This document shows positions 1 through 64,000 of a stretch of 64,000 bases of DNA, piece after piece. How positions within the stretch are numbered: the first letter of the stretch is position 1; every line of letters starts with the position of its first letter. The DNA is taken from positions 145,887 through 209,886 of the forward strand of contig JAHFIQ010000001.1 in assembly GCA_023246355.1 (NCBI GenBank). The letters are read 5' to 3'. The notes under the pieces are model-generated. The model was not told the DNA's origin. It made no database searches and was given only the letters and a program-made list of their open reading frames with translations. Source of the stretch: Candidatus Uhrbacteria bacterium. GTDB lineage: Bacteria; Patescibacteriota; Patescibacteriia; UBA9934; GWF2-40-263. The translations under genes and the position numbers were made by a program.

Positions 1-1875
1 CGTTCCAGTCCAGGCGCCGGTTGTTTCTGTGCGCCACAGGGCTCCGCTCATGGTTCCGGTGTGTGTGAGATAAAAACCATTTCCTGAAGTCAGACCATCA
101 ACCGTGTAGTCGATGCCGTTGGCTGTGGTCACGGAATCAAAGAAGATATCCATCGTATCGTTGGTGGTCTCTGACGAGAAGAAGTTGAACATGTCGAGCG
201 ATCCGGCAGACTGGGTGCCGAAGTTCATCACATCAGCGCCTGTGCCTGTTCCCATGTTGATGGTTCGAGCCACAGAAGTGCTTCCGATCGTGATCGTACG
301 ACTGGCTGTTTGTGTGTCGAGTGAAACATCATTTTGGGCACTAGTAACCGCAACTGATCCACCTGAACCACCAGCGGTAACGGAGATAGCTCCGTCCGTT
401 GTGTCCATGGCAATGGTTCCGGCGCCGGCCACGTTTACATCAAGTCCAGCCGATCCAGGACCAGCCGAGTTGTTGGTGTTGATCTGAACATACGCGGCAT
501 CCAAACCAATGGCACCGGTTGTATTGTTGGTTGCATCGTAGGCATCAAGCTCAATACCTGAGCCAGCAGCGCCATCTGCATCAAGATAAATAGCGACGCC
601 TGTTGGATCTGAGGCAAGAGTTGTCGTGTCCAGGGAGCGCAAAACCACCGTGGACGAAGTGCCGCCAGCACTCGTCGAAAGGGTGAGTCCGCCTACGGAT
701 GTTGAAAAGTTTGAAGCAGCTCCGCCGTCGATGGTGACACCGCCAGTACCACCGTTGATGTCGACGAGAAGCGCATTGATTTCAGATTCTGTGGAAGCAG
801 CATTACCCATGGTGATGGTCTTGGCTGCTGCACCTGTTCCCAAGTTGACCGCGCCGGTTGAACCAGAATCCACTGTGACCGCGCCGGTTGTTCCAGAGGT
901 AATGTTCAAAGCAGAAGCAGCTGCGGAGGCAACCGTTCCAGCTCCAACAAAGGTCAAATCGTTAATATCTAAGTTTGTGCCCTCGACGAGGATTGCACCA
1001 GCATTCCCACCGTCGTCAATCGTGATGGCACCAGTGCCTGGTGTGATATCAAACTCTGGACCATCAACGCCAAATCCACCGGTACCGGTGTTTATTTGAA
1101 CCGCTGTTGCTCCTGTGGTGTTACCAACCGTAACCGTGTGGGCAATCGCGTTGGTACCAATGTTCAAGGCGCCAGTTCCAGCGTTCAATACGACCGATGT
1201 GGCACCGGTTGAGTTACCGACCGTGACGGTCTTTGCAACCGCGCCAGCACCAATGTTGATGGCTGTGGCAGCCGAGTTGTCAAGTGTCAGAGTGGCTGTG
1301 TCGGTGATACCTTCAACGAAGTTCCAGGAATCGCCATCGTAGAAGCGAATCTTGTCGTTCGTGGTGTCGTAGAACAAACGACCATCAAACGTATCGTCTG
1401 TTGGGGCGCTTGAGACAGCCTCAATGGCTTGAGTGAAGATAGAGTAAGGCGTCTTGGTTACCTCCACGCGAGGGGAAAGGGTTTCAGCTGAACCAACCGC
1501 ATCAGAAGAGTTCACCTTTAATTCAAGAAAAAGATTGTCTGAAAAATCAGAGAGGCTTGCTCCAAGCGGGATCTGCAAGGAGAAGAAGCCGTTGGTGACT
1601 GTAATGGCCGATGTTGGTGTGGCCAAGAAGTTTGTACCTTGGATATTGCTTGAGGCAGTTGTACCACCTGTGAGTGCGCTCTCCAAGTCAAACCAGAAAT
1701 AGTACGTTCCTGTGAGGGCCGTACCGGATGAGTTAAAAAGGCGTCCGTTGTAGCCGATCGATGTCGGCACCTGCGCTTGGGCAGCGGACGGGACTGCAAG
1801 AAGGGCAAAAGCCAGTGTGTAGAACACCATGGCCACTGCCACAAACGTGTGCAGAATGAGTTTGGCGGTTCGCAT
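1..1875 (-). CDS. Large secreted cell-surface repeat protein (N-terminal ~625 aa; gene continues past the window start)
   Basis: An ATG at 1875 (minus strand) opens a frame I translated by hand with no stop down to position 1. The track omits it only because it is incomplete. The N-terminus MRTAKLILHTFVAVAMVFYTLAFALLAVPSAAQA is a signal peptide. The body is Gly/Thr/Ala/Asn-rich with reiterated units (TVTVGNSTGATSVVLNAGTGALNIGTNAIAHTVTVGNTTGATAVQINTGTGG), which reads as beta-helix or adhesin-like. It also carries the motif GRLFYDTTNDKIRFYDGDSW. The plus-strand track ORFs here are out-of-frame or antisense artefacts. Confidence 0.6.
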   Translation of the reverse strand, partial: MRTAKLILHTFVAVAMVFYTLAFALLAVPSAAQAQVPTSIGYNGRLFNSSGTALTGTYYFWFDLESALTGGTTASSNIQGTNFLATPTSAITVTNGFFSLQIPLGASLSDFSDNLFLELKVNSSDAVGSAETLSPRVEVTKTPYSIFTQAIEAVSSAPTDDTFDGRLFYDTTNDKIRFYDGDSWNFVEGITDTATLTLDNSAATAINIGAGAVAKTVTVGNSTGATSVVLNAGTGALNIGTNAIAHTVTVGNTTGATAVQINTGTGGFGVDGPEFDITPGTGAITIDDGGNAGAILVEGTNLDINDLTFVGAGTVASAAASALNITSGTTGAVTVDSGSTGAVNLGTGAAAKTITMGNAASTESEINALLVDINGGTGGVTIDGGAASNFSTSVGGLTLSTSAGGTSSTVVLRSLDTTTLASDPTGVAIYLDADGAAGSGIELDAYDATNNTTGAIGLDAAYVQINTNNSAGPGSAGLDVNVAGAGTIAMDTTDGAISVTAGGSGGSVAVTSAQNDVSLDTQTASRTITIGSTSVARTINMGTGTGADVMNFGTQSAGSLDMFNFFSSETTNDTMDIFFDSVTTANGIDYTVDGLTSGNGFYLTHTGTMSGALWRTETTGAWTGT

Positions 1876-2028
1876 ACGATTGTGATGCGTAGTCTCTTAG
1901 GAGACTTGAAATTATTTAAAAGGATTGGACGGCTCAGTGATTCTGGTAAAGAAACGATGAAACCCAAGGCGCATGCCTTGTTCATTCCTTTACCAAATCA
2001 CTTAGCTCATGCCTCGATCCATGAGAGA

Positions 2029-3261
2029 TTAATTAAGTTTTTTCTTTTTCCTTGCGGAAATTATACCAACAATGACGATTGCTCCCAAGATCAGAGTTAT
2101 CAACAGCTTCTTTGGTGTCGACAAACTGTTCACGGCTGCGCCAGCGCGTGCGATGGCTGTGAGCTCCTGATTCTCCTCAAATCCATCAGGACGACTCAGA
2201 TCGGTTCCTTCTGGGTACACACGGATTGACGTGCTTCCATAAGAAGCGTTCCCTGCTCGATCAAGCGCTGCGACTCGGAAAAAGTAGGTCCCAACAGCCA
2301 AGTCTGAGATTTCCAGCGGACTCTCTTGCACCTGATACTCACTATCGTTGATGGCCACTTGGTACTGAAGTACGCCTGAGGTCTCATCAATGGTCGCAAA
2401 GGTAAACCAGGCAGATTCGCCTTCTAAAATCTTGTTTGTTTGGGCGACAAGTTCGATCGCATGTGGCGCCGTGGTGTCGATGTTGACTCGACGATGGGCG
2501 ACAGCTGTCTGCTTTCCGTTTGCTTGAACGCCCTTCAAGTGGAGGTAGTGGACCCCGTCTGCCACACCGGTAAATGAAAGCTGAGATGTGGACCCGTCCA
2601 CGTATGTGCTTGGTTCCGTATCTGAGTTCTCATCAAACGTGTAGTAATAGGCTGTGATGGGACTGTCTCCTTGCAGCGCCGTCCAGGTGAAAGCGACATC
2701 ACTCACAGTGAACCAGTCGACTTCGTTTGGATGACTCTCGCTCTCCACAACAAGCAGCGCTGTTCCAGCTTCTGCTGTGCTGGAGGCTCCTACCGTTACT
2801 TGCGAGCTCCCCAAATTCCCCGTGTCTATTTTCTCCTCTCCGTCCTCGATCGCTCGAGAGTCCGCAGAGATTTCTACGTCACCACTTCCCTCTTGCAGCG
2901 CAAGAAAGGTGATGGTCGCAAATGGTCCTTGTGCGGTCACTGGACCTTCCAGCGTAAAGGCTCCCCATGAAATTTTTCCGGTTTCGTTGTTGTACTCATT
3001 GCCTGGCGCCACACGATCGAAGGCTCCCACAAGAGAGACATTTCGAACTTGCAGAAGCGTTGGATCAAACGTGACCACGGCACGAGCTGTATCGAGCAAT
3101 GCCCCGCCTGGATTCACGCTCACGATCACATCGAATTGTTCGCCGCGTTCCACGGAGTATTCGCTCTGATCCAGACTCATCGATGCGGCTCCTTGTGCCT
3201 GAGAAATCCCAGGCAAGAGAAGCATCATCCCGACTACGACAACCGAAAGGAATTGTTTCAT
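2029..3261 (-). CDS. Cohesin-domain cell-surface protein with Ig/FN3-like region and a C-terminal TM anchor
   Basis: The 425-aa track ORF is trimmed to the start MKQFLSVVVVGMMLLLPGISQAQG (signal peptide), which is preceded by AGGAGG. The N-terminal domain (FDVIVSVNPGG...VVTFDPTLLQV...GKISWGAF...ATITFLALQEGSGDVEI) has the cohesin pattern. The C-terminus reads LLITLILGAIVIVGIISARKKKK. Confidence 0.6.
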   Translation of the reverse strand: MKQFLSVVVVGMMLLLPGISQAQGAASMSLDQSEYSVERGEQFDVIVSVNPGGALLDTARAVVTFDPTLLQVRNVSLVGAFDRVAPGNEYNNETGKISWGAFTLEGPVTAQGPFATITFLALQEGSGDVEISADSRAIEDGEEKIDTGNLGSSQVTVGASSTAEAGTALLVVESESHPNEVDWFTVSDVAFTWTALQGDSPITAYYYTFDENSDTEPSTYVDGSTSQLSFTGVADGVHYLHLKGVQANGKQTAVAHRRVNIDTTAPHAIELVAQTNKILEGESAWFTFATIDETSGVLQYQVAINDSEYQVQESPLEISDLAVGTYFFRVAALDRAGNASYGSTSIRVYPEGTDLSRPDGFEENQELTAIARAGAAVNSLSTPKKLLITLILGAIVIVGIISARKKKKLN

Positions 3262-3362
3262 ACGTACTTCTTGTCCTCCTGTGAATGTTGGCTTGGTGAG
3301 GGACATGTCGGATCAAAAACGTGTTTTGAGGCGGCATGTCCCTCACCAGAGCCAACGTACTG

Positions 3363-4244
3363 TTAAACACTTGTTCCCCATCGTGCGACCATCATCGAGA
3401 AGTCATAGTCGTCCACGATTTCATCTTCATTGAAGTCCCCGGCACGATTGTTATCGCCCCAGATTTTCACCAGCTTGCTCAAATCGTAATCGTTGACTGT
3501 GTCGTTTCCTGTGACGTCGCCGATCAGTCTTCGATAGAGTTCGTAGACGGTTTCGTCTGAGTCCTTAGAACCATTACTGGCGACAATCGAGAAGCTATTG
3601 AGTCCGTATGAAAGCGATACCATCGAGGACCAAGAATCATCGTCGACCAGTTCTACATCCTCTGAGGAATCGTTAATCGTGATCTCGTCAGTGTCTGTAT
3701 CCATGGTTCCGTACAAAAGGAAGGATGTTTTGTAGCTGTATTCAAGTGAGGCAATCTCGTCGGAAACTTCTGGTTCATCTGGCGCGGATCCGCCTCCACC
3801 ACCGCCACCGCCTCCACCACCGCCGCCTCCACCAGAGGCTGTTGAACAGCTTGACGTGACATAGGCACAGGCTGAGCTACAGGAAAGCGTTCCGGCATCA
3901 AACCCTTGGCTGGCACAGGTGGCGCTGTTCAAGTCTGCGCCATCACATGTTTCAGAGGAATCGCGGAAACCATCACCACAGTAGAACTGGAACGCGCCTC
4001 CGCCCTGCTCTTGATAGGTTGTGCTTGAGACGCTTCCTGTGTACGGCTCAATAGCTCCCTGCGCTCGATAACTTGAGGAGGTAAGCATCCCGGAGGCATT
4101 GGCTCCAGCGTTGGCCGAGGGAGACAGGTAGCCTTCCTCTGGATTGATCTGGTAGGTCGTTGAGGAAACCGTCGCTCCCGCACTCAGAGGGAATGCGACC
4201 AGACTGAGCGCCACCAGCAGTACAGGTAATTTTTTATATGTCAT
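3363..4244 (-). CDS. Secreted Cys-rich protein with a poly-Gly linker and a C-terminal dockerin-like duplicated Ca-binding repeat
   Basis: Signal peptide MTYKKLPVLLVALSLVAFPLSAGA. The central domain is Cys-rich (CGDGFRDSSETCDG...CSSACAYVTSSC). There is a run of fifteen Gly. The C-terminus reads GDVTGNDTVNDYDLSKLVKIW...GDFNEDEIVDDYDFSMMVARW, which matches the dockerin D-x-N-x-D-x-x-V-N-x-x-D pair. Confidence 0.6.
   Translation of the reverse strand: MTYKKLPVLLVALSLVAFPLSAGATVSSTTYQINPEEGYLSPSANAGANASGMLTSSSYRAQGAIEPYTGSVSSTTYQEQGGGAFQFYCGDGFRDSSETCDGADLNSATCASQGFDAGTLSCSSACAYVTSSCSTASGGGGGGGGGGGGGGGSAPDEPEVSDEIASLEYSYKTSFLLYGTMDTDTDEITINDSSEDVELVDDDSWSSMVSLSYGLNSFSIVASNGSKDSDETVYELYRRLIGDVTGNDTVNDYDLSKLVKIWGDNNRAGDFNEDEIVDDYDFSMMVARWGTSV
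3787..3834 (-). repeat. (GGN)n simple-sequence tract encoding poly-Gly
   Basis: The tract ccgcctccaccaccgccaccgcctccaccaccgccgcctccacc is in-frame. It encodes GGGGGGGGGGGGGGG in the dockerin-like protein. Confidence 0.8.
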
Positions 4245-4262
4245 ATGCGGAGTCGCTCGCCA

Positions 4263-6011
4263 TTAAAACGCTCCTGAGTAAGCAATCGCTGCAACGATAT
4301 TCCAATCTTGATCTGAACTTGGAAGGGCGCCGAACGCGGAAACATACGTGGTGATCGCGGCGGACTCGGCCTCCAAGTCGCGCTCATCATCACTTGGGGT
4401 GTAGCCGTTCACCATGTAATCGATGGCGACCCAATCAGCATCCTCAGATGGAAGACGACCGGTGATGGTTCCAAACCAACCAATGGCTTGCTGTTCAAGT
4501 GTCAGCGCTGTTTCTTCTTCTGCGACCACCTCTTCTACCTCTGCCACCTCATCCACCTCTTCCTCATCTCCTGACTCTAGGAAGTCTGTGTAGGCAAGCG
4601 TGTGTACGACATTCCATTCCATGTCCGTCGATGGCATCTTGGCGTACTTGGCACCGAAGATGACGAGTGCTGCTTGCTCGGCCGCCAGATCTTGTTCTTC
4701 TTCTTCACAGCCGCCGTAGGCAATGCAATGCAGAGCTGCCCAGTCGTCTTCTGAGGAAGGCATGCGAGCATAGAACGCTCCGAAGTAGACGAGCGCTTGC
4801 TGCTCAAGACTTGCAGATGTTTCTTCCTCGACTACCTCTTCTACCTCGTCCACCTCGGCCACCTCTTCCTCCTCTCCTGAGTCAAGGAAGTCCGTGTAGG
4901 CAAGCGTGTGGATGACATTCCATTCCATGTCTGTGGATGGCATCTTGCCGTACTTCGCGCCGAAGGTTACGAGTGCTGCTTGCTCGGCCGCCAGATCTTG
5001 TTCTTCTTCTTCACAGCCGCCGTAGGCAATGCAATGCAGAGCTGCCCAGTCGTCTTCTGAGGAAGGCATGCGAGCATAGAACGCTCCGAAGTAGACGAGG
5101 GCCTGTGCTTCAAGAGAGGCGGAAGATTCGGTGGTTGTTTCTTCTTCGGTCGTCTCCTCTTCTGTTGTGGTTTCTCCCTCTTCAAGAGGTTCAAGGCCTA
5201 GCAATTCCTGTCCAGCCGTTGTGTAAGCCAGTGCGTGAACCGCCTGCCAGTCCATAGAAGAAGATGGGTTGGCACCGTACTTGCTATTGAACTTGGCAAG
5301 CGCGGCAACTTCGTACGTGAGATTGCGATTGTCCGAGTCATAGCAACCGTCATCAGCAATACAGTTATTGGTTTCCCAATCGTCATCACTGGATGGAAGG
5401 CGTCCAAACAAGGCGCCGAAGTAAACCAGGGCAGCTGCTTGATCACTCTCACTTGCACCGTTGCTGTTTGAGCTACTTGTATCTTCTTCGTCAGTTGTTG
5501 CTGGAGCTTCTGATTCAACATCAGCGCCCGTGATCGTGATCCTGGACGATCCAAGTTCACCTGTATCGATGGTTTCTTCACCATCGGAAATCAAACGTGA
5601 TGAATCCTCAACCGCGATCGTTGCTGTTCCGGAGGACAGCGCATGAAAGGTCACGGTCGCAAGGGTGCCAGAGCTCGTCACCGGAGTGCCGAACTTGTAC
5701 GCGCCGTAGCTGAGTGTGCCTGCATCGTTGTCGATGTCATTGGAAGGTGAAAGATTTGGAAACAAGCTTCCAAGATCAAACGACAGCACCTCGACCATAT
5801 CTGGATCGAAGGAAAGATCGACACGAACCGTGTCGAGCGACTCGTCGTTGGCGTCCACGAGTACGCTTAAACTAAAAGAGTCCCCTGTCTCAACGGACGT
5901 GTTGGTAGGAGACAACGACAACGTGGCCGTGGTACCGGCATGCGCCGCTGGAATGCCAACGTTCGCGATTCCCATCGCGAGTCCGAGGAAGAGGACGGCA
6001 ATCTTCTTCAT
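4263..6011 (-). CDS. Cohesin-domain surface protein followed by seven ~45-aa acidic repeats
   Basis: Signal peptide MKKIAVLFLGLAMGIANVGIPAAHA. The cohesin-like N-terminal domain reads SFSLSVLVDANDESLDTVRVDLSFDPDMVEVLSF...GTLSYGAY...TVTFHALSSGTATIAV. It is followed by seven repeats of the unit A-[AL]-V-x-F-G-A-x-Y-x-x-M-P-S-x-[DE]-x-[DE]-W-x-x-[IVA]-H-x-[LI]-A-Y, separated by Glu/Thr-rich linkers. Confidence 0.65.
   Translation of the reverse strand: MKKIAVLFLGLAMGIANVGIPAAHAGTTATLSLSPTNTSVETGDSFSLSVLVDANDESLDTVRVDLSFDPDMVEVLSFDLGSLFPNLSPSNDIDNDAGTLSYGAYKFGTPVTSSGTLATVTFHALSSGTATIAVEDSSRLISDGEETIDTGELGSSRITITGADVESEAPATTDEEDTSSSNSNGASESDQAAALVYFGALFGRLPSSDDDWETNNCIADDGCYDSDNRNLTYEVAALAKFNSKYGANPSSSMDWQAVHALAYTTAGQELLGLEPLEEGETTTEEETTEEETTTESSASLEAQALVYFGAFYARMPSSEDDWAALHCIAYGGCEEEEQDLAAEQAALVTFGAKYGKMPSTDMEWNVIHTLAYTDFLDSGEEEEVAEVDEVEEVVEEETSASLEQQALVYFGAFYARMPSSEDDWAALHCIAYGGCEEEEQDLAAEQAALVIFGAKYAKMPSTDMEWNVVHTLAYTDFLESGDEEEVDEVAEVEEVVAEEETALTLEQQAIGWFGTITGRLPSEDADWVAIDYMVNGYTPSDDERDLEAESAAITTYVSAFGALPSSDQDWNIVAAIAYSGAF
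4560..5170. repeat. Near-perfect 306-bp (102-aa) tandem direct duplication inside the cohesin-repeat gene
   Basis: Sequence 4681-4796 is identical to 4987-5102 (gccgccagatcttgttcttcttcttcacagccgccgtaggcaatgcaatgcagagctgcccagtcgtcttctgaggaaggcatgcgagcatagaacgctccgaagtagacgag). The flanks are about 90% identical. Track ORFs 4667..4915 and 4937..5257 translate to the same peptide, which confirms the period. Confidence 0.85.
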
Positions 6012-6318
6012 AAGAAAATTTTTTAGGGCGGTTAAATGTAAAAGGATTTTGATGGCGCAAGTGACATCAAAAAAAGTTCATCAAAATTATACATGCAACG
6101 CGCAAGACCGACAAAGAAAATCTGTGTATAACCTGCGAAGTTCATCAAGAAATAATTCCGGAGAGCACAACCGTTATCGGTCACTTTCATCCCAACAACA
6201 AACTTCTCGACAAGGAAGCATTCAACGGCAAAATGGGATTTCTCTATTGCGCTGCTGCTGGTAATGACCTAAAAAGTCCACGCCAGTATAGACAAAAAAG
6301 GTTTTCCACAGCCGATTT

Positions 6319-7629
6319 TTACTTTTCTCCTCTGAACAAAAGCTGAACGGTTTTGAGAAGAATCAGGAAATCAAGAACCAACGATCGGTTTTTTATATAG
6401 TACAAATCGTATTCGAATTTTTTTTGAGAGTCCGTGACAGAACGAGCATAGCGAAATTTAATTTGCGCCCAACCGGTGAATCCTGGTTTTACAAAATGAC
6501 GAACACGATAATGGGGAATCTCTCGCTCAAGCGTTTCCACAAACATCGGTCGCTCTGGTCTTGGTCCGACCAAACTCAACTCCCCTTTCAACACATTCAA
6601 CATCTGCGGCAGCTCATCCAAGTGACTCTTACGCAACAGGTTGCCCACCCGTGTCACACGATCATCGTTCTTTGTCGCCCACTGCGCTCCACTCGCTTCC
6701 GCATCTGCTCTCATGGTACGAAACTTTTTAATCAAAAACGGCTGACGATTTTTCCCAACACGTTCCTGTGTGTAAAAAATAGCTCCGCCTTCCATCTTGA
6801 TCAAAAGGGCGATGAACATCCACAGCGGCAAGGTAAGAAGCAACAGACACGCCGCGACCGACACATCAAAGACACGCTTCAAACGATGCGAGAGACCTTG
6901 ATTGCGCTCCTGAACATGACGAATGAACCACGCGTGATCGATCGTGGAGAGTGGAATTCTCCGTGCGAATAATTCATAGGCTTGGGCGAGATCCAAGAAG
7001 GTCACACCCGTTCCAAGACACGCATAGAGTGATTGAAGGTGGTCACCTTGAGACAAAAATGCGTTAGGAACAATAACCACATCGAGATGATGTCGTTGGA
7101 TCTGACTCACAAGATCCTCTCCTGATGATGTGAGAGACACAGACTCATATCCATGATGCTTCAATGACTGGATAATTTCTGCTAACTCCCCCTCTTGATC
7201 TTGGAGATCCAACAGACCAATCCGCCAAGGAACAAGAGAGGAGATCTTCAGCGAGAATACCAAGCGCCACAGGTACGCGAACAAGCCAAACAGCAGGACG
7301 TGGATAAGGAGGTTCGTCTTAGGACTCAAATCTGTGAGTGTCGTTGCATAGAAAAACAAAACCCCTGTCCCAAACAGCATCACCACTGCAACGCCAAAAC
7401 GCGCCATAAACGACGTTGAGGTCGGCGGCAGAGAGAGGTCGTAGAGATCCATCACATAAAAAACCGCGAGCCAAACCAGATACAGAAAAGAGAACGGGAC
7501 GGCGTGAGCCAAAAAACGCTCTGTATCAACCTGCCCCCAGAACCCAATAAAAAGAGCCAACCACAATGTCCCGTAGAGTAATGCTACGTCTCCTGTTAGG
7601 AGAGCCATTTTCCGAAAAATGAAGCCCAT
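6319..7629 (-). CDS. Undecaprenyl-phosphate sugar phosphotransferase (bacterial sugar transferase, WbaP/WcaJ-like)
   Basis: N-terminal TM segments. The C-terminal catalytic domain reads KRVFDVSVAACLLLLTLPLWMFIALLIKMEGGAIFYTQERVGKNRQPFLIKKFRTM...LDELPQMLNVLKGELSLVGPRPERP...KPGFTGWAQI. Confidence 0.8.
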   Translation of the reverse strand: MGFIFRKMALLTGDVALLYGTLWLALFIGFWGQVDTERFLAHAVPFSFLYLVWLAVFYVMDLYDLSLPPTSTSFMARFGVAVVMLFGTGVLFFYATTLTDLSPKTNLLIHVLLFGLFAYLWRLVFSLKISSLVPWRIGLLDLQDQEGELAEIIQSLKHHGYESVSLTSSGEDLVSQIQRHHLDVVIVPNAFLSQGDHLQSLYACLGTGVTFLDLAQAYELFARRIPLSTIDHAWFIRHVQERNQGLSHRLKRVFDVSVAACLLLLTLPLWMFIALLIKMEGGAIFYTQERVGKNRQPFLIKKFRTMRADAEASGAQWATKNDDRVTRVGNLLRKSHLDELPQMLNVLKGELSLVGPRPERPMFVETLEREIPHYRVRHFVKPGFTGWAQIKFRYARSVTDSQKKFEYDLYYIKNRSLVLDFLILLKTVQLLFRGEK

Positions 7630-7635
7630 ACTACA

Positions 7636-9669
7636 ATGCCGTTATCATACACTATGGCTATACAAACAGAATCCTCTCTGAACCGATTCCTCCTGACAGC
7701 AACAAGAGTCGGAATGTTCTCCACCTTGCTCACTCCCCTGCTGTACTGGAGCAAGCTCATGTTCCTTCAAAACTCAACCAAAACATACTTCATCTACATC
7801 ATGAGTGAAATTACGCTTGTGCTCTTTCTCTGGCTCATCGCAAGAGCGCCAGAGTGGCGGCCGCGTATCACGCTGACCACGAAACTTTTCTTTCTCTACA
7901 TCCTGATCCTTGTCCTTGCATCCTTGCTGGGCGTTGATCCATCTTATTCTTTCTGGGGGAGTTTGGATCGGATGGGAGGAATCCTGACATGGCTGCATCT
8001 CACTGCTGTGTTTGTGGTTCTCACAAGCTTGATGCGCACACAAGAAGATTGGGTAAAATTTTTTTCCTTCTCGACTGCGGTTGCCGTCATGATCGCTTTT
8101 ATCCATCTCTTCTCCTTGGGTGGAACGGCGCTCATACCTGAAGCCCGAGGCGGAGCGACCCTGGGCAACTCTTCTTTCTTGGCTGTGTACTTGCTCTTCC
8201 ACACCTTTTTTTCGCTCTTTCTCGCCTCACAACAAAAAAAGAAAGAACGGCTCTACACCTGGCTGAGCGTCTGTGCCTTCTTTGCTCTGACTCTTTCCAG
8301 CGTAAGCGCCGTGGCCGTTCATTTCAGTTTGATCGGTGGAATGGTCCTGCTTTCCATTCTCCTGCTTATCGTCCATGGACGCTCCAAAACAAAAAAACAG
8401 CTTGGGATCGTTCTGCTCGTCCTCTTGTCGATCGTCTTTCTGACCACAACGATTCTGGCCTTCTTGCCTGAGAGCTCTGTGCATCAAAAATTTATCGACC
8501 TTTCCTCTGGGTCGCGATTTGCCCTTTGGGATAGTGCTTGGCAGGGCATCAAAGAAAAACCCTTGTTTGGCTGGGGCTTGGAAAACTTCGGCGTCGTAGC
8601 CCTGACGCACTACAACCCCTGCTTTGGATCTCAGGCGTGTGGGTTTGAAATGTGGTTTGACCATGCACACAATAAACTTCTGGACGTTTGGATTGAGTCC
8701 GGCATTCTGGGACTCCTGCTCTATCTTGGAATTTGGATATCCAGCATTCGCGAGCTGTGGCTGGCGCGACAAAAAAAGAACATCACAGGAACCACATTCG
8801 CCATTTTCAGCGCTTTGCTCGCCGCCTACTTTGTCCAAAACCTGACCGTCTTGGATACGATCACGAGTCTCTTGTTGTGGATCATGGTTCTCGCATTTTC
8901 AAATTCTCAAGAAGAGCCAGCCGTAAAAAAATCACGACCCTTGCCCCTGGCCATCCCGACGATCGCAACGATGTTCCTTCCCTTCGCCTTCTTTTTTTTC
9001 GTGATACAGCCCCTGCGCGGCAACCTGGGATTTGAACATGTGCTGAACGCCACAGATCTAGACACTCGGCTTGAAGCCTACGAACGCGCCACCACCCTCT
9101 CCCCTCTTGGCATTGACATGCGTCGGATTTTTCTCGGCGACCAAACGTCCAGCACCTACTGGAAAATCCCGGTCGAGACATTGAGGAGCATCGAGCCTCA
9201 AGCCCGCCTAGAGCTCGGACTCGCTCAAGCTGGTCTCATGGACAGTCTCGGTCACAAGAATCAAGAATTGCGAGCCCACATCGCTCTGGGAATCATGTAT
9301 CAAACTGAGGGACACTTTTTTGATCCTGCGGCCTTTGAGAAAGCCGAAGAAATTTTACTCAAAGCGATTGAACTCTATCCGCTGATCCCTCAACCTAAAT
9401 GGACCTTGGCGGGTGTGTACCTAGACGAAGGAAAATTGGATGAAGCGCTTGCCATGACTCAGTCTGTCTTAGATGCTTCACCTCTTTCACCCCAGGCTTA
9501 CAACTATCAACTCATTGTCCTTAAATGGATGGACGATACTGATGCCTTTGAAAAACTTGCCGCTCAGGCACTTCAGCTCATCCCTAATCTTCAATCAGAC
9601 ATCGACCAACTCACCGCGGTCGACCTGCAAACACGCTCCCAAGAAGTTCTGACCTCATTCCACCGTTAG
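7636..9669 (+). CDS. O-antigen ligase (Wzy_C) family polytopic membrane protein with C-terminal TPR repeats
   Basis: Multiple TM helices. The core reads HAHNKLLDVWIESGILGLLLYLGIWISS. The C-terminal ~250 aa are TPR-like (LGIMYQTEGHFFDPAAFEKAEEILLKAIELYP). Confidence 0.7.
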   Translation: MPLSYTMAIQTESSLNRFLLTATRVGMFSTLLTPLLYWSKLMFLQNSTKTYFIYIMSEITLVLFLWLIARAPEWRPRITLTTKLFFLYILILVLASLLGVDPSYSFWGSLDRMGGILTWLHLTAVFVVLTSLMRTQEDWVKFFSFSTAVAVMIAFIHLFSLGGTALIPEARGGATLGNSSFLAVYLLFHTFFSLFLASQQKKKERLYTWLSVCAFFALTLSSVSAVAVHFSLIGGMVLLSILLLIVHGRSKTKKQLGIVLLVLLSIVFLTTTILAFLPESSVHQKFIDLSSGSRFALWDSAWQGIKEKPLFGWGLENFGVVALTHYNPCFGSQACGFEMWFDHAHNKLLDVWIESGILGLLLYLGIWISSIRELWLARQKKNITGTTFAIFSALLAAYFVQNLTVLDTITSLLLWIMVLAFSNSQEEPAVKKSRPLPLAIPTIATMFLPFAFFFFVIQPLRGNLGFEHVLNATDLDTRLEAYERATTLSPLGIDMRRIFLGDQTSSTYWKIPVETLRSIEPQARLELGLAQAGLMDSLGHKNQELRAHIALGIMYQTEGHFFDPAAFEKAEEILLKAIELYPLIPQPKWTLAGVYLDEGKLDEALAMTQSVLDASPLSPQAYNYQLIVLKWMDDTDAFEKLAAQALQLIPNLQSDIDQLTAVDLQTRSQEVLTSFHR

Positions 9670-11642
9670 TAGAGTTCAAAAATAAGCTGGGCTCGCTTCT
9701 GGTTCACGTCCGCGTTAGAGATGAGACGTATTTGATCTTCCAAGCTTGAGGAAAGCGCATAGGCTTCATTGGCATAGCGCAAAAACAACTCCTGATCACC
9801 CAAAAACTTTACAGCGATCAAACGTTGAATCTGTGATTCAAGAACTGAGGGATCGAGATCAACAGCGGCCTGTGTAAGAGCTACCGCCTCTTCAATTCGA
9901 CTTTGATCAAGAAACACAGCGGCGAGCGCCCAGAGGGGGTGAGGATTGCGTGGATTCAGGTCAATCGCTTTTTTCAGCACTGTTTCTGCATCCTGAAATT
10001 TTGCCGAATTGAAAAATCTCGCCTCTGTGTGATAGAGCAGGCCTAAATGCAACAACGCAATAAGATCATTGGGTGCTCTGGAGGTCGTATCAACGAGGGC
10101 GGTTTCTGAGAGACTGAGCTCTGCGAGGAACTCCGTATTATCCTGGGAAGGATCCGAGAGCATGTCTTTCCAGACCTTTCCCGCTGTTTGACGAGCCAAG
10201 TACCACCGACGCATATCGATGCCAAGTAGAGACCCGTTCACAGCTCGCTCATACAAACTCAATCGTTCCTGGGAGGTTTGAGCCAAGAGAACCTGATCAA
10301 CCGCAAGGTTCCCAAGCACAGGTTGAATCACGGAAAAAAATAGCCCGAAAGGAAGGACGACCGTCGCGACCATTGGAAACCAAACAGGGACAGGCTTGAT
10401 TGGTGAGTGAGCCGACTCCCCTAACCCAGCATATGAAAGCAAGAGGATCCAGAAAAGAAGTGTCACGCCATCATCAAAGCCGGTAAGATTCTGAACAAGA
10501 GAGCCGGCCAAGGCACAAATCACGATCAGAGGAATCACGCCTGAGAAACGACTACGCCACAAGGTCCACAACGTGAGGGCGAAAATACTGAGATAAGAAA
10601 AAAGTCCCATCAATCCTGATGCAACAAGCACGTCAAGAATGATGTTATGAGCACGGTCATACCAAACCTCAATCCCGCAAGGAAGTGACCCAAGACAGGA
10701 ATCATAATGCTGAAAAAACGCTGTCTGAAAATTCTCGAGTCCCCATCCCAACCAGGGGTGTTCTTGCAATGCTTGCCACGCAATATTCCACACAACAAAT
10801 CGCCCACCGTTTGACCTGGAAACAAACGTTTCACGAATCCAACTCGTAGGGTCAGCAAGAGACAGCAGAGCAACAAGAAAACTCAATCCAAGAATGCCCA
10901 GCATACACCAACCGATCTGTTGTATCCCTCTGGTCTTTCCCTTGACGATCAAAAACAAGGAGAGGAACAACACGAGACTCCCCAAAAACGCACCAATGGA
11001 GGCCTGTGCCGTTGAAAGGAAAAGAGCGAGGATGAGGACAGCCGTAGCGATGGCGCTCATCACCCGCAATCGGCCAACGGATTGAGTAGCCAACACGAGA
11101 CTAAAACAAATTTGAAACAGCAGATAGGCACCAAAAAACGTTGAGTTTCCAATCGTTGAACCTGAGTGAGTGGATGAGAGGAGATCAATACCTGCGAAAG
11201 AAAACAGATGCACAGTAGAAACAAGAACCCCAACGATCGTTGAAAGAAGAAAGAATGGTTTCCAATCTTGTGCGGTGCGAAAAACGGAGGAGACGACAAA
11301 AAAAATCAGAACAAGATGGATCCAAAGCAACACGCCAGCCATGCGATCAAGACTCCCCCAAAAACTCAGGACCGGATCACTGCCAAAAAATGCAGAGAGA
11401 GAAAGGACGAGGAGGAATACAACGAGGGCTTTCCCTACACGGTTCGCTCGATACCCGATGGGAGGATGCAAAAAAAGAGACCACACAAAAAAAACGAAAA
11501 TACATTCGCTCACTCCCATGATGAAAAATGTCTTCGTTGACTCAAAATAATACTGCAACGGAGTCCAAAAAAAGAGCGGTGTAAACGCAAGGGCATAAAT
11601 CCCTAAACGAACGAGACGAAGTGAAACAGGCTCTTCTTTCAT
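9666..11642 (-). CDS. O-antigen ligase family + TPR membrane protein (paralog of 7636..9669)
   Basis: RAHNIILDVLVASGLMGLFSYLSIF aligns with the paralog. The C-terminus is TPR-like. The track ORF starts at 11807 but would overlap the divergent gene at 11698. I trimmed the start to M at 11642 (MKEEPVSLRLVRLGIYALAFTPLFFW), which aligns with the paralog N-terminus. M at 11681 is an alternative. The two paralogs overlap tail-to-tail by 4 bp. Confidence 0.65.
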   Translation of the reverse strand: MKEEPVSLRLVRLGIYALAFTPLFFWTPLQYYFESTKTFFIMGVSECIFVFFVWSLFLHPPIGYRANRVGKALVVFLLVLSLSAFFGSDPVLSFWGSLDRMAGVLLWIHLVLIFFVVSSVFRTAQDWKPFFLLSTIVGVLVSTVHLFSFAGIDLLSSTHSGSTIGNSTFFGAYLLFQICFSLVLATQSVGRLRVMSAIATAVLILALFLSTAQASIGAFLGSLVLFLSLFLIVKGKTRGIQQIGWCMLGILGLSFLVALLSLADPTSWIRETFVSRSNGGRFVVWNIAWQALQEHPWLGWGLENFQTAFFQHYDSCLGSLPCGIEVWYDRAHNIILDVLVASGLMGLFSYLSIFALTLWTLWRSRFSGVIPLIVICALAGSLVQNLTGFDDGVTLLFWILLLSYAGLGESAHSPIKPVPVWFPMVATVVLPFGLFFSVIQPVLGNLAVDQVLLAQTSQERLSLYERAVNGSLLGIDMRRWYLARQTAGKVWKDMLSDPSQDNTEFLAELSLSETALVDTTSRAPNDLIALLHLGLLYHTEARFFNSAKFQDAETVLKKAIDLNPRNPHPLWALAAVFLDQSRIEEAVALTQAAVDLDPSVLESQIQRLIAVKFLGDQELFLRYANEAYALSSSLEDQIRLISNADVNQKRAQLIFELY

Positions 11643-11697
11643 AGGATGTATTTGCAAATTGTGTGCCTTTTTTGAAAACATGTAAAATACGGCCGCT

Positions 11698-12660
11698 ATG
11701 CAAAAGAACGTCATTCTCGTCACCGGCGGAGCTGGATTTATTGGTTGCCATGTCGCCAAACGACTTATCGAGCTAGGACACGACGTTGTCATTGTCGACA
11801 ACTTCAATCCTTACTACGATCCATCCTTGAAAGAGGCAAGGATCGCCACACTGCTCAAAGACCTGCCTTTCACTCTGTACAGAAATGACATTCAGGACGA
11901 GCACGCGATGCGGAAAATTTTTGACAGGCACAAACCCAATCTCCTCTGTCACCAAGCAGCCCAAGCTGGTGTGCGCTATGCCACTCAAGATCCTTTTGCC
12001 TACGGACAGTCAAATCTGATGGGCACGCTCACTCTCTTGGAACTGGCTCGAGAGTTTCAGGTACAAGGCATTGTGATGGCTTCAAGCTCGTCAGTCTATG
12101 GCGACGCCGCACACTATCCAGTCAAAGAAACGGACGTGACCGACCAGCCAATCTCTCTCTACGCGGCTACGAAGCGATCCTGCGAGCTCATCGCCTACTC
12201 CTATCATCACCTCTACAACCTTCCTATCACTTGTCTACGCTATTTCACTGTGTATGGTCCTTGGGGACGTCCAGATATGGCGATCTTCTCTTTTACGAAA
12301 GCGGCCATCGAAGGAAAACCGATCAATGTCTACGGTCAAGGCGAAATGGCTCGGGACTTCACCTACATCGATGATATCGTGGATGGTGTCATCAAGGCTC
12401 TTCAAGTGAATCTTCCATGGGCTGTGTTAAACCTCGGTCGTGGAAACGCAGAACCACTCATGCACATGATTCAACTTGTGGAACAAGCGACGGGCGAACA
12501 TCTTGAAAAACGATTCCTCGATATGCAACCAGGAGACGTGAAACAAACGTTTGCGGATGCGAGCCTTGCGAAAGAACGCCTCTCCTGGGAGCCTCACACA
12601 CGCCTGGATGAGGGAGTCGCCGCGTTCGTTGCGTGGTACAAAAAGTACTATGGAGCATAA
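11698..12660 (+). CDS. NAD-dependent nucleotide-sugar epimerase (SDR; UDP-glucuronate/UDP-glucose 4-epimerase-like)
   Basis: VLVTGGAGFIGCHVAKRL is a Rossmann motif. YAATKRSCE is the catalytic Y-x-x-x-K. DNFNPYYDPSLKEAR is typical of the UDP-GlcA 4-epimerase group. Confidence 0.8.
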   Translation: MQKNVILVTGGAGFIGCHVAKRLIELGHDVVIVDNFNPYYDPSLKEARIATLLKDLPFTLYRNDIQDEHAMRKIFDRHKPNLLCHQAAQAGVRYATQDPFAYGQSNLMGTLTLLELAREFQVQGIVMASSSSVYGDAAHYPVKETDVTDQPISLYAATKRSCELIAYSYHHLYNLPITCLRYFTVYGPWGRPDMAIFSFTKAAIEGKPINVYGQGEMARDFTYIDDIVDGVIKALQVNLPWAVLNLGRGNAEPLMHMIQLVEQATGEHLEKRFLDMQPGDVKQTFADASLAKERLSWEPHTRLDEGVAAFVAWYKKYYGA

Positions 12661-13768
12661 AGCTCAAAAAAAAATCGCGGTCTTCTTCACCCACGGGGTC
12701 TCTCTCGAACTCTGGGAAAAACGTGGAATGTTTTCGCGCGAGATAAAATTTTACGAAGCGCTCGCTCATGAGGTCGGTGAAATCTCGTTCTTTACCTACG
12801 GCCGTCACGATGATCGCTACTCCTCACAACTCGATCCTCACATCCGAATTTTTCCCAAACGTCTTCCTGTCCCCAATCTCCTCTACGGAATCCTGTTGCC
12901 CTTTTTACACTGGCGAGAACTTTCCCGAGTCCATCTCATTCGTATCCACCAAGGAGCTGGGGCGATTCCGGCACTCATCGCACATTGGGTCTGGAACAAG
13001 CCATTGATCGTCCGTGCGGGATTCCAATGGTACCTCTTTGCCTCTGGACAACACGCATCACACGCAAAGCTCTGGCTGATCTCGCTTATTGAGCAACTCA
13101 CCTATCGATCCGCGCAGTTTATCATCCATACCACACAACAAGACGCGGACTTCGTCGTGAAGCGCTACCAAATTGACGTGAACAAGCTGCACGTGATTCC
13201 CAACTGGGTCGACACAGACCTATTCAAACCACTGAACATTGAAAAACAGCCGAGGTCCGTCTGCTTCGTTGGGAGATTCGAGGAACAAAAAAACGTTCAG
13301 GTTTTGATCGCCGCTATGAAAGATACTGAGGGAACGCTGATTCTCTACGGCGATGGTTCGCTCAAACGTAAACTCGAAGAACTAGCTCCCGCGCTCCACG
13401 TCAATGCGCAATTCCGTGGTCCCATCGCCAATGAGGAACTTCCTGCCGCGCTCAATGCCTGCGAGATCTTCGTCCTTCCGTCGCTATACGAAGGAAATCC
13501 GAAAGTCCTCCTGGAAGCCATGGCCTGCGGACTTCCAGTCATTGGAACAAACGTTGCAGGAATTCGAGAAGTGATCCATGACAATGAAAACGGAATTCTG
13601 TGCGAACCTCACCAAGAATCAATTCACCAAGCTCTCCAAACCTTGTTGAACGATCGGGCGTCTCATCAGCGTCTTGGATCTGCAGCGCGCAAGACTATTC
13701 TCGCGCACGCGTCCTTACTCAACACAGTGCAGTTAGAAGGGACACTTCTGGACTCCACTCAGGTATGA
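12650..13768 (+). CDS. GT4 family glycosyltransferase
   Basis: The start is trimmed to MEHKAQKKIAVFF. The ATG at 12650 overlaps the upstream stop (ATGGAGCATAA). The C-terminus EGNPKVLLEAMACGLPVIGTNVAGIREVIHDNENGIL is the GT4 E-x7-E region. Confidence 0.75.
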   Translation: MEHKAQKKIAVFFTHGVSLELWEKRGMFSREIKFYEALAHEVGEISFFTYGRHDDRYSSQLDPHIRIFPKRLPVPNLLYGILLPFLHWRELSRVHLIRIHQGAGAIPALIAHWVWNKPLIVRAGFQWYLFASGQHASHAKLWLISLIEQLTYRSAQFIIHTTQQDADFVVKRYQIDVNKLHVIPNWVDTDLFKPLNIEKQPRSVCFVGRFEEQKNVQVLIAAMKDTEGTLILYGDGSLKRKLEELAPALHVNAQFRGPIANEELPAALNACEIFVLPSLYEGNPKVLLEAMACGLPVIGTNVAGIREVIHDNENGILCEPHQESIHQALQTLLNDRASHQRLGSAARKTILAHASLLNTVQLEGTLLDSTQV

Positions 13769-14556
13769 AGTTTTACGATACAACACATCGACGTCTCGCC
13801 GTGTTTGAAAAACAAGCCACACCTGAATTTTGGAATACCCTCTGGAAAAAAGAAGACCTTAAAAAACAGGTAAGCTCTGGAAAAACCTATCACTTCATCG
13901 AAGCGTTCACGAAACGGTACACTCCCCCTGGAGGTCGCATTCTTGAAGGAGGCTGTGGTACGGGACAAGTGGTGAACTGCTTACAGAGATGGGGATACGA
14001 AGCCTATGGCATCGATTACGCAGACAGGACCATCCAAGCTGTGCGTGATCTGTTCCCACATCTGAACCTCTCTGTTCAAGACGTAAGAAAGACGAACTTT
14101 CCGAATGATCATTTCGACGCCTATTGGTCACTTGGGGTCATCGAACATTTTTGGAACGGCTATCATGAGATCACCCACGAAGCCCATCGGGTGTTAAAAC
14201 ACAACGGCATTTTTTTTCTTTCGTTTCCCGCCATGTCACCACTGCGAAAGTTAAAAGCACGCCTCTCATGGTACCAACCGCTGCCGAGAAAAATAGAAAG
14301 CAACGATTTTTACGAATTCATGCTCGATCCCAATAGGGTCATCAAAGATCTGTCTGATCAAGGATTCTCTCTCGTTCATTCCTACTCGTACGATGCCCTC
14401 AAGGGCATCAAAGACGAAATCACTCTGTTCCAACCTCTGACGAAAAAACTCTACGCGAGTAAACACGTGGTTGCCCGAGGAATTCGACTTGCCTGCACCC
14501 TGCTTTTGGGTCGGCTCACAGGACATATGACGTTACTTGTGCTTAAAAAAACCTAA
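13765..14556 (+). CDS. Class I SAM-dependent methyltransferase
   Basis: The start is trimmed to MKFYD, giving an ATGA overlap with the upstream stop. Motif I reads ILEGGCGTGQVVNCL. Confidence 0.7.
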   Translation: MKFYDTTHRRLAVFEKQATPEFWNTLWKKEDLKKQVSSGKTYHFIEAFTKRYTPPGGRILEGGCGTGQVVNCLQRWGYEAYGIDYADRTIQAVRDLFPHLNLSVQDVRKTNFPNDHFDAYWSLGVIEHFWNGYHEITHEAHRVLKHNGIFFLSFPAMSPLRKLKARLSWYQPLPRKIESNDFYEFMLDPNRVIKDLSDQGFSLVHSYSYDALKGIKDEITLFQPLTKKLYASKHVVARGIRLACTLLLGRLTGHMTLLVLKKT

Positions 14557-14558
14557 CT

Positions 14559-15188
14559 ATGTTCCCCATTTTTGTTCGAGCTGCACTCGTCCTCCATAAC
14601 GGGAGTTACAAACTTGCAAGTAAACTTGCAATCAAGGCAGAAGGTGGTTTGCATCCCAAACACCGGCTGATGAACTACCATCAGTTTTTTCTGGACCACA
14701 TTGCATCAACTGATCGCGTCTTGGATATTGGCTGTGGCAACGGAGCTCTAGCGTATGATCTGGCAAAAAAAGCGGAGTCTGTCGTGGGAGTGGATCTCAA
14801 TCCAAAGCATGAGTCTGCCTGGCATGGAAGGTTTGCTGCTCCAAATCTCACCTGTCGCGTCGGCGATGCGACAACACTTAGTACAACGGAAACCTTCGAC
14901 GTCGTCATTCTTTCAAATGTCCTTGAGCACATAGAACACCGCGTCGACTTTTTGAAACGCATCAGGCATCTTGCTCCTCTTTTTCTTCTTCGTGTCCCGA
15001 TGATTGACCGTGATTGGATCACGCTGTACAAAAAAGAACTGGGGATCGAGTACAGACTCGATCAGACACACGTTGTCGAATACACGTTAGAAGGGTTTCT
15101 CCAGGAACTTGAGGACGCTGGACTCGTGTTACAATCGTGGTCCATTCAGTTCGGCGAAATCTGGGCTGTCGTCGACTCACCCTCATGA
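14559..15188 (+). CDS. Class I SAM-dependent methyltransferase (Methyltransf_11/23-like)
   Basis: VLDIGCGNGALAYDLAKKAESVVGVDLNP and FDVVILSNVLEHIEH. Confidence 0.65.
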   Translation: MFPIFVRAALVLHNGSYKLASKLAIKAEGGLHPKHRLMNYHQFFLDHIASTDRVLDIGCGNGALAYDLAKKAESVVGVDLNPKHESAWHGRFAAPNLTCRVGDATTLSTTETFDVVILSNVLEHIEHRVDFLKRIRHLAPLFLLRVPMIDRDWITLYKKELGIEYRLDQTHVVEYTLEGFLQELEDAGLVLQSWSIQFGEIWAVVDSPS

Positions 15189-16255
15189 TGATCAACCGAA
15201 TCCTCTCCCAAATCAAAAGCACCATCGGCAACCTCACCGCCTCGATACGCGGGTTCGATTTGGCATACGTTGTTGAAGGTCACGACTGGTCGATCAAGCA
15301 TGATGGTCAATCGATCACCAAAGCTCTCAACCAACAACAGCTGTTACACGCCCGTACAACATTCACCTCTGTTGGCTTACGTAACCAAATGGTGCATTTC
15401 GGTTCGGTCAATACCTTTTTTACAAAAAAAGGCTGGCATGAACCTCACGCATCAAATCGTGTCATCCTTACATGGTTTCACGTGATAGACGGCGACCCGC
15501 GCATCAACCTTCTCGTTCCCATTCAACACCAGCTCCACGCCATCCATACGTCATGCGAACAAACCAAACGAACACTCACAGATGCCGGAATTGACGAAAA
15601 CAAAATCATCGTCATTCCCCTGGGGGTCGACGTTTCTCTTTTCACTCCCGGGACACCCGAGCAAAAACGAAACGCACGTGAACGATTAGGAATAGCTGCT
15701 GATCGGCTTGTGATCGGATCGTTTCAAAAAGACGGTATCGGATGGGGCGAAGGAGTGGAACCAAAACTGATCAAGGGACCTGACAGCCTTGTAGAAACTC
15801 TCGTCCGCCTCAAGGCGAACAATCCACTTGTTCTTCTGACGGGCCCGGCTCGGGGATACGTCAAACGCGAACTGACCAAACACAGAATTGACTACATCCA
15901 TACCTACCTTCAAGATACAAAAAACCTGCCAGCCATGTACCATGCACTCGACCTCTATCTCATCACTTCACGATTGGAAGGAGGACCGAAATCCCTCTTA
16001 GAAGCATGGGCAAGCGGTGTGCCAGTCGTATCAACACGTGTGGGGATGGTTCCAGACATCGCGATTCATGAACAAACAGTGCTCTTCACTGACGCCGAAG
16101 ATGTTGACGGTCTGGCACAGCTGTCACACAGACTCATGACCGATCAGACTCTCTCTGATCGTCTCGCCCGTCAGGCCCTCATCGTCGTACAGGACCATTC
16201 CTGGGACAAGATCGCTCGCCGGTATGTTGATGAGCTCTACCGTCCCCTGCTATGA
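15185..16255 (+). CDS. GT4 family glycosyltransferase
   Basis: The start is trimmed to MMINRIL, giving an ATGA overlap. The C-terminus reads RLEGGPKSLLEAWASGVPVVSTRVGMVPDI. Confidence 0.7.
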   Translation: MMINRILSQIKSTIGNLTASIRGFDLAYVVEGHDWSIKHDGQSITKALNQQQLLHARTTFTSVGLRNQMVHFGSVNTFFTKKGWHEPHASNRVILTWFHVIDGDPRINLLVPIQHQLHAIHTSCEQTKRTLTDAGIDENKIIVIPLGVDVSLFTPGTPEQKRNARERLGIAADRLVIGSFQKDGIGWGEGVEPKLIKGPDSLVETLVRLKANNPLVLLTGPARGYVKRELTKHRIDYIHTYLQDTKNLPAMYHALDLYLITSRLEGGPKSLLEAWASGVPVVSTRVGMVPDIAIHEQTVLFTDAEDVDGLAQLSHRLMTDQTLSDRLARQALIVVQDHSWDKIARRYVDELYRPLL

Positions 16256-19098
16256 AAATTCACATCCTTCATCCTCTTCGCGATGAACCTTGGGGTGGTG
16301 GAAACCAATTCCTTAAGGCGCTTAAAGCCGAGTGGACACGGCAAGGTGTTTTGAGCCTCACGGCTGAGGAGGCAGATGTGATTCTCATCAACAGTTATCC
16401 GTTTGGTGAGGAACACCTCTTTGATACCTTGTGGCGGATCAAAAAAATGCACCCAGAAAAAATCGTGGTCTACCGATTGGACGGCCCCATTTCTTTTATT
16501 CGACAAAATGATACAGAGGTTGATCGCATCATCCGTACGTGGAATCATCTCATTGCTGATGGAATCATTTTTCAGTCCTCTTGGTGTGAAGAAAAAAATA
16601 GAGAGACGTTTCAAATTTCCTCTGCCTATCAGTCCGTCATCCACAATGCTCCGGATCCAACGATCTTCTATCCAAGTCAAAAGAACCATCTACCCAGCCA
16701 ACGCATCAAACTGATCGCGACAAGCTGGTCCGCCAACCTGCGCAAGGGATTTGATCTCTATACCTATCTCGACCAGAACCTCGACTTCTCTCGGTATGAA
16801 ATGACGTTCGTTGGTAATTCCCCGGTCAAATTTACTCACATCAAAATGATCGAACCCCTTTGCTCACAGGATCTGGCCTCTCTTTTAAGAACACAGGATC
16901 TCTTCATCACCGCATCAAAATCTGATCCTTGCTCGAACTCTCTTATTGAAGCTCTTTCCTGCGGACTCCCAGCCGTAGCCATCAATGATGGTGGACACCC
17001 AGAACTGATCCGACATGGCGGAGAACTTTTCAAGGATACTCAAGACGTCCTGGAAAAAATTGATCGCGTTGCCAATGCCTATGCTTCCTACCGAGCACAA
17101 CTTCCCGTGTTTGATATTTCCACAGTGGCACACCGCTACTTCGACTTCTGCGAAAATCTCTGGCTGGAAACACAAAAAAAGCGATACACCCCTAAACAGA
17201 CTCGTCCTGTCGGCTTGATCAAACTCAAAGGGCAAATCCTTACGTGGACCATAAAAAAGAACCTTGGAGCGATTCGAAAAAAAACGCATTCTTTTCTTCG
17301 CTTCTCGCCTATGCCCCAGCAACGTCTTCCACATCTCATTCGGGTGATCTCTACGGGTTTCCGCGACTATCGAAAGGCGCTCATCATTCTCACGCTTCTG
17401 GGCTTCCTCGGAAGTCTGTTCGAAATTATCGGTATCAATGCTCTCATTCCTCTCCTGAGCTTTGTCCTCAAAGAAACATCGAATGAGATGAATCTCATTA
17501 CGGAGACGACCCAGCGGGTCTTTTCATTCTTCCACGTCAGTTTTGGCATCCAAGCGCTTCTCATTTTTATTTCCCTGCTCTTCATTTCTAAAGCGGCTGT
17601 CCTCCTTTTCTTTCAATACGTGCACATTCACGTCATTACGGATTATGAAAGCCAAGAGCGAAGCAGGTTGCTAAAAAAAATGCTCACGGCTGAGTGGTCC
17701 TTTCTCTCCACGCGAAAAATGGGATACCTAGACCAGGTCATCACACAGGATATTACCTGCGCCACCTACGTACTCAGAGATGTAGGTCGACTTATCCTCA
17801 TCCTCACCAACCTTCTCATCTATACAATCGTTGCCCTCACGATTTCACCAACGATCACCCTGATGACCCTCGTAACTGGAACCCTGTTCTTTTTCGGCTT
17901 TAAACCCTTGTTTAAAAAAACATCCAACACAGCACGAGCGTTTACCAACGACAGCAAACGTGTCTCGCATTTTATCAATCAAATTCTCCTTGGATTTAAA
18001 TCCATCAAAACCCAAGCCACGCTGTCTTTGGTTGTCAGTCAGGGCGAACAGCTATTCAGTCTTCTGAAAAAATCCCGTGTGAACCTCTACCTGTACTCGG
18101 GACTTGGCGGCATTATCGGTGAACCCATGATCATGATCTTTCTGCTACTCATGTTTGCTGTCTCTTACTCCTTACCGAACTTCAACTTTGGTGTTTTCAC
18201 CGTCACGCTCTATCTGATGCATAAAATGTTCAACTACGTACAAAGTGCCCAAGGAAAATTCCAAACCATCAGCGAATACCTTCCACATCTGGAAAGTAGC
18301 ATTCAACATCTTGCCGATGCACAGCAACATCAAGAACAGAAGGAGGGAACCCAACCCTTTACATTTCAGCACACCCTTGAATTTCAAGGTGTTGGATTCA
18401 AATACCAGGATCATCAGGACGTCCTAACGAACATTCAATTCAGAATACACAAGGGAGAAATGATTGGCCTCATTGGACCTTCAGGTTCAGGGAAAACAAC
18501 GATTATTGATCTGCTGTTGCGTCTCCTCGAACCCACGACTGGTTCAATTCTGATGGATGACAAACCTCTCAAAACGATGGCGTTAGACGCCTGGAGAAAA
18601 AACATCGGGTACGTCCCTCAAGATCTTTTTTTGTTAAACGAGTCCATTAAGGAAAACATTCGTTTTTTTGATGAAAGGATCACGGATCAGGACATACAAA
18701 ATGCCGCGACTGCTTCCCATCTTGACGAGTTTCTTAAGAACGAGCCCAATGGACTTGAGACACAGGTAGGTGAACGTGGCATCCACCTATCGGTAGGACA
18801 GCGACAACGCATCGTTCTTGCAAGAGCCCTTGTGAGAAAACCAGAAATTCTCATCCTTGATGAAGCCACCAGTGCTCTTGATCACGCGTCCGAAGAAGCC
18901 GTACAACGCACCCTGAAAAAACTCAAGGGACACATGACGATCATTCTCATTGCTCATCGACCATCAACCCTGCTGGATGTCGACCGCCTTGTGACCATCG
19001 CTCATGGCGTGACGACTGAATGTGGTACTCCAACGGATCTGCTCAATAACCCGTCCTCCTATTTTTCTCAGATGCACCATCCTCAACGGGCATCGTGA
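16252..19098 (+). CDS. Fusion protein: N-terminal GT-B glycosyltransferase domain + complete ABC exporter half-transporter (6-TM MsbA-like TMD + NBD)
   Basis: aa 1-330 are GT-like (SKSDPCSNSLIEALSCGLPAVAINDGGHPELI). aa 350-650 hold hydrophobic ABC_membrane helices. The NBD has Walker A GPSGSGKTT, the signature LSVGQRQR, Walker B ILILDEATSALD and the H-loop IAHR. The start has an ATGA overlap with the upstream stop. Confidence 0.75.
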   Translation: MKIHILHPLRDEPWGGGNQFLKALKAEWTRQGVLSLTAEEADVILINSYPFGEEHLFDTLWRIKKMHPEKIVVYRLDGPISFIRQNDTEVDRIIRTWNHLIADGIIFQSSWCEEKNRETFQISSAYQSVIHNAPDPTIFYPSQKNHLPSQRIKLIATSWSANLRKGFDLYTYLDQNLDFSRYEMTFVGNSPVKFTHIKMIEPLCSQDLASLLRTQDLFITASKSDPCSNSLIEALSCGLPAVAINDGGHPELIRHGGELFKDTQDVLEKIDRVANAYASYRAQLPVFDISTVAHRYFDFCENLWLETQKKRYTPKQTRPVGLIKLKGQILTWTIKKNLGAIRKKTHSFLRFSPMPQQRLPHLIRVISTGFRDYRKALIILTLLGFLGSLFEIIGINALIPLLSFVLKETSNEMNLITETTQRVFSFFHVSFGIQALLIFISLLFISKAAVLLFFQYVHIHVITDYESQERSRLLKKMLTAEWSFLSTRKMGYLDQVITQDITCATYVLRDVGRLILILTNLLIYTIVALTISPTITLMTLVTGTLFFFGFKPLFKKTSNTARAFTNDSKRVSHFINQILLGFKSIKTQATLSLVVSQGEQLFSLLKKSRVNLYLYSGLGGIIGEPMIMIFLLLMFAVSYSLPNFNFGVFTVTLYLMHKMFNYVQSAQGKFQTISEYLPHLESSIQHLADAQQHQEQKEGTQPFTFQHTLEFQGVGFKYQDHQDVLTNIQFRIHKGEMIGLIGPSGSGKTTIIDLLLRLLEPTTGSILMDDKPLKTMALDAWRKNIGYVPQDLFLLNESIKENIRFFDERITDQDIQNAATASHLDEFLKNEPNGLETQVGERGIHLSVGQRQRIVLARALVRKPEILILDEATSALDHASEEAVQRTLKKLKGHMTIILIAHRPSTLLDVDRLVTIAHGVTTECGTPTDLLNNPSSYFSQMHHPQRAS

Positions 19099-20237
19099 AC
19101 TCCCCTATGGTCTTGCTCTATTTATTCGCAAACGCAAAAGCCAGACAACAACCAACCAGTGGCAAGACTCCTTCTTCACAACGATTTTCCTTCTACGGGC
19201 TGGACGCGTTTTCACTGTCTAGCGAACATACGGTCTTAGACACACTCAACGACGAAGCTGCCTTGGAAACACACAGACGTGGAAAAATCATCGACGCCCT
19301 CTGCAATGGGATCCTGCATTACGTGGGTGGATCAGGTGGATCTTGGTACAAGCTCTGGCGCATGCGTAAGGCTATGAGCCAGTCTGATACGGTTGTTGCT
19401 ACCGCAGATCGGGTGGGAATACCTCTTGTTCTGCTTTCCTATTTTCATCTCATCCCCAAACGTCGAATAGTGTATGTGAGTATTGGATTACCAGAAAGAC
19501 TGCAAACCCTTAAACCTTTTTTTCGGCGTCTGTATCTCAACGCATTCCACCATGTGACCGATGAGGTCATCTGCTACGGCCACAAAGAACATCTGTTACT
19601 TCAACACGATCTTGGCCTACAAAAACCCAGGGTTTGGTTTGTGCCCTTTGGCGTGGACACGAACACCCTCATACCACAGGACCCCTCCACAGGACAGACG
19701 ATTGTCTGTGTTGGCGCTGATCCTCATAGGGACTTCCATTCACTCTTCATCCTGGCTGAGCGGCATCCGATGACCCCTTTCTTGGTCATCACCTCACGTG
19801 CACATCAACGGAAATGGAAGAGACTCAAGGTATCGATTCCAACCAACGTCACGCTCCAGTACGATCTTCCCTTTGTTGAAACGATGGAGGCAGTATCCCA
19901 ATCCAAATTTGTTGTACTCCCGGTGTTTGAAAATTCGTATTCCGGAGCAACCACAACCCTCTTGCAAGCGATGGCATTAGGAAAAGCCGTCATTGTGACC
20001 AAGACGGGTGCCATCGCAGATGGCTATCATCTTGCACACGAACAGAATGTTCTTTTCGTGCCACCAGAAGATATCGAGGCTTTAGATGTTGCCTTTACAC
20101 GCCTCTCAACGGACCCAGCATTGAGAATGGCACTGGGGGCAGCTGCCAGAGAAACCGTTGCGCGACATCTGAACTGGCAGAGGTATTCACATCAGATGTA
20201 TTCGATCATTACAGGGCATCAAACGTCTCCTCATTGA
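19095..20237 (+). CDS. Glycosyltransferase (GT-B, GT4/GT1-like)
   Basis: The C-terminal region reads VLPVFENSYSGATTTLLQAMALGKAVIVTKTGAIADGY. The GTG start overlaps the upstream TGA. ATG at 19107 is an alternative start. Confidence 0.55.
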   Translation: MNSPMVLLYLFANAKARQQPTSGKTPSSQRFSFYGLDAFSLSSEHTVLDTLNDEAALETHRRGKIIDALCNGILHYVGGSGGSWYKLWRMRKAMSQSDTVVATADRVGIPLVLLSYFHLIPKRRIVYVSIGLPERLQTLKPFFRRLYLNAFHHVTDEVICYGHKEHLLLQHDLGLQKPRVWFVPFGVDTNTLIPQDPSTGQTIVCVGADPHRDFHSLFILAERHPMTPFLVITSRAHQRKWKRLKVSIPTNVTLQYDLPFVETMEAVSQSKFVVLPVFENSYSGATTTLLQAMALGKAVIVTKTGAIADGYHLAHEQNVLFVPPEDIEALDVAFTRLSTDPALRMALGAAARETVARHLNWQRYSHQMYSIITGHQTSPH

Positions 20238-20284
20238 CCTCTCCACACGTCTGTGAAAACATGCAGACACGTTGGTATTTCTCT

Positions 20285-21358
20285 ATGCAACACATCGCTC
20301 TTATTGGCTGCGGAAGAGTCGCCTCACATATCGCACAATTTTTGGAACAGGGAATGCGCGGCGTTCAGGTCATACACGTTTGTGACATCGTCACCGAACG
20401 AGCAGATGCCATGGCCTTGCGGCTTGGGACTCACGCCGTCTATGACATGAGTGAGGTGTTACAAAACCCCGACGTGACGACGGTTTTGATTCTCACTGAA
20501 TCAGGAAATCATGGAACCCACGCACGTGAAGCCTTGCTTGCTGGCAAACATGTGATCGTTGAAAAGCCGATCGGATTAATTCCTGATGAGGTCATCGAAA
20601 ACGAACGCATCGCGAGAGAGAAAAACCTCCTGTATGCCGCCATCAAACAAAACAGATTTAATCCCGCGATCGAGCAATTAAAAAAAACATCTGACGCAGG
20701 ACGCTTTGGAAAACTGGTCCTTGGAAGTATTCGACTGATCTGGTGCAGACCGCAAGCCTACTACGAGGATGGCTGGCACGGCACCTGGGCCATGGACGGA
20801 GGGGTTATCAGCCAACAAGCCATCCATCATATCGATGCTCTCCAATGGATCTGTGGTCCAATCACCGAGGTTGTGAGCGCACAAACAAATGCGTTGAACC
20901 GCCTGGAAGCTGAGGACACAACCGTGGCTCTTGTTCGATTCCAAAACGGAGGGCTTGGAACGATTGAGGCAACAACCGCCGCACGGCCGACGGATAAAGA
21001 AGCATCGATCACGATCGTTGGAGAAAAAGGCATGGCACAGATTGGTGGCGTGGCACTAAACAACATCACCCAATGGGAATTTACAGAACCACACCCAGAG
21101 GATCAAAACACACAGAAGCACTACTCACAAGAAGTTCCAAATGGATATGGTCTTTCACACGGACCCCTCCTCCAGGAAATCTTCGACCGTCTCAACCGGG
21201 GAAACATCATCCCCCCCATTACGGCATTGGATGCGCTATCGAGCGTACGGATCGTTCACGCCCTGTACAAAAGCGCCGAGGAACATCGCTGGGTAACGGT
21301 GGATGAACAGGTCCGTTCTGCGCGTTTGGGAAATCCATCCACGCGAGCAACTGTATGA
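20285..21358 (+). CDS. Gfo/Idh/MocA family NAD(P)-dependent sugar oxidoreductase
   Basis: The start is trimmed to MQHIALIGCGRVASHIA (dinucleotide-binding N-terminus). LLAGKHVIVEKPIGLIPDE is the EKP motif. The C-terminal alpha/beta dimerisation domain is present. Confidence 0.75.
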   Translation: MQHIALIGCGRVASHIAQFLEQGMRGVQVIHVCDIVTERADAMALRLGTHAVYDMSEVLQNPDVTTVLILTESGNHGTHAREALLAGKHVIVEKPIGLIPDEVIENERIAREKNLLYAAIKQNRFNPAIEQLKKTSDAGRFGKLVLGSIRLIWCRPQAYYEDGWHGTWAMDGGVISQQAIHHIDALQWICGPITEVVSAQTNALNRLEAEDTTVALVRFQNGGLGTIEATTAARPTDKEASITIVGEKGMAQIGGVALNNITQWEFTEPHPEDQNTQKHYSQEVPNGYGLSHGPLLQEIFDRLNRGNIIPPITALDALSSVRIVHALYKSAEEHRWVTVDEQVRSARLGNPSTRATV

Positions 21359-22269
21359 CCAGTCCTCTGCTCAACGCTGTCGACAATGGCGCCGCTTTGA
21401 ATCTGGGTGATTCCCTGTATTACGCCGCCATCCTCGGAACACACCCTTCCAAAGGAGCTCGCTCCCCGGTTTTATGGAATGCGGCTTTCAAAAACCTTGG
21501 AATCGACGCGCAGATGCATCCCATGGATGTCACGGCTGAAAACCTTCCGTTCGTTATAGACGAACTGAAAAAAGACCCTCGATTCATCGGAGGCGCCGTC
21601 ACCACCCCCCACAAACAAACCATCAGTTCACTGTTGGACGCACTCGAGGAAGAGGCCGAACTCATCGGCGCAGTAAATGCTCTCTATCGCAAGGATGGAA
21701 AACTCGTGGGAGCAAATACTGATGGTGCAGCAGCCCTGAAAAGTTTAGAAGCACACGCGGGTTCCATCCATGGAAAGACCGTTCTTCTCCTGGGTCTGGG
21801 AGGAGCCGGACGAGCCGTTGGGATCTATCTTGCCCGAGCGATCGGCAAAGAAGGCAAGCTGCTGCTCAGCAACCGAACGATCGACGTCGCCCAAAACGTC
21901 CAAGAAAAAACAGCATCATTTTGTCCCACAACGGTGATTCCTTGGCCTGTGGATGCGATAACCCTCTCACAATCTGATATCCTCATAAACGCCACAACCA
22001 TTGGCTTTGCAGGATCGGGGCAAGAGGATTTCTCTCCCATTGATGCCACTCTGATGCTGTCGCTTAGGCCAACCTCATTCGTCTTTGACCTCATCTATCA
22101 ACCCTTGGAGAGTCCTTTGCTGCGGCTTGCGCGGACGCGAGGGGCACAAACAATCAACGGCAAAGAGATGAACCTCGAGCAAGCCATCATTGCCTTTGAA
22201 AAAGCTGCTCGTGGAGTGGGGCAACAAGTTCCCGAAGGTTCGGTAAAGCCTCTCATGCAATCCGTTTAA
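21355..22269 (+). CDS. Shikimate/quinate 5-dehydrogenase (AroE) family reductase
   Basis: GTHPSKGARSPVLWNAAF matches G-x-P-x-x-HS-x-SP-x-x-HN. VTTPHK carries the catalytic Lys. NTDG carries the catalytic Asp. LGLGGAGRAVGIYL is a Rossmann motif. NRT and INATTIG are present. The start has an ATGA overlap. Confidence 0.7.
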   Translation: MTSPLLNAVDNGAALNLGDSLYYAAILGTHPSKGARSPVLWNAAFKNLGIDAQMHPMDVTAENLPFVIDELKKDPRFIGGAVTTPHKQTISSLLDALEEEAELIGAVNALYRKDGKLVGANTDGAAALKSLEAHAGSIHGKTVLLLGLGGAGRAVGIYLARAIGKEGKLLLSNRTIDVAQNVQEKTASFCPTTVIPWPVDAITLSQSDILINATTIGFAGSGQEDFSPIDATLMLSLRPTSFVFDLIYQPLESPLLRLARTRGAQTINGKEMNLEQAIIAFEKAARGVGQQVPEGSVKPLMQSV

Positions 22270-22278
22270 CATTTTTCT

Positions 22279-23205
22279 ATGAAAGACATTAGTGAAACCG
22301 ATCTCAAAAATAACCTTCCACTCTCCTGCAAACCTGGAATGAAGATTCCTGTGCACGTAGGCAACACCCAGGTGGGTGGCGAGGGACTCACGATCATGGC
22401 AGGACCGTGCACGGTGGAGAGTCGTGAACAAGTTTTCTCAATCGCGAAGGCTGTGAAAAATGCCGGAGCGACGATTCTTCGTGGGGGCGTCTTCAAACCT
22501 CTCACCTTCCCTTACGGAGACCCACTCTTACTCGCCGACGCTGGGACAGACGGAGAAAACCTTCCTCGCACACACATTCTTTCCAAACAAGAAACCCTTG
22601 AACGGGCAGAGCGCCGATTCAGGTATTTTGCTGAGGCAGGAAAATCCGTTGGACTCCCAATTGTTTCAGAAGCAATTGTGGCGGATGCGATTGAGATGAT
22701 GGAGCCATATGTGGACATGTTCCAAGTCGGCTATCGATCCATGTTCAACATGGACTTGCTCTATCGCTTATGCAAAACCGAAAAGCCCGTGCTCTTGAAA
22801 CGTCATGCGGGAGAATCGATCCGAAGCCTTTTGGGAGTGGTCGAACATTTCTATGCACGTGGAAAAACAAACCTCGTGGTCTGTGAGCGTGGCGTTGCTG
22901 TCCCACACACGCACAATAGTGCTTCTCGCGCCATCCTGGATATCCAAGCGATTGTCGCTCTGAATGAATACGCCCCTACCATTCCGGTGATCGCTGATCC
23001 AAGCCACTCCACGTTTAAACGGTCGTACGTTCAAGCGATGAGCCGCGCGGCGATAGCCGCTGGAGCCGACGGTCTTCTGATCGATGTCCATCCTGATCCA
23101 GAACACGCTTGGGTCGATCCGCTCCAAGCGCTCAATTTTGATCAGTTTGGCGAACTCATGAAGGATGTACGATCCATCGCTCTCACGGTCGGCAGAACTC
23201 TATGA
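22279..23205 (+). CDS. DAHP synthase type I-beta / KDO8P synthase family PEP-aldolase with a divergent phosphate-binding motif
   Basis: [50 protein letters not shown] and [40 protein letters not shown] align closely with type I-beta DAHPS / KdsA. The canonical KPRTSPYSFQG motif is [10 protein letters not shown] here. Confidence 0.7.
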
Positions 23206-24611
23206 CCCAACCGCTCGTCTCCATCATCATACGCACAAAAAACGAGGAGGCATGGATCGGCCGCACCCTTCGTGCTGTTGAAACTCAAACATACCGAAAT
23301 TACGAAGTCATTATTGTGGACACAGGATCTACAGATCGCACGCTTGAAATCGCAAAAAAATTTCCCTGCCAGATTGTGTGCGACGAAACAGTTCCCTATC
23401 GTCCGGGTCGTGTGCTCAACAGAGGCATCCACGCATCGAACGGTTCGTTGTTGGTTCTCTTATCTGCTCATGCCGTCCCAGTGGATGAGACATGGCTTGC
23501 ACAACTGGTCTCCACCATTTTGGAAGACGAACAAACCGCTGGGGTCTATGGGCGTCAACTCCCGCTTCCCGAATCCTCTCCGTTTGATAAGCGTGATCTG
23601 TTGATCACCTTTGGACCAGAAAAAAGGGTTCAGCGAAAAGACAACTTTTTCCATAACGCAAATGCGATTATTCGTCGCGACCTGTGGGAACGCATACCGT
23701 TTGACGAGACGGCAACCAATATTGAAGACCGTCTCTGGACCAAGGCGGTTCAAGAACATGGATTTTCTGTAACCTACGAACCCGAAGCACGCGTCTATCA
23801 CCATCATGGCATCCATCAATACGGAAACGTCAGCCGTTGTGAAACCACCGTGACTATTTTAGAACAGTTAGAAACGGTTGGTGTCTCGGCACAGGAGATG
23901 GATCATCAACTTGCATACGAGGGCGCACAACAGATGCTCACCATCTTGCCTATGAGCCATGAGGACACGGAACGGCTGTTGGAAATCCCCTATGGATCTG
24001 ATCAACCATTTCTTAACCATGTCCTGAGGGAAATCGCGCGATCCTCACTGATCCACCGGGTCGTTGTGGCAACCGCACATCCAATCGCCCTTGAACTGGC
24101 GAAGACGTTTGGATTTGAAACGTTTTTTTATCTGACACCCATGTTCAATGGTCCAGAAGCCTCTTTAGAAGAGGTCCTTCAAGCCACACTCACGTTTGTT
24201 AAAGAAACATCTGGGTTCACCCCTTCGCATGTCCTTTTTTTGAAAGGAACCCACGTCTTTCGCAGCGCGGAACTCATGAATGCGCTTATCAAAAAAGCGT
24301 TCATCGAAAAGGAAGACTCTGTCTTTGTGGCAAGAAAAGAATACCGCGCCGTGTGGGCTTTAGAGCAAGGGACGTTCGTGCGCAAGGACAGTGGCTTTAT
24401 CAAACACGAACAAAAAGAGCCACTCTGGATGGGATACATGGGTCTAGGATGCATCACCAAAACAGCGTTCATCCAAGCTGGAAATCGATTAGGAGAATCG
24501 GTAGCCGTTGTCCCCATGAATAACGCCTTGATGCTCCTGGACATCCAGAATGCTACAGAGCGGGAAATGGCAAAACATCTGTTCGTAAAACGCCACGACA
24601 TGCATCTATGA
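23202..24611 (+). CDS. GT2 (GT-A) glycosyltransferase fused to a C-terminal degenerate NeuA/SpsF-like cytidylyltransferase domain
   Basis: The N-terminus [42 protein letters not shown] is a GT2 signature. The C-terminal half ([20 protein letters not shown]...[24 protein letters not shown]) has the same layout as the next gene. ATGA overlap. Confidence 0.6.
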
Positions 24612-25309
24612 ACCCGCCAAACATTGTCGCCATTGTCCCTGCCAGAGGTGGATCAAAAGGGCTTCCAAAAAAAAATCTGCAACTTCTCAATGGACATCCG
24701 TTGATCACCTATGCGATTGCTGCGGCAAAACGCTGTGAACGAATCGCGCGCGTAATCGTCGCAACAGACGATCAAACAATTGCTGATGTTGCCGTACGCT
24801 CTGGAGCAGAGGTTCCCTTCTTGTTGCCACAGGATCTCGTCCAAGACCATACACGTTTGGAAGACACGTTTGCCTATGTCACGCAGTGGCTGCTCAAACA
24901 AGATCCTACGATTGAGTACATCTGCTTTGTTGATCCCACGCGACCTGTTCGACCACCTCATTTCTTGAATGATGCCCTGGGAGCTCTTCTTGAGAGTGGC
25001 CAGGATTCCGTCATCAGCGGAGTACACGAACATAAGTCGGTCTGGAAAAAAACAGATGCTCGGCTTGAACGGCTGGATAGTGGATTTACTGTTCGGCAAC
25101 TCAAGCCTGACCAGATCTACGTGTGCTATAGCGGCCTAATCACATGCACGAAAGCCTCGTTCATGGCAAAGGGAGAACGTCTGGGTCCCACTGTTCTTAT
25201 CTGGGAATTCGATGACCACAACATGACCGTCGACGTTCACACCAAGGACGACCTGCGTTTAGCCGAGCTGATTCTCAACGAGTGGCGTGACCGCTATGTG
25301 ATACCGTAG
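24608..25309 (+). CDS. CMP-sugar cytidylyltransferase (acylneuraminate cytidylyltransferase NeuA/PseF family)
   Basis: VAIVPARGGSKGLPKKNLQLLNGHPLITYAIAAAKRCERIARVIVATDD is the CTP_transf_3 P-loop. ATGA overlap. Confidence 0.75.
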   Translation: MNPPNIVAIVPARGGSKGLPKKNLQLLNGHPLITYAIAAAKRCERIARVIVATDDQTIADVAVRSGAEVPFLLPQDLVQDHTRLEDTFAYVTQWLLKQDPTIEYICFVDPTRPVRPPHFLNDALGALLESGQDSVISGVHEHKSVWKKTDARLERLDSGFTVRQLKPDQIYVCYSGLITCTKASFMAKGERLGPTVLIWEFDDHNMTVDVHTKDDLRLAELILNEWRDRYVIP

Positions 25310-25313
25310 ATGT

Positions 25314-26840
25314 ATGACCTCATGGCCTACTTCATTTAACGCCCAAGCTCGACACATAAACGACTCTCAGCAACGGGAGTTCGCTGACCACTGGTACCTC
25401 CATCAAGAAAAAGATCTCACGATCCAAGATGGAATTTCTTATGGCGGCCTTCTTCGTTTGCCTGTTTTTTTGTTGATGACTGAAACATTTCAAAAAAAGA
25501 CGCGCCTGGACTCGATATGGAAACTCGTAAAAACGATTGTTGCAATGCTCTGGATGTTTGCCTCTCTTCTTGTGCGCCCCCCAAAAAAAAATCCCCAAAA
25601 CCAACATTCTGGTCGTGAATATGCCTTCCTCTATGCCAAGCACGCGCCTACAGGAGCTATCGCAAAAACGCTCGATCCCATCATCCAAGCACTCAATACG
25701 CGTGGCGAATCCGTCCGTCTATTTACCTTTGACGAGAAGCAGCGCGATGCTCTACAAACCCAGTACCCCACGCTGCCTTGCGTGAATCTATCGGAAGGAT
25801 CCGTTTCCTTCAGTCATGTCTGGTCGCTTTTCAGGATGCTTGTGCGAACCACCTGTATCCTTCTCTTCTCAGCCAAACGCGCGAATCTATTCGATGCCCT
25901 TGGCCAATGGTACTATCATGCTCCAAGATTTCTGCAGATAGATCAGTCCCTGGAAACAGAGCTGCACAAAGACACAATCATCGTTTCAGCGACCGAGATG
26001 CATCCCCATGAACGACTCGTATTTACGCGTGCCAAGACACGAACCATTTCTACCATCCTCATTCAACATGGCGTTACGGACCAGACAATAAAAAATCAGG
26101 TAGTGAACACTCCCTCGATCGCATCACACGTGTTCGTTTGGGGGGAACATGCAAAACGCTATTTTCTCAAACATGGCGTGCCAGAACAACGTGTGACTGT
26201 CACAGGTTCGCCAGCACTCACCTCCCTATTTCACTCTCTCAAACGACCTTCTCGCGAAACAATACTCACACCATTTGCTCTCCCGAATCGTGCATTCATT
26301 CTCTTTTCCGGACAACATTTCGATCGTGAAAAAAATACGGCTCTGTGCACATTGATGCTCGAGGCGTACAAACGCTTCTCCTCAATGACACAAGAACCGC
26401 CCGCACTGCTTATCACTCCACACCCAGCAAAAAGTCCTTACTCCACGGTCTCTTTTTACACGAACCTCGTGGAAAAACATGACCTCAATCTGGAAGGGAA
26501 CGTCTTTGTGAGATCTGCAAAAAACCAAATTGGTGAACTGCTTGAAATGGCGGATCTTCTGATCACCTCTTCCTCGACCCTCCATGTGGAAGCGGCGATC
26601 AAAGGAATCCCTGTGATCCTCCTCAATATCGATGGAGTTCCCGACATGGATATGGTTACGGACAAAGCCGCACGAGCTGCCCATACGGAAGAAGAACTCA
26701 CAGATGCTCTACGATCGCTTCAAAATCCAATCGTCCGGGAATCTCTCCAGACGCATGTGCCTCGCTTTCTTGAGTCCTATATCTCCTACCCTGATAATGC
26801 TGTCACACGAGTCACCGAAAAACTTTTGACCATCCGTTAA
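25314..26840 (+). CDS. GT-B glycosyltransferase with HP and SS motifs (sialyltransferase / KpsC-KpsS capsule Kdo-transferase-like)
   Basis: The C-terminal domain reads FILFSGQHF...LLITPHPAKSP...IGELLEMADLLITSSSTLHVEAAIKGIPVILL. The HP motif and SS(S)T motif are arranged as in CMP-ulosonic-acid-dependent GT-B transferases. The N-terminal ~150 aa are unassigned. Confidence 0.45.
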   Translation: MTSWPTSFNAQARHINDSQQREFADHWYLHQEKDLTIQDGISYGGLLRLPVFLLMTETFQKKTRLDSIWKLVKTIVAMLWMFASLLVRPPKKNPQNQHSGREYAFLYAKHAPTGAIAKTLDPIIQALNTRGESVRLFTFDEKQRDALQTQYPTLPCVNLSEGSVSFSHVWSLFRMLVRTTCILLFSAKRANLFDALGQWYYHAPRFLQIDQSLETELHKDTIIVSATEMHPHERLVFTRAKTRTISTILIQHGVTDQTIKNQVVNTPSIASHVFVWGEHAKRYFLKHGVPEQRVTVTGSPALTSLFHSLKRPSRETILTPFALPNRAFILFSGQHFDREKNTALCTLMLEAYKRFSSMTQEPPALLITPHPAKSPYSTVSFYTNLVEKHDLNLEGNVFVRSAKNQIGELLEMADLLITSSSTLHVEAAIKGIPVILLNIDGVPDMDMVTDKAARAAHTEEELTDALRSLQNPIVRESLQTHVPRFLESYISYPDNAVTRVTEKLLTIR

Positions 26841-26844
26841 CCGT

Positions 26845-27852
26845 ATGACCTGTCCTGTCTGCCACAGTCCAACCGCACGACGATGGTGTTCTTGCCATGA
26901 TCACTTGATGAAAAAACCTCTTCCGGGTCGAACGTTTTATCGTTGTCTTTCCTGCGACTTGGTCTACCTATCACCACAGACGTCGACCACAGACTACGAG
27001 GAACACTACGGTGAAGGGTATATTTCTCACAAGCACGTGCCTTCAAAACCCCCTCGTGAATCGTATGCTTCTCAGAAGCTCCTCCAACTCCGAGGGCAGA
27101 TCTGGCAAGAGCTCTTTCAGGTACCCATGGGTCTGGTATCCTCGGGCCTATTCACTCGATGGATGCTCCTGCTTATACGAAGATCTGTTTTCTTTCGCTC
27201 TACACCACTCAAATGCGATGGGAACGGAAAGAAGCTGTTAGATGTCGGAAGCGGAGCCGGACAGTTCTTGACGGCGCAGTCACAACGAGGCTGGAACGTC
27301 CATGGCTTGGAACCTGCACCAAGAATGGTTGAGGAGAGCAGGGCGCGCGGACTGGATGTTCGCCAGGGATTTTCCATCGCACCGTATTTTCCTACACCAA
27401 CCTTTCATTTCATTGTCCTCAATCAAGTGTTTGAACATCTCACAGACCCACAGGTCATGTTAAAAGAAGGACACGATGCTCTCAGAGAAAACGGAATCCT
27501 TTACATGAACATGCCAAACGCACGCAGTCTTCCCGCATGGCTCTTTCGTGGCTTTTGGTTTAATCTAGATGCACCCCGACATAATCTCCTCTTCTCCCCT
27601 TCGGTCATCAGACGCCTACTCGTACAAGAGAACTTTGAAGTGCTCATGCTCTACACGTCCTCAAGTACAAAGGGGTTCACGGGCTCCATAGAGTACCTGC
27701 TCCGTGATGTATTTCACCTTCCACTCCCCGAAGGATCTGTGAGAAAAAATAAATGGTTCAACCGCTGTTTAGTACCATTCGTTCGCCTTATTGATTGGTT
27801 TGGCGTGGGAGACAATCTCCATGTCATTGCTCGAAAAAAATCCATCCTATGA
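26845..27852 (+). CDS. SAM-dependent methyltransferase with N-terminal zinc-ribbon (sugar C/O-methyltransferase-like)
   Basis: CPVCHS...CLSCDL is a Zn ribbon. LLDVGSGAGQFL is SAM motif I. FIVLNQVFEHLTDP is present. Confidence 0.65.
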   Translation: MTCPVCHSPTARRWCSCHDHLMKKPLPGRTFYRCLSCDLVYLSPQTSTTDYEEHYGEGYISHKHVPSKPPRESYASQKLLQLRGQIWQELFQVPMGLVSSGLFTRWMLLLIRRSVFFRSTPLKCDGNGKKLLDVGSGAGQFLTAQSQRGWNVHGLEPAPRMVEESRARGLDVRQGFSIAPYFPTPTFHFIVLNQVFEHLTDPQVMLKEGHDALRENGILYMNMPNARSLPAWLFRGFWFNLDAPRHNLLFSPSVIRRLLVQENFEVLMLYTSSSTKGFTGSIEYLLRDVFHLPLPEGSVRKNKWFNRCLVPFVRLIDWFGVGDNLHVIARKKSIL

Positions 27853-28826
27853 AGGAAGCTCTTTGTCTTCTGTGCAACCAAGACAACGCATCGGTACTGC
27901 TCATCAATAAAGGGGATCCTTTCCGGACAAGCATCAACGGACGGGAAACACGCTATGTGGTCTGCAACCTGTGTGGTTTTGTGTATCAGAATCCAAAACT
28001 AGATGAACAGGAAATTGAAAACCTGTACACAAAAGAGACCTACGATAAAAAAGACACACGTATCACGGAAGCCTATCAACAGAAAAAAGAAGAATACGCA
28101 AAACAGAGCTTTGACTGGATCGCCAAACACAGACAGGTTTCAACACAGACGAACGAATCTAAAATTCTCGATATCGGATGCAATACAGGCGCCCTCTTAT
28201 CCCTGTTCAAACAGCAAGGTTGGCAATGTTATGGGGTTGAACCTTCACAAAACATGTCGACCATAGCGAAAGAACGCTACGGCCTGACACAGGTCTCAAC
28301 TCACCTTTTTAAAGAAGGACTGTTCGCTCCAGCCTCGTTCTCCTTTGTCTCCCTTCTCCACACGCTTGAACACCTTGAAAACCCAGCGATCATGCTCAAG
28401 GAAATAGCGCAGGTCTTGAATCCCGATGGCACGGTGTACATCGAGGTGCCGGATATCTACCAACCAAAAAGTTGCTTCTATACATCCTACTTTGCCGCAC
28501 CGCACCTCTACGTTTTTTCCCCTCATTCTCTAGAGCGACTTCTCGCCCAACACGGTTTTCAGACCATCGCCCGTGGTGCCGTTCCTCGTGGAATCTGCGT
28601 GCTTGCAAAGAAAGCGGAACCGCGCGACCTTCCCCTCACAGACGATTCCACGAACATCATCTTTCAGATCACACAGTATAAAAAGATTCATGACCGCCAC
28701 GCGTTTCTCTATCGATACATCGCCCAGAGCCTTCCTGCGCGTATCCTCATCAAACTCCGCCTTCCGATTATCAGCTCTGCGCTCTCCCGATGTACAGAAC
28801 GGGTCCGTGTCAATAAAATCATCTAA
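27849..28826 (+). CDS. SAM-dependent methyltransferase with N-terminal zinc-ribbon (paralog-type of previous)
   Basis: The start is trimmed to MKEALCLLCNQ, giving an ATGA overlap. Cys pairs CLLC...CNLC are present. ILDIGCNTGALLSLF is SAM motif I. Confidence 0.65.
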   Translation: MKEALCLLCNQDNASVLLINKGDPFRTSINGRETRYVVCNLCGFVYQNPKLDEQEIENLYTKETYDKKDTRITEAYQQKKEEYAKQSFDWIAKHRQVSTQTNESKILDIGCNTGALLSLFKQQGWQCYGVEPSQNMSTIAKERYGLTQVSTHLFKEGLFAPASFSFVSLLHTLEHLENPAIMLKEIAQVLNPDGTVYIEVPDIYQPKSCFYTSYFAAPHLYVFSPHSLERLLAQHGFQTIARGAVPRGICVLAKKAEPRDLPLTDDSTNIIFQITQYKKIHDRHAFLYRYIAQSLPARILIKLRLPIISSALSRCTERVRVNKII

Positions 28827-28835
28827 ATCATTTCC

Positions 28836-29924
28836 ATGCCCTCCGAGTGGTTGAACAATCTTCGCACACACCTCTTGCTCTTTCTTGAACAACAAAGAGA
28901 TGAAACCATCCCTGGATATTTTCGTTATGCGTTCTCTGGTGATGTCTTTCAAAATAAAAATCGATCAAACCTCGCCGGAAGTATCTTTGCGCTCAAGCTG
29001 TACCACATGCTCAACATGCACCAAGCGGCACCCACGCATTCGGCCATTGAACGCATTCTGAGCTTCCAAAAGTCAGATGGAACGATCTACGATCCGTTTA
29101 TCTATCGAAAAAGTTTTATAAGAAATCTTCTTTCAAATCTTTCAAAAGCCAAGACACACAACCTTAATAACGATGAATACATTCGAGCGGAAACACGACA
29201 GGCCTACTCTGCCCTTCTTCTGTATGACATCATCCCTGATCATCTATACGCCAACATCCCAACACAACCTGATGCAGTCAAAAAATACATTGACACGCTC
29301 GACTGGAAGCGACCATGGGGAGCTGGAAGCCACGTAAGTCACCTCTTGTTTTTTTTGTCCCTCTTGAGAAAGGCAAAACGGCTAGATGAGACAACGTACA
29401 ACGATGCTCGCGAAATGACTCTGAGCTCTCTCTCTTCTCTTCAGCACAACTCTGATGGCACTTGGTATACCGGCCTTCCATCGCCCAGACAAAAAGTGAA
29501 TGGTGCCATGAAAGTGATCACCGGCCTGCTCATCGACAATGTCCCCTTCACGTATCCTGATCGCTTGATTGATCTGTGTCTGCACACTGACACGCAACAG
29601 ACATCCGATGCGTGTGATCAAATAAATCAAGTACTCGTATTGCGCTACGCAGACGAACAGTGCCAGCACAGTCATCGTCGGGACGAGATATTCACATTCT
29701 GCGAAAAAATCCTCTGGCAATGGCAAGACTATTATCATCAAAACGAAGGAGGTTTTTCCTTTCACAAAAATCGTGCGAATGATCGCTATTACGGTGCAAA
29801 CGTAAGCCGTGGACTGAACGAACCAGACATCCATGGGACGGTTCTGTTTGTCTGGGGACTGAGCCTGATGGCGAAACTGATTCCGCTCCCAGAATTGGAC
29901 TGGCTACAAGAAATGAAAAGTTGA
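28836..29924 (+). CDS. Hypothetical protein with repeated Q/S-x-DG-[TW]-[WFY] motifs (possible alpha/alpha-toroid fold)
   Basis: The motifs are QKSDGTIYDP, WGAGSHVSHLLFFLSLL, HNSDGTWYTG and NEGGFSFH. The spacing resembles prenyltransferase, terpene-cyclase or AGE-type (alpha/alpha)6 repeats. The family is not assigned. Confidence 0.35.
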   Translation: MPSEWLNNLRTHLLLFLEQQRDETIPGYFRYAFSGDVFQNKNRSNLAGSIFALKLYHMLNMHQAAPTHSAIERILSFQKSDGTIYDPFIYRKSFIRNLLSNLSKAKTHNLNNDEYIRAETRQAYSALLLYDIIPDHLYANIPTQPDAVKKYIDTLDWKRPWGAGSHVSHLLFFLSLLRKAKRLDETTYNDAREMTLSSLSSLQHNSDGTWYTGLPSPRQKVNGAMKVITGLLIDNVPFTYPDRLIDLCLHTDTQQTSDACDQINQVLVLRYADEQCQHSHRRDEIFTFCEKILWQWQDYYHQNEGGFSFHKNRANDRYYGANVSRGLNEPDIHGTVLFVWGLSLMAKLIPLPELDWLQEMKS

Positions 29925-30757
29925 TGTCTATGACTGTTTCCATTCTCCTTTCCGTCTTCAACGGCGAACGTTTCCTGCGACAAGCTGTCGACAGTCTTCT
30001 GACACAGACCTACCGAGATTTCGAATTGTGGATCGTGAATGACGCATCAACAGATCAAACACCACAAATTTTGGATCAACTCTCCCGTGAAGATTCTCGA
30101 GTCCGTATCATCACAAACGAGAGGAACCTCGGTCTCACAAAATCACTCAACCTCGCCCTTGCCCAAGCTCAAGGCTCCTCCATCGCTCGTATGGATGCCG
30201 ACGATATCGCTCTCCCTGAGCGGCTTGAAAAACAAGTCGCCTATCTTGATGCCCATCCTGATATTGACGTGGTCGGAACCGCCTATCAATTTATCAACGC
30301 ACAGAATCGCGTGATCGGTGAGCGTCATCCGTCGACAGACGATGAACAGATTCGCCGTAAACTCATTATTCACAATCCATTCCTCCACAGCTCAGTCCTG
30401 ATCCGAAGAGCACTCCTTGACCAAGTCCATGGCTATGACGAACGTTTCCGCCGCGCACAAGACTACGACTTATGGATGCGACTGGAGCCTCTGACGAAAC
30501 TCGCCAACCTCCCGAATATTCTCATGCAAAAACGTTTCACAACTGACATGATCTCGTATGCATCTGAACGTGAACAAATCAAAACAGCTGTGACCATCCG
30601 TGTAGCCGCCATCCGTCGAGGTCAGTATCCTTGGTGGTGCGCCATCTATCTGATTAAACCGTTCCTCGCCACCATCCTCCCGCTTCCCTTGGTCCGATTC
30701 TTGCGGACCCACGTCTTTGGACAAAAAATCTATGCTCACCCCTTCGTACAAAAATAG
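29921..30757 (+). CDS. GT2 (GT-A) glycosyltransferase
   Basis: VSILLSVFNGERFLRQAVDSLLTQTYRDFELWIVNDASTDQT and RMDADD match the DxD region. ATGA overlap. Confidence 0.75.
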   Translation: MMSMTVSILLSVFNGERFLRQAVDSLLTQTYRDFELWIVNDASTDQTPQILDQLSREDSRVRIITNERNLGLTKSLNLALAQAQGSSIARMDADDIALPERLEKQVAYLDAHPDIDVVGTAYQFINAQNRVIGERHPSTDDEQIRRKLIIHNPFLHSSVLIRRALLDQVHGYDERFRRAQDYDLWMRLEPLTKLANLPNILMQKRFTTDMISYASEREQIKTAVTIRVAAIRRGQYPWWCAIYLIKPFLATILPLPLVRFLRTHVFGQKIYAHPFVQK

Positions 30758-30792
30758 TGAGCTGAGGACTTGTGTAGCAAAATTTTTCTCAC

Positions 30793-31899
30793 ATGAAAAT
30801 CTTTTTCTTCATCACCAAATCTGAAACCGGTGGCGCGCAGACACATGTCGCGCAGCTCACGAAGTTTTTTCTGTCTCGTGGGGATGAAGTCTGTGTGATG
30901 AGCGCTCCTGGTGGCTGGCTTGAAACGGAAACTCAGCGACAGGGAGCGCCCTTCTTTCCCAATCCTTTTCTCTCTAATGCTCCCAACCCTCTGCGTCTTC
31001 TCAAAGCTGCTTCTGCCCTCACTGATGCGGTCCGTGAATTCCAACCTGATCTCGTCGCCTGTCACAGCACCATGGCCGGCCTCTTGGGTCGTCTAACCAT
31101 CAAAAATCGCATCCCTACGGTCTTCACAGCTCATGGCTGGGGTTTCCTGCCTGGCGCTCCCCGTACACGACGGGTCTTCTTACCGATCCTGGAGCGGATC
31201 GCGGCGAAATTCTGCTCCAAAATTATTTGTGTCTCACAAAATGATCTGAGGCTGGCACGAGCTCATCGCATTGCTCCTGAAAAAAAATTAGTCCAGATCT
31301 ACAACGGTATTGAGATTCCAAATCCCCGTCTTGACCACTTTCGCCGTCTCGACCACCTGGTCCACCTCTTTTTTGTCGGCCGCCTTGCTCCACCCAAAGA
31401 TCCGTTCATGCTCATCCATGCTGTCTCAACGCTCCCCCACGATCTCCAAAACCGAATTACCGTGACCATCATCGGCGAAGGCCCACAGAGGACAGCTCTT
31501 CAACATCTTATCCGTGAGACACACCTGGAGCCATACGTGAATCTTTCTGGAACGCTCGCGCGAGACGAAATCTTGAAACGGCTCCAGACACAAGCTGACA
31601 TCTTCGTGCTGCTCTCCCATTTCGAAGGCTTTCCGTATTCGATCCTGGAGGCCATGGCCTGCGGCGTTCCTGTGATCGCTTCTCATGTAGGCGGTATTAA
31701 AGAAGCCATAACGCCAGACGTTGGCTTGCTCATCTCGCCGTCAGATCCTGAGTCTCTGATGCAAGCTCTGACACGCCTCATTCAAAATCCAGAAGAACGT
31801 CAACACATGGGTGTGCGCGCACGCGAAAAAGCGCAAAACGAATTTTCCGTCGAACGCATGTGTGAAAAAACGCTCGAGGCCTATCAACGTGTCATCTGA
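30793..31899 (+). CDS. GT4 family glycosyltransferase
   Basis: N-terminus ITKSETGGAQTHVAQL. C-terminus FEGFPYSILEAMACGVPVIASHVGGIKEAI. Confidence 0.75.
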   Translation: MKIFFFITKSETGGAQTHVAQLTKFFLSRGDEVCVMSAPGGWLETETQRQGAPFFPNPFLSNAPNPLRLLKAASALTDAVREFQPDLVACHSTMAGLLGRLTIKNRIPTVFTAHGWGFLPGAPRTRRVFLPILERIAAKFCSKIICVSQNDLRLARAHRIAPEKKLVQIYNGIEIPNPRLDHFRRLDHLVHLFFVGRLAPPKDPFMLIHAVSTLPHDLQNRITVTIIGEGPQRTALQHLIRETHLEPYVNLSGTLARDEILKRLQTQADIFVLLSHFEGFPYSILEAMACGVPVIASHVGGIKEAITPDVGLLISPSDPESLMQALTRLIQNPEERQHMGVRAREKAQNEFSVERMCEKTLEAYQRVI

Positions 31900-31913
31900 T
31901 ATACTGATGACGT

Positions 31914-33272
31914 ATGCAGAAGGAGGACACTATTTTGAAACTCATCAAACAACAACCAGTGCTTGCGTTTGTTGATCCTTTTCTCTCAGACCATCCTACC
32001 GCCCAACTCTTTCTTGTCGGCGGCGCTGTGCGTGATGCACTGTTTGGAAGAACCATGACTGAGCAAGATTTTGATTTTGTCATTCGTGGGTTGTCCCAAG
32101 AAGAAATCCAAACCTGGTTTAGCACGCAAGGCGAAGTGAACCTGGTTGGCCAACACTTTGGCGTGTTCAAGTTCATGCCGCGAGGATTCTCACCAGAGCA
32201 CATTTCTTTCATCGATCTCGCTCTCCCAAGAACAGAAGCTGTGTCAGAAGGATCGCTGGGCGGCTACAAAGATTTTGATGTCCAGTCTGATCCATCGCTT
32301 CCCATCGAAGACGACTTGGCACGGCGAGACTTCACCATGAACGCCATGGCCTTTGATATCCGAAAGCAGCACCTGGTCGATCCCTTCCAAGGACAAACCG
32401 ATCTCGCAAACAAAACCATCCGAGCGGTTGGAAATCCAGAAGCACGCTTTCGCGAAGATCTCACACGCCTCCTGCGTGCGATTCGTTTCTCTGCCGAGCT
32501 TGGATTCGACATCGAAGAGAACACGCACCGCGCCATCAAAATACTCCTGCCGGAAATCAATCGAATGCGCGAGGTAGATGGGAAACTCGAATTTGTGGTG
32601 CCAAGAGAAATCGTCGGGGAAGAATTGGCAAAGGCTCTCAATCGAAATCCTCATCGTGCGGTTGAACGACTGCAACAGACCGGAGCTCTCCATGAAATTT
32701 TTCTCGGGATCAAAGACGCTCTTTCAGAGCAGGACTATCTGGATCCTCTTGAACAGACGCATCCCAATGAACTTCTCGTCGTTGTTTCCCTGCTCATGCG
32801 AGGTTTGAACAAAGAACAGCTACACAATGCGATTCACCTTTCAGGGCTGGATCGCCTTCCACGAGATTCCGATATCCGTATTGACACAGGTGATGTGCTT
32901 TGGCTCGTAAAAAGTCTACAAACAAACATCTCTGTCCATGAAATCCAAGGCATGCCTGGATCTGAATTTGAACGACGGTTCATGAATGGTCGTGGCGGGG
33001 CATTGGTTCGCTGTCTCGATCTTCTGGAGAAAAAAAACATCGCGGACGCAGCACGTCAGCGACGAAAACACATTGAAGACCGTTGGCTGGTCGATCACGA
33101 TGAAACGATCGCTCCCCTGCTCTCAGGAAACGACGTGCTGGCCGCCGGCGTTGGTGCCGGACCAAAAGTACGTCTCTGGCTCGACGGCATCCGTGACTTA
33201 CAACTCGATGGCAGACTCATGACTCGCGAAGCCGCGCTGATTTGGCTTAAAGACAACCTTCCACGGGAGTGA
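31914..33272 (+). CDS. cca: tRNA nucleotidyltransferase (CCA-adding enzyme) / PolyA_pol family
   Basis: FLVGGAVRDALFGR is the head-domain GG-x-VRD motif. RDFTMNAMAF and ARFREDLTRLLRAIRFSAELGF are present. Confidence 0.7.
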   Translation: MQKEDTILKLIKQQPVLAFVDPFLSDHPTAQLFLVGGAVRDALFGRTMTEQDFDFVIRGLSQEEIQTWFSTQGEVNLVGQHFGVFKFMPRGFSPEHISFIDLALPRTEAVSEGSLGGYKDFDVQSDPSLPIEDDLARRDFTMNAMAFDIRKQHLVDPFQGQTDLANKTIRAVGNPEARFREDLTRLLRAIRFSAELGFDIEENTHRAIKILLPEINRMREVDGKLEFVVPREIVGEELAKALNRNPHRAVERLQQTGALHEIFLGIKDALSEQDYLDPLEQTHPNELLVVVSLLMRGLNKEQLHNAIHLSGLDRLPRDSDIRIDTGDVLWLVKSLQTNISVHEIQGMPGSEFERRFMNGRGGALVRCLDLLEKKNIADAARQRRKHIEDRWLVDHDETIAPLLSGNDVLAAGVGAGPKVRLWLDGIRDLQLDGRLMTREAALIWLKDNLPRE

Positions 33273-34791
33273 TTTCAAGCCAGGCTGGTAGCGTTGGGTC
33301 TTCAAGATAGCGACCTGGAAGTCTCGCACGAGACCAATTCCATGTTTGCCATTCCCACCCGAGTGACAGTTGGTTGAAGTCAAAAAGTTGGTTCAGATAA
33401 AAATTTTGTAAACTCTCGCGAACATACACCCCATCACAGGCTGTTTGGTCAAAGCCTTGGACATCACTCTGCTGCGCTCCGTCCAAAAACGTCTTGATCG
33501 TGGGATAGGCTTCTTCACTCAAAGACATCAAAGAATACACATCGACCTTGCAAGCTGTGGTCGATTTTTGTTCGCACGCTTCATGTCGTTTGATATTCAG
33601 TGCTGCTGTCAGTTGATCTGAGGGTGTCCAGGCAAAAAGAAGTCCAGAGCAAGCCAGCACGATCAGCCCATGGTGCATCAGGTTTACTTGAGAGGCTTGA
33701 CGCAGAACATTCACGAGCAACAACACCAATAGAATGCCAAGGGTGTCCATCACAAAATACCCAAACAAACGATCTGGTGTGTAGCCGTACGCATCGACGT
33801 ACAGATTCAGCCGTGTAAACGCAGAGAAGAGCACGAGAAGGGTTTCCACGATCAAGGCCCCGTGAAGTCCTGTGAGGACCTTGCTCGTGCGCTCACCGTG
33901 CAAAAGACGCAACGTAAGAATGATGCCGATCACCAAAAATGCCGCGACAACGAGTTGAAAAAAACCTTCACGAGCATACTGTGCATACGTGACATCCATG
34001 CCGACAAAGGCCGCCTCGCCGCCGAACAGCGCATAGCCTTGGACCAGAAGAAAGCTCGCAAACAAAACAGCGATGCCTCCCACGATCACCTGACTTTCAA
34101 GAATAAATCGGGGTTTCAATTCATCCAATGCTGCGTGAGTAAACCGTTGCCAAAACGCGGCGGCAAAAATCGTGGAAAACAACGCCGTCCAAAATCCGAC
34201 GTATAGGACATGACCCAACCAATGTTCAGGTTCAAAGAGAAGATTAAGTTTAGAAAAAACATCACCTGTGTAAGAACGAAACAACACGTCAGCGCTAGAA
34301 AACAACGCAACGAAAAGCAAGAAGATCGGAATCAAGATGACCAAGCCTTTCACCATGGCATTTTGACGCGCAGTAAAACGCTTCGAACGGAGCTCGCGAA
34401 AAATGGTCAGGCGCGATAACAGCTTCCATCCCAACTCAAGAGTCCCGGTTGAAAGAATCTCAAATGGATGCCGCCATTGTCCAGAATGCCCCAGAGCAAA
34501 AACGATAAAGAGCAAATTGGAAATGAAAAATCCAAAAAAGGCAATCGTGAGTCCAAAGCTCCCTGTCCAGACCGCAAACACCGCGCTGTAGGCAAACGCA
34601 AAGCCAGCCGCGACCCAGGCACGGCGTGACAAGTGATGCTTCGTCCACAGGGAAATCCAAAAACTCATAGCCAAAAAAAGAACTTCCGCAACAGGAAGAT
34701 TCAGGCCAAAGCGCATCTGCTCAAAAAAGAGATAATCAAACGCGATTCCAAGTCCAAGCGCTGACAAAGCAATTTTTGTGGGTGTCGTCAT
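33247..34791 (-). CDS. Polytopic integral membrane protein, function unknown
   Basis: A 514-aa ORF with more than 10 hydrophobic helices and a Cys-containing C-terminal soluble tail. Its 3' end overlaps cca convergently. Confidence 0.5.
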   Translation of the reverse strand: MTTPTKIALSALGLGIAFDYLFFEQMRFGLNLPVAEVLFLAMSFWISLWTKHHLSRRAWVAAGFAFAYSAVFAVWTGSFGLTIAFFGFFISNLLFIVFALGHSGQWRHPFEILSTGTLELGWKLLSRLTIFRELRSKRFTARQNAMVKGLVILIPIFLLFVALFSSADVLFRSYTGDVFSKLNLLFEPEHWLGHVLYVGFWTALFSTIFAAAFWQRFTHAALDELKPRFILESQVIVGGIAVLFASFLLVQGYALFGGEAAFVGMDVTYAQYAREGFFQLVVAAFLVIGIILTLRLLHGERTSKVLTGLHGALIVETLLVLFSAFTRLNLYVDAYGYTPDRLFGYFVMDTLGILLVLLLVNVLRQASQVNLMHHGLIVLACSGLLFAWTPSDQLTAALNIKRHEACEQKSTTACKVDVYSLMSLSEEAYPTIKTFLDGAQQSDVQGFDQTACDGVYVRESLQNFYLNQLFDFNQLSLGWEWQTWNWSRARLPGRYLEDPTLPAWLEITPVEGCL

Positions 34792-34794
34792 AGG

Positions 34795-34965
34795 TTATGG
34801 AATCGTGAGTGAATAAAATAATCCGTAGAAGAGAATCAAAATCGCTGAGGCCATGATGATGGCGGTCAGACCGATGATCCCTTCTTTGTCCTGACGTTGA
34901 ACAGCTTTGCGAATAAGAATCACGCTCACGATAAGGAGGCTCACACCGATAAAGAGAAATGGCAT
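34795..34965 (-). CDS. Small 56-aa two-helix membrane protein (below track cutoff)
   Basis: Hand translation gives MPFLFIGVSLLIVSVILIRKAVQRQDKEGIIGLTAIIMASAILILFYGLFYSLTIP. The stop sits 3 nt before the ATG of the downstream membrane-protein gene. The Shine-Dalgarno signal is weak. Confidence 0.3.
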   Translation of the reverse strand: MPFLFIGVSLLIVSVILIRKAVQRQDKEGIIGLTAIIMASAILILFYGLFYSLTIP

Positions 34966-34976
34966 AGAGGTTTATT

Positions 34977-35053
34977 TGGTGGGGGTGGATGGACTCGAAC
35001 CATCGACCGTCGAGGTATAAGCTCGATGCTCTAACCAACTGAGCTACACCCCC
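34977..35053 (-). tRNA. tRNA-Ile (anticodon UAU)
   Basis: Minus-strand sequence GGGGGTGTAGCTCAGTTGGTTAGAGCATCGAGCTTATACCTCGACGGTCGATGGTTCGAGTCCATCCACCCCCACCA. It has a 7-bp acceptor stem, a GCTC/GAGC D stem, an anticodon stem TCGAG/CTCGA with loop CTTATAC, a T arm GATGG-TTCGAGT-CCATC, and an encoded CCA. Confidence 0.8.
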
Positions 35054-35109
35054 GGTTCACACTTTAGTATAGCATCAGGCCCTGTCAATCGTGATATACT
35101 TGGGGCGTT

Positions 35110-35571
35110 ATGGATCCGCAGCTTACTTCACTGATCATTTTGCTGGCTATTTTTTGGTTTCTTGTCTATTGGGTTTTGGGAGGGGTCTTTTTTGCCGCGA
35201 TTGCCCTTCTGCGTCTGGGACGCATCCGCATGGTGCGCTTTAGTTGTTTATTCACACTGCTTGCCTTGTTCCTCGGAGCCGGTGCTGCTTACGGTGGCGT
35301 TGCGCGATCACAGACAGACGTCCTTTCCTGCCTTGAAGAGGCCCAGTCAAAAGCCGAGACAGTCATGGCCGTATTTGGTTGCGGCTTTGCCAGTATCTTC
35401 GGCGTCTTTCTTGTCGGCGCGGCTTTACTCACCCTGGGCGGATTTCTCATCATGTCGATTTCAAAAAGCAAAACCAAGCCTTGGATTATTCTAGAGGAGC
35501 CACAAGAGGAGATCCTTCCTGAGGAGACCGTGTCCGTCGAAACCCAGGTTCCTGAGAGTAAGTTTTTTTAA
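35110..35571 (+). CDS. Hypothetical membrane protein (3-4 TM) with acidic C-terminus
   Basis: A 153-aa ORF. Hydrophobic segments include LIILLAIFWFLVYWVLGGVFFAAIALL. Confidence 0.45.
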   Translation: MDPQLTSLIILLAIFWFLVYWVLGGVFFAAIALLRLGRIRMVRFSCLFTLLALFLGAGAAYGGVARSQTDVLSCLEEAQSKAETVMAVFGCGFASIFGVFLVGAALLTLGGFLIMSISKSKTKPWIILEEPQEEILPEETVSVETQVPESKFF

Positions 35572-35617
35572 GAGTTGACGCGCGGACAACTTTTTCCTAT
35601 TATTCCCCCGCTTCATA

Positions 35618-35694
35618 TGGGCGGTTAGCTCACTTGGTTAGAGCGCTACATTGACATTGTAGAGGTGACTGGTTCGAGTCCAGTACCGCCCACC
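35618..35694 (+). tRNA. tRNA-Val (anticodon GAC)
   Basis: GGGCGGTTAGCTCACTTGGTTAGAGCGCTACATTGACATTGTAGAGGTGACTGGTTCGAGTCCAGTACCGCCCACCA. The stems all pair and the anticodon loop is TTGACAT. Confidence 0.85.
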
Positions 35695-35696
35695 AA

Positions 35697-35724
35697 AAAC
35701 TCCAGACAACTGGAGTTTTTTGTT
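35697..35724 (+). terminator. Rho-independent terminator after tRNA-Val
   Basis: AACTCCAGACAACTGGAGTTTTTTG forms a 6-bp stem followed by a T6 run. Confidence 0.6.
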
Positions 35725-35749
35725 CTCTCTGCTACTATGCCATCTATCT

Positions 35750-36670
35750 ATGCCTGAACTTCACGTCACACAGGAAGCGGAAGGAAAACGATTGGATCAT
35801 TTTTTGACGTCCAACATGGAATCAACACGTTCACAGATTCAAAAGCTCATCGAGGCTGGGAGCGTGCGTGTAAACGGTGACGTGGCAAAATCCAACCGAC
35901 GACTGGAAACAGACGATGTTATTTTTTATCCAGAAGCCGAAGTGATCACACACGCAAAAACCGAAGTCGCTCCGATTTTAGAAATCCTCTACCAAGATGA
36001 CGACATCTTGGTCATCAACAAACCAGCTGGTCTGCTGGTCCATGAAGCTTTCAAAAACGAAATGCGAGCCACGGTTGTAGACGCTCTGTTAGAATCTTTT
36101 CCCGAAGTAGCAGACGTTGGTGATGACCCAAAACGTCCAGGCATTGTCCATCGGCTGGACAAAGACGTTTCAGGCGTGATGGCCATTGCAAAAACCCAAG
36201 CTGGATTTGAACATCTCAAACGCCAATTTCAAGAGCGAACCCTCACCAAAGAATATCTCGCCCTGGTGTACGGATCGCTTCCAAAAGATCACGACGTCAT
36301 TACCCTTCACGTGACGCGTTCCAAAGCCAAGGGGCGCATGGTCGCTCGACCAGAGTCTCAGGAAGGCAAAGAAGCGCACACCGAATATGACGTGCTCGAA
36401 CGACTGAATACGACAACCTATGTTCGCGTGAAAATCTTAACTGGCCGTACACACCAAATTCGCGTGCACTTTCAAGCGATCGGTTACCCGATCGTCGGGG
36501 ACAAACTCTACAAAGTGAAAGGCATGAAATTTCGTCCCATCGAATTGGACCGACTCTTTCTCCATGCAACAAAACTCACCCTGCGTCTCATGAATGGACA
36601 CGAAAAAACGTTTGAGACAGGACTGCCAAATGAACTTGAGAGACTTCTGCGCTCACTGAAAAAACTATGA
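35750..36670 (+). CDS. RluA-family 23S rRNA pseudouridine synthase (RluD/RluC-like) with S4 domain
   Basis: The start is trimmed to MPELHVT. RLDHFL is S4-like. ILVINKPAGLLVH and HRLDKDVSGVMAIAKT carry the catalytic Asp motif. TGRTHQIRVHF is present. Confidence 0.8.
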   Translation: MPELHVTQEAEGKRLDHFLTSNMESTRSQIQKLIEAGSVRVNGDVAKSNRRLETDDVIFYPEAEVITHAKTEVAPILEILYQDDDILVINKPAGLLVHEAFKNEMRATVVDALLESFPEVADVGDDPKRPGIVHRLDKDVSGVMAIAKTQAGFEHLKRQFQERTLTKEYLALVYGSLPKDHDVITLHVTRSKAKGRMVARPESQEGKEAHTEYDVLERLNTTTYVRVKILTGRTHQIRVHFQAIGYPIVGDKLYKVKGMKFRPIELDRLFLHATKLTLRLMNGHEKTFETGLPNELERLLRSLKKL

Positions 36671-37236
36671 GAGGAAAAATCTTTATCATCACGGGCCCCA
36701 GTGGTGTAGGCAAAACGTCCATTGCCACAGAGCTTCTCAAACGTCGACCGCGTTTGAAAAAACTCGTGACGTACACGACGCGTCCGATTCGACCTGGAGA
36801 GACAAACGGCGTCTCGTATCACTTTGTTGATGAAGCCACGCTTACATCCATGCAAAACGCCGGAGAACTTTTCGAATCAGCACGCGTCTACGACACGCTC
36901 TACGGAAGCAAAAAATCAGACGTGGAAGCCCTCCTACACGCTGGCAACGACGTTTTATTTGTCATCGATGTTCAGGGTGCCAAAACGATTCAACAAGACC
37001 ATCCGGAAACGGTCGTCATCTTCATTGATGCAGAATCAGACGAAGCGCTCATGAAACGGTTAGAGGCCAGAGATCAGGGCAAGACGGTCAATCTTGAGGA
37101 ACGTTTACAAGCGATTCAAAACGAACGTGTGTACGGTGCGTCTTGCCAGCACCGAGTCGTCAATCAGGAAGGAAAACTGACGGAAACAGTGGACGCCATC
37201 CTGAACCTCATGGATCATCTTGACGAGAATCTTTGA
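36667..37236 (+). CDS. gmk: Guanylate kinase
   Basis: GPSGVGKTS is the P-loop. TTRPIRPGETNGVSYHFV is present. ATGA overlap. Confidence 0.85.
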   Translation: MRGKIFIITGPSGVGKTSIATELLKRRPRLKKLVTYTTRPIRPGETNGVSYHFVDEATLTSMQNAGELFESARVYDTLYGSKKSDVEALLHAGNDVLFVIDVQGAKTIQQDHPETVVIFIDAESDEALMKRLEARDQGKTVNLEERLQAIQNERVYGASCQHRVVNQEGKLTETVDAILNLMDHLDENL

Positions 37237-37257
37237 ATTCATTATAGTCTGGCCACT

Positions 37258-37662
37258 ATGGAAGAAGAACAAACACAAACACCTGTTTCAACAGAGGCAC
37301 AGGTACCTGAAAAGCCTGCCGCAGCTGGAAACATCCTCGCGTTGGATCAAGTCCGTGCCGGACAGACCGTGCGACTCCATGAGCGCATTAAGGACGTCTC
37401 GGCCAAGGGCGAAGAACGCGAGCGCGTCCAAGTCTTTGAAGGCATTGTCCTGGGTGTACGGGGCTCGGGGATATCCAAGACCCTCACCATCCGCAAAGTC
37501 AGCGATGGCATCGGCGTGGAAAAAATCTATCCCCTGCACTCGCCACTCATTGCCAAGATCGAGCTGGTCAAAACCGCTCGTGTCCGCCGCGCCCGTCTGA
37601 GTTTCCTCAACAATCTCAAAACACGTTTCAAGAGAAAGCTCGAAGAGACGTACGTGAAGTAA
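37258..37662 (+). CDS. rplS: 50S ribosomal protein L19 with ~25-aa N-terminal extension
   Basis: VRLHERIKD...ERERVQVFEGIVLGVRGSGISKTLTIRKVSDGIGVEKIYPLHSPLIAKIELVKTARVRRARL aligns with bL19. Confidence 0.85.
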   Translation: MEEEQTQTPVSTEAQVPEKPAAAGNILALDQVRAGQTVRLHERIKDVSAKGEERERVQVFEGIVLGVRGSGISKTLTIRKVSDGIGVEKIYPLHSPLIAKIELVKTARVRRARLSFLNNLKTRFKRKLEETYVK

Positions 37663-37668
37663 ATAAAA

Positions 37669-37697
37669 TCCCGGCCACACGGTCGGGATTTTGGTTT
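37669..37697. terminator. Bidirectional hairpin terminator between rplS and the minus-strand GC-rich island
   Basis: AAAATCCCGGCCACACGGTCGGGATTTTGG forms an ~9-bp stem flanked by A and T runs. Confidence 0.5.
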
Positions 37698-37770
37698 AAA
37701 AGAAACACCCCGCCGAACGACGAGTCATCCGGGGGATGTTTCTCGCCGTAGGGCGGAGTCGCGTTGATGG

Positions 37771-38190
37771 TCAGCTCTTGGGGGGCTTTGGGACGATCTC
37801 GGCGGCGTAGAAGTACACCTCCCAGCGATATCCTTCATCCTTGCGGATCTCGATACGAACAAGACCCTTCCAAGCCTGCTCGAGCTCGCGCAACGCCTCC
37901 TCGAGCTTGTCGAAGGAAGTGAAACCGTACACGTGGAGTTCGGTCTCTCGGATCTTGTCGCTGTTGCCGCTGCCCAGGAGGGTGTTCGTGACGAGGTACT
38001 CGAGAAACTCGGGGAGCTTCCAGTACTCGGTATCGCCGATGGTGCTTGGGTACCAACCCATCTCATTGGCGTACTTCTGCATCGAAGACGGAATGAGCTC
38101 GACCAGCTCTGAGGCAAGCTGGCGCCAAACCTGGTTGGCCTCCTGCAGAAGACGCTCTCGATGTTCCCAAGATTCGCGGATGGAAGGCAT
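37771..38190 (-). CDS. Hypothetical protein (GC-rich island)
   Basis: A 139-aa ORF. An RBS (AAGAGGA) lies upstream. The codon usage is GC-rich and unlike the surrounding genome. Confidence 0.4.
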   Translation of the reverse strand: MPSIRESWEHRERLLQEANQVWRQLASELVELIPSSMQKYANEMGWYPSTIGDTEYWKLPEFLEYLVTNTLLGSGNSDKIRETELHVYGFTSFDKLEEALRELEQAWKGLVRIEIRKDEGYRWEVYFYAAEIVPKPPKS

Positions 38191-38212
38191 GAATCCTCTT
38201 TCCGGGGGAAAG

Positions 38213-38318
38213 TTCCAACCCAGATCTCTAGCGTCTTGGTTTCAAAACGACGGGGATCCTTGTTGAAGATTGAATATCCCCGTCCGTCTCAAGCGTTGGG
38301 CGAGACGGACGGGGGTCG
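38213..38318 (-). repeat. ~110-bp intergenic tandem-hairpin repeat, copy R1
   Basis: About 95% identical to 38739..38854. Read on the minus strand, it holds CCGTCCGTCTC-N11-GAGACGGACGG and GACGGGGAT-N18-ATCCCCGTC hairpins, then GTTTTGAAACC, then AGATCTGGGTTGGAA abutting the next gene's RBS. Confidence 0.8.
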
Positions 38319-38330
38319 CGTGGCGAGTGC

Positions 38331-38522
38331 CTACTCGCGGAAGACGGCCTGGGGCATGGTGCCCGTGCCTTCGCACTGACCGCCGCCGAAAGACGGTTCG
38401 TGAGCGGCCATGACGTAGTTGAAGGCCTCTCCTTCGTCGAGGTCGAGATCGTCCTCTTCCGAATCGCTGTGGGACGGACGTACTCTGTGCGACTCCTGAC
38501 AAGTACAACAGGCTCCGAGCAT
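38331..38522 (-). CDS. Small acidic Cys-containing hypothetical protein (63 aa)
   Basis: An AGGAG lies 7 nt upstream of the ATG. The ORF sits inside the GC-rich island, and frame choice is uncertain in high-GC DNA. Confidence 0.3.
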   Translation of the reverse strand: MLGACCTCQESHRVRPSHSDSEEDDLDLDEGEAFNYVMAAHEPSFGGGQCEGTGTMPQAVFRE

Positions 38523-38578
38523 GAGATCTCCTAGCTGAACGGAAGTGTGGTGGGTGCGAGTGTCGTCTTCTTAGGCCT

Positions 38579-38718
38579 CTACTGGAAAGCCCAGCCGAAG
38601 TGACGAACGATCAAGCACAGGAGAAGCGTGATCACCCCTGCGGCGAAACCTTGAAAAAATCCGTTGCGGAACCAGCCGCCAGCGAACACGCCAAGCGCGA
38701 TGCCGAGAATGAGATACA
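38579..38718 (-). CDS. Small 46-aa hydrophobic membrane peptide
   Basis: Hand translation gives MYLILGIALGVFAGGWFRNGFFQGFAAGVITLLLCLIVRHFGWAFQ. It is below the track cutoff. Confidence 0.3.
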
Positions 38719-38738
38719 TCTGAATTTCCTTTCTGGAG

Positions 38739-38854
38739 GAAAGAAATTTTCCAACCCAGATCTCTAGCGTCTTGGTTTCAAAACGACGGGGATCCTTGTT
38801 GAAGATTGAATATCCCCATCCGTCTCAAGCGTTGAGCGAGACGGACGGGGGTCG
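38739..38854 (-). repeat. Tandem-hairpin intergenic repeat, copy R2
   Basis: ttttccaacccagatctctagcgtcttggtttcaaaacgacggggatccttgttgaagattgaatatcccc[a/g]tccgtctcaagcgttg[a/g]gcgagacggacgggggtcg is near-identical to R1. Confidence 0.8.
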
Positions 38855-38875
38855 AGGCGGTCGTGGACCGCGAGA

Positions 38876-39184
38876 TCAGTCGCCTCGTGCGAAAGGGACG
38901 GTCGGGACGATGTTGGGTCGCCTCAGCTCCTTCCAGATTCCGGGAGCCAGCACGCCGTAGAGGTAGGAGCCGACCGCACAGACGAAGGTTCCGACGCCCG
39001 CGAGCCATGCCATCTGCCACTCACCGTTGACGATGCAACGGGCCCCAAGGACGAGGAGTCCCAGCGAGATGGCGGCCATGAACAGCGTTGCAACGGCACT
39101 GATGAACAGAAGCAAGATCATGAGCACGAACCTCACGAGCCGTCCGGCCTTGTATCCGATCATCCTGTAAGAGGCTCCGGGCAT
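38876..39184 (-). CDS. Hypothetical membrane protein (~102 aa)
   Basis: The start is trimmed to MPGASYRM, which is preceded by ACGGAGGG. There are three hydrophobic helices. Confidence 0.4.
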   Translation of the reverse strand: MPGASYRMIGYKAGRLVRFVLMILLLFISAVATLFMAAISLGLLVLGARCIVNGEWQMAWLAGVGTFVCAVGSYLYGVLAPGIWKELRRPNIVPTVPFARGD

Positions 39185-39206
39185 GTGCCCTCCGTTTGGT
39201 GAGAAA

Positions 39207-39237
39207 TGTTCCAACCCAGATCCCTGGAGTCGTCTTG
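39207..39237 (-). repeat. Partial third copy (R3) of the island repeat (conserved RBS-proximal end only)
   Basis: gttccaacccagatccctggagtcgtcttg matches the 5' 30 nt of R1/R2. It lies immediately upstream of the 38876 gene's RBS. Confidence 0.6.
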
Positions 39238-39265
39238 CGACAGACTCCAGAAGCTGAATTTGAAT

Positions 39266-40978
39266 TTAGATCGTTCGCACATCGTCACCAGAGGTGACGC
39301 TCACACCTTTGCCGTACTTCCACAGGGCGGTGTCGTTCACTTCGATGATACCTTGGTTCCAGTCGGAACCATAGATTTCATCAGCGACGGTTTCAGAGAC
39401 GATCCAGTGCAAGTCATAGTCTGATCCGACCACGTAGACGCGCTCTGAGCTCACGGTTTTAACCCGTGTGCCAGGAGCGAACTTGAGGTCCCCTTCGTAG
39501 TCAGACGTTTCCAGGTACACATCAATCGTGGCCTGGCTCACTTCGACCACTTGGTCCCATGAATCAAACCAGGTGAAGTACACTTCCTCACTTGGGATGA
39601 GCCACATTTGGTCACCGCTCACAAGATAAATGCCTTCCGAATCGTAGGCGGAAAACGCCTCGACTTCATCGCGCACCAAATCGAGCAAGGGTGAGAACGT
39701 GGCTTCGTAGATGTTGCCATCTTCTCCCTGCCAGTAGGCATGTTCACGGTCTGAGAGAACCGGCACACCGCCGAATCCAACGTTCAACAGACGGCCATTG
39801 GATGTATTCTCATACCAGACGTTCCCATCCTCATCGACACCCACAAGAATATCGTCAAAGGCGTCAGTCACATGAAACGAACGTGTGTCCCATTCAAGGG
39901 TTTCAAAGTTATAACCAACATAGTCGCCATCTTGATTTTGGAAGTAGATGGAATCCTCGGTGAGATTGAAGATGCCGCCCGAAGCAACACCGAGTTTGTG
40001 CACGCCATCGACGTCACTCACATACAAACCGTTTTCGTCATCGATGTAGGCCATGCGGTCGCCCACAATCTGGACAGCGTCTTCTACATCAATGAGCCAA
40101 GACAAGTACGCGCCGCCAGCGTCTGTTGGGGTTTCGTCAACACCTTGGGTGTAGCTCCACAAACGGAAGTTGCGGAAGAAGCGGATGGAACCATCAGAGA
40201 GGTAATGTGCGCCAACAATGTCCGCACCGGGTTCGGTCCAAGAATCAGGAACCGCTTCCATGGTGCGCGCGGTCTGGTCCACAATCCACAACTGTTCAAA
40301 GCCACCTTCAAATTGAAACTTCACAAGAGCGAGTCCGTCTTGGACGTCAACAATCTCTTGCCAAGGGGCTGTGAGGGTATAGGTGAAATCATCACGCTCA
40401 AAACCAGAACCGTAGTCATACACCGAGAGTGTGGATTCCACATCACCGGAGTCTTCATCGGTTTGCAGAGTGGATGTATAGATGCGGTCGCCATCGGTCG
40501 CAAACGTCATAAACGCGACGCCATTGTCAGATCGTGAAGCACCAGCAAGTGTCGCGATCGCTCCAGACTCGGTATCGTATTCGTACATCGTTCCCCACGA
40601 CTCGTCAGAATCGACCGGGATCATATAAATGAACCGACCATCTTGAGCTGTCTGCCAAAATGCGTCTGTCACAGAGTCGTCAACGGAAGCAACCTCAAGG
40701 GCTTCGCCATCTTTGAAGATGGTGAGGTCAACTTGTTCGCACAGGTCTGGATACTCGCAAGACTCAGCCGTCTTCACAACAAAGACTGCGTCGTTAAACG
40801 CGTAGGGACCAGATGTGTCTGCATCGAGCTTCAAACGCTCAACGCGGAAGTAATCGTAATCCCAGGCCGCGGTGGCGACCGGAGTGCTCCACGATCCAGA
40901 ATCCGCAAAAACGGTTGGAAGCAATGGAGAGAGGGCAATCGCAAGCGCGACGGCCAAAATAAGTGTTTTCTTCAACAT
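39266..40978 (-). CDS. Secreted hypothetical protein (570 aa), Asp/Gly/Trp/Tyr-rich, likely beta-propeller/beta-sandwich
   Basis: Signal peptide MLKKTLILAVALAIALSPLLPTVFA. No recognisable catalytic motifs. Confidence 0.5.
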   Translation of the reverse strand: MLKKTLILAVALAIALSPLLPTVFADSGSWSTPVATAAWDYDYFRVERLKLDADTSGPYAFNDAVFVVKTAESCEYPDLCEQVDLTIFKDGEALEVASVDDSVTDAFWQTAQDGRFIYMIPVDSDESWGTMYEYDTESGAIATLAGASRSDNGVAFMTFATDGDRIYTSTLQTDEDSGDVESTLSVYDYGSGFERDDFTYTLTAPWQEIVDVQDGLALVKFQFEGGFEQLWIVDQTARTMEAVPDSWTEPGADIVGAHYLSDGSIRFFRNFRLWSYTQGVDETPTDAGGAYLSWLIDVEDAVQIVGDRMAYIDDENGLYVSDVDGVHKLGVASGGIFNLTEDSIYFQNQDGDYVGYNFETLEWDTRSFHVTDAFDDILVGVDEDGNVWYENTSNGRLLNVGFGGVPVLSDREHAYWQGEDGNIYEATFSPLLDLVRDEVEAFSAYDSEGIYLVSGDQMWLIPSEEVYFTWFDSWDQVVEVSQATIDVYLETSDYEGDLKFAPGTRVKTVSSERVYVVGSDYDLHWIVSETVADEIYGSDWNQGIIEVNDTALWKYGKGVSVTSGDDVRTI

Positions 40979-41074
40979 AGTTTTTTGGTTAGTTTAAGGG
41001 CGCAATATAGCAAAAAACAGCCGTTTTGTCAATGGGACGGCTGCTTTTTTTAGCTTAACAAAGCGAAATGATAC

Positions 41075-43930
41075 TTATTTGAGCAAAGGCTTCAGATACT
41101 GCCCTGTCACGCTTCTCTTTACCTTCACGATATCCTTTGGCGTTCCAACCGCGACGACTTCCCCGCCTTTGATACCGCCATCAGGTCCCATATCGATGAC
41201 CCAGTCCGCGCCTTTCACCACGTCCAAGTTGTGCTCGATGATGACAACCGTGTTGCCTTTGTCCACGAGCTGATGCAGCACACCCAGCAATCGTTTGATG
41301 TCTTCAAAGTGCAGTCCGGTCGTCGGCTCATCCAAAATGTAGAGTGTGCGACCCGTGGCGCGACGTGAAAGCTCGGTCGACAATTTGACGCGCTGTGCTT
41401 CTCCACCGGAAAGCGTGGTCGCGCTCTGTCCCAATCGGATGTAGCCCAGGCCCACCTCGTGCAGCACATTCAACTTATCAAAGATGCTCGTTTGATCCGC
41501 AAAGAAGCGTCGTGCTTCCTCGACTGTCATGTTGAGCACGTCTGAAATGGTTTTTTGTTTGTAATGCACTTCCAACGCCTCATGATTGTAGCGCGTGCCC
41601 CGACACTCGGCACACTCCACATACACGTCAGGCAGAAACTGCATTTCGATTCGGCGCATGCCGTCCCCTCCACATGCCTCACAGCGTCCACCACCCTTCA
41701 CATTAAAACTAAACTTCCCTGCATCATATTTGCGCATCTTGGCTTCGGGCAGATCAGCAAACAAATCTCGAATCGCGGTGAACACGCCGGTGTAGGTCGC
41801 CGGGTTTGATCGTGGAGTACGACCAATGGGAGACTGGTCCACTGCCACAACCTTATCGATATGCTCAATGCCCTTGATCTCTTTGTGCTCCCCTGGGTAG
41901 AGCTTGGCGCGATAAAATTTTCGGCTGAGTGCCTTGCCAAGAATATCCAAGACAAGCGTTGACTTTCCCGATCCTGAAACCCCGGTCACACAGACAAGAC
42001 AACCAAGCGGAATTTCCACGTCCACATTTTTCAAGTTGAACGCGGTTGCCCCAACCACGGTTATTTTCTTCCCGCTGCCCTTCCGATATTTTTTTGGTGT
42101 GGGGATGGATTTCGCACCTGAGAGATATTGTCCTGTAAGCGAATCTTTGTCTTTTTGAATCTGTGCCGCTGTGCCTTCTGACACAATTTGTCCACCATAC
42201 TCGCCAGCTCCAGGTCCGACATCAAACACATAATCCGCGGCACGAATCATCGCCTCGTCGTGCTCGACCACGATTACGGAGTTCCCAAAGGCTTTCAACT
42301 GTCGAATCGTCTCGATCAAACAGTCGTTATCTCGTGGATGCAAACCAATCGATGGCTCATCCAAAATATAAATGACGCCCGAGAGTTGGCTGCCAAGTTG
42401 CGTGGCCAAACGGACACGCTGAGACTCACCACCTGAGAGGGTCATGGCTGAACGATCTAGCGTGAGATAGCCAAGTCCCACTTGGGTGAGTTGATTCAAA
42501 CGAATCTGCACTTCTTTTGCCACGCGCTGTGTGACCAGAAGTTCGTCTGAAGTGAGCCCTTGGTTCCCCTTGGCCACCTTGTCCACCTTGACCACCTCTT
42601 TAAAAAACGCCTTCACATCCTCGACCGGCAAATTCACCACGTCGGCAATCGACTTGCCATCGATGGTGATGGCAAGCACCGCCTTATTCAAACGTGCGCC
42701 ATGACAGGACGGACAAATCATCCGACGCATGTAGCCTTCCAGCTCTGCTCGTACATACTCAGAATCTGTCTCCCGATATTTTTGCTCCAGCTGCATGAGG
42801 ATACCTGGAAACGTCACCGTCTCCCCTTTGAAGGCGTATGTATCCTCCCCTGTGCCATTCAACACCAGATCCATTTTGGCTTTTGGAATTTTCGCCACCG
42901 GCATGTCCATGGGAATGCGGTGCTTCTTACCAACGATCTGAAGCAAGTCCAGGTAACTCGTCTGGTTCCCTGCGATTTTAGTCCACGGACGCACCGCGCC
43001 TTCTTCAAACGTCAGCCGACGGTTGGGAATCACAAGCTCTGCTTCCAAGACCAACTTCTCACCAAGTCCTGTGCATTCCTCACAGGCGCCATGGGGAGAG
43101 TTAAAGGAAAACAATCTTGGCTCAGGCTTGGGAAGATTGATCCCGCAATGGGGACACATGTAGCTTTTGGAAAGAGGAAACTCGTCCCCTGTGTCGTCGT
43201 TTACAAGGGTGATGAACCCATTGCCATAATCGAGCGCCTTGTTCACCTGAGCGGTCACCTGCTCGGCGGAATAGGTCATCCCAGGTTCAAACGCAAACAC
43301 CAGCACATCGATATCGTGATCTTTCTTTTTGTCTTTGCGCATGGCAAGCGCTTCGCTGGTATCGATCACGAGCCCATCAAACCGGACTTGCGTGAATCCG
43401 GCGTTGAGTGCGCCTTGCAGGACATGTTTGTGTTCGCCTTTCAACTGATGCACGACCGGAGCAAACAAAAGCACGCGCTCCTTCCCAATCATGGTCGTGA
43501 CGCGTGTCACAATTTCCGTGAGGGATTGTTCGCCGACAGGCTTTCCACAGGTGGGACAATGCGGCCGACCAGCACGAGCAAACAACACGCGCAAAAAATC
43601 ATAAATCTCCGTCACGGTTCCCACGGTTGAGCGAGGATTATGCGACGAAGATTTTTGGTCAATGGCAATGGTCGGCGAGAGGCCGGTGATTTCATCGACG
43701 TCTGGTTTGTCTTGAAGCTCTAAAAATTGGCGAGCATAGGAGGAGAGCGACTCCATGTAGCGACGCTGCCCTTCTGCGTAAATCGTGTCAAACGCGAGAG
43801 ATGATTTTCCTGATCCGGAAAGTCCGGTCACGACCACAAGCTTGTTCTTGGGGATATCCACGTTCACGTTTTTCAAATTGTGTACTCGCGCTCCACGGAT
43901 GGAAATAACGTCGGCCATAATCGAACACAT
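41075..43930 (-). CDS. uvrA: Excinuclease ABC subunit A
   Basis: 951 aa with two ABC ATPase modules: [51 protein letters not shown] and [15 protein letters not shown]. Zinc-finger Cys clusters are also present. Confidence 0.9.
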
Positions 43931-43943
43931 TCAAAAAATAAAC

Positions 43944-43990
43944 ACGCTGGCAAGGCTACCACAAACAAAAACACAGGGCAAGAGACAAGC
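43944..43990 (-). terminator. Terminator hairpin downstream of the 44011 gene
   Basis: On the minus strand, CACAGGGCTTGTCTCTTGCCCTGTG is followed by TTTTTGTTTG. Confidence 0.5.
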
Positions 43991-44010
43991 CCTGTGGTGT
44001 ATTGAAATCA

Positions 44011-45507
44011 CTAATCGAATAGATCAACCCACCAAGCATTTGAGTCAAACGAAGTGCAGCTATAGGTAACCGCTGAAGTGGCTGCAACAATCGTAGAAAT
44101 ACTTACTGCCGCTAAACCAAGCTGGACCGACTGGATGTCGCAAGCCTGACCTTTATCTGTTGTTCGACTATAACTACAGATATCATTAAGTGCGCTGTAG
44201 CCACAGAATGAACCGAGTGTCAGATCACCGAGCTGATCCATAAGCACCTGAGCCGCACCATTGTCTGACCCGATCAAACCTGAATTCTTCCCAAGATCGA
44301 CTTCACTTAAAGTCGTCTGTCCGCTTCCAGTGCGAACTGGGATAGAACTATAGGCATCACAACTTGTGATGTTGTTACAATCGACGGTCACAAGCGCACA
44401 CGCCGCTCGTCCTGTCGGCTCCCCGCCTGCATCTGGGTCACGTGTAAAAAAACATTGCTGAAATTTGTCTGTTGTCTCCACATGTGGCTGAACAACTTGA
44501 CCATTAGAAAGTGTATAATTAAAGGAAATATTCTTTGTTGTCTTTGCGTAGGACGGCAAACTATTAAACGCCGAGCAGATGCTCTGAGTTACCATCAGGA
44601 CGCTATTGGAACCAGTGAGCTCTTGGCATTCCATACAAGTCGGTGTTTCACCAGGAACACACATCTGCGTGTCCTTCCCACACTTGGAAAAATTACACAC
44701 GGTTCCGTCGGCGACCGCTGCACCATTTTCATCTTTTTGCACGGTCCCGACCGTTCCGCACTCGTGTGCTTTTCCACCATCGTCCACCGTGTAACCTTCG
44801 GTGATCAATTCATCACACGAGGCGTTATCCACTAAGCTGACGGTTTTGATCATGGGAAATTGCGGAACCTGAAGCTTCACCAGATTTGGGTTCACGGTTG
44901 CGAGAATCAGATATGTGGAAAGTAAGAGGACAAGACCCGCGACGCCGTTCATCATGCGTTTTTTCGCTTTGCCGATTTGCTCAGAGCTTACAGCTGCAAA
45001 AGACCATTGAAGGCCTCCAACCATGATGAGAACGATCGCAATCAGCGTTGAGGCTCCAATGAGCCACGAATACACAGCCCCAACGTACTCACCCAGATCA
45101 ACCGGGGACGTGAGCGAACCGATCGAAACTTGGAGAGTGGCTTTTGTGGCATTGCTTCCACTGGGATAACAGTAGTGAAATCCATTCGAACATTCAGGTG
45201 GCTGAAAATCGTCAAACGTCCCTGATACGTCCGCACATTGCTCTGCGGAAAAACAGTTGAGCGTTCTGGAAGGATATTGATTTGCTGAACACGCAAACGC
45301 TGCCACCTGAGCGCCTTTTTTCTGGCAGGTCGACGCACAGGTTGCGGAAGTCATCTTGGTTTGCTGATCGACTGCGCCGTTGGTACTCGTACAAAAACAA
45401 TCGCACGTTGGATCTGCGGCTCGCGTGGCCACGGGCACAGCAAACAAAAAACTCATGGAGACGACCAGGGACATCACAGACAAAATCCATGAACGAATCA
45501 GCGTCAT
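44011..45507 (-). CDS. Cys-rich secreted protein with an internal TM segment, function unknown
   Basis: N-terminal signal [30 protein letters not shown]. About 30 Cys, including CDCFC. Central TM segment [23 protein letters not shown]. Confidence 0.45.
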
Positions 45508-45508
45508 A

Positions 45509-46249
45509 TTATTGAGAGCCGATCACCGATTTCACAATCGCTTCCATCACCTCAGCAGGAATCGATCCAGCGATCAGATTTCCATTGATAAAAAATGTGG
45601 GTGTTCCACGCACCCCAGCGGCAACGCCGGCTTCCAAATCTTCCTGCACTTCATCCACATATCGCTCTTTGGACAAGCAACTCTGAAATTGATCCACGTT
45701 CAAGTTCAGCTCGCGAGCAAAGGTCACAAACGAGTCTGCCGTAAGACTGGATTGTTTTTGATACAGCTTGTCGTGGTATTCCCAAAATTTGTCTTGCTCA
45801 GCAGCACATTCCCCAGAGAGCGCAGCCATCTGGGCAAGCGGGTGGATGTCGGTGAGCGGTAGGTCTCGATACACGTAGTAAATCTCGTTTGGATACTTCG
45901 CTGCTAACTCACGCATCACAAACGAGGCTTCCTGCGAGTACGGACATTGAAAATCGGCAAACTCGACGATGGTCAGCAGCGCGTCAGAATTTCCAAGATG
46001 GGGATCGTCTGTGGTGACCAGATCAAACTCACCGTTGGTTACGACAACATTCGAGAGACCAAGATCAGAGGTGAAGCTACTGTCAAAGTTGTAGGTGGAG
46101 AGATCAATCTCCCCGTTCTTGATTCGGCTGGCGTAATAGAACACACGAGAGGCAAACGCGATCAGGAGCCCTAAGACAACCACCGTCGCGACCGTTGCGA
46201 TCCAACTGCGTTTTCTGTTCACCTGCTCATCTGATTCTGTGGCCTCCAT
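45509..46249 (-). CDS. DsbA-like thiol:disulfide oxidoreductase (membrane-anchored)
   Basis: N-terminal TM helix. EFADFQCPYSQEASF is a CxxC thioredoxin motif. FFINGNLIAGSIPAEVMEAI is present. Confidence 0.7.
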   Translation of the reverse strand: MEATESDEQVNRKRSWIATVATVVVLGLLIAFASRVFYYASRIKNGEIDLSTYNFDSSFTSDLGLSNVVVTNGEFDLVTTDDPHLGNSDALLTIVEFADFQCPYSQEASFVMRELAAKYPNEIYYVYRDLPLTDIHPLAQMAALSGECAAEQDKFWEYHDKLYQKQSSLTADSFVTFARELNLNVDQFQSCLSKERYVDEVQEDLEAGVAAGVRGTPTFFINGNLIAGSIPAEVMEAIVKSVIGSQ

Positions 46250-46425
46250 ACGAGGAACAGTATATCATGGGAGTATTGGTCCTGTATGACCCTCGAACAC
46301 ACACAGCAACAAGAGGAATCACGCGTGACTCGACGTGAAAAAAAACGGACTCCCAAGATGCGCGTGTCCGGTCGTGGCATGAAACGCTTTGGATCTCCAA
46401 AACGAGTACAAGGAAAGCCTGGCCA

Positions 46426-46454
46426 TTGACCTTTGTTCGTGAATTTGATAGTCT
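46426..46454 (+). promoter_or_regulatory. Candidate sigma70-type promoter for secG (TTGACC-17-TAGTCT), short leader
   Basis: The hexamers lie 10-38 nt upstream of the secG ATG at 46464. Confidence 0.3.
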
Positions 46455-46463
46455 CATCGCATT

Positions 46464-46685
46464 ATGAATGTCGACCTCATCCTCAACATCGCTCAAATCG
46501 TACTCGCGGTCCTGCTCGTTGCGGCTATTCTTTTACAAGCCCGTGGCACGGGACTAGGCGCTGCCTTTGGTGGAGGCGGAAATGTCTACCGCACCAAGCG
46601 CGGCGCAGAGAAAAAACTATTTCAACTCACCATTGTCCTGTCCATTTTGTTTTTCGGCGTGGCCCTTGCTAACGCGCTCATCTAG
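46464..46685 (+). CDS. secG: Preprotein translocase subunit SecG
   Basis: 73 aa with two TM helices and a Gly-rich loop (LQARGTGLGAAFGGGGNVYRTKRG), as in SecG. Confidence 0.65.
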   Translation: MNVDLILNIAQIVLAVLLVAAILLQARGTGLGAAFGGGGNVYRTKRGAEKKLFQLTIVLSILFFGVALANALI

Positions 46686-46690
46686 TTTCC

Positions 46691-48511
46691 ATGCGTTCAT
46701 TGTTCTCACAGCGCTCTTCACAGAATCCAGCCGACCAAAAAAAGAACCTGACCATGCGCCAGGTCCTTTCTGTTACCAAAACCCGTGCGTTCCCAAGTTG
46801 GGCGCAATGGAAACAGCTCCCTCGCGTTCTCACGATGGGTGAAAAACGTGTGATGATGAGTGCCCTCTCGGTGATGGTGTTTGCCCTGGTCGCGCTTGTT
46901 GGGACCTATGTCTTTTCTCACAGAGTTGAAATTCCCGCCGTGGGTGGTGACTATACGGAAGGACTCGTTGGCGAACCACGATTTGTGAATCCCCTGTACG
47001 CCTCAGCCAGCGATGTGGATCAAGACCTGACGAGCCTCATCTACTCAGGCCTTCTCAAATACGATCCAGAACAGGGCTACGTTCCGGACCTGGCTGAATC
47101 TCTCACCATCAGTGAGGACGGCCTAACTTACACGCTCAACATCAAAGACCAAGCGAAATTTCACAATGGCGAGGATGTGCGCGCACGGGATGTGCTTTTC
47201 ACAATCGACGCCATCCAAAACCCGGCCTATCGCAGTCCACTCATCGACAACTTCTATAACGTCACCGTTGTTCAAGTAGATGAAAACACGGTTTCATTTG
47301 TCTTGAAAGAACCCTTTGCGCTGTTCAAACAATACCTGACCGTTGGCATTCTTCCTGCCAGCCTCTGGGCAGAAATCCTCCCGCAGAATGCGCCCTTGGC
47401 CGCCCTCAATCTTCAACCGGTTGGTTCAGGTCCGTATCAGTTTGCGGAATTTGCCAAAGACCAACGCGGAAGCATTCGCAGTTACACCCTGACCCGAAAC
47501 AAGGACTACTACGATGAACCCGCATTCATTGAAACGCTCTCGTTCAAATTTTACGCAGACGCAACATCCCTTGGGGAAGCTCTTGAAAATAAAAACGTCG
47601 AAGGGGCATCGGTGATTCCTTCTGATGCACTTGAGGGGGTGGCAGAGAACAGCAATGTCCAACTCTTGCAACCTCTACTTCCACAAGAGACGATTCTCTA
47701 TATGAACCAGTCTGTCCAACCGGTCTTGAAGGATTTGGTTGTACGAACGGCCATTGCGCAAGCCATTCAGAAGCAATCGATTGTGGAAACCCTGGGACAG
47801 GCCAACGCAGAGGTCATCGAAGGACCCATCCTTGAAGGCATGATTGGGTATGACGCAAACCGGCAGAGCGTGTACAATGTCACTCAAGCAAATGAATCGC
47901 TGGAGGAAGCCGGGTATCACCTTGATGCGGGTTCTGGTCTGCGCGGTCTTAAGGAGGAAAAAACCGAGGAATCGGACGAGTCACAAGCGACTCCAAGCAA
48001 CCTCCAACTCACCCTCACGGCCGTTGACTCAACACAGATGCACGAAGTAGCTGATCGTATTCAACAGGACTTGAGTGCGATCGGCATCACGGTCACCTTG
48101 AACTTCATCCCCTCTGACGTCATCTACGCGCAAGTCATCGAACCAAGAAATTTTGAGTTGCTTCTTTCTACGATCTTGCTCAACGGTGATGCCGACCCCT
48201 ACCCCCTCTGGCATTCTTCTCAAGCAAAAAGCGGTGGACTCAACGTGAGCGGCTACGCCAATGCGGACGTGGATACACTCTTAACCGACGGACGAAAAGA
48301 GCTCGATGAAAGCGTCCGTGCGACCAAGTACCAACAATTTGAACAGCTCCTTGCCAAAGACGTGCCTGCTGTGTTTTTATACCAGTCGCGTTTTGCCTAC
48401 GCGGTCGCTGAAAAAATCCATCTTGAGGCTCTCTCACGCATCGTGAGTCCTTCGGATCGGTTTGCGAACGTGACCCGTTGGTACATCAAAACGAAGAAGG
48501 CCTTGCGATAA
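46691..48511 (+). CDS. ABC transporter substrate-binding protein, family 5 (oligopeptide/nickel type), N-terminally membrane-anchored
   Basis: TM anchor MMSALSVMVFALVALVGTYVF. The SBP_bac_5-like body carries GLLKYDPEQGYVPDLAES...DGLTYTLNIKDQAKFHNGEDV. Confidence 0.7.
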   Translation: MRSLFSQRSSQNPADQKKNLTMRQVLSVTKTRAFPSWAQWKQLPRVLTMGEKRVMMSALSVMVFALVALVGTYVFSHRVEIPAVGGDYTEGLVGEPRFVNPLYASASDVDQDLTSLIYSGLLKYDPEQGYVPDLAESLTISEDGLTYTLNIKDQAKFHNGEDVRARDVLFTIDAIQNPAYRSPLIDNFYNVTVVQVDENTVSFVLKEPFALFKQYLTVGILPASLWAEILPQNAPLAALNLQPVGSGPYQFAEFAKDQRGSIRSYTLTRNKDYYDEPAFIETLSFKFYADATSLGEALENKNVEGASVIPSDALEGVAENSNVQLLQPLLPQETILYMNQSVQPVLKDLVVRTAIAQAIQKQSIVETLGQANAEVIEGPILEGMIGYDANRQSVYNVTQANESLEEAGYHLDAGSGLRGLKEEKTEESDESQATPSNLQLTLTAVDSTQMHEVADRIQQDLSAIGITVTLNFIPSDVIYAQVIEPRNFELLLSTILLNGDADPYPLWHSSQAKSGGLNVSGYANADVDTLLTDGRKELDESVRATKYQQFEQLLAKDVPAVFLYQSRFAYAVAEKIHLEALSRIVSPSDRFANVTRWYIKTKKALR

Positions 48512-48596
48512 GCGGACGTGGCGGAATTGGTATACGCGTACGTCTCAGAAGCGTATGGAGTAATCCTTGAGGGTTCGAGTCCCTCCGTCCGCACCA
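48512..48596 (+). tRNA. tRNA-Leu (anticodon CAG), class II with long variable arm
   Basis: GCGGACGTGGCGGAATTGGTATACGCGTACGTCTCAGAAGCGTATGGAGTAATCCTTGAGGGTTCGAGTCCCTCCGTCCGCACCA. It has a 3-bp D stem, the anticodon loop CTCAGAA and a GAGGG/CCCTC T stem. Confidence 0.8.
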
Positions 48597-48689
48597 ACGC
48601 GATTTTTCTCTCCTGCTGTACCTCATGGCAGGAAAACAAAGATCACGTTCTCGAGCTCTTTGTTCTTTCACAATTGAACTTCTCTTATT

Positions 48690-48728
48690 CAACGAACCCA
48701 GGCTAAAGCCTGGGGCTACCTTATTTTT
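48690..48728 (+). terminator. Hairpin + T-run after tRNA-Leu
   Basis: CCCAGGCTAAAGCCTGGGG is followed by CTACCTTATTTTTTT. It ends 2 nt before the rnj ORF start. Confidence 0.5.
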
Positions 48729-48730
48729 TT

Positions 48731-50635
48731 ATGTCCCCTTCTCCACAACAACCACAACGACCTCACCCAGGCCCGCGTGGAGGTAAGCCCAAACATCGCG
48801 GGCGTATTTTCCGATCGCAAAAACCGCGTACGGATCATCCAGCTGCCTCCCATCGACCAGCTCCAGCCTCTCATGCTCCGTTCTCTCTTACGCAAAACAC
48901 ACCAGCAAGTAGCTCCCACCACTCAGCCGAACAGACGCCGCACGCTCCACAGGTCCAAACCTTCTCATCTCCTACTGGGGACACCCTGCGCATCATGGTC
49001 CTGGGAGGCTGTGAGGAAGTCGGTCGCAACTGCACACTGATCGAATACAAAAACGACATCATCTTGATCGACATGGGTTTGCAATTCCCTGAAGAAAACA
49101 TGCCTGGGATTGACTACATCATTCCCAACATGAGCTATCTGAAGGGCAAAGAAAAAAATGTCCGAGGGCTCATCATCACCCACGGCCACTACGACCACAT
49201 CGGCGCGATTCCCCACACCATTCCCCATATCGGGAACCCTCCGATCTACGCGCTGCCCATGTCAGCGGCCATCATCAAACGTCGCCAAGAAGACTTCCAC
49301 ACGCGACCACTCAACATCAAAATCACCAAGGCCAGTGATGTCTTGCGATTGGGAGCGCTGACCGTATCCTTCTTCCACATCAACCACTCGATCCCTGATG
49401 CCGTTGGCATTGTCATTGACACTCCGGTTGGGCGCGTCTGCCACACCGGCGATTGGAAATTTGATTTCCATCCTGTGGGTACAGCGCACGCCGACTTCCA
49501 ACACATTGCCACCCTTGGTAAAGAAGGCGTGTTGGTGCTCATGGGAGATTCCACCAACGCCAACCATCCAGGACAACAGGTGTCTGAAAAAGTCATCGGC
49601 GAAGAACTAGATCTGATCATTGAAAAAGCACCTGGACGTCTCATTGTTGGAACCTTTGCCTCGCTGCTCTCTCGCGTCAAACAACTGATCGAGTCCTCTG
49701 AACGTCATGGCAAAAAAGTCGCCATCGATGGCTACTCCATGAAAACCAACGTGGAGATCGCCAAGGTGATGGGATTTATCAAATGCAATCAGTCCACGCT
49801 CATTAAACCCGAACAGATGGATGCCTACGATGACAACAAAGTCGTTCTCATCTGTACGGGCGCCCAGGGCGAAAAAAATGCAGCGCTCAATCGTATCGCC
49901 AACAACGAACACCGCAGCGTGCAAATCCGAGAATCTGACACGATCATTTTTTCCTCATCCGTCATTCCGGGAAATGAAAACTCCGTGCAACGTCTCATGG
50001 ACACGCTCTACCGCAAAGGAGCCAACGTCATCAACTACAAAATGATGGACGTGCACGCTGGAGGCCACGCCAAAAAAGAAGACATCAAGCTCATGCTGGC
50101 TTTGTTCAAACCCAAGTACTACGTGCCCATCGAAGGCAACCACTTCTTGCTGCGAGAGAACGCCAAGGTCGCCTATTCCATGGGATGGCAAAAAGAAAAC
50201 GTGTTCATTGTGGACAACGGACAGATCATGGAATTTCAAAAAGGCCATGGCGTGCTGCGCAAAGAAAAAGTCCCGACCGATTACGTGTTCGTAGACGGCT
50301 TGGGTGTGGGTGATGTTTCACAAGTCGTCCTGCGTGATCGCCAAGTGCTGGCTGAGGACGGTATGGTGATCGTCATCGTGCAGATCGAAAAGCGCACAGG
50401 CAAACTCATCGGCAACCCTGATATCGTCAGTCGTGGATTCATCTTCATGAAAGACCAACAGGAGTTGATTCGCCTCACACGCGAAGAAGTGAAGAAGGCT
50501 CTGATCGACAACGATCCAAAATCTTCTGCGGATCCCAAGTACACGCGCGAGCGCATCCGTGACGAAGTCGGAAAATTCCTCTTCAAAAAAACCGAACGCC
50601 GCCCAATGATTCTACCGGTGGTGATGGAAGTGTAA
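48731..50635 (+). CDS. rnj: Ribonuclease J (metallo-beta-lactamase / beta-CASP) with ~88-aa Pro/His/Ser-rich N-terminal extension
   Basis: IMVLGGCEEVGRNCTLIEY, ITHGHYDHIGAIP (HxHxDH), the beta-CASP region and the C-terminal domain are all present. M at 48995 is an alternative start if the extension is untranslated. Confidence 0.85.
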   Translation: MSPSPQQPQRPHPGPRGGKPKHRGRIFRSQKPRTDHPAASHRPAPASHAPFSLTQNTPASSSHHSAEQTPHAPQVQTFSSPTGDTLRIMVLGGCEEVGRNCTLIEYKNDIILIDMGLQFPEENMPGIDYIIPNMSYLKGKEKNVRGLIITHGHYDHIGAIPHTIPHIGNPPIYALPMSAAIIKRRQEDFHTRPLNIKITKASDVLRLGALTVSFFHINHSIPDAVGIVIDTPVGRVCHTGDWKFDFHPVGTAHADFQHIATLGKEGVLVLMGDSTNANHPGQQVSEKVIGEELDLIIEKAPGRLIVGTFASLLSRVKQLIESSERHGKKVAIDGYSMKTNVEIAKVMGFIKCNQSTLIKPEQMDAYDDNKVVLICTGAQGEKNAALNRIANNEHRSVQIRESDTIIFSSSVIPGNENSVQRLMDTLYRKGANVINYKMMDVHAGGHAKKEDIKLMLALFKPKYYVPIEGNHFLLRENAKVAYSMGWQKENVFIVDNGQIMEFQKGHGVLRKEKVPTDYVFVDGLGVGDVSQVVLRDRQVLAEDGMVIVIVQIEKRTGKLIGNPDIVSRGFIFMKDQQELIRLTREEVKKALIDNDPKSSADPKYTRERIRDEVGKFLFKKTERRPMILPVVMEV

Positions 50636-50640
50636 GCAAA

Positions 50641-50676
50641 CAAAAAACCGCTCAGCGTTTGAGTGGTTTTTTGTTA
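50641..50676 (+). terminator. rnj terminator
   Basis: AAAACCGCTCAGCGTTTGAGTGGTTTTTTG. Confidence 0.6.
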
Positions 50677-50699
50677 GTCGTAACAGGTAAAGATCTCCT

Positions 50700-50741
50700 A
50701 AAACGATAAATGAAAACGTCCGGGTCTCCCAGACCGGACGT
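50700..50741 (-). terminator. Terminator of GC-rich cassette A
   Basis: On the minus strand, ACGTCCGGTCTGGGAGACCCGGACGT (an 11-bp stem) is followed by TTTCATTTATCGTTTT. Confidence 0.55.
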
Positions 50742-50794
50742 GAAGGAAGAAGGTTGAGGCTCAACGAAGGTTGAACTATGAGGACTAAGTGTCG

Positions 50795-51505
50795 CTACTT
50801 CCGGCGAAGACGCAGGGCCCCGTAACCCGGGTCGGCGCTGTCAGAGCTCCCGCTGAGGTGGATCTCCACCTGACCCCTCCACACCCCGAGGTAGGCACAG
50901 CGCACGCGGCGGGCACGGTTCACCGTCCTGGGGAGATCGATGACGTGCTCGTTCTCCACCACGATCGTTGGGTGATGGGCGTAGGCGAAGACGCCTTCGA
51001 GGGCCGTACCGGCCAGGACGTCGCCGACGAGCTCGCCTCGGCAGTGGTCAGGACGGCGACCGCGGTTCTTGCGTCCGTCGTCGTGGCGGAACCAGAACGG
51101 CTCGGTGGGGAGCGGGAAGCGGTAGTCGAAGGGCTTGACTGAGTCCTCGGCGTAGCCAAACTCCTGAAACTGAATGCCCAGCATCTTGCAGGAGCGCAGC
51201 AGTCCCGGTCGCGGGTCGCACAGGGAAAGGAGCGGCAGCTCGGAGTCCTCGGCGACCAACCCTTCCGGAATCTTGGGGATCCCGGCCAGGTACGCCTTGA
51301 AGTTCTTGGCGCCGACCCTCGGATCACGGCCGAAGCCACGATCCCAAAACCGCTTGGCCATGGCCACACGCGGGTCGGTCATCTTGCCGGCGACTCCGCC
51401 GGAGGTGATCTGACGAATGAAGGACTGGAACTCGTCGTGGAGACCCGGTCCATTCTCGTCGAGCTCCAAGAAGTGCCGGAGCTGTTTGGTATTGATGTGT
51501 CCCAT
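50795..51505 (-). CDS. Hypothetical protein A of GC-rich cassette family (236 aa)
   Basis: About 65% GC against a ~50% background. GGAGG lies 6 nt upstream of the ATG. The C-terminal 180 aa are ~75% identical to the 56711..57418 product (PFWFRHDDGRKN...CRGELVGDVLAGTALEGVFAYA.HPTIVVENEH.IDLPRTV...LRLRRK). No known domain was recognised. Confidence 0.5.
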   Translation of the reverse strand: MGHINTKQLRHFLELDENGPGLHDEFQSFIRQITSGGVAGKMTDPRVAMAKRFWDRGFGRDPRVGAKNFKAYLAGIPKIPEGLVAEDSELPLLSLCDPRPGLLRSCKMLGIQFQEFGYAEDSVKPFDYRFPLPTEPFWFRHDDGRKNRGRRPDHCRGELVGDVLAGTALEGVFAYAHHPTIVVENEHVIDLPRTVNRARRVRCAYLGVWRGQVEIHLSGSSDSADPGYGALRLRRK

Positions 51506-51586
51506 TCTATCCTCCGTCCAAGGTCATCCATCGTGGCACCAAAAGGCGGCACGATCGGTTAGACTCTGGGCAGAATGCACGGTGCC

Positions 51587-51680
51587 GCCGTGCCGGTGTG
51601 TGTGCAAAACCGGAGGATTCCGGCTCTGCAAACGACTGGAGAATATACACCCGTTTGGCGGAAAAGTCAAGAATTCGATA
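51587..51680. promoter_or_regulatory. Conserved ~95-bp promoter/leader element, copy 1 (minus-strand promoter TTGACT-17-TATATT at 51642..51670)
   Basis: About 92% identical to 60933..61027 and partially to 57495..57522. On the minus strand it drives a ~125-nt structured leader. On the plus strand it ends 10 nt before the trpS ATG with TTGGCG-18-TATACT. Confidence 0.6.
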
Positions 51681-51693
51681 TACTGCGCCCTGT

Positions 51694-52686
51694 ATGAGCC
51701 GCATCCTCACCGCCCTCCAGCCTTCCGGCATCCTCCACATCGGCAACTACTTTGGCGCCATTGAGCCCATGGTAAGTCTTCAGTCTGCAGGAAATCAAAA
51801 TCTCTTGTTCATGGTCGACTACCATGCGATCACCGTAGAGCAGGATCCACACACGCTTCGACAAAACATCTTATTTGCGGCTGCGACCTATCTCGCCTCT
51901 GGCATTGATCCTGAAAAGACCATCCTCTTTCAACAGTCACGTGTTTCTGAACATACAGAACTGGCTTGGATTTTGAATTGCTTGGTACGGATGGGCGAGC
52001 TGGAGCGGATGACCCAATACAAAGATAAAGCGCTTGGCAAAGGTCAATCTGTTTCGGTCGGGCTATTCGACTACCCTGTCCTCATGGCCGCGGACATTTT
52101 GCTGTATGACACGAATATCGTGCCTGTGGGGGAAGATCAAAAACAGCATGTGGAACTCGCGCGCGACCTGGCTGAACGCTTCAACAAAAAATTTGGAGAA
52201 ACGTTTGTCGTACCCAAACCGCAGATCCGCAAAGAAGGCGCACGTCTCATGGCGCTCGATGATCCACACAAAAAAATGTCAAAGTCAGCCACGAGTGAAA
52301 AAAACTACCTCTCCCTCATGGACGATGAAAAAACCGTTTTGAAAAAAATCAAAGCAGCGGTCACAGATTCAGAAGGGACGATCCGTCTGAGTCCGTCCCG
52401 ACCAGGGATCGGGAATCTCATCACCATTCTGTCCCTCATCACAAAAAAAACGCCCAAAGAAATCGAAAACGCCTACGAAGGAAAAGGCTATGGCGATTTC
52501 AAAACGGACCTTGCACGCGAGCTTACCGCGTTTCTGACACCCCTCCAGTCAAAGATCAACGCCTTGCTCAAAGATCCCTCTGGGCTCCTGAAGATTCTAG
52601 ACAACGGCGCCTCACGTGCCAAAGCCATGGCAGAAAAAAAGATGATCGACGTCCGTCAAAAAATCGGCGTGACGCTCTCGTCATAA
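51694..52686 (+). CDS. trpS: Tryptophan--tRNA ligase
   Basis: The start is trimmed to MSRILTALQPSGILHIGNYFGA, which holds the HIGH-class motif. KMSKS is present, as is GEDQKQHVELARDLAERFN. Confidence 0.85.
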   Translation: MSRILTALQPSGILHIGNYFGAIEPMVSLQSAGNQNLLFMVDYHAITVEQDPHTLRQNILFAAATYLASGIDPEKTILFQQSRVSEHTELAWILNCLVRMGELERMTQYKDKALGKGQSVSVGLFDYPVLMAADILLYDTNIVPVGEDQKQHVELARDLAERFNKKFGETFVVPKPQIRKEGARLMALDDPHKKMSKSATSEKNYLSLMDDEKTVLKKIKAAVTDSEGTIRLSPSRPGIGNLITILSLITKKTPKEIENAYEGKGYGDFKTDLARELTAFLTPLQSKINALLKDPSGLLKILDNGASRAKAMAEKKMIDVRQKIGVTLSS

Positions 52687-52711
52687 ACCAGCCAACCGGC
52701 TGGTGTTTCGA

Positions 52712-52745
52712 TGCCAAATCAAAACGCCCCTTGAGTGAGGCGGTT
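52712..52745 (-). terminator. Terminator hairpin shared as a repeat (copy 1), downstream of vapC
   Basis: On the minus strand, CCGCCTCACTCAAGGGGCG is followed by TTTTGATTTGG. The 30-nt core aatcaaaacgccccttgagtgagg recurs at 53445..53478. Confidence 0.55.
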
Positions 52746-53148
52746 ACATGCCTAAGAGTTCAAGAAATTCGGATGGATCTGTTATCCGAGTGCCTTTCCA
52801 TTTCTTCAGTGGAAGCAGATGCTTTTTATCGCCTGTCACAAGAACATCAGCATCCGTCGCCTCAGCACAAGCCAGGATCTGATTATCAGCCTTACACGCT
52901 TTAATCTTCTTTGGAATCGTTGTAGGAGTCACGATGGTAGCTTGTTGACGCAGCAATTCCTGAACTCTGTATCTTTGCGATGCAGGCCATTGAAATTTTT
53001 TCTTAAGTACCTCGTCAACTTCTTCCAAAATAAACGGTGAAAGAATGAGTTCCAGTTCAAACACACGAATAAGGTCCAAAACTTTTTGTGGTGTTCCCCC
53101 AAACATCAATGCGGAGATAATCACATTCGTATCCAGGACAACTCGCAT
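52744..53148 (-). CDS. vapC: PIN-domain ribonuclease toxin (VapC-like)
   Basis: RVVLDTNVIISAL holds the first acidic residue, and the LVTGDKKHL region is present. The protein is 134 aa and lies directly downstream of a small RHH/antitoxin-like ORF. Confidence 0.7.
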   Translation of the reverse strand: MRVVLDTNVIISALMFGGTPQKVLDLIRVFELELILSPFILEEVDEVLKKKFQWPASQRYRVQELLRQQATIVTPTTIPKKIKACKADNQILACAEATDADVLVTGDKKHLLPLKKWKGTRITDPSEFLELLGM

Positions 53149-53150
53149 AC

Positions 53151-53387
53151 CTACGATGTACGCACTTCGTCAATAAGACGTTCAACATCCTGGCTCTTTA
53201 ATCCCAATCGCTGAGATTGTCGTTGACCAAACTGATACAGCTCGCGCCACTGTTGTTCTGTTAAATAAAATTGGAACGCCTTGCGTAGGAGCTCAGATCG
53301 AGTGAGTGACTCGCGCTTGGCTTGTGAGGTAATTTTTCTCACAAACGTTTGAGGAAGAGAAATCGTCGTAGGAATCGTTAGGCGCAT
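53151..53387 (-). CDS. Antitoxin-like small protein (VapB/RHH-type)
   Basis: 78 aa, 2 nt upstream of vapC. TISLPQTFVRKITSQAKRESLTRSELLRKAF resembles the ribbon-helix-helix N-terminus. Confidence 0.5.
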   Translation of the reverse strand: MRLTIPTTISLPQTFVRKITSQAKRESLTRSELLRKAFQFYLTEQQWRELYQFGQRQSQRLGLKSQDVERLIDEVRTS

Positions 53388-53444
53388 AAAGTTGAGTATT
53401 ACTTAATCACACTCAGATGATATCGGTGGCAGACAACATCGTCA

Positions 53445-53478
53445 ACAAATCAAAACGCCCCTTGAGTGAGGGGCGGCG
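53445..53478 (-). terminator. Repeat copy 2 of the same terminator, downstream of the Zn-ribbon gene
   Basis: The minus strand reads CGCCGCCCCTCACTCAAGGGGCGTTTTGATTTG. Confidence 0.55.
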
Positions 53479-53479
53479 T

Positions 53480-54664
53480 CTAGAGAGCAGTTGTTGAGAA
53501 GTCGAGCCCGGTGGCAATCGAGTACATCGCCTTGTGCGATGAACCAACGGGATACTGGTGGAACTCGCTCTCGCTCTTGGGTTCATGGTCGAATGTCTTG
53601 GTTCCTTTCTCGTCCACCAACACGACCTTGTAGGTAGCCGCGCGACCAGACTCGCGCTCCTTTTCGCCCGCACCGACTCGGCAGTTGAGACAGAGCTCCT
53701 CGCTATCGGGCCAGGATGTTTCGGTGGTTGTTCCTTGGTGAGGAACCTGGCGTTCAGGCTTCCAACGCCAGACGCTCCAGGAGTAGTAGTCCTCGTAGCG
53801 CGGATCATCGCGGTAGACGGGAACGTCCCTGGTTCGTGGGTCATCGCGATACTTGGTCGTACATTTCTCACCCCCACCTGTGCACACCTCATCGCCACCT
53901 GTACAGGTCGCCGTGCCATTGTCGTTGGGGGTGCAGGTCCGCTGGGTCGTGTGACAACTCCGCTCAACGGCCACGCAGTTTTCACCGTCTTCAACTTGCA
54001 CGGTGTAGTGCTCGACCTCGTTGTGATCGAACACCTTGACGGTGTGATGCACGCGGCTTCCCAGATCTTTGACGTTCTGTGCATCCGACGGACGCGATTC
54101 GTCAAACCCTTCCTCAGCGACCTGCTTGTAACGCTCGACGCTGACGGTCTGTGTCCAAGCAACACTCGTGACCGTGACATCAACCGGCCGCTTGGTAAAC
54201 AGGGCCCAGAGAAGTCCTCCACACAGGGCAGCGACCACCAGAGCGCAGCCGATGAACCTGTAGACCAAGTTGTCACGAGAGGGCGCGGGAGGATCCCCGT
54301 AGCGAGCCCACTGGGAAATCGGTGGTCGATCATCATATTCTGAGCCTGCTTGCTGCCCTCGTCCTGAAACTCGCTCAGCCTGTTCTTCACTCCTGGCGCC
54401 TGCACAGTTGCGGCAAGCGCCATCGGCATTGCGCTGGGTTCCGCCGCAGTACTCACAGGACCAGTTGGGACCATCTTGCGCCTGGCGAAGCTCAGCAGCA
54501 TCCGTGATCCGCCTTTCGTGAGACACGTCCCCTGGCATGTACCAGGGAGCCGACGTGGTGTCATGCGTTGCGCCGCAGGAAGGACAGTTGTCCTTCAGCC
54601 CTCCAATTCCCTTGGTTGAACACCTGGGACAATCCCAGAGCATTTCGATTTGGTCTGTTGGCAT
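53480..54664 (-). CDS. Double zinc-ribbon membrane protein with Cys-rich extracytoplasmic domain (GC-rich island)
   Basis: CPRC...CPSC and CEYC...CRNC form N-terminal ribbons. TM segment FIGCALVVAALCGGLLWALF. C-terminal CTPNDNGTATCTGGDEVCTGGGEKCT. The overlapping 383-aa ORF in another frame is a GC artefact. Confidence 0.5.
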   Translation of the reverse strand: MPTDQIEMLWDCPRCSTKGIGGLKDNCPSCGATHDTTSAPWYMPGDVSHERRITDAAELRQAQDGPNWSCEYCGGTQRNADGACRNCAGARSEEQAERVSGRGQQAGSEYDDRPPISQWARYGDPPAPSRDNLVYRFIGCALVVAALCGGLLWALFTKRPVDVTVTSVAWTQTVSVERYKQVAEEGFDESRPSDAQNVKDLGSRVHHTVKVFDHNEVEHYTVQVEDGENCVAVERSCHTTQRTCTPNDNGTATCTGGDEVCTGGGEKCTTKYRDDPRTRDVPVYRDDPRYEDYYSWSVWRWKPERQVPHQGTTTETSWPDSEELCLNCRVGAGEKERESGRAATYKVVLVDEKGTKTFDHEPKSESEFHQYPVGSSHKAMYSIATGLDFSTTAL

Positions 54665-55256
54665 TCTTGCTCCAGGCCATATCTTCTACACGCTTTTTCA
54701 ATTCCTGTCAACCAAAAACACCCGCGCGGGGCGAGTGTCTGTGGTGTCCAAGGATCTGTCTGTAAGCCGAATTTTGTCTTCCCTGATTGCTCAGAGGAGA
54801 TGGCAATCTATCTAGGCCTGATGTTGCCACCAGGCTCAAGCGAACGACCAAATTTGTTCTTTCACCAGAACCCGCCGCCGCGAGAGGCTTTGGCGGGCGT
54901 GGAGGGTTTGCCACAATCCATGTCACCATGGAGCGAGAAGCGTAGCTGATTGCTCAACACCACTTCACTTTTCACCTTTCACTCCGACGGACGTCGGAGC
55001 TAGTATTGTCTCTGTGGTACTTTCCCTAGGCTTTGATTCAGGAATCATGGAACAGATTTCTCCAATTCCGCGAGCCCCAATTCTTATACCTGGTCGCCGT
55101 TAGCGACTCTCTTTGTTGTCATACCTTGCGGCACAACAGGTGTTCGGACTTTCCTCATGTTCTTTCAAACACGTAGCCATCCGACAGTCCTTGGACCCAC
55201 AAAAGATACCAGAACGTCTAGTCGATGTCAAGCCATTTTGATAGACTACAGCAAGT

Positions 55257-56669
55257 ATGAAACGATCCGAACTTGCTTTTACACTGGCGCTTGTCCCGTT
55301 TGATTTCTTCGCGCTGACGGCTGCTGCCACGGCAGCGTTCTTCGCGCGTTATCATCCAGCCTTCACACAAATCCGTCCGGTCATTTTTGATTTGAACCTC
55401 GACAGCTATTTCACAGTCGTCACACCCATTACGCTTCTGTTCATCCTCATTTTTGCTATCACGGGTCTGTACAGCACAAGACGTTCCTCGGTGGGCCGGG
55501 AACTCTCACGTATTGCTCTTGCATGCTCGGCAGCCATGGCCTTGGTGTTTGCCATTTCCTTTTTTTCTCGTGTCCTGTTTGAATCACGTTTCATCGCGCT
55601 GGCCGCCTGGATCCTGGCAATACTGTTTGTGTGTCTCACCCGTCTCACGGTTCGCGGGCTCCAACGATCGCTTCTTCATGTTGGGATCGGAACGCATCGT
55701 GTCGTGGTGATCGGAGACACGACCGTGGCTCGAGCGCTCATGGAAGAATTCAAACACAAACGTCGTTTGGGATTTCGCCTGGTCGGACACTTCAACACCT
55801 TTAACAAAAACGTCGCCACCCATCTACGTGACATGAAGCGCCGCGATCAGTTGGATGAAATCATCTTGGCCGACCCTGAAGCCACACGCCGTGAAACCCT
55901 TGAGCTCATCGCGTTCACCGAACAAGAACATCTGGTCTTCCGCTACTCGGCCGATCTTTTCACCGCGGCTGTGGGACGCTCGATCATTCACATGTATGCC
56001 GGTGTCCCAATCATAGAAGTCCAAAAAACACCCCTGGACGGCTGGGGGGCGATTTACAAGCGACTCTTTGATGTGGCAGGCGCATCTGTTTTGATCCTCT
56101 TGAGCTCCCCGATCATGCTTGTCACGGCCATTGCCATCAAACTCGACTCACGCGGACCTGTATTTTTTTCAAAACTAGATGACGGCTCACCAGTTGAACG
56201 CATGGGGCAGGGCGGCCGACCATTTCGCTATCTCAAATTTCGCTCCATGCGACCTGGCACACACTCAATGCGCTACGAGGAGTTAGCGGCACACGACACA
56301 CGCAAAGGTTCTCCACTTGTGAAAATCAAAAATGATCCACGCATCACCCGCGTCGGATCCTTCATTCGCACATGTTCGATCGATGAGCTCCCAGAATTTT
56401 TCTTGGTGCTCACGGGTCACATGAGTCTAGTCGGTCCTCGTCCGCATCTTCCTGAAGAAGTCGATCGCTACAAACCTGAACAGCGAAAAGTCATGACCGT
56501 CAAACCCGGCATTACGGGCATGGCGCAAATCTCCGGCCGCGCGGATTTGGATTTCGATTCTGAAGTGCGACTGGACACGTACTACATTGAACACTGGAGT
56601 CCTTGGCTTGATTTGTACATCTTATTGAGGACCCCGTTGGTGGTCCTGTTGGGCAGAGGGGCTTCATAG
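55257..56669 (+). CDS. Undecaprenyl-phosphate sugar phosphotransferase (second copy; WbaP/WcaJ-like)
   Basis: N-terminal TM helices. KRLFDVAGASVLILLSSPIMLVTAIAIKLDSRGPVFF...RYLKFRSM...DELPEFFLVLTGHMSLVGPRPHLP...KPGITGMAQI. Confidence 0.8.
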   Translation: MKRSELAFTLALVPFDFFALTAAATAAFFARYHPAFTQIRPVIFDLNLDSYFTVVTPITLLFILIFAITGLYSTRRSSVGRELSRIALACSAAMALVFAISFFSRVLFESRFIALAAWILAILFVCLTRLTVRGLQRSLLHVGIGTHRVVVIGDTTVARALMEEFKHKRRLGFRLVGHFNTFNKNVATHLRDMKRRDQLDEIILADPEATRRETLELIAFTEQEHLVFRYSADLFTAAVGRSIIHMYAGVPIIEVQKTPLDGWGAIYKRLFDVAGASVLILLSSPIMLVTAIAIKLDSRGPVFFSKLDDGSPVERMGQGGRPFRYLKFRSMRPGTHSMRYEELAAHDTRKGSPLVKIKNDPRITRVGSFIRTCSIDELPEFFLVLTGHMSLVGPRPHLPEEVDRYKPEQRKVMTVKPGITGMAQISGRADLDFDSEVRLDTYYIEHWSPWLDLYILLRTPLVVLLGRGAS

Positions 56670-56671
56670 AA

Positions 56672-56705
56672 AAAGAAAAGCGGCCACCATTACTGGGGCC
56701 GCCGT
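56672..56705. terminator. Bidirectional terminator between sugar transferase and cassette B
   Basis: GCGGCCACCATTACTGGGGCCGCCGTTTTTTTC. Confidence 0.55.
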
Positions 56706-56710
56706 TTTTT

Positions 56711-57418
56711 TCACTTCCGGCGAAGACGCAGGGTCCCGCAACCCGGGCTGGCGATGTCAGATTCCCTGTAGAGACTGATCCTCACCTGACCCCTCCACAC
56801 CTCGAGGAAGGCACAGTTCATGCGGCTGTCACGGAGCACCGTCCTGGGGAGGTCGATGGAGTGCTCGTTCTCCACCACGATCGTTGGGTGAAGGGCGTAG
56901 GCGAAGACGCCTTCGAGAGCCGTACCGGCCAGGACGTCGCCGACCAGTTCGTCCCGGCAGTCGTCGGGACGGCGCTTGTGGTTCTTGCGTCCGTCGTCGT
57001 GGCGGAACCAGAAGGGCTCGGCGGGGAGCGGGAAGTTCTGGTTGAAGGGCTCGGCCGATTCCTCACTGAAGCCCAGCTCCTCGAACTGGATGCCAAGCAT
57101 CTTGCAGGAGCGCAGCAATCCCGGCCGCGGGTCGGCAAGGGAGACGAACTCCAACTCGTCATCAACAACGAGGGAGCCGGGAACCTCTGGGATACCTTCC
57201 CAGTAGGCTCTGAAGTTCTTCGACTGCACGTTTGGATCACGGCCGAAGCCCAGAGTCCACAGAGACAGAGCCTGCATCACCCGCAGGCTCACGGGATCTG
57301 CCTCCAGGCCGCGAATGAACTCGTCTACTTGTTCCCCAATCCCGGAAAGGCTCACTCGCCTTCGGGCATCCTGAATCCGAGCCAACTTGACCAAATGCTC
57401 TGCATCAAACAGTGACAT
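56711..57418 (-). CDS. Hypothetical protein B of GC-rich cassette family (paralog of 50795..51505)
   Basis: 235 aa and GC-rich. It has the same C-terminal block and the same final LRLRRK as protein A. Confidence 0.5.
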   Translation of the reverse strand: MSLFDAEHLVKLARIQDARRRVSLSGIGEQVDEFIRGLEADPVSLRVMQALSLWTLGFGRDPNVQSKNFRAYWEGIPEVPGSLVVDDELEFVSLADPRPGLLRSCKMLGIQFEELGFSEESAEPFNQNFPLPAEPFWFRHDDGRKNHKRRPDDCRDELVGDVLAGTALEGVFAYALHPTIVVENEHSIDLPRTVLRDSRMNCAFLEVWRGQVRISLYRESDIASPGCGTLRLRRK

Positions 57419-57485
57419 GACATTCTCCTATCGGACTTTGATGAGGCCAAGGGGCCTCGCACCACGTGCCGAGAACGGGGGGTGG

Positions 57486-57522
57486 AGTATCGTCCCGTTT
57501 GGCGGAAAAGTCAAGAATTGAT
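57486..57522. promoter_or_regulatory. Conserved promoter element, copy 2 (minus: TTGACT-17-GATACT; abuts GT4 start on plus)
   Basis: cgtttggcggaaaagtcaagaattgata matches copy 1, including the gaatt(c)gata tail, and sits 14 nt before the ATG at 57537. Confidence 0.5.
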
Positions 57523-57536
57523 AGGATGCCGGGGCT

Positions 57537-58646
57537 ATGAAACTGGCACTGGTTCACGACTACTTGATCCAAAACGGTGGGGCAGAAAAAGTGTTGGAAG
57601 TCTTTGGTTCTCTGTGGCCGGACTCCCCCATCTACACGCTCCTGTTTGACCCAGAGCGGCTCCCGACCTTCCAAGGCCGGGATATTCGTACATCGTTTCT
57701 TGAACGACTTCCCTTTGGCCGTCAAAAATATCAGTGGTACTTGCCTCTCATGCCCACCGCCACCGAACACTACGACCTCTCTGACTTTGATGTTGTCCTC
57801 TCATCAACGAGTGCCTTTGCCAAAGGGGTGATCACCCGAGACGACGCTCTTCACATTTGTTATTGTCATACCCCGACGCGATATCTTTGGAGCGACACGC
57901 ACAGCTACGTGGACGAACTGCGTGTTCCGGGATTTGTAAAAATGCTGTTGCCCCCAGTGCTCTCACGCCTTCGACTCTGGGACAAGACGGCCGCTGATCG
58001 TGTGGATGTGTTCGTGGCGAATTCCAAAACCGTCCAAAGCCGCATTCAAAAATATTACCGCCGTGATGCACAGGTCATTCATCCTCCGGTTGATACACAT
58101 CGTTTTCAAATTGCCCCAACCTCTGCCATATCCACCTCCCCCTACTTTCTCACCGGCGGCCGCTTGGTTGCCTACAAACGCTACGACCTGGTCATCCAAG
58201 CTGCCAACCGGACAAAGCTGCCACTGAAAGTTTTCGGCACAGGTCCGATTGAGGATGATCTGAAAAAAATGGCTGGATCTCACATCGAGTTTCTTGGCCG
58301 TGTCTCACAGGAAGAACAAGCACGGCTGTACCAGGGAGCGCTCGCGTTTATCCATCCTCAAGAAGAGGACTTCGGGATTACACCTGTGGAATCCATGGCC
58401 AGCGGTCGTCCGGTCATCGCGTACAAAAAAGGCGGTGCGACCGAAACCGTTGTCGAAGGACTCTCTGGAGAATTTTTTCAAGAACAAATTTGGGAGGAAG
58501 TCGCCGACCTCATGCTGCGTTTTGACGAACGTCGCTACGATCCTCAGGCCATCAAAGCGCACGCTGAACAGTTTTCAAAAGAACGTTTTGAACGCGAGAT
58601 GAAATCGTTTGTTGAATCGCAATGGGAGGCTCATCGCCGCGTATGA
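57537..58646 (+). CDS. GT4 family glycosyltransferase
   Basis: N-terminus MKLALVHDYLIQNGGAEKVLEV. C-terminus QEEDFGITPVESMASGRPVIAYKKGGATETV. Confidence 0.8.
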   Translation: MKLALVHDYLIQNGGAEKVLEVFGSLWPDSPIYTLLFDPERLPTFQGRDIRTSFLERLPFGRQKYQWYLPLMPTATEHYDLSDFDVVLSSTSAFAKGVITRDDALHICYCHTPTRYLWSDTHSYVDELRVPGFVKMLLPPVLSRLRLWDKTAADRVDVFVANSKTVQSRIQKYYRRDAQVIHPPVDTHRFQIAPTSAISTSPYFLTGGRLVAYKRYDLVIQAANRTKLPLKVFGTGPIEDDLKKMAGSHIEFLGRVSQEEQARLYQGALAFIHPQEEDFGITPVESMASGRPVIAYKKGGATETVVEGLSGEFFQEQIWEEVADLMLRFDERRYDPQAIKAHAEQFSKERFEREMKSFVESQWEAHRRV

Positions 58647-59758
58647 GAATCCTGGTCGACATCAGACACTTGGCGAACCCTCATCTCTCGGGCGTAGGAC
58701 AGTACACCGTGCAGCTTCTGCGTGCGCTTTTTGACATTGACCATGAGAATGAATACGTTTTGTTTTCAAGCGGTAGAGTGAAGCCGGATCTTTCAACCTT
58801 TCACCTCTCCACCCCAAACAAAATCTTGAATCTTCGAACCCTTTTGTTTGCCCATCCCACCATCAACTGGCATATCCACGAACCCATTGATCTCATTTTT
58901 CTTCCCAACCTCAACATCACCACTCTGCCTTCTGACATTCCCACAGTCCTCACCGTGCACGACCTCTCGTGGAAACTCTATCCAGAATTTTATTCGCTGA
59001 AAATGCGTGCGTGGCACAAGGCGACTCGAGCTCATGAATTGATTGAACGAAGCCGTGCAATCATCACACCCTCTCTTTGCACAAAGCAGGACGTAAACAG
59101 ATTGTTCAACGTGGACTCTGAACGAACGCATGTGATCCCTCACGGTGTCTCAGAAGAGTTCACACCAAAAATGCAGGCTCAAGATCACGGCGTGCGCTCA
59201 CGTCTCAAACTTCCAAAACATTTTGCGCTGTTCGTCGGAACGATTGAACCACGAAAAAATCTGATCGCCCTTGTGGAAGGCGTAAAAGACTATCGAGAAC
59301 GAACTCGCGACGATCTCCATCTCGTCTTGGCTGGAGGTTGGGGTTGGAAATCGCACGACCTGCGACGACGACTCTGGAAACGCGATACGCAGGGCTGGGT
59401 GCACCAGATGGGCTATGTGAACCCCCACGATCTCCCTGCGCTCTACCGTTCAGCTTCTGTCACGGTCTGGCCGTCTATCTACGAAGGCTTTGGCTTGCCG
59501 ATTTTGGAATCCATGGCCTCAGGCACGCCGGTGATCACCTCCCACACGTCCTCCATGCCAGAGGTCGCGGGCATGGCTGCCATAACGATCGATCCCTACA
59601 ACAGCCGCGACATGGCTGACGCCCTGAAAGGACTGCTTGGTTCCTCTGCTCTGCAGGCACAACTCGTATCCAGCGGACTCGATCGCGCCAAAACGTTCAC
59701 CTGGCACAAGGCAGCACAAGAAACACTCGACGTGTTCCGTCATTCCTGTGATGGATAG
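58643..59758 (+). CDS. GT4 family glycosyltransferase
   Basis: The start is trimmed to MRILVDIRHL, giving an ATGA overlap. The C-terminus reads YEGFGLPILESMASGTPVITSHTSSMPEVAG. Confidence 0.75.
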   Translation: MRILVDIRHLANPHLSGVGQYTVQLLRALFDIDHENEYVLFSSGRVKPDLSTFHLSTPNKILNLRTLLFAHPTINWHIHEPIDLIFLPNLNITTLPSDIPTVLTVHDLSWKLYPEFYSLKMRAWHKATRAHELIERSRAIITPSLCTKQDVNRLFNVDSERTHVIPHGVSEEFTPKMQAQDHGVRSRLKLPKHFALFVGTIEPRKNLIALVEGVKDYRERTRDDLHLVLAGGWGWKSHDLRRRLWKRDTQGWVHQMGYVNPHDLPALYRSASVTVWPSIYEGFGLPILESMASGTPVITSHTSSMPEVAGMAAITIDPYNSRDMADALKGLLGSSALQAQLVSSGLDRAKTFTWHKAAQETLDVFRHSCDG

Positions 59759-59934
59759 TTATTGATACTCATCAATAGTAAAGCATCTGTCGTAACCGGA
59801 AACCTCGACAGTGTTCCAACAGTCCTAAGTACGACGGCATGTTCTCGAGAGTAAGTCTCTTGAACATCCGTTGTTTTGTTTTGTGAGCAAAAAGAAAAGG
59901 ATCCAAGGTTCCAAGAACCAAGGATCCAAGCGTC

Positions 59935-60858
59935 TTAGAGAACGCCGAGGAGGCGGAACCCGACGTCGTCGCCGGGACCGCGCGACCAGCGCCTGCCCAC
60001 ACCCGCGAGCCCACCGTAGCCACGGTTGCCGACGAACACCCGGTGGACAGAACCGTAGGCGTTTTCCGTCCATTCCCAGGAGGCGGTGGCGCCGAGATCC
60101 TGGAACTGCGTCCCATGGAGACGATTGAGCTCGAGCAGGATGTTGCCGAAGAAGTTCCACTCCTGTGCGGTCATGGGGCGCACGGCCGCCTTCTTGAGAC
60201 TCCAGAGCTGGGCCGTCTGCGGACACAGGGTGGCCCGCAGGTGATCCCACGAGATCTTGAAGCGAGTCTGGAGGCCGAGCTCGAAAGCGAGCCGGTCGTT
60301 ACCACCGCCGTAGCCCTTCGGATCGTTCCAATCGGGCTTGCGAACGAGCTCGATCACGACCCAGCGCCCCGGCAGCGGATGATGCGTGATCTGGCTCTCG
60401 TCGATATGGCGACCCCAGTCGGGAGCGATCCAGCCATCCGGACGGGTCGCAGAAGTGAGCGCGGTCGGAAGGAAGATCGGAATCAGATTCCCATCGTCGA
60501 TCCAGCCGCGGGTCCTGGCACTCATGTGCTTCTTCAAGGGCGGCAGTGAGGCACTGACCTTGGGGAACTTCAGCGCGTAGAACTCGCTCCAGAAGGCCTG
60601 CGGATCACTCGCGATCCGACGCAGGAGCGCCGCGGTCGCGTCGATGTTCGGCGGCTGTTCCGACTCGGCCTTGGGTGCGAGCCTGGCCTTCACCCAGGCG
60701 TCGAGCTCAGTGGGGTCGATCAGGTGACGAGCGAGAGCTTCACCTAGCGGCATGGTGACCGCATGGGCGCCCAAAAGGCCGTTCAGGCCGTCCGGGGTGA
60801 GGTGCTCACGCCGCTTGTTGATCTCGTCGGCCCAGCCGGGCAATGCTTCCAGAGTCAT
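59935..60858 (-). CDS. Hypothetical protein C of the GC-rich cassette set; C-terminus weakly FGE-sulfatase (SUMF1/EgtB/PvdO)-like
   Basis: The start is trimmed to MTLEALPGW, with AAGGAG 6 nt upstream. The track's 511-aa ORF extends across the promoter and is rejected. The C-terminus reads RPMTAQEWNFF...ASWEWTEN...RVFVGNRGYGG...VGFRLLG, which resembles the order RLPTEAEWEY...NVWEWT...RGGSW...GFR. Confidence 0.4.
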   Translation of the reverse strand: MTLEALPGWADEINKRREHLTPDGLNGLLGAHAVTMPLGEALARHLIDPTELDAWVKARLAPKAESEQPPNIDATAALLRRIASDPQAFWSEFYALKFPKVSASLPPLKKHMSARTRGWIDDGNLIPIFLPTALTSATRPDGWIAPDWGRHIDESQITHHPLPGRWVVIELVRKPDWNDPKGYGGGNDRLAFELGLQTRFKISWDHLRATLCPQTAQLWSLKKAAVRPMTAQEWNFFGNILLELNRLHGTQFQDLGATASWEWTENAYGSVHRVFVGNRGYGGLAGVGRRWSRGPGDDVGFRLLGVL

Positions 60859-60932
60859 GATTTCTCCTTCCCTTGCGACTTTCTTACCACCCCTTACAAA
60901 CGGGTTGATAAGTACTTGCAAAGGACGAATGC

Positions 60933-61027
60933 GCACGGTGCCGCCGTGACGGTGTGTGTGCAAAACCAGAGGATTCCGGCTGTGCAAACGACTGGAGAAT
61001 ATACTCCAGTTTGGCGGAAAAGTCAAG
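60933..61027. promoter_or_regulatory. Conserved promoter/leader element, copy 3 (minus promoter TTGACT-17-TATATT at 60998..61026)
   Basis: gcacggtgccgccgtgacggtgtgtgtgcaaaaccagaggattccggctgtgcaaacgactggagaatatactccagtttggcggaaaagtcaag matches copy 1. The hairpin CCGGA/TCYGG retains pairing. Confidence 0.6.
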
Positions 61028-61103
61028 CGGTGGACCTGTCGCACGCATTCTATTTCAACGGACAACTTCCCTGTGCATATCCTGGGATCAAACTCGGAAT
61101 TTT

Positions 61104-61119
61104 TTGCTATAATTGCCGC
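61104..61119 (+). promoter_or_regulatory. Extended -10 promoter (TGcTATAAT) immediately upstream of the GT4 start, implying a leaderless or near-leaderless mRNA
   Basis: tttttgcTATAATtgccgcATG. The -10 ends 7 nt before the ATG at 61120. Confidence 0.45.
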
Positions 61120-62280
61120 ATGAGAGTGGGAATAGATGCCAGAATGTTGGGTCCAACAGTGGGTGGAGGCGGACTTGGACGATATGTTGAACAGCTCGTG
61201 CATGAGCTTGGACAGCAGAATCAAAAGAACCGCTTTGTTTTGTTCCTGAAAGAAGCGACACAGGTGGAAAAGGGAGATGAGGGAGACAAGGTGGAAAAGG
61301 GAGATGAGGGAGACAAGGTGGAAAAGAGAATCGTACCTGTCCACTGGTACACACTCAAAGAACAGCTCGTGATGGGACGAGTCATTGATCGAGAGCATCT
61401 TGATCTCGTCCACTTCCCGCACTGGAACGTTCCCCTCTTTTTGAGAACGCCGTTTGTCGTCACGATCCATGATCTCATCTTGCTTGAAGAACCACGATCA
61501 GCCCGCGCCACGACTCGTCACCCTCTTGTCTATGCCCTCAAGTACGCCGCGTACAAAATCATCCTCAAAAACGCTCTTTCAAAATCCCGCGCCATCATCG
61601 CGGTCTCACAATATACGAAGTCTTCGATCCTCAAATTCTTTCCCGAGATTCCCGAAAGCAAAATTTTCGTGATCTACGAAGGAGTAACGAATCTGCCTAA
61701 GACCCCTCCCGACCTCCCCTTGCCAAGGGGAGTAGACACCGTCCTGTACATCGGCAACGCCTATCCACACAAAAACCTCGATGCCCTTCTGTGCGCCTTC
61801 TCGCTTTTCCTCAAGACTCACCCGGACGCCAAGCTGGTCCTTGCTGGACGCGATGACGTTTTCTACCAGCGTCTCCAAAAAGATGCAGCTCAACTGAACC
61901 TCACAGACCACATCCAGTTCATTCCAAATCCGACAGATCAAGATCTTGCAAAGCTCTACCGCAGTGCCACGCTCTTTGTCTTCCCTTCCAAATGTGAAGG
62001 CTTTGGCCTTCCACCTTTGGAAGCCATGAGCTTCAACGTTCCTGTCGTCGCATCCAACACAAGCTCTCTGCCAGAAATTTTGGGCGATGCTGCTGTCTTC
62101 TTCAATCCAAAAGACCCTCAAGACATCGCCAGGGCTATGGAGCACGTCTTTGACAATCCAGCATTACAAGAAGAGCTCAGAAAAAAAGGTCTTGAATGCA
62201 TCAAACGCTACTCCTGGAAGAACATGGCAGAGCAAGTCCTCTCAATCTACGAATCCTGTGACAAAAAAGAAGCCTCTTAA
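61120..62280 (+). CDS. GT4 family glycosyltransferase with an internal KGDEGDKVE tandem repeat
   Basis: The start is trimmed to MRVGIDARMLG. The C-terminus reads KCEGFGLPPLEAMSFNVPVVASNTSSLPEILG. A 27-bp unit recurs 2.3 times at 61263..61325. Confidence 0.75.
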   Translation: MRVGIDARMLGPTVGGGGLGRYVEQLVHELGQQNQKNRFVLFLKEATQVEKGDEGDKVEKGDEGDKVEKRIVPVHWYTLKEQLVMGRVIDREHLDLVHFPHWNVPLFLRTPFVVTIHDLILLEEPRSARATTRHPLVYALKYAAYKIILKNALSKSRAIIAVSQYTKSSILKFFPEIPESKIFVIYEGVTNLPKTPPDLPLPRGVDTVLYIGNAYPHKNLDALLCAFSLFLKTHPDAKLVLAGRDDVFYQRLQKDAAQLNLTDHIQFIPNPTDQDLAKLYRSATLFVFPSKCEGFGLPPLEAMSFNVPVVASNTSSLPEILGDAAVFFNPKDPQDIARAMEHVFDNPALQEELRKKGLECIKRYSWKNMAEQVLSIYESCDKKEAS

Positions 62281-64000
62281 AAAAATCCCAGCCAAAAAAT
62301 CCGGCCTAAAGGCCGGATCCGGCTCCGCCGGAAAGCCATCCGTCTCTAAAAAAACAAAGACGCCTGTTTCGCGTACCAAAAAAACGCTCAAACGTCAGCT
62401 CGTGGTCAATCCGTATCATCTTGAAGCGCGACCACACATTGAACAGAGCAACGCGCACACCGCATCTCCATTCATCCTCTCGCTCAAACCAACGCATGAA
62501 GAAGCGCAAATGGAAGAATCAGCTCAGCGCGTCCACGTCAATCTTCTCACAACGCCTGTCGTGCTCCCTGATCTTTCACAGGATCTCGCGCTCACAAGTG
62601 CTGAACTCATGGATCAACTCGCGGAGGGAGTCACAAGGATGAAACCAACGAAGATTCCCGCTACATGGATCTGTGACCACAAACCCCAGGAGCACGCTCT
62701 GGCCATTCATTCTTCACACATCCCTTCCCTCTCCCACGACATCTTTCTCCCTGCGCAAGTCCCAGAAAATATTTTTGCGCTGTTTGATTTCCCAGAAGAA
62801 GAATCCTGTCCCGAAGCAGAGCTTGTTGATCTTGAAGAACTCCAAACACAGACGGCACAAGAACTCGTGATTCCAAAACGGACCTGGAAATTCACTTTCC
62901 CCTCTGCTCTCTCAAACCTACTCCCTACCACCTACAACCTCCCTCACTGGCAACGTGCGGTCGCTTCATTTGTGGCTGTCTCGTTCCTCTTCGTCCTGCC
63001 CTTGCATGCGATGAACGTGGTGCAAGATCTGCGCGCCACAAAAACAGAGCTTGAACAAACAGGCACGAGTGCTGTTTCTTTTCTGTCAGACGGTGCACAA
63101 GCCGCTCTTGCTTCAGAAAGTGAGAAAGCGCAGAGTCAGTTCGCTCTCTCGAGCGCTCGATTTGATTCTGCACGGTCAACACTAGATGAACTTGGCGCTG
63201 GGACCCGCTTTCTGCTTTCCGTCCTCCCTCTCACCCAGTCGAGCTACAAAACAGGCGAAGCACTCATCGAAGCTGGAAGTGAACTCGCAATCGCCGGCAC
63301 TCGGCTCTCAGAAGGGTATACCGCGATCGAACAGGAACTGAACCCAACACCTGTCTCACGACTGAACCTCTTGGAGGCCTATGTCAGCTCTGCCGCACCA
63401 CATCTTGTGAATGCACAGCAAGCACTTCAGAACATCGATCTCTCTGCCATCCCAGAAGAACATCAATCGGATGTCTCACGACTCACCACAAGCCTTCCCA
63501 AACTCATCTCTGGGATCGACGAATTTCAATCCTTCTTCACTCTGGCACAGCAACTCCTGGGAGCAGAAGGCAGCAAGCGCTACCTTATCGTGTTCCAAAA
63601 CAACACGGAGATTCGTCCCACGGGCGGTTTCATCGGAAGCTTTGCTGATGTGAAAGTGCATGATGGCGTGATTGAGGACATGAACGTTCCCGGTGGCGGT
63701 TCGTATGATTTACAAGGCACGCTTCAGGAAGATCTCATTGCCCCTCAACCACTTCAACTCCTCTCCGCTCGCTGGGAATTTCAGGACGGCAATTGGTTTC
63801 CCGATTTTCCCACGAGTGCCAGACAGCTCATCCAGTTTTATGAGGACGCGGGTGGTCCAAGTGTTGATGGCGTCTTGGCTGTAAACGCAACCTTCGTGGC
63901 AGATCTGATCGGGCTGTTGGGTCCCATCGAGATGCCTGAATACGAACGGACGATCACGCAAGAAAATTTTATCTTCGAAGCGCAGCGCATTGTGGAGATG
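62258..64000 (+). CDS. DUF4012-family-like membrane-anchored protein (partial; runs off window end), Lys-rich N-terminus
   Basis: The frame is open from before 62258 to 64000. RYLIVFQNNTEIRPTGGFIGSFADVKVHDGVIEDMNVPGGGSYDLQG matches the DUF4012 hallmark. TM segment AVASFVAVSFLFVLPL. The start is uncertain. GTG at 62258 (KKIPAKKSGLKAGSGSAGKPSVSKKTKTPVSRTKKTLKRQ) and ATG at 62510 (MEESAQRV) are both candidates. Confidence 0.5.
   Translation, partial: MTKKKPLKKIPAKKSGLKAGSGSAGKPSVSKKTKTPVSRTKKTLKRQLVVNPYHLEARPHIEQSNAHTASPFILSLKPTHEEAQMEESAQRVHVNLLTTPVVLPDLSQDLALTSAELMDQLAEGVTRMKPTKIPATWICDHKPQEHALAIHSSHIPSLSHDIFLPAQVPENIFALFDFPEEESCPEAELVDLEELQTQTAQELVIPKRTWKFTFPSALSNLLPTTYNLPHWQRAVASFVAVSFLFVLPLHAMNVVQDLRATKTELEQTGTSAVSFLSDGAQAALASESEKAQSQFALSSARFDSARSTLDELGAGTRFLLSVLPLTQSSYKTGEALIEAGSELAIAGTRLSEGYTAIEQELNPTPVSRLNLLEAYVSSAAPHLVNAQQALQNIDLSAIPEEHQSDVSRLTTSLPKLISGIDEFQSFFTLAQQLLGAEGSKRYLIVFQNNTEIRPTGGFIGSFADVKVHDGVIEDMNVPGGGSYDLQGTLQEDLIAPQPLQLLSARWEFQDGNWFPDFPTSARQLIQFYEDAGGPSVDGVLAVNATFVADLIGLLGPIEMPEYERTITQENFIFEAQRIVEM

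Follow-up and report, generated by a model that had tools for sequence, protein, structure and literature searches.

We consider it reasonably probable that six consecutive genes of a CPR (Uhrbacteria-like) genome, located at 20285..26840 of the window (the whole 64-kb stretch of DNA that was analysed), encode a new type of pathway that makes a putative acidic sugar of the 3-deoxy-2-ulosonic acid type, activates it with CMP and probably also transfers it. The putative source of the sugar is neither KdsA, as for Kdo, nor one of the NeuB, PseI or LegI synthases of the nonulosonic acids. If so, the cassette represents a widespread and apparently undescribed route to a Kdo- or sialic-acid-like surface sugar, centred on a modified "aromatic amino-acid" enzyme that replaces the usual synthases; no description of such a cassette or pathway was found in the searchable literature. 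Gene families, motifs, folds, synteny, fusions and distribution were examined directly, and from these we infer all substrates, the order of the steps and the product.

The six genes form a tightly packed block within a glycan-assembly operon

As the preliminary description of the locus had proposed, the six ORFs are consecutive and coupled: all were present at the coordinates given below, co-directional on the + strand and tightly packed, with ATGA overlaps at three junctions (GFO/SDH, aldolase/GT2 and GT2/CMP-synthetase) and gaps of 9 nt and 4 nt at the remaining two. Profile searches upheld five of the six family assignments made at that stage, the exception being gene 6 as a CMP-ulosonic-acid transferase, and the four cassette enzymes for which curated equivalog models exist all scored below the respective cut-offs.

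The block lies inside an ~20-kb glycan-assembly operon. The upstream part (11698..20237, + strand; Pfam, NCBIfam and the public gene calls for the identical contig) encodes a GalE/TviC-like SDR epimerase (11698-12660), a GT4 (12650-13768), two methyltransferases (13765-14556 and 14559-15188), a second GT4 (15185-16255), a fusion of a GT domain to an ABC exporter (16252-19098) and a third GT4 (19107-20237). The downstream part (26845..31899, + strand; Pfam and gene calls) encodes two further methyltransferases (26845-27852 and 27849-28826), a 362-aa protein (28836-29924) for which family and PDB searches returned no matches, a GT2 (29924-30757) and a GT4 (30793-31899). Adjoining glycan-assembly genes, identified with Pfam, occupy 6319..11807 on mixed strands and comprise a Bac_transf initiating transferase (6319-7629, - strand), a Wzy_C protein (7636-9669, + strand) and a Wzy_C+TPR protein (9666-11807, - strand).

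Gene 3 belongs to an aldolase family with an altered substrate motif

Gene 3 (22279..23205, + strand; 308 aa) is, on the evidence of its sequence, the proposed ulosonic acid synthase. Its initial assignment as an aldolase of the type I-beta DAHP synthase family was confirmed by PF00793 (DAHP_synth_1, 136 bits), and its closest solved relatives are the P. furiosus and A. pernix type I-beta enzymes. It scored 269 (cut-off 335) and 233 (cut-off 268) with the DAHPS models of NCBIfam, 85 (cut-off 242) with the KDO8PS model and 20 (cut-off 22) with the NeuB model. The metal ligands C44, H243, D/E269 and D280 are retained. Placing the aldolase on a phylogeny, as had been suggested, revealed that its family is monophyletic with respect to P. 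furiosus DAHPS and constitutes an offshoot of type I-beta DAHP synthase. Further hallmarks are the invariant FKPLTFPY, a PHTH insertion and an insert of 23-29 aa after the motif. Most characteristically, whereas DAHPS carries KPRT (E4P) and KDO8PS carries KANRS (A5P), all 81 members of the family have KPLT. In DAHPS and KDO8PS structures the arginine of KPRT and KANRS is the aldose-phosphate ligand. Since Leu replaces it throughout the family and the recurrent cassette neighbours include no phosphatase, the aldose used by gene 3 is probably without phosphate.

The 81 aldolase-centred loci span >15 phyla, CPR lineages included, and 55 of them have at least 5 kb of sequence on both sides. The partners of the aldolase across the set are an SDH-like reductase, a NeuA/PseF-like CMP-synthetase and a DXD-less GT2 with a P-loop-less cytidylyltransferase paralog (CT2). 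Among the well-flanked loci, the SDH-like gene is present in 47 of the 55, the CMP-synthetase in 49, the GT2(-CT2) in 45 and a WlbA-like GFO in about half (28); only 6 of the 55 have a UDP-glucose 6-dehydrogenase in the vicinity. In Desulfovibrio mangrovi the genes run GFO, SDH, aldolase, CMP-synthetase and GT2-CT fusion, which we called the same order. The six-gene arrangement is far beyond chance; dozens of unrelated genomes carry this gene set around their aldolase. The synteny anticipated in other genomes was thus recovered for the core, in 81 loci, but did not extend to gene 6, which lies outside it. NanM-type sugar O-methyltransferases are also among the recurrent neighbours and, together with a GT30 Kdo-transferase-like gene found after the CMP-synthetase in three loci, link the cassette to known ulosonic acid systems.

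Genes 1 and 2 resemble an oxidation-reduction pair

Gene 1 (20285..21358, + strand; 357 aa; start ATG at 20285) matches PF01408, PF02894 and PF22725. It is a Gfo/Idh/MocA NAD(P) oxidoreductase, as originally assigned, but the generic reading as a sugar oxidoreductase gave way in phmmer searches and structural comparison: the best PDB matches were 3q2k/3q2i (225 bits), and the AF2 model (pLDDT 90) was closest to WlbA with UDP-GlcNAcA (TM ~0.9, E 1e-35; next family 1e-27). Consistent with this, JGI names the orthologs UDP-N-acetyl-2-amino-2-deoxyglucuronate dehydrogenase. Gene 1 is thus specifically WlbA/WbpB-like, that is, of the UDP-uronic acid sugar 3-dehydrogenase type.

Gene 2 (21355..22269, + strand; 304 aa) belongs, as first described, to the shikimate/quinate dehydrogenase family (PF08501, Shikimate_dh_N, 68 bits) with its catalytic Lys (PHK) and Asp (NTDG) retained, together with the Tyr and Gln, and scored 175 bits with the aroE model TIGR00507 (cut-off 200). 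It falls in a distinct subfamily in which SxS has become A-R-S and PHK has become PYK, the N59 position is variable and an extra Arg and Trp are invariant (45 orthologs). The family already includes one sugar ketoreductase, 5-ketofructose reductase (7cok).

WlbA/WbpB-like enzymes oxidise a hydroxyl on the ring of nucleotide-linked uronic acid sugars, and shikimate/quinate dehydrogenases reduce a ring ketone beside a carboxylated six-membered ring. Homologs of genes 1 and 2 are fused to one another in five loci. In nine others, IolO-like (5-keto-L-gluconate epimerase; 297 bits, cut-off 300) and IolB-like (5-deoxyglucuronate isomerase; 224 bits, cut-off 205) genes occupy the GFO/SDH position, and the aldolases of these loci nest within the same subfamily. 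Both IolO and IolB act on free C6 keto/uronic acids, and this variation of the cassette points to acid sugars. We infer only from their shared position and mutual exclusion that the two pairs are equivalent.

Genes 4 to 6 provide a predicted CMP-sugar synthetase and candidate transferases

Gene 5 (24608..25309, + strand; 233 aa) is a predicted CMP-ulosonic acid synthetase of the NeuA/PseF type (PF02348, CTP_transf_3, 78 bits), in agreement with the preliminary description: its P-loop PARGGSKGLPKKN is intact and its best PDB matches are NeuA enzymes. It scored 113 bits with the PseF model TIGR03584 (cut-off 206) and 34-51 bits with KdsB models.

Gene 4 (23202..24611, + strand) combines a GT2 domain (residues ~1-225; PF00535, 83 bits) with CT2 (residues ~240-469; CTP_transf_3 22.2 bits, and NTP_transf_3 32 bits over residues 266-383). 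BLASTP confirmed the proposed fusion to a NeuA-like domain, CT2 being homologous to gene 5 from residue 31 onward (E 3e-17). That domain had been called degenerate; however, the GSKGxPxKN loop is absent from CT2 in every lineage, and CT2 is a stand-alone gene in subfamily-2 loci. Judged from these alignments, CT2 is a conserved paralog with a deleted P-loop, separate in some phyla, and not a product of local degeneration. The GT2 domain lacks DXD and has an invariant S-x-H in its place (36 orthologs), and 518 representatives of 50%-identity clusters match gene 4 at E<=1e-30.

Gene 6 (25314..26840, + strand), possibly membrane-associated, has the GT-B-type fold and the HP (370-371) and SS motifs (SSST, 419-422) attributed to it, both invariant among homologs. 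The transferase reading itself is unproven: gene 6 exceeds the Pfam threshold for Epimerase_2 (36.9 bits, cut-off 30.6), its fold is nearest to hydrolysing NDP-sugar 2-epimerases, with UDP/GDP-sugar 2-epimerases as structural neighbours, and it matched none of the sialyltransferase families searched, so that HP/SS-type motifs alone are insufficient for calling it a CMP-sugar transferase. We regard a NeuC/LegG-like NDP-sugar hydrolase/2-epimerase as being as likely as a transferase. Gene 6 is lineage-specific, and its homologs are rare around the aldolase loci.

Proposed pathway and alternative explanations

In the pathway that we propose, gene 3, a metal-dependent enzyme, would join PEP to an aldose other than erythrose-4-phosphate. 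Genes 1 and 2 would together epimerise, by oxidation and then reduction, a carboxylated pyranose, which may be the uronic acid precursor of the aldose, the ulosonic acid itself or its CMP ester. Gene 5 would make the CMP-sugar, and the DXD-less GT2 domain of gene 4 would be the conserved candidate transferase, assisted by CT2 as a sugar- or CMP-sugar-binding module. Gene 6, restricted to particular lineages, may add a second transferase or a NeuC/LegG-like hydrolase that releases the aldose from the nucleotide. The surrounding GT4/GT2 enzymes would build the sugar into a methylated oligosaccharide on a lipid carrier, to be exported by the fused ABC transporter and attached by a Wzy_C-type ligase. 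The earlier suggestion of a non-shikimate, CMP-linked 3-deoxy-ulosonic acid pathway for a surface glycan is partly supported. Against this reading, a housekeeping phosphatase encoded elsewhere could serve the pathway in trans; the GT2 fold normally takes NDP-sugars; WlbA-like enzymes use UDP-sugars, which the aldolase cannot; given the scarcity of gene 6 homologs, most loci lack a step that would free the sugar; UDP-glucose 6-dehydrogenase is seldom close by; and the searchable literature reports no matching sugar from a cultured carrier.

A rather unlikely alternative is that the cassette holds two independent sugar lines, the GFO and SDH-like reductase epimerising a UDP-(N-acetyl)hexuronic acid at position 3 for NDP-sugar-style transfer by the GT2, and the aldolase and CMP-synthetase separately yielding a CMP-ulosonic acid for gene 6, GT30-like and TagB-like transferases. 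The complex of WlbA with UDP-GlcNAcA as the structure nearest to the GFO fits this arrangement, as do the GalE/TviC-like epimerase often adjacent to the cassette, the lineage-specific GT-B, GT30 or TagF-like genes adjoining the CMP-synthetase in several loci and the fact that NDP-sugars, not CMP-sugars, are the normal substrates of the GT2 fold. However, loss of DXD and the invariant S-x-H set this GT2 apart, and its fusion or adjacency to a cytidylyltransferase paralog ties it to the CMP-sugar branch; further, GT2-CT2 stays where free-keto-acid enzymes replace GFO/SDH, and the substrate cleft of the SDH fold is small. The GT30 Kdo-transferase-like genes that follow the CMP-synthetase in three loci, its matching of KdsB as well as NeuA/PseF models and the membership of the aldolase in the DAHPS/KDO8PS superfamily could instead indicate that non-orthologous enzymes produce a known sugar (plain Kdo or 3-deoxy-heptulosonate/Kdn), in parallel to the capsule-specific KpsF/KpsU duplicates of E. 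coli. This is improbable: the invariant KPLT is neither of the established motifs, the redox or isomerase pair that always accompanies the cassette would be superfluous for Kdo synthesis, neither a KdsC-like phosphatase nor a KdsD-like SIS isomerase occurs among the recurrent neighbours, and Gram-negative carriers presumably possess KdsA/KdsB already.

We give very little credence to a product that is a small carboxylated non-glycan molecule (quinate-like or a deoxy-aldonic acid), either added as a substituent after cytidylylation or given a sugar by the GT2, like solutes of the glucosyl-glycerate type. The weak best named matches of the GT2 do include glucosyl-3-phosphoglycerate synthase and MftF-type small-molecule glycosyltransferases, and many accessory enzymes come from acid-sugar catabolic families (IolB, IolO, KdgD-like DHDPS and MR_MLE), but the cassette nearly always lies within polysaccharide-type clusters (GT4s, ABC exporter, Bac_transf, Wzy_C), no dehydroquinate-synthase-like cyclase is among the recurrent neighbours and the CTP_transf_3 family is known to act only on 2-ulosonic acids. 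That genes 2 and 3 are ordinary shikimate enzymes (AroE and DAHPS), by chance in a glycan operon, is close to refuted. The aroE and type I-beta DAHPS models are their top profile matches and each keeps its catalytic residues, yet both fall under every DAHPS, KDO8PS and AroE equivalog cut-off, and the 64-kb window, searched for other shikimate-pathway genes, contained none, bearing out the absence noted previously. The non-shikimate interpretation is strengthened by the dehydrogenase-reductase fusions, by the Arg-to-Leu change in 81/81 aldolases and by a linkage to the CMP-synthetase and GT2 that holds across phyla.

Organization of the six-gene block and its surroundings

The six genes lie consecutively on the + strand within a long operon and encode a Gfo/Idh/MocA oxidoreductase (gene 1, 20285-21358), a protein with a shikimate dehydrogenase N-domain (gene 2, 21355-22269), a DAHP_synth_1 protein (gene 3, 22279-23205), a GT2 glycosyltransferase with a weakly cytidylyltransferase-like C terminus (gene 4, 23202-24611), a CTP_transf_3 protein (gene 5, 24608-25309) and a protein with a weak Epimerase_2 match (gene 6, 25314-26840). 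The gene calls were the same on the identical public contig, and the start of gene 1 was placed at the ATG at 20285 because its orthologs start with MxRxGxLGCGRV. Three of the junctions are ATGA overlaps, and at the remaining two the genes are separated by 9 and 4 nt; the block can therefore fairly be called translationally coupled, and the coordinates, junctions and profiles together confirm it as given in the preliminary description.

As revealed by profile searches, the block is flanked by genes for a GalE/TviC-like epimerase, five GT4 glycosyltransferases, a second GT2 and four SAM methyltransferases, and by a gene encoding a 948-aa protein in which a glycosyltransferase (GT1/GT4-type) domain is fused to a full ABC exporter (ABC_membrane and ABC_tran; 16252-19098, + strand). 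Upstream of the operon are a Bac_transf initiating transferase and two large adjoining proteins of the Wzy_C (O-antigen ligase/polymerase) family (7636-9669, + strand, and 9666-11807, - strand), one of which has C-terminal TPR repeats. Because the nearest named protein relatives come from Candidatus Uhrbacteria and Parcubacteria MAGs, the genome is a CPR/Patescibacteria genome; in such a bacterium without a classical outer membrane, the two Wzy_C proteins may be oligosaccharyltransferases. The operon also contains a gene for a soluble conserved protein of 362 aa (28836-29924, + strand), which had no Pfam, NCBIfam or PDB match and has orthologs in six of the other loci that we collected (L002-L007). 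Its repeated DGTxY and GGF-type motifs recall alpha/alpha-toroid (prenyltransferase/terpene-cyclase-like) repeats.

The aldolase is a distinct relative of type I-beta DAHP synthases

Gene 3 matched PF00793 (DAHP_synth_1) with 136 bits, the profile of a TIM barrel with Cys/His/Glu/Asp metal ligands. C44, H243, D/E269 and D280 align with the metal ligands of Pyrococcus furiosus DAHP synthase (DAHPS), and the PEP-binding Arg and Lys are also kept. However, the protein scores below the cut-offs for type I-beta DAHPS (NF006421, 269 versus 335; TIGR01361, 233 versus 267.75), far below those for KDO8PS (NF003543, 85 versus 242; TIGR01362, 79 versus 314) and below the NeuB gathering score (PF03102, 20.2 versus 22.1). 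It gave 188 bits against P. furiosus DAHPS compared with 38-56 bits against KDO8PS. The KPR(T/S) motif of DAHPS and the KANRS motif of KDO8PS hold the aldose phosphate; in DAHPS this is the phosphate of E4P, bound by the Arg and Thr of the motif. Where P. furiosus DAHPS has FKPRTSPY, all 81 aldolase homologs recovered from one-genome-per-species contigs have FKPLTFPY.

The best 120 database relatives of gene 3 are all ∼305-310 aa long, at least 61% identical and spread over many phyla. Common to 81/81 genomic homologs, besides KPLT, are a three-residue PHTH insertion, DPSH(S/A)TF and VDPL. Two subfamilies can be told apart: subfamily 1, which includes the window protein, has an extra insert of 23-29 residues directly after the motif together with GYRHMFNM, whereas subfamily 2 (SAR11, Azospirillum, Thalassobaculum, Acidobacteriota, Planctomycetota and Dehalococcoidia) is without the insert. 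In a neighbour-joining tree, one long stem carries both subfamilies and separates them from P. furiosus DAHPS. Judged by its sequence, the gene 3 aldolase is thus a distinct clade.

Genes 4 and 5 encode a glycosyltransferase with a cytidylyltransferase-like domain and a predicted CMP-sugar synthetase

CMP-ulosonic acid synthetases of the CTP_transf_3 family carry a P-loop of the pattern PARxxSxxxPxKN. The proposal that gene 5 is a NeuA-type synthetase with this loop was borne out at the sequence level: the protein scored 77.9 against PF02348 (cut-off 22.6), was closest to PseF and NeuA and contains the loop PARGGSKGLPKKN, and the canonical P-loop is present in all of its orthologs. The protein stayed below the cut-offs of the more specific models for PseF (112.6 versus 205.7) and KdsB (34-51 versus 155-281).

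The GT-A domain of gene 4 matched PF00535, the profile of inverting GT2 enzymes, with 82.8 (cut-off 23.3). In 36 orthologs the position of its DXD motif, which binds metal and diphosphate, is an invariant S-x-H, and other family motifs are strongly conserved. The C-terminal domain, here CT2, is homologous to gene 5 (CT1) over its full length save the P-loop, and in all lineages a deletion of ∼9 residues takes out GSKGxPxKN. The loss of the loop agrees with the earlier view of a degenerate cytidylyltransferase domain, but degeneracy is not the whole account because CT2 is a conserved paralog in every lineage and, in subfamily-2 loci, where GT2, CT1 and CT2 are three separate genes, stands as a gene of its own. 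This three-gene arrangement indicates that CT2 is an old, conserved partner of the GT2, and sequence comparison suggests that it is probably non-catalytic. The GT2 of gene 4 would then be a dedicated transferase and CT2 would bind the sugar or the CMP-sugar. At E≤1e-30, the GT2-CT architecture matched 518 cluster representatives (clustering at 50% identity).

Genes 1 and 2 form a putative redox pair

Among PDB sequences, the best solved relatives of gene 1 are WlbA dehydrogenases (225 bits), namely the Bordetella pertussis and Chromobacterium violaceum enzymes, whose crystals, according to the PDB entry titles, contained NADH and UDP-GlcNAcA. At just 31-34%, the identity to WlbA is still clearly above that to other Gfo/Idh/MocA enzymes. 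Predicted (AF2) structures were used for fold searches only; the model of gene 1 (pLDDT 90) was closest to WlbA (TM ∼0.9, E 1e-35 versus 1e-27 for the next family). Several gene 1 orthologs carry a matching name at JGI (UDP-N-acetyl-2-amino-2-deoxyglucuronate dehydrogenase). In Desulfovibrio mangrovi, a canonical WbpB-like paralog lies beside the cassette in a WbpB-DegT-Hexapep trio (with aminotransferase and acetyltransferase), and the cassette dehydrogenase is therefore a sister subfamily.

Gene 2 has the two-domain shikimate dehydrogenase (SDH) fold (PF08501, 68 bits) and keeps the Lys/Asp dyad (PHK, NTDG), the Tyr and the Gln, but it falls short of the aroE cut-off (TIGR00507, 175 versus 200.2). 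Its substrate contacts also differ from those of AroE, for which we take SxS, Asn59 and Thr87 (E. coli numbering) to be the shikimate-binding residues: the carboxylate-binding SxS is A-R-S, the pattern of altered contacts is kept in 45 orthologs, and neither position N59 nor position T87 is conserved among them. The SDH family already contains a sugar ketoreductase, 5-ketofructose reductase (7cok). The two proteins are fused into one polypeptide of ∼735 aa in five loci (L028, L032 at 6907-9111, L033, L034 and L037), and the fusion was confirmed by Pfam for L032. By analogy with WlbA and AroE, the pair would most simply be an oxidise-then-reduce epimerase acting on a carboxylated pyranose, because a 3-dehydrogenase of a carboxylated pyranose adjoins, or is fused to, a ketoreductase that works on carboxylated six-membered rings. 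In the WbpB/WlbA step of the UDP-ManNAc3NAcA pathway, where gene 1 finds its nearest sequence and structural relative (the UDP-GlcNAcA 3-dehydrogenase), the partner is an aminotransferase (WbpE); an SDH-family partner implies keto reduction, that is epimerisation, and not transamination.

Gene 6 may be a transferase or may free the aldose from its nucleotide

The preliminary description took gene 6 for a CMP-ulosonic-acid transferase because of its HP and SS motifs. HP (370-371) and SSST (419-422) are indeed present and invariant among homologs, but they fail to discriminate a transferase from an epimerase because 2-epimerases carry equivalent HP and Ser-rich/EA motifs. A role as sialyltransferase was rejected, with no support from profiles or fold. 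Gene 6 scored weakly but above the gathering score for Pfam Epimerase_2, and it also gave weak matches to the surface-carbohydrate families BFO_1060 and TIGR04396; the profiles did not place it in the sialyltransferase families or among the BFO_1060/Tanf_01245 NulO transferases. The closest folds to its AF2 model (pLDDT 85.7) in a Foldseek search were UDP-GlcNAc 2-epimerases, with the hydrolysing 2-epimerases NeuC/LegG nearest. However, it is far from wecB (TIGR00236, 15.5 versus 210). The 2-epimerases have a catalytic Asp/Glu/Glu triad, and because the HxEAG-type motif of gene 6 reads QHGVT, the acidic residue is not evident by eye.

In the context of the NulO pathways, freeing of the aldose from the nucleotide precedes the synthase in every case, and gene 6 may be the enzyme for this step. 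Alternatively, gene 6 may be a transferase: BFO_1060 represents a Pse/Leg transferase family of Tannerella whose role is backed by genetic evidence, and the BFO_1060/Tanf_01245 NulO transferases have, in the nucleotide-binding half, an HP motif as well as a D/E-D/E-G motif (PMC5420450). The gene 6 protein may be membrane-associated, as it starts with two hydrophobic helices. Only ten homologs were found in 5.8 billion proteins, nearly all in CPR bacteria, and a homolog is present in just 7/55 well-flanked loci, which led us to reject gene 6 as a member of the core cassette.

A conserved cassette and its variant occur in many phyla

ORFs were called in all 81 loci and searched with the window proteins, and partners were counted in those 55 loci that extend 5 kb or more in both directions from the aldolase gene. 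The CMP-synthetase was present in 49/55 loci, the SDH-like reductase in 47/55 and GT2(-CT) in 45/55; a close ortholog of the gene 1 dehydrogenase was found in 28/55, and many of the other loci have a more remote Gfo/Idh/MocA gene. These counts and the fusions define the conserved unit as the aldolase, the SDH-like reductase (with a Gfo-type dehydrogenase), the CMP-synthetase and a GT2 with its cytidylyltransferase paralog. The same order (dehydrogenase, SDH-like reductase, aldolase, CMP-synthetase and then the GT2-CT fusion) is seen in D. mangrovi. Carriers of the cassette include SAR11, CPR, Omnitrophota, Desulfobacterota, Acidobacteriota and Planctomycetota, and four are cultured (D. mangrovi, Desulfatibacillum aliphaticivorans, Thalassobaculum fulvum and Azospirillum halopraeferens). 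One locus labelled "uncultured Gammaproteobacteria" (L003, CAZELN010000020.1) is collinear with the Uhrbacteria loci, its aldolase being 86% identical, and the label probably reflects an error of binning or taxonomy.

Nine loci (L009, L012, L013, L015, L018, L020, L023, L026 and L029), from Omnitrophota, Elusimicrobia, one Dehalococcoidaceae MAG and one Myxococcia MAG, have a variant cassette without the dehydrogenase and the SDH-like reductase. In the place of the missing pair, directly upstream of the aldolase, these loci have a xylose-isomerase-fold protein that nearly reaches the IolO 5-keto-L-gluconate epimerase model (297 versus 300) and a cupin scoring above the equivalog cut-off for IolB, 5-deoxyglucuronate isomerase (224 versus 205). 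The two pairs were never found together in one locus, and the aldolases of the variant loci nest within subfamily 1 in the neighbour-joining tree. Enzymes of the IolO and IolB families use free keto or uronic acids with six carbons. IolO is known from inositol catabolism in Thermotoga, whereas the context here is biosynthetic, not catabolic, and contains no other iol genes. In one Omnitrophota variant (L012, 6713-9392), a B12-binding radical SAM enzyme, a hexapeptide acyltransferase and a PAPS-reductase-family protein lie between the CMP-synthetase and GT2-CT, which hints at further tailoring of the sugar, e.g. C-methylation, acylation or sulfur/adenylyl chemistry.

Genes of the Kdo-transferase N-domain family (GT30) are directly downstream of the CMP-synthetase in three loci (L018, 10393-11718; L042, 14978-16324; and L038). 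Other recurrent neighbours are NanM-type O-methyltransferases, AsnB-like amidotransferases, KdgD/NanA-like DHDPS proteins, enolase-superfamily proteins and radical SAM enzymes. In single or paired loci, the cassette is also accompanied by a TagF-like protein and by two bona fide Epimerase_2 genes. Besides the fused exporter of the window, stand-alone PglK/MsbA-type ABC exporters of ∼590 aa are present in 16 loci. No phosphatase, KdsC-like or other, was found among the recurrent neighbour families. A UDP-uronic acid precursor would have been favoured by a constant UDP-glucose 6-dehydrogenase, but this enzyme was dismissed as a constant neighbour, being present in only 6/55 loci.

The cassette resembles pathways for CMP-activated ulosonic acids

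We considered whether genes 2 and 3 are ordinary shikimate enzymes or part of a carbasugar/aminoshikimate-type pathway. The former agrees with the folds, the metal site and PEP-binding residues of the aldolase and the catalytic dyad of the reductase, but it was rejected on the changed aldose-phosphate motif and extra loops, the scores under curated cut-offs, the distribution and the context, which lacks aroB/D/K/A/C and is constantly linked to CMP-sugar and glycosyltransferase genes. Consistent with the preliminary description, no other shikimate-pathway genes were found within the 64-kb window. The latter was rejected because no dehydroquinate-synthase/EEVS-like gene recurs among the neighbours.

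By analogy, the cassette would instead work like the Kdo and NulO pathways, in which an aldose is prepared and condensed with PEP and the product is then activated with CTP and transferred. With the Kdo pathway (KdsD, KdsA, KdsC, KdsB and the GT30 WaaA), it shares a PEP aldolase of the DAHPS/KDO8PS superfamily, a CTP_transf_3 enzyme for a CMP-ulosonate, the neighbouring GT30-like transferases and an aldose-preparing isomerase/epimerase step, the IolB/IolO-like variant mirroring Rpe/KdsD logic. However, its aldolase is on the DAHPS I-beta side, with KPLT and not KANRS, it has neither a phosphatase nor a SIS isomerase, and it has two additions, the dehydrogenase/reductase pair and a GT2 whose cytidylyltransferase paralog is probably inactive. 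Like the NulO pathways (NeuC/NeuB/NeuA; Leg and Pse), in which a nucleotide sugar is tailored, freed, condensed with PEP and CTP-activated, it has a synthetase closest to NeuA/PseF, a gene 6 with a hydrolysing 2-epimerase-like fold in the window and NanM-type methyltransferases nearby; unlike them, it has a synthase that is not of NeuB type, and its core contains WlbA-like and SDH-like tailoring enzymes, not the trio of 4,6-dehydratase, aminotransferase and acetyltransferase. Overall, the comparative evidence from sequences largely supports the CMP-ulosonic acid pathway that had been proposed, save for the role given to gene 6, which is wrong or uncertain.

The redox pair could act at either of two points. 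After condensation, its substrate would be the ulosonic acid, free or as the CMP ester; 3-dehydroquinate has a close analog in a 4-keto-3-deoxy-2-ulosonate pyranose. Before condensation, it would epimerise the uronic acid that serves as aldose partner. The IolO/IolB-like replacement speaks for the placement before condensation because a ketose 3-epimerase and an aldose-ketose isomerase would give the same C3-epimerised uronic acid, but either placement may be right. With the pair before condensation, one specific and, in our estimate, rather unlikely reading is that the product is a dicarboxylic 3-deoxy-non-2-ulosaric (or related ulosaric) acid, a sugar class undescribed in bacteria, made from PEP and a C3-epimerised hexuronic acid by a DAHPS-derived synthase, CMP-activated and transferred by the GT2. 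The rare uronic acid would come from the WlbA-like/SDH-like oxidise-reduce pair or from the IolO/IolB-like epimerase-isomerase pair, and the transferase would be a metal-independent GT2 with the dead cytidylyltransferase as its donor-binding module. No description of the cassette was found in a full-text literature search, which reached few subscription journals, and in the same search "ulosaric" returned only papers on plant RG-II and algal Dha.

To our knowledge, all established 2-ulosonic acids of bacteria come from KdsA-type or NeuB-type synthases. If the proposed pathway is right, the cassette would represent a third synthase lineage, recruited from DAHP synthase with its own tailoring enzymes and transferase, and thus a new branch of acidic surface sugar biosynthesis. 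The pathway would imply a so far unrecognised sugar on the surfaces of very abundant, mostly uncultured bacteria (SAR11, CPR/Patescibacteria and Omnitrophota), and, if the ulosaric reading is true, the phyla that carry the cassette would make such an acid a common but overlooked component of environmental cell surfaces; the four cultured carriers make the hypothesis directly testable. In addition, these genes are annotated in ∼100 or more genomes as "3-deoxy-7-phosphoheptulonate synthase" and as "shikimate dehydrogenase", and in reduced genomes such labels wrongly suggest aromatic amino-acid biosynthesis.

Other features of the window

A second, small glycan locus (55257-62280) comprises a Bac_transf initiating transferase with CoA_binding_3 followed by three GT4 genes. 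Two cohesin-domain proteins (2029-3306 and 4263-6011, both - strand) may be surface or scaffold proteins and hence candidate glycan carriers. The remaining genes are housekeeping genes, including those for UvrA, RNase J, a class I Trp/Tyr-type tRNA synthetase, guanylate kinase, a pseudouridine synthase, RNase P RNA and three tRNAs. The bacterial class A RNase P RNA (54746-55192, - strand) carries insertions, being 447 nt long against a model of 367 positions. One of the tRNAs is a tRNA-Ile with anticodon TAT (UAU; 34977-35053, - strand), an uncommon anticodon, since AUA is decoded in most bacteria by a lysidine-modified CAU tRNA.

Follow-up and report, generated by a model that had tools for sequence, protein, structure and literature searches.

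A synthase encoded in a surface-glycan operon of the Uhrbacteria DNA analysed here (64,000 nucleotides; hereafter, the window) probably joins PEP to an aldose that lacks an E4P-type phosphate, yielding a 3-deoxy-2-ulosonic acid that, once activated with CMP, is incorporated into a surface glycan. The loss of phosphate-binding residues, together with the surface-sugar gene clusters in which the gene lies, makes a Kdo- or sialic-acid-like sugar acid for surface polysaccharide the most likely product.

The synthase and its acceptor pocket

The gene and its altered regions are as follows.

22279..23205, + strand: predicted PEP-dependent 3-deoxy-2-ulosonate synthase of DAHP-synthase fold (type I-beta derived), 308 aa
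22495..22515, + strand: KPLTFPY in place of the canonical acceptor-phosphate motif KPRTSPY, beta2-alpha2 loop, residues 73-79
22516..22605, + strand: subfamily-specific insertion of 30 residues directly past the motif, residues 80-109
22798..22824, + strand: KRH...R182 in the beta5-alpha5 loop, with the Gly of canonical KRG replaced by His176 and a new Arg182
22903..22914, + strand: PHTH motif in the beta6-alpha6 hairpin, where canonical CERGIRTFE becomes CERGxxxPHTHN

The open reading frame starts with ATG, and its stop codon shares the ATGA at 23202-23205 with the start of the next gene; these co-directional, overlapping genes indicate that the synthase is translationally coupled within the glycan operon. 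The protein matches Pfam DAHP_synth_1 (E 1e-39) and aligns by HMMER to the P. furiosus DAHP synthase (DAHPS) 1zco (E 2.5e-54). Its nearest solved structures are type I-beta DAHPS (33-38% identity, TM 0.76-0.88), and its AF2 model has a pLDDT of 90.9.

The PEP-binding and metal-site blocks, described as conserved in the earlier note, were all located in the open reading frame: GPCTVES (residues 42-48, nt 22402-22422), VCERG (201-205, nt 22879-22893), DPSHS (240-244, nt 22996-23010) and DVHPDPE (269-275, nt 23083-23103). The metal ligands C44, H243, D269 and D280 are retained, position 269 being Glu in most homologues, as are the counterparts of the PEP binders of the solved enzymes (R68, K73, R153, K174 and R204). 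All 239 clade members (40-88% identity) keep these metal and PEP residues, and mean column identity across phyla is 72%, which reflects strong purifying conservation. With the binders of the PEP phosphate and carboxylate and the metal site conserved, the protein is, on sequence grounds, a member of the PEP-dependent alpha-carboxyketose synthase superfamily. Metal-free forms, with Cys replaced by Asn, also occur in the clade.

Within the acceptor loop, alignment to 1zco pairs K60-P-R62-T-S64-P-Y with K73-P-L75-T-F77-P-Y, so that Arg is replaced by Leu and Ser by Phe, with the motif Thr (T76) unchanged. In the structures from E. coli, T. maritima and P. furiosus, the E4P phosphate is bound by the Arg and Thr of KPR(T/S). 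The change from KPRTSPY to KPLTFPY that had been read from the DNA earlier, with Leu and Phe in place of Arg and Ser, therefore stands, and only the wording 'Ser/Thr' proved imprecise, since T76 is kept. Of the 119 close homologues (60-88% identity), 118 have L75 and all have F77, whereas canonical relatives carry R (90/100) and S (89/100) at the same motif positions; the broader clade has L, C, A or M at 75 and F at 77 throughout (120/120). The L75 and F77 codons each lie one base away from an Arg and a Ser codon, respectively. The identical synthase protein nevertheless occurs on 12 independent contigs, which, with the conservation of both residues across the homologues, speaks against chance or sequencing error. 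Judged by this conservation, KPLTFPY is a family signature and not a one-off.

The motif is accompanied by further changes. The insertion measures 30-31 residues in the 119 subfamily members versus 5-8 in the broader clade and the canonical enzymes; D87 within it is invariant and R97 is conserved at 94%. The HMMER alignment to 1zco breaks at this insertion, which is modelled at a pLDDT of ~90. Both H176 and R182 are invariant in the subfamily (119/119) and in the broader clade (120/120), whereas canonical relatives have G at position 176 (85%) and E, D or K at position 182. H210, of the PHTH motif, falls in the alignment at the second conserved Arg of canonical CERGIRTFE (R in 86% of canonical relatives) and is His in 118/119 subfamily and 113/120 broader-clade sequences. 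Other departures from the canonical enzymes are QIGARN to QVGYR(H/S), Gly to F246 and Leu to W278, and the clade has a conserved MKDIS at its N-terminus, unlike type I-beta DAHPS. The loop Arg residues of KPR and GIR in the canonical enzymes have both been replaced, with aromatic or hydrophobic gains at L75, F77, Y152, F246 and W278. From these residues the clade appears to have lost the phosphate pocket, and R182 (clade-wide) and R97 (in the insertion) may be candidate replacement Arg residues for it. The insertion, QVGYR(H/S), KRH, R182, PHTH, F246 and W278 had not figured in the earlier note.

Placement among PEP-dependent synthases

The synthase falls beneath the cut-off of every curated DAHPS and KDO8PS model. 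It scores 233, 269 and 193 against cut-offs of 268, 335 and 279 for the NCBIfam DAHPS models TIGR01361, NF006421 and NF009239, and 85 and 79 against 242 and 314 for the KDO8PS models, whose KANRS motif it lacks. When 1.84 billion representatives were searched, the subfamily came out as a single 50% cluster at 426 bits, below which came intermediate KPxTFPY forms at 278 bits and canonical DAHPS at <=212 bits. Clade-wide searches returned at least 7998 and at least 8000 candidates within threshold, sets that may overlap and may include canonical DAHPS. Plasmid and phage collections held only canonical DAHPS (<=40% identity) and no subfamily member, and no description of the clade or its cassette was found in curated families or the searchable full-text literature.

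We consider it likely that the synthase descends from type I-beta DAHP synthase and is predicted to act as a metal-dependent, PEP-using alpha-carboxyketose synthase. With the type I-beta enzymes (P. furiosus 1zco, A. pernix 1vs1, T. maritima 1rzm; AroF/AroG-type) it shares the TIM-barrel, a Cys/His/Glu(Asp)/Asp metal site, the PEP-binding Lys and Arg and an N-terminal beta-hairpin; it differs in KPLTFPY, PHTH, KRH with R182, GARN to GYRH, the 30-aa insertion and the MKDIS N-terminus, and it sits in a glycan/CMP-sugar context where they sit in an aro context. KDO8P synthase (KdsA) has superfamily and chemistry in common with it and makes a product that is CMP-activated and used in glycans, but identity is ~20%, the score is 55 bits versus ~190 bits for DAHPS, and the synthase lacks both the KANRS motif and KdsC or KdsD partners.

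The closest functional analogy is the NeuB family (NeuB, PseI, LegI), which uses PEP and a non-phosphorylated aldose, with a CTP_transf_3 cytidylyltransferase acting directly next and a surface-glycan cluster around it. NeuB nevertheless belongs to another branch of the superfamily: the synthase reaches 20.2 bits against the Pfam NeuB cut-off of 22.1 and has no SAF domain. True NeuB is often encoded beside the broader-clade synthase, so the two are not redundant. BagF and FevY, of aminohydroxybenzoate pathways, likewise exemplify a type I-beta DAHPS paralogue recruited outside primary aromatic synthesis, but the synthase scores 185 bits against a model cut-off of 700 and lacks a secondary-metabolite context.

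Glycan operon and conserved cassette

The operon and the neighbours of the synthase are as follows.

11698..31899, + strand: surrounding glycan operon, ~20 kb, with a UDP-uronate-4-epimerase-like SDR, GT4s, five methyltransferases, a GT-ABC exporter fusion and a GT2
20234..21358, + strand: GFO/IDH/MocA oxidoreductase (WlbA-like; Pfam), with a 4-nt overlap with the next gene
21355..22269, + strand: shikimate-dehydrogenase-family (AroE-like) NAD(P) oxidoreductase (Pfam, NCBIfam; all models beneath cut-off)
23202..24611, + strand: fusion of a GT2 domain and a cytidylyltransferase-like domain (Pfam, ortholog alignment)
24608..25309, + strand: NeuA/PseF-like CMP-ulosonic-acid synthetase (Pfam CTP_transf_3 1e-21; intact PARGGSKGLPKKN loop)
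25314..26840, + strand: GT-B-like protein, 508 aa (BFO_1060 / 'surface carbohydrate biosynthesis' type)

The GFO/IDH/MocA oxidoreductase is ~40% identical (1e-65) to PDB 3q2k/3q2i, which we take to be WlbA UDP-GlcNAcA 3-dehydrogenases, and scores 88 bits, beneath cut-off, against the NCBIfam UDP-GlcNAc 3-dehydrogenase model. Compared with 1nvt, the AroE-like protein retains VTTPHK, GAVN, NTDG, IYQP and the catalytic Lys/Asp, with SxS changed to ARS; its family includes the 5-ketofructose reductase 7cok. The GT2 fusion has S-x-H in place of the GT2 DxD and, by family-level analogy, may serve the new sugar as its transferase or as a nucleotide-sugar hydrolase. The P-loop of its C-terminal domain is without basic residues in CPR copies and partly retains them in other lineages, and we considered from the sequence that this domain might be a second active cytidylyltransferase. 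The CMP-ulosonic-acid synthetase carries the NeuA P-loop PARGGSKGLPKKN and matches NeuA structures at 2e-22 and the PseF model at 113 bits (beneath cut-off). The GT-B-like protein, a possible CMP-sugar transferase, lies outside the universal core, with orthologs in CPR loci L004-L006 only.

Five of these genes, encoding the WlbA-like dehydrogenase, the AroE-like dehydrogenase, the synthase, the CMP-ulosonate synthetase and the GT2 fusion, recur as a cassette in about eight phyla, with hosts among Uhrbacteria, Parcubacteria, Saccharibacteria, Staskawiczbacteria, Thermodesulfobacteriota, Omnitrophota, Victivallales and Planctomycetales as well as in the cultured Desulfovibrio mangrovi, whose synthase orthologue is N1030_13710. 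A contig scan gave at least 12 new subfamily loci, and canonical DAHPS loci among the matches listed served as the negative control. In the comparison of subfamily with canonical loci, a CTP_transf_3 cytidylyltransferase neighbours the synthase in 14 of 15 subfamily loci versus none of 68 canonical loci (Fisher 6e-15, the loci not being phylogenetically independent); the corresponding counts are 11/15 versus 0/68 for the GT2 fusion, 11/15 versus 1/68 for GFO/IDH/MocA and 11/15 versus 3/68 for the AroE-like gene.

In three loci, as in the L011-type cassette, IolO-like and IolB genes take the place of the AroE-like/GFO pair, with the synthase unchanged. GT30 Kdo-transferase-like genes lie alongside in L011, L015 and L087. 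The broader KPxTFPY clade has the order GFO - synthase - AroE-like - (NeuB) - GT2 - CTP3 - CTP3. No HAD phosphatase was found in the window operon, and no HAD phosphatase or KdsC-type gene in the cassette at seven of the eight Pfam-annotated loci (L001-L003 and L084-L087). The exception, L088 of the broader clade, has a GmhB-type HAD adjoining an SIS gene, a position that makes it look like part of a heptose (GmhA/GmhB) route.

Taken with the adjacent intact NeuA/KdsB-type cytidylyltransferase, the synthase is predicted, with better than even confidence, to form a CMP-ulosonic-acid biosynthesis cassette. The genes aroB, aroD, aroK, aroA and aroC were found neither in the 64-kb window nor in the related cassette loci examined. 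The proposal made from the DNA alone, that the enzyme serves sugar modification and not aromatic biosynthesis, is supported by the glycan operon, by a cassette spanning about eight phyla with its cytidylyltransferase neighbour, by the lack of any other shikimate gene in 64 kb and by DAHPS and KDO8PS scores beneath the cut-offs.

Proposed pathway and alternatives

We infer the reaction, its phosphate-free acceptor, the order of steps and the product as follows. The WlbA-like 3-dehydrogenase and the AroE-like ketoreductase would prepare the acceptor, in the simplest form by net epimerisation via a keto intermediate; the pair might instead tailor the product, for example the CMP-sugar after its synthesis. 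The synthase would then join C3 of PEP to the acceptor aldehyde, freeing phosphate and giving a Kdo/DAH-like 3-deoxy-2-ulosonic acid, with no need for a phosphatase step. The NeuA/PseF-like enzyme, encoded two genes downstream past the GT2 fusion, would make the CMP-sugar, and the fusion and/or the GT-B protein would transfer the sugar to the polymer built and exported by the operon. The roles given here to the GFO/AroE-like pair and to the GT2 fusion follow family-level analogy. The family-wide loss of Arg and Ser and the HAD-free cassette at seven of eight loci would fit an acceptor that is non-phosphorylated or differently substituted.

Set against a phosphate-free acceptor are the kept T76 and the residues R182, H176, H210, H212 and R97, which together could rebuild an anion site for phosphate or carboxylate. 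The glycan role would then be kept, with E4P, A5P or some other sugar phosphate bound at the rebuilt site, a reading we regard as rather unlikely and one that also needs a phosphatase encoded elsewhere to act ahead of CMP activation, on the model of the Kdo pathway. Across the clade, the active-site loops have indeed gained an Arg and three His residues, besides R97 in the insertion; P. furiosus DAHPS accepts several sugar phosphates; and an HAD hydrolase lies near one broader-clade locus, L088. That hydrolase, however, pairs with an SIS gene in the manner of GmhA/GmhB, the window operon and loci L001-L003 and L084-L087 have no HAD or KdsC-type gene, and the synthase has exchanged its KPR and GIR Arg residues and acquired L75, F77, Y152, F246 and W278.

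A more conventional account, in which an ordinary DAHP synthase and the adjacent AroE form a remnant or minimal shikimate operon for aromatic compounds, draws on the DAHPS fold beside a shikimate-dehydrogenase-family gene and on the label '3-deoxy-7-phosphoheptulonate synthase' that public pipelines give to homologues. It is very improbable and largely refuted by genomic context: the synthase and the AroE-like protein both score beneath every curated equivalog cut-off, the five other aro genes are missing from the window and related loci, cytidylyltransferase and glycosyltransferase neighbours mark 14 of 15 subfamily loci and none of the 68 canonical ones among the matches listed, and IolO-like and IolB genes can replace the AroE-like/GFO pair while the synthase stays the same. 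To our knowledge, CPR bacteria also generally lack amino-acid biosynthesis. The chance that the protein is a catalytically dead paralogue, acting as a scaffold or sugar-binding protein, is slighter still; beyond the altered acceptor motif nothing specific favours it, and against it stand the metal and PEP residues kept invariant in all 239 clade members, down to 40% identity, and by the purifying conservation across phyla.

Extending the preferred reading of a CMP-activated ulosonic acid, we tentatively suggest, as a joint proposal that is on balance doubtful, that the MKDIS/KPxTFPY/KRH/PHTH clade stands alongside DAHPS, KDO8PS and NeuB as a fourth, so far unrecognised, major branch of the PEP-dependent synthases of sugar acids, making a new CMP-activated ulosonic acid widespread in uncultured bacteria, including CPR. 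In this proposal the acceptor would be a uronic acid, presenting a carboxylate instead of a phosphate and supplied as the C3-epimer by either of two interchangeable pairs (WlbA-like and AroE-like, or IolO-like and IolB), and the product would be a 3-deoxy-ulosaric (dicarboxylic) acid, such as a Dha-like or C9 diacid.

If the preferred reading is true, the cassette represents a new route to a Kdo- or sialic-acid-like surface sugar on a DAHPS rather than a NeuB scaffold, portable as five genes and spread over many phyla, and it would offer a direct genetic handle on new CMP-activated sugar acids and aid cell-surface studies of episymbiotic CPR bacteria. Recent nucleotide-sugar profiling has shown that unassigned CMP-activated sugar-acid species exist (bioRxiv 10.64898/2026.04.20.719630). 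The clade also provides a clean natural experiment in acceptor-pocket re-specification within the PEP-dependent synthase superfamily. Through the label '3-deoxy-7-phosphoheptulonate synthase', organisms including ultra-small CPR bacteria are credited with a shikimate-pathway entry step that they almost certainly lack.

The synthase and its acceptor pocket

The synthase ORF (22279–23205, + strand, ATG start, 308 aa) matches Pfam DAHP_synth_1 (1e-39), its Pfam NeuB score of 20.2 bits being sub-threshold (cut-off 22.1). Among solved structures it is closest to type I-beta DAHP synthases, with the P. furiosus enzyme 1zco in front (2.5e-54) and those of A. pernix, T. maritima, Listeria and Geobacillus next; its match to KDO8P synthases is much poorer (approximately 1e-14). 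Foldseek searches with a confident AlphaFold2 model (pLDDT 90.9, 88 homologues used) returned the same DAHP synthase structures (TM 0.76–0.88, 33–38% identity) and none closer. All conserved blocks quoted in the earlier note are present in this ORF and in place.

Conserved blocks of the synthase (residues, motif)
42–48, GPCTVES
73–79, KPLTFPY (nt 22495–22515)
201–205, VCERG
240–244, DPSHS
269–275, DVHPDPE

Residue mapping was read from a HMMER alignment to 1zco in P. furiosus numbering, which recovers the published metal ligands C31, H201, E227 and D238. The synthase aligns C44, H243, D269 and D280 with these ligands, and R68, K73, R153, K174 and R204 with the PEP binders of solved enzymes. 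Since all equivalents map, the catalytic core is intact, in agreement with the earlier reading that the PEP and metal-site blocks are conserved.

The Arg and Thr of the KPR(T/S) motif hold the acceptor phosphate (R99/T100 in E. coli, R133/T134 in T. maritima), and the KDO8P synthase equivalent is KANRS. Here, K60-P-R62-T-S64-P-Y of 1zco lies opposite K73-P-L75-T-F77-P-Y, so that the claimed replacement of the phosphate-motif residues stands for Arg to Leu and Ser to Phe but not for the motif Thr, which is retained. Further changes had gone unmentioned: a 30-residue insertion (residues 80–109) immediately C-terminal to KPLTFPY, QIGARN to QVGYR(H/S) in the synthase and its subfamily, KRG to KRH, the gain of R182, CERGIRTFE to CERGxxxPHTHN with H210 opposite the second conserved canonical Arg, and the substitutions G>F246 and L>W278.

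As each of the L75 and F77 changes is a single base from an Arg or Ser codon, a lone case could be noise. The identical protein occurs on 12 contigs, and homologues at 60–88% identity carry L75 in 118 of 119 and F77 in 119 of 119 cases, the equivalent columns in canonical relatives being Arg (90/100) and Ser (89/100). When 1.84 billion cluster representatives were scanned with HMMER, the subfamily appeared as a single 50% cluster at 426 bits, below which scores fall to 278 bits and then to ≤212 bits for ordinary DAHP synthases. Following up the intermediate matches (homologues P0122, P0125, P0126 and P0145) revealed another large group, of 283–300-aa proteins, which share the N-terminal MKDIS..D, KP(L/C/A/M)TFPY, KRH, R182 and PHTH with the subfamily, lack the insertion and keep GARN. 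Because this broader clade also carries the altered motif, sequence comparison identifies the Arg/Ser loss as an old, clade-defining switch and places the focal synthase in a derived subfamily inside the KPxTFPY clade.

Within the broader clade, the metal-ligand Cys is replaced by Asn (GPN..E) in 23 of 120 members, for example P0145, a division mirroring the known metal-dependent/metal-independent split of KDO8P synthases. Separately, in two long matches labelled DAHPS (P0123 and P0124, 423–465 aa) a canonical KPRTSPY enzyme is tandemly duplicated within the chain; these proteins inflate bit scores in the cluster-representative search and may be assembly artefacts.

A glycan operon and its portable cassette

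The synthase lies in a co-directional, mostly overlapping gene run (11698–31899, + strand), 9 nt after the AroE-like stop codon and sharing an ATGA overlap (23202–23205) with the next gene.

Genes of the glycan region (coordinates, strand where assigned, product)
2029–3306, −, cohesin-domain protein
4263–6011, −, cohesin-domain protein
6319–7629, Bac_transf initiating transferase, upstream of the operon
7636–9669, +, Wzy_C/O-antigen-ligase-like membrane protein
9666–11807, −, convergent second such protein, with C-terminal TPR repeats
11698–12660, +, first operon gene, SDR most like UDP-uronate 4-epimerases
16252–19098, +, GT4-like domain fused to ABC exporter (transmembrane and ATPase), 948 aa
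20234–21358, +, GFO/IDH/MocA oxidoreductase
21355–22269, +, AroE-like protein
22279–23205, +, synthase
23202–24611, +, GT2 fused to cytidylyltransferase-like domain
24608–25309, +, CTP_transf_3 cytidylyltransferase, NeuA P-loop PARGGSKGLPKKN
55257–56669, second Bac_transf initiating transferase, more GT4 genes after it

The run also holds GT4 glycosyltransferases and five methyltransferases; a GT-B-like protein, then further methyltransferases and glycosyltransferases, lie 3′ of the cytidylyltransferase. The ABC part of the exporter fusion is a separate protein of approximately 590 aa in related loci. The second Bac_transf gene and its GT4 genes may form a second glycan locus, and the cohesin-domain proteins, just upstream of the glycan region, are unusual in a CPR-type genome.

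A subfamily member was found in at least 15 loci among the matches listed, from Uhrbacteria, other Patescibacteria, Parcubacteria, Saccharibacteria and Staskawiczbacteria as well as Desulfovibrio mangrovi, Thermodesulfobacteriota, Omnitrophota, Victivallales and Planctomycetales. Neighbours homologous to the corresponding window gene were counted there and, as a control, in 68 canonical loci from the same scan.

Cassette neighbours (subfamily loci; canonical DAHP synthase loci)
Cytidylyltransferase, 14/15; 0/68
GT2 fusion, 11/15; 0/68
GFO oxidoreductase, 11/15; 1/68
AroE-like protein, 11/15; 3/68

Fisher P values range from 6e-15 to 3e-8 for loci that are phylogenetically non-independent. Broader-clade loci are ordered GFO–synthase–AroE-like–(NeuB)–GT2–CTP3–CTP3, or are radical-SAM variants. 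This subfamily-specific cassette, with the same logic in the broader clade, therefore settles the biological role: the synthase belongs to a portable cassette for a putative CMP-activated sugar acid and is not an aromatic-pathway gene. The sugar-modification role proposed in the earlier note is thus upheld by the cytidylyltransferase counts and by the lack of aroB, aroD, aroK, aroA and aroC among window ORFs of at least 150–180 aa. A divergent GT30 (Kdo-transferase/WaaA-like) gene adjoins the cytidylyltransferase in three related loci (L011:10393–11718, L015:1194–1802 and L087:11857–13245), which suggests a Kdo-like product.

Partner enzymes

The GFO protein matches 3q2k and 3q2i over its full length (approximately 40% identity, 1e-65); these are labelled only ‘oxidoreductase’ and ‘dehydrogenase’ in the database, and we take them to be WlbA UDP-GlcNAcA 3-dehydrogenases. 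The AroE-like protein retains the Lys/Asp dyad as well as most of the residues that contact substrate, and its family includes a keto-sugar reductase (5-ketofructose reductase, 7cok). GT2 enzymes normally carry DxD, in place of which the fusion has a conserved Ser-x-His (LSAHxVP); its cytidylyltransferase-like domain is devoid of the NeuA P-loop basic residues in CPR copies; copies from other lineages retain some of them.

The GFO/AroE-like pair is missing from three subfamily loci, where an IolO-like gene and IolB take the same position upstream of the synthase (L010:8389–9991, L011:7111–8711 and L012:2710–4417), immediately 5′ in L010 and L011 and separated by an unannotated 358-aa ORF in L012. 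The IolO-like ketose-3-epimerase scores 291 bits against a 300-bit cut-off (5-keto-L-gluconate epimerase model) and matches TM0416 at 2e-52; IolB scores 222 bits, above its equivalog cut-off of 205. Wherever the flanking sequence is long enough, a subfamily locus carries one of the pairs, the two being mutually exclusive, and the synthase signature residues are the same beside either (P0084 compared). This looks like non-orthologous displacement, and we infer interchangeable routes to one epimerised aldose: the GFO/AroE-like pair would oxidize and then reduce one carbon, the IolO-like/IolB pair would combine aldose–ketose isomerisation with ketose 3-epimerisation.

Characterised members of all four partner families and of the first-SDR family act on carboxylate-bearing sugars, which allows two readings. 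Either the intermediates are uronic acids and the acceptor would have a carboxylate instead of the phosphate, or the carboxylate would be the ulosonic acid's own and the enzyme pair would tailor the product. The operon's SDR matches 5u4q (6e-93 over residues 6–239) and, clearly, the UDP-glucuronate 4-epimerases 6zl6 and MoeE5, strengthening the uronic-acid theme around the cassette.

Proposed reaction and family affiliation

Beyond the observed fold, catalytic residues, motif switch and cassette specificity, we infer substrates and step order. The synthase probably condenses PEP with an aldose lacking an E4P-type phosphate, giving an ulosonic acid destined, as a CMP-sugar, for a polymer. PEP and a divalent metal would bind as in DAHP synthases, and the distal end of the acceptor would occupy a pocket given a new lining by L75, F77, Y152, F246 and W278, with the insertion as its cap. 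PEP C3 would attack the aldehyde, releasing phosphate and yielding a 3-deoxy-2-ulosonic acid, which the NeuA/PseF-like enzyme could convert directly to the CMP-sugar with no phosphatase step (no HAD-type phosphatase was found in the window operon); the GT2 fusion and/or GT-B protein would transfer the sugar to the polymer. The main rival keeps the glycan role and supposes a phosphorylated acceptor, its phosphate held by a site rebuilt from R182, H176, H210, H212 and R97; we consider it unlikely, with the canonical Arg and Ser lost across the clade, even though the retained motif Thr favours it. A shikimate remnant, which the DAHP synthase fold and the adjacent AroE-like gene would accommodate, is effectively excluded, with no aroB, aroD, aroK, aroA or aroC among window ORFs of at least 150–180 aa; so too, at marginally longer odds, is a dead paralogue, the catalytic residues being in place.

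By descent and fold the synthase derives from type I-beta DAHP synthases, but it departs from them in acceptor motif, in scores (under the curated cut-off of every NCBIfam DAHPS and KDO8PS model) and in pathway context; because these three defining features fail, we rejected assignment as a DAHP synthase. Existing names for clade proteins are automatic, ‘DAHP synthase’ or ‘hypothetical’. We found no curated family or paper on the KPxTFPY clade in the full-text literature, a search outside which much subscription literature lies, and ‘undescribed’ here means not found rather than proven new. The nearest working likeness is probably NeuB/PseI/LegI, which join PEP to a non-phosphorylated aldose ahead of CMP activation in glycan clusters; the synthase is not a NeuB member, and it often co-occurs with a true NeuB. 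Three broader-clade loci (L085, L086 and L088) have a true NeuB (+SAF) and two separate cytidylyltransferases within the synthase cassette, and hence two PEP-condensing enzymes per cluster.

Follow-up and report, generated by a model that had tools for sequence, protein, structure and literature searches.

A hypervariable gene-cassette array with structured junction modules at one locus of groundwater Candidatus Uhrbacteria

To our knowledge, among systems that stockpile promoterless gene cassettes and shuffle them, only integrons are well understood. Sedentary chromosomal integrons of the Vibrio cholerae VCR type, and clusters of attC sites lacking integrase (CALINs), carry tandem, same-orientation, promoterless small ORFs of mostly unknown function behind a single upstream promoter at a fixed chromosomal locus. 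Behind each ORF stands a structured repeat, an imperfect palindrome whose base is conserved and whose apex varies. The repeats are highly similar within an array, cassette content and order vary in close relatives, and cassette composition is unlike the host's. Other systems place hairpins between the cistrons of one transcript. REP/BIME elements of enterobacteria and Correia CREE/nemis elements of Neisseria are GC-rich or long hairpins in this position, and REP hairpins within operons can block exonucleases, tuning the expression of neighboring genes. The early genes of phage T7 are separated by RNase III hairpins, whose cleavage leaves the upstream message with a protective 3′ hairpin. REP or Correia elements are co-transcribed and bind RNase III (PMC2649163, PMC3184786), and RNase III cutting of Correia elements can set the relative expression of neighboring genes (PMC2649163).

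Here we describe a locus in Candidatus Uhrbacteria, a lineage of the CPR, that shares the array features of chromosomal integrons and CALINs listed above. It has an integron-like architecture but is not an integron and holds no true attC sites. The array is small and lineage-specific, belongs to one clade of groundwater Uhrbacteria, and lies between the gene for a 570-aa protein and that gene's terminator. Our literature search found no paper on integrons in this phylum, nor one on Uhrbacteria with gene cassettes.

In the window, by which we mean the whole 64-kb stretch of DNA analyzed, the array holds four ORFs, all on the minus strand (genes A–D; Table 1). The original prediction described a GC-rich island of minus-strand genes resembling a cassette array. 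The island is distinct in composition: GC3 of the four genes is 0.70–0.79, against a background of 0.526 ± 0.039. The repeat had been said to separate all four genes. It does separate three units, D, C+B and A, but within the middle unit a plain 56-nt spacer joins C to B.

Table 1. Coordinates of the array locus in the window, listed in the direction of array transcription
Feature	Position	Strand	Remarks
Sigma-70-type promoter	41004..41032	-	Near-consensus, TTGACA-17-TATATT, TG-extended; 11/12 match; upstream of the 570-aa gene
Conserved 570-aa secreted-protein gene	39266..40978	-	Signal peptide; without Pfam family; anchors the array at its fixed left end
First-site H2	39210..39263	-	53.6 bits, E = 4.5e-15; own 5′ arm and apex, shared 3′ arm GGGATCTGGGTTGGA
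Gene D	38876..39184	-	102-aa predicted membrane protein; cassette 1
H0 after gene D	38857..38871	-	Small hairpin GCGGTC-CAC-GACCGC after the stop
H1 of R2	38814..38850	-	13-bp stem CCCCGTCCGTCTC/GAGACGGATGGGG, one G·U pair, 11-nt loop, no U-tract
H2 of R2	38750..38803	-	Three-tier imperfect hairpin, 52.2 bits; 3′ end GAGATCTGGGTTGGA, 30 nt before gene C
Gene C	38579..38719	-	46-aa hydrophobic ORF with RBS, GC3 0.70; first gene of cassette 2
Gene B	38331..38522	-	63-aa acidic, Cys-containing ORF with RBS, GC3 0.72; second gene of cassette 2
H0 variant	38323..38338	-	GCGAGT-AGGC-ACTCGC; overlaps the gene B stop codon
H1 of R1	38278..38314	-	Perfect 13-bp stem; -28.1 kcal/mol alone
H2 of R1	38214..38267	-	52.2 bits; ends 23 nt before gene A
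Gene A	37771..38190	-	139 aa, ORFan; homologs only in other arrays
Array-terminal intrinsic terminator	37698..37744	-	GAGAAACATCCCC...GGGGTGTTTCTTTT; conserved between arrays
Bidirectional terminator	37665..37695	.	Also serves convergent rplS; right border of the locus
rplS	37258..37662	+	Convergent with the array

Homologs of the 570-aa protein form 59 clusters, all of whose named sources are Uhrbacteria, Parcubacteria or Patescibacteria. Gene D has homologs in arrays of relatives, whose loci we number (L007/L009, 44%; L017, 33%; L019, 30%), as does gene A (L005, 56%; L008, 50%). Gene A is last in the window array, third in L005 and first in L008. A search for homologs of genes B and C found none. 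Searches of Pfam, NCBIfam and PHROGs assigned neither A–D nor most other cassette proteins to a family, an RNA ligase (PF09414) in L012/L014 being the exception. The first cassette of L021 has a weak, sub-threshold match to a Rep (ORF2/G2P) family (E = 0.002), which suggested an HUH nuclease that acts on hairpins; PHROGs and PDB sequence searches did not support it, and the idea was dropped. An AlphaFold2 model of protein A, built on a 2-sequence alignment with a mean pLDDT of 61.7, was too poor for a fold search.

The units are separated by a composite junction module. Read 5′ to 3′ on the coding (minus) strand, it consists of a post-stop hairpin (H0), a 13-bp GC hairpin (H1) and a three-tier hairpin of ~54 nt (H2), and it extends from the stop codon of one cassette to 23–30 nt before the next start codon. 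The window has two complete copies, R1 (38213–38318) and R2 (38749–38854), of 106 nt each and 98% identical, with 2 mismatches, both in H1. The predicted repeat is thus real, though R2 starts at 38749 rather than 38739. Its 23-nt core TTCCAACCCAGATCTCTAGCGTC is present 3 times in the 64 kb, where chance predicts 0, and the repeats fold significantly better than their shuffles (z = -3.9 to -4.2). The first site, between the 570-aa gene and gene D, has neither H0 nor H1. Its H2 lies between the 570-aa gene, whose stop codon precedes it by 2 nt, and gene D, which starts 25 nt past its end. This site had been taken for a truncated third copy, R3. Its hairpin is full-length and built like that of R1 and R2, differs from it in 5′ arm and apex, and scores as high with the H2 family model.

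Several finer points of the predicted anatomy changed on folding. The stem of the first hairpin measures 13 bp, not 11, and GUUUUGAAACC, read as a tail past a terminator, is the apex of H2. The invariant 3′ arm of H2, GRGATCYGKGTTGGA, ends 23–30 nt before the next start codon and about 10–15 nt before the Shine-Dalgarno sequence (SD), instead of 20–30 nt before the SD. H0 recurs with the sequence GCGGTC-CAC-GACCGC behind unrelated genes in L007 and L008; at gene B its stem sequence differs from that of the other H0 hairpins and its pairing is kept.

Two parts of the module are conserved in different ways. The H1 stem CCCCGTCCGTC/GACGGACGGGG is near-invariant in sequence over 15 distinct copies, with one compensatory variant, and its loop is free to vary. 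H2 keeps its 3′ arm invariant and varies at its apex. Most H2 copies are 51–57 nt long and stack an outer stem of 8 bp, a middle stem of 7 bp and an inner stem of 7–13 bp, with a loop of 0–1 nt (3x4 in first sites) after the outer stem. Aligned H2 copies are paired in 83% of cells and show both-side changes at 12 of 24 pairs; their covariation score of 0.42 exceeds that of shuffles (0.25; none of 500 attains 0.42), and slid controls pair at only 31–49%. Rfam 15 gave no match at gathering score in the array, and at E <= 10 only chance-level matches overlap modules (15.7 bits or less, E at least 4.8).

Strand asymmetry is suggestive of folding in the sense strand. G·U pairs outnumber A·C pairs there both in the outer (16:2) and in the inner stem (22:7), counts in which cells are not independent events; in the middle stem the numbers are balanced (28 versus 31), with no significant excess. 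Folding energies average -28.8 on the sense strand and -27.0 on the antisense strand. G·T pairs also lie on the top strand of real attC sites, which weakens the G·U excess as evidence for RNA.

Comparison with relatives reveals the locus to be hypervariable. The same modules occur at the same place, between the 570-aa gene and rplS, in at least 11 related Uhrbacteria contigs. They separate different genes in different orders in L005–L015, as well as in L017, L019 and L021, which upholds the initial impression of a cassette array. Among more distant relatives, L016 and L018 have an empty site and L017 a one-gene state. No module follows the last gene of any array. Modules flanking the cassettes of one array are near-identical (98% in the window, 93–100% in L011/L012).

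Homology between arrays breaks at the modules, at two places. The RNA-ligase cassettes of L012 (2374–3141) and L014 (1549–2314) have different upstream neighbors, and their homology begins exactly at the H2 3′ arm. L007 and L009 share 99.87% identity over 1521 nt and then diverge 5 nt past H1.

The modules are specific to this locus. The three sites that a family model of H2 finds in the window all belong to the array, and a search of 209 kb returned array sites only, where matches at many unrelated positions would have marked a dispersed repeat. A pattern for H1, run against 185,579 species genomes and a metagenome collection, matched only loci carrying the array's modules. Every such locus with enough upstream sequence has the 570-aa gene, and the short contigs overlap longer arrays. 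The same pattern gave 0 matches in viral contigs. Several metagenome contigs end at the repeat.

The cassettes are probably co-transcribed as one message, from the promoter at 41032–41004, which we infer drives the whole unit, to the terminator at about 37700. A promoter scan of 37500–39500, modules included, found no promoter-like site; the same scan recovers promoters at other islands in this genome. A terminator scan found no terminator-like site between the 570-aa stop and gene D, one weak match within the array, inside gene D, and the array-end terminator (37724–37709). That terminator is common to the arrays of L008, L009, L014, L019 and L020; the window copy aligns at 89.8% over 49 nt with L008 and at 89.9% over 69 nt with L009. 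The scan did not call H1, which had been proposed as a terminator. Past H1 the window reads AUAUUCAAUC and relatives read CGUCUCAC, neither of them a U-tract, whereas genuine terminators in this genome carry one.

We favor, with a probability of roughly 0.55, the reading that the modules are intercistronic RNA punctuation of a co-transcribed hypervariable array, whose conserved sequence doubles as the crossover for cassette exchange. The hairpins would form in sense-strand RNA and punctuate a polycistronic message. H1 may act as a 3′-end barrier or weak attenuator for the upstream cistron, and H2 as a processing and/or 5′-protective structure for the downstream one. The predicted coaxial duplex of H2, about 22–28 bp, resembles an RNase III substrate: it reaches the about 20 bp or more of such substrates, has small internal loops and is supported by covariation. 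Like the T7 sites, H2 is predicted to form a stem that spans about two helical turns, interrupted by small internal loops, between cistrons of a long transcript; the T7 sites involve no gene shuffling.

Modules conserved between otherwise unrelated cassettes offer portable homology, at which cassettes could be gained, lost, duplicated and reordered by recombination. "Portable intergenic module", as the element was first called, is a fair description. The near-identity of R1 and R2 may be a trace of recent module recombination or gene conversion. Several observations count against the favored model: the near-invariant H1 stem with its free loop argues for sequence-specific recognition by a protein, beyond the needs of a structural RNA role; the 15-nt 3′ arm of H2 is short for RecA-type homologous exchange; and the high GC3 of the cassettes has no explanation in it.

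The strongest competitor, which we nevertheless consider unlikely, is that the locus works as an integron does, as a genuine platform for site-specific recombination of cassettes. A recombinase encoded elsewhere in the genome would act on H2 and/or H1 as folded sites, the site after the 570-aa gene would be attI-like, and the promoter of that gene would correspond to Pc. The conserved H1 stem with its free loop is as expected of a site read by a protein. The layout fits an integron at every point: promoterless, same-orientation ORFs follow one strong promoter, a structured repeat with a conserved base and variable apex stands behind them, the first site is distinct in lacking H0 and H1, and cassette content and order are shuffled among relatives. 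One of the two boundaries lies inside the 15-nt core, which contains GTT. We compared each cassette start with its own or the adjacent hairpin for a crossover between G and TT. The GTTGAA at the cassette start in L014 forms a perfect pairing with the TTCAAC 5′ arm of the cassette's own 3′-end hairpin, as an integron-type circular intermediate predicts, but the other cassettes are neutral or contrary, so that this "own R-box" test is mixed across cassettes. Moreover, breakpoints fall at the H2 3′ arm and at the 3′ end of H1 rather than at one fixed nucleotide, and the last gene has no downstream module. No recombinase family appears in the gene and Pfam tables (about 62 of the 64 kb) or in the 6–10-kb flanks of seven relatives (L005, L016–L021). 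A specific version of this reading, marginally less probable still, is an unrecognized cassette-capture platform in CPR, in which the H1 stem and/or an attC-like H2 would be folded sites for a non-IntI recombinase encoded elsewhere, cassettes would enter behind the 570-aa gene, and its promoter would express them.

A cis-regulatory leader is a weaker candidate again, and we regard it as improbable. Here readthrough into the downstream gene would be set, as in an attenuator or riboswitch, by alternative pairing of the H1 3′ arm, in keeping with the regulated readthrough first suggested. Such pairings can be drawn: in the window the arm can pair downstream (GACGGGGAU/AUCCCCGUC), followed by GUUUUG, and in most relatives it can pair with the following CGTCTCAC (GTGAGACG-N7-CGTCTCAC). 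Small hairpins past H2 also partly mask the SD in the window copies. The energetics speak against a switch. The 9-bp hairpin GACGGGGAU/AUCCCCGUC, originally counted as the module's second hairpin, competes with H1, and the best fold containing it reaches -39.0 kcal/mol against -49.3 for H1 plus H2, about 10 kcal/mol worse. H1 would, besides, form first during transcription. We rejected this hairpin as terminator or switch on these energies; no equivalent was seen in the related modules read either. Neither alternative pairing is conserved, because the window and its relatives use different ones. There is no Rfam family match and no conserved region resembling a ligand pocket; the variable part is a plain perfect stem. 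We found no evidence of a switch.

That the array is a degenerate canonical integron, a CALIN with H2 as a genuine attC for an IntI-type integrase, is highly improbable. The array itself would pass for one: its cassettes stand in tandem and in one orientation, mostly lack promoters and differ in content from relative to relative. An adjacent integrase is required of a complete integron and absent by definition from a CALIN. CALINs without any nearby intI are common (PMC4889954), and attC sites range from 57 to 142 nt (PMC2727003), with most H2 copies just under or at the lower bound. The original prediction held that the repeat ends do not match the attC core. The match is indeed imperfect in the window, yet the ends CTTCAAC...GTTGGAA agree with RYYYAAC and GTTRRRY at 6/7 each, and L008 has a perfect pair, GTTCAAC...GTTGGAC. 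Other copies depart further: L005 has GCTGGAA and GTTTGTA ends, and TCCAGC replaces ...AAC in five copies.

In geometry H2 does not match attC. An attC site combines a 7-bp R″/R′ box and an unpaired central spacer with an L box that carries an extrahelical base and a terminal structure that varies (PMC2727003, PMC4889954). All seven real class-1 attC sites that we examined show an R box of 7 bp, an unpaired spacer of 5–6 nt, 3 bp, a bulged base and at least 6 bp. H2 instead has an 8-bp outer stem, a loop of 0–1 nt (3x4 in first sites) and a 7-bp middle stem without a bulged base at the corresponding place, so that both the 5–6-nt spacer and the extrahelical base are lacking; the variable apex alone is common to both. 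A home-made attC model from 7 sites of class-1 integrons, narrower than IntegronFinder's, recovers an attC kept out of its training set with 37.8 bits (E = 9e-8). Run without filters, this model misses all three window H2 sites at E <= 10, its top match, of 7.2 bits, lying elsewhere, and it gives the L008 H2 sites 6.9 bits or less (E about 1). The G·U pairs favor the top strand, while IntI uses the bottom strand. We saw no intI gene or pseudogene, the gene search covering about 62 of 64 kb and the 6–10-kb flanks of the seven relatives. The locus differs from integrons and CALINs also in its composite H0–H1–H2 junctions of 110–270 nt, its breakpoints at two positions and the lack of a site after the last gene. 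The initial judgment that this is not a canonical integron therefore holds.

Equally remote is a mobile non-autonomous repeat of REP, REPIN or MITE type inserted between pre-existing operon genes: the element is palindromic, intergenic and co-oriented with the genes, like REP or Correia elements, and several metagenome contigs break at it, but REP and Correia elements are scattered over the genome in tens to hundreds of copies and mobilized as units, whereas this one occupies a single locus in 209 kb and in every genome or metagenome match, and genomes differ in the genes between modules rather than in having the repeat. In the sequences read, the module ends, CGACCCCC... and ...GGGTTGGAA, are not mutual inverted copies, so terminal inverted repeats are absent, and no target-site duplication flanks them; the window annotation lists no transposase nearby.

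One clade of ultra-small bacteria from groundwater thus keeps a hypervariable array of ORFan cassettes, with an RNA ligase among them in some relatives, at one fixed site. The modules also account for the breaks that assemblies of these genomes have at the locus. The H1 stem CCCCGTCCGTC/GACGGACGGGG and the H2 arm GRGATCYGKGTTGGA together provide a sequence handle for finding arrays and cassettes in metagenomes. If the modules are only RNA punctuation and handy homology, they show how ordinary parts can be assembled by a reduced genome into a locus of accessory genes that resembles an integron. As true recombination sites, they would represent a second, independent invention of cassette capture.

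On the best-supported reading, the repeat serves as the junction module between the cistrons of a cassette array that is clade-specific, hypervariable and transcribed as one unit. A direct-repeat search recovered two 106-nt copies that are 98% identical, bearing out the near-identity seen in the original prediction, and a third site (39202-39231) that has the last ~25 nt in common with them. A 23-nt core occurs three times in the 64 kb and in none of 100 shuffles. Every island ORF lies on the minus strand, with a gene for a conserved secreted protein (570 aa) upstream and convergent rplS downstream. The repeat had been placed between all four genes, A to D; it does precede C and A, and in divergent form D, but C and B are separated by a plain 56-nt spacer. 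The GC excess of the island falls chiefly at third codon positions, and comparison with background genes set it apart (GC3 0.70-0.79 in A-D versus 0.526 +/- 0.039 in 14 of these).

Coordinates of the array features in the window (H2 scores are from the covariance model)
Feature	Position	Strand	Detail
570-aa gene	40978..39266	minus	upstream of island
H2 (R3, before D)	39210-39263	minus	53.6 bits
Gene D	39184..38876	minus	102 aa
Weak terminator-like match	39138-39118		7 pairs, 3 G-C; within gene D
106-nt repeat copy (R2)	38749-38854
H2 (R2, before C)	38750-38803	minus	52.2 bits
Gene C	38719..38579	minus	46 aa
Gene B	38522..38331	minus	63 aa
106-nt repeat copy (R1)	38213-38318
H2 (R1, before A)	38214-38267	minus	52.2 bits
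Gene A	38190..37771	minus	139 aa
Conserved array-end terminator	37744-37698		scan match 37724-37709

Each full copy contains two independent folds (z = -3.9 to -4.2 versus shuffles). H0, a small hairpin, lies between the stop codon and H1 (GCGGTC-CAC-GACCGC after D; GCGAGT-AGGC-ACTCGC across the stop codon of B). In H1 a loop of 11 nt caps a 13-bp GC stem, CCCCGTCCGTCTC / GAGACGGACGGGG; AUAUUCAAUC comes next, so there is no U-tract. H2 spans ~54 nt. Its outer stem is UUCAAC/GUUGGA, the middle of its three tiers is a stem based on GAUC/GAUC, and its apex is a hairpin that includes GUUUUGAAACC, a sequence already singled out. Two earlier details fell away. The supposed 9-bp hairpin uses the H1 3' arm over again, and the best fold containing it reaches -39.0 kcal/mol versus -49.3 for H1 plus H2; R3, described as truncated, is a full H2 with its own 5' arm and apex and the 3' arm of the other copies.

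Covariation indicates that the H2 structure is under selection. When 20 distinct copies were aligned and scored against the three-tier structure, 83% of cells were paired (slid controls, 31-49%), both sides had changed in 12 of 24 pairs, and covariation was 0.42 versus 0.25 in shuffles, none of 500 reaching that value. In sequence the 3' arm hardly changes; the 5' arm is variable yet complementary, often via G.U pairs, with G.U to A.C counts on the sense strand of 16:2 in the outer, 22:7 in the inner and 28:31 in the middle stem. Among 15 distinct copies of H1 the 11-bp core stem differs in just one, a compensatory variant (CCCTGTCC/GGACAGGG), and the loop varies freely.

The module belongs to a single locus. 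Protein A has one non-identical homolog among 5.8 billion proteins, in a syntenic locus on a related contig, L005 (uvrA, 570-aa gene, small GC-rich genes, rplS). Scans with the H1 sequence pattern returned three loci from 185,579 species genomes (two labelled Candidatus Uhrbacteria, one Gammaproteobacteria), seven from a metagenome collection and none from viral contigs; all with enough context are the one 570-aa/rplS locus. L007 (CAYHRJ010000002.1) was deposited within an 'uncultured Gammaproteobacteria' MAG and is probably mis-binned, since it has Uhrbacteria-type uvrA, 570-aa gene and array in the same synteny. The 570-aa protein belongs to a family of 59 clusters, whose given source names are all Uhrbacteria, Parcubacteria or Patescibacteria. 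We found no paper on such arrays in Uhrbacteria or CPR bacteria.

All loci share one junction plan: stop codon, H0, H1 (CGCGAC-CCCCGTCCGTC...GACGGACGGGG-CGTCTCAC), optional perfect palindromes (e.g. GTCACATATGTGAC or TGTCCGATCGGACA), and H2 with the 3' end G[GA]GATCCGTGTTGGA (GATCTGGGTTGGA in the window's subgroup), followed by a cassette-specific 5' UTR, RBS and ORF. The first site, directly behind the 570-aa gene, has H2 in every case, without H0 or H1; its 5' arm is TCAAACACAGCCTCT, its apex variable and its 3' arm that of other H2 copies. Another leader type, GCCTTTCGACACCTG...CAGATGTGGGAAGACAA, stands in for H2 before some cassettes, and the end of every array is marked by a conserved canonical terminator, GAGAAACAYCCC...GGGGTGTTTCTTTT. 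In longer modules (L008, L011/L012, L014; e.g. L008 6560-6470) the H1-H2 linker carries perfect 14-16-bp palindromes (GTCACATATGTGAC, TGTCCGATCGGACA, TGTCCCGATCGGGACA), missing from the short modules of the window; they resemble operators bound by a dimeric DNA-binding protein, or additional RNA hairpins. The tetranucleotide GATC is strikingly common across junction modules.

Cassette genes and their order vary from contig to contig at this locus, in keeping with the initial impression of a cassette array.

Cassette content, in array order, of the window and of related contigs (L numbers)
Contig	Cassettes
Window	D; C+B; A
L005	lipoprotein; F; A; 211-aa gene
L006	lipoprotein; 75-aa membrane protein
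L007	lipoprotein+D; X; 211-aa-type gene
L009 (99.87% identical to L007)	lipoprotein+D; X; 242-aa gene
L008	A; F; tiny ORF
L012	240-aa gene; RNA ligase
L014	lipoprotein; RNA ligase; lipoprotein paralog+F
L019	D; X; no module between

Two relatives, at 68% and at 53% identity, have empty sites, where a terminator and then rplS come directly after the 570-aa stop codon; a relative at 70% has the first-site H2 and a single D-like gene, and L020 carries a deletion remnant. The RNA ligase cassette matches PF09414 (E = 2e-23), and no other cassette protein has a family in Pfam, NCBIfam or PHROGs. Metagenome contigs L002-L004, L020, L021 and -4rglPGV begin or stop inside or beside junction modules. 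Apparently the repeats fragment short-read assemblies here, and MAG array lengths may therefore be underestimates.

In L005, sets of lower-GC toxin-antitoxin-type genes (DUF2283, AbiEii, HepT/MNT; 11449-13187 and 3157-4037) have been inserted beside the array and ahead of uvrA, every set having terminators of its own, and the surroundings of the array appear to attract accessory genes in general as a hot spot. Directly upstream of the 570-aa homolog, the 53%-identity relative (L018 6408-7847) has genes for an RVT_1 reverse transcriptase and a bAvd accessory protein, which are typical of diversity-generating retroelements; the target may be the 570-aa gene or a 259-aa gene immediately ahead of bAvd.

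Breakpoints between arrays fall at conserved segments. The RNA-ligase cassettes of L012 and L014 are 82% identical, the homology beginning exactly where the H2 3' arm starts, and the cassettes upstream of them are unrelated; L007 and L009 match over 1521 nt (99.87% identity) and diverge completely 5 nt past H1. Modules flanking one cassette can be near-identical within an array (R1/R2, 98%; L011/L012, 93-100%). Breakpoints at two positions fit exchange through shared homology better than a cut at a single fixed nucleotide. We consider it improbable that a dedicated, so far undescribed recombination system acts on the array; it is kept in consideration by the sequence conservation of the H1 stem, the GC3-rich cassettes and exchange cores of only 15 nt.

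The element is integron-like in architecture. attC sites are defined by R''/R' boxes, an unpaired central spacer, an L box with extrahelical bases, a variable terminal structure and use of the bottom strand by IntI (PMC2727003; PMC4889954). All seven of our reference sites, real attCs from class-1 integrons on plasmids, have 7 bp, a 5/6-nt spacer, 3 bp, a bulged base and at least 6 bp, a layout absent from H2, whose ends are only near-matches to attC cores. A model from these sites scored a held-out attC at 37.8 bits; run without filters, it found nothing at the window's H2 sites, and the best L008 H2 reached at most 6.9 bits (E about 1). As first noted, no integrase is nearby: recombinase families are absent from the annotated ~62 kb of the window and the flanks of seven relatives. 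Because the layout differs, the model fails on H2 and no recombinase was found, the element is neither an integron nor a CALIN by these tests. A generic dispersed repeat is made very unlikely by the H2 covariance model, which was built from the 20-copy alignment and whose matches in 209 kb are known array sites only.

Other repeats occur in the window. A second family (minus strand; 51577-51671, 60933-61027, 57485-57519; 95% identical over 95 nt) joins a near-consensus promoter, TTGACT-17-TATATT, to a structured leader upstream of GC3-rich ORFan genes (50795..51505, 56711..57418, 59935..~60950), the first two being paralogs (87% identical); their GC3 of 0.73-0.83 versus a background of 0.53 is the compositional signature of the array. 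Identical 26-nt terminator hairpins, CAAATCAAAACGCCCCTTGAGTGAGG (52715-52740, 53446-53471), 731 nt apart, bracket a PIN / ribbon-helix-helix toxin-antitoxin pair, which looks like a small inserted module between duplicated terminators. ORF 4263..6011, a cohesin-domain surface protein, contains a 306-nt tandem in-frame repeat (4515-5120; 90% identical), and adjoining ORFs have cohesin and weak dockerin matches. A perfect 27-nt tandem duplication (61262-61315) falls in a region where two ORF calls overlap, one of 511 aa on the minus strand and one for a glycosyltransferase on the plus strand; probably one of them has been called too long.

The 570-aa gene, D, C, B and A probably form one transcript, because a promoter precedes the 570-aa gene, none was found in 37500-39500 and a conserved terminator closes the array. 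That promoter (TTGACA-17-TATATT, TG upstream) is near-consensus and lies 26 nt ahead of the start codon. The scan of 37500-39500 found two terminator-like sites only, the array-end terminator and a weak match; it did detect strong promoters at GC-rich islands elsewhere in the genome.

As junction modules of such an array, the repeats would act through their hairpins in mRNA, H1 as a 3' barrier or weak attenuator and H2 as a duplex, similar to RNase III substrates, that serves in processing or in protecting the 5' end. The conserved sequence of the hairpins may double as a crossover point through which cassettes would be gained, lost and reordered.
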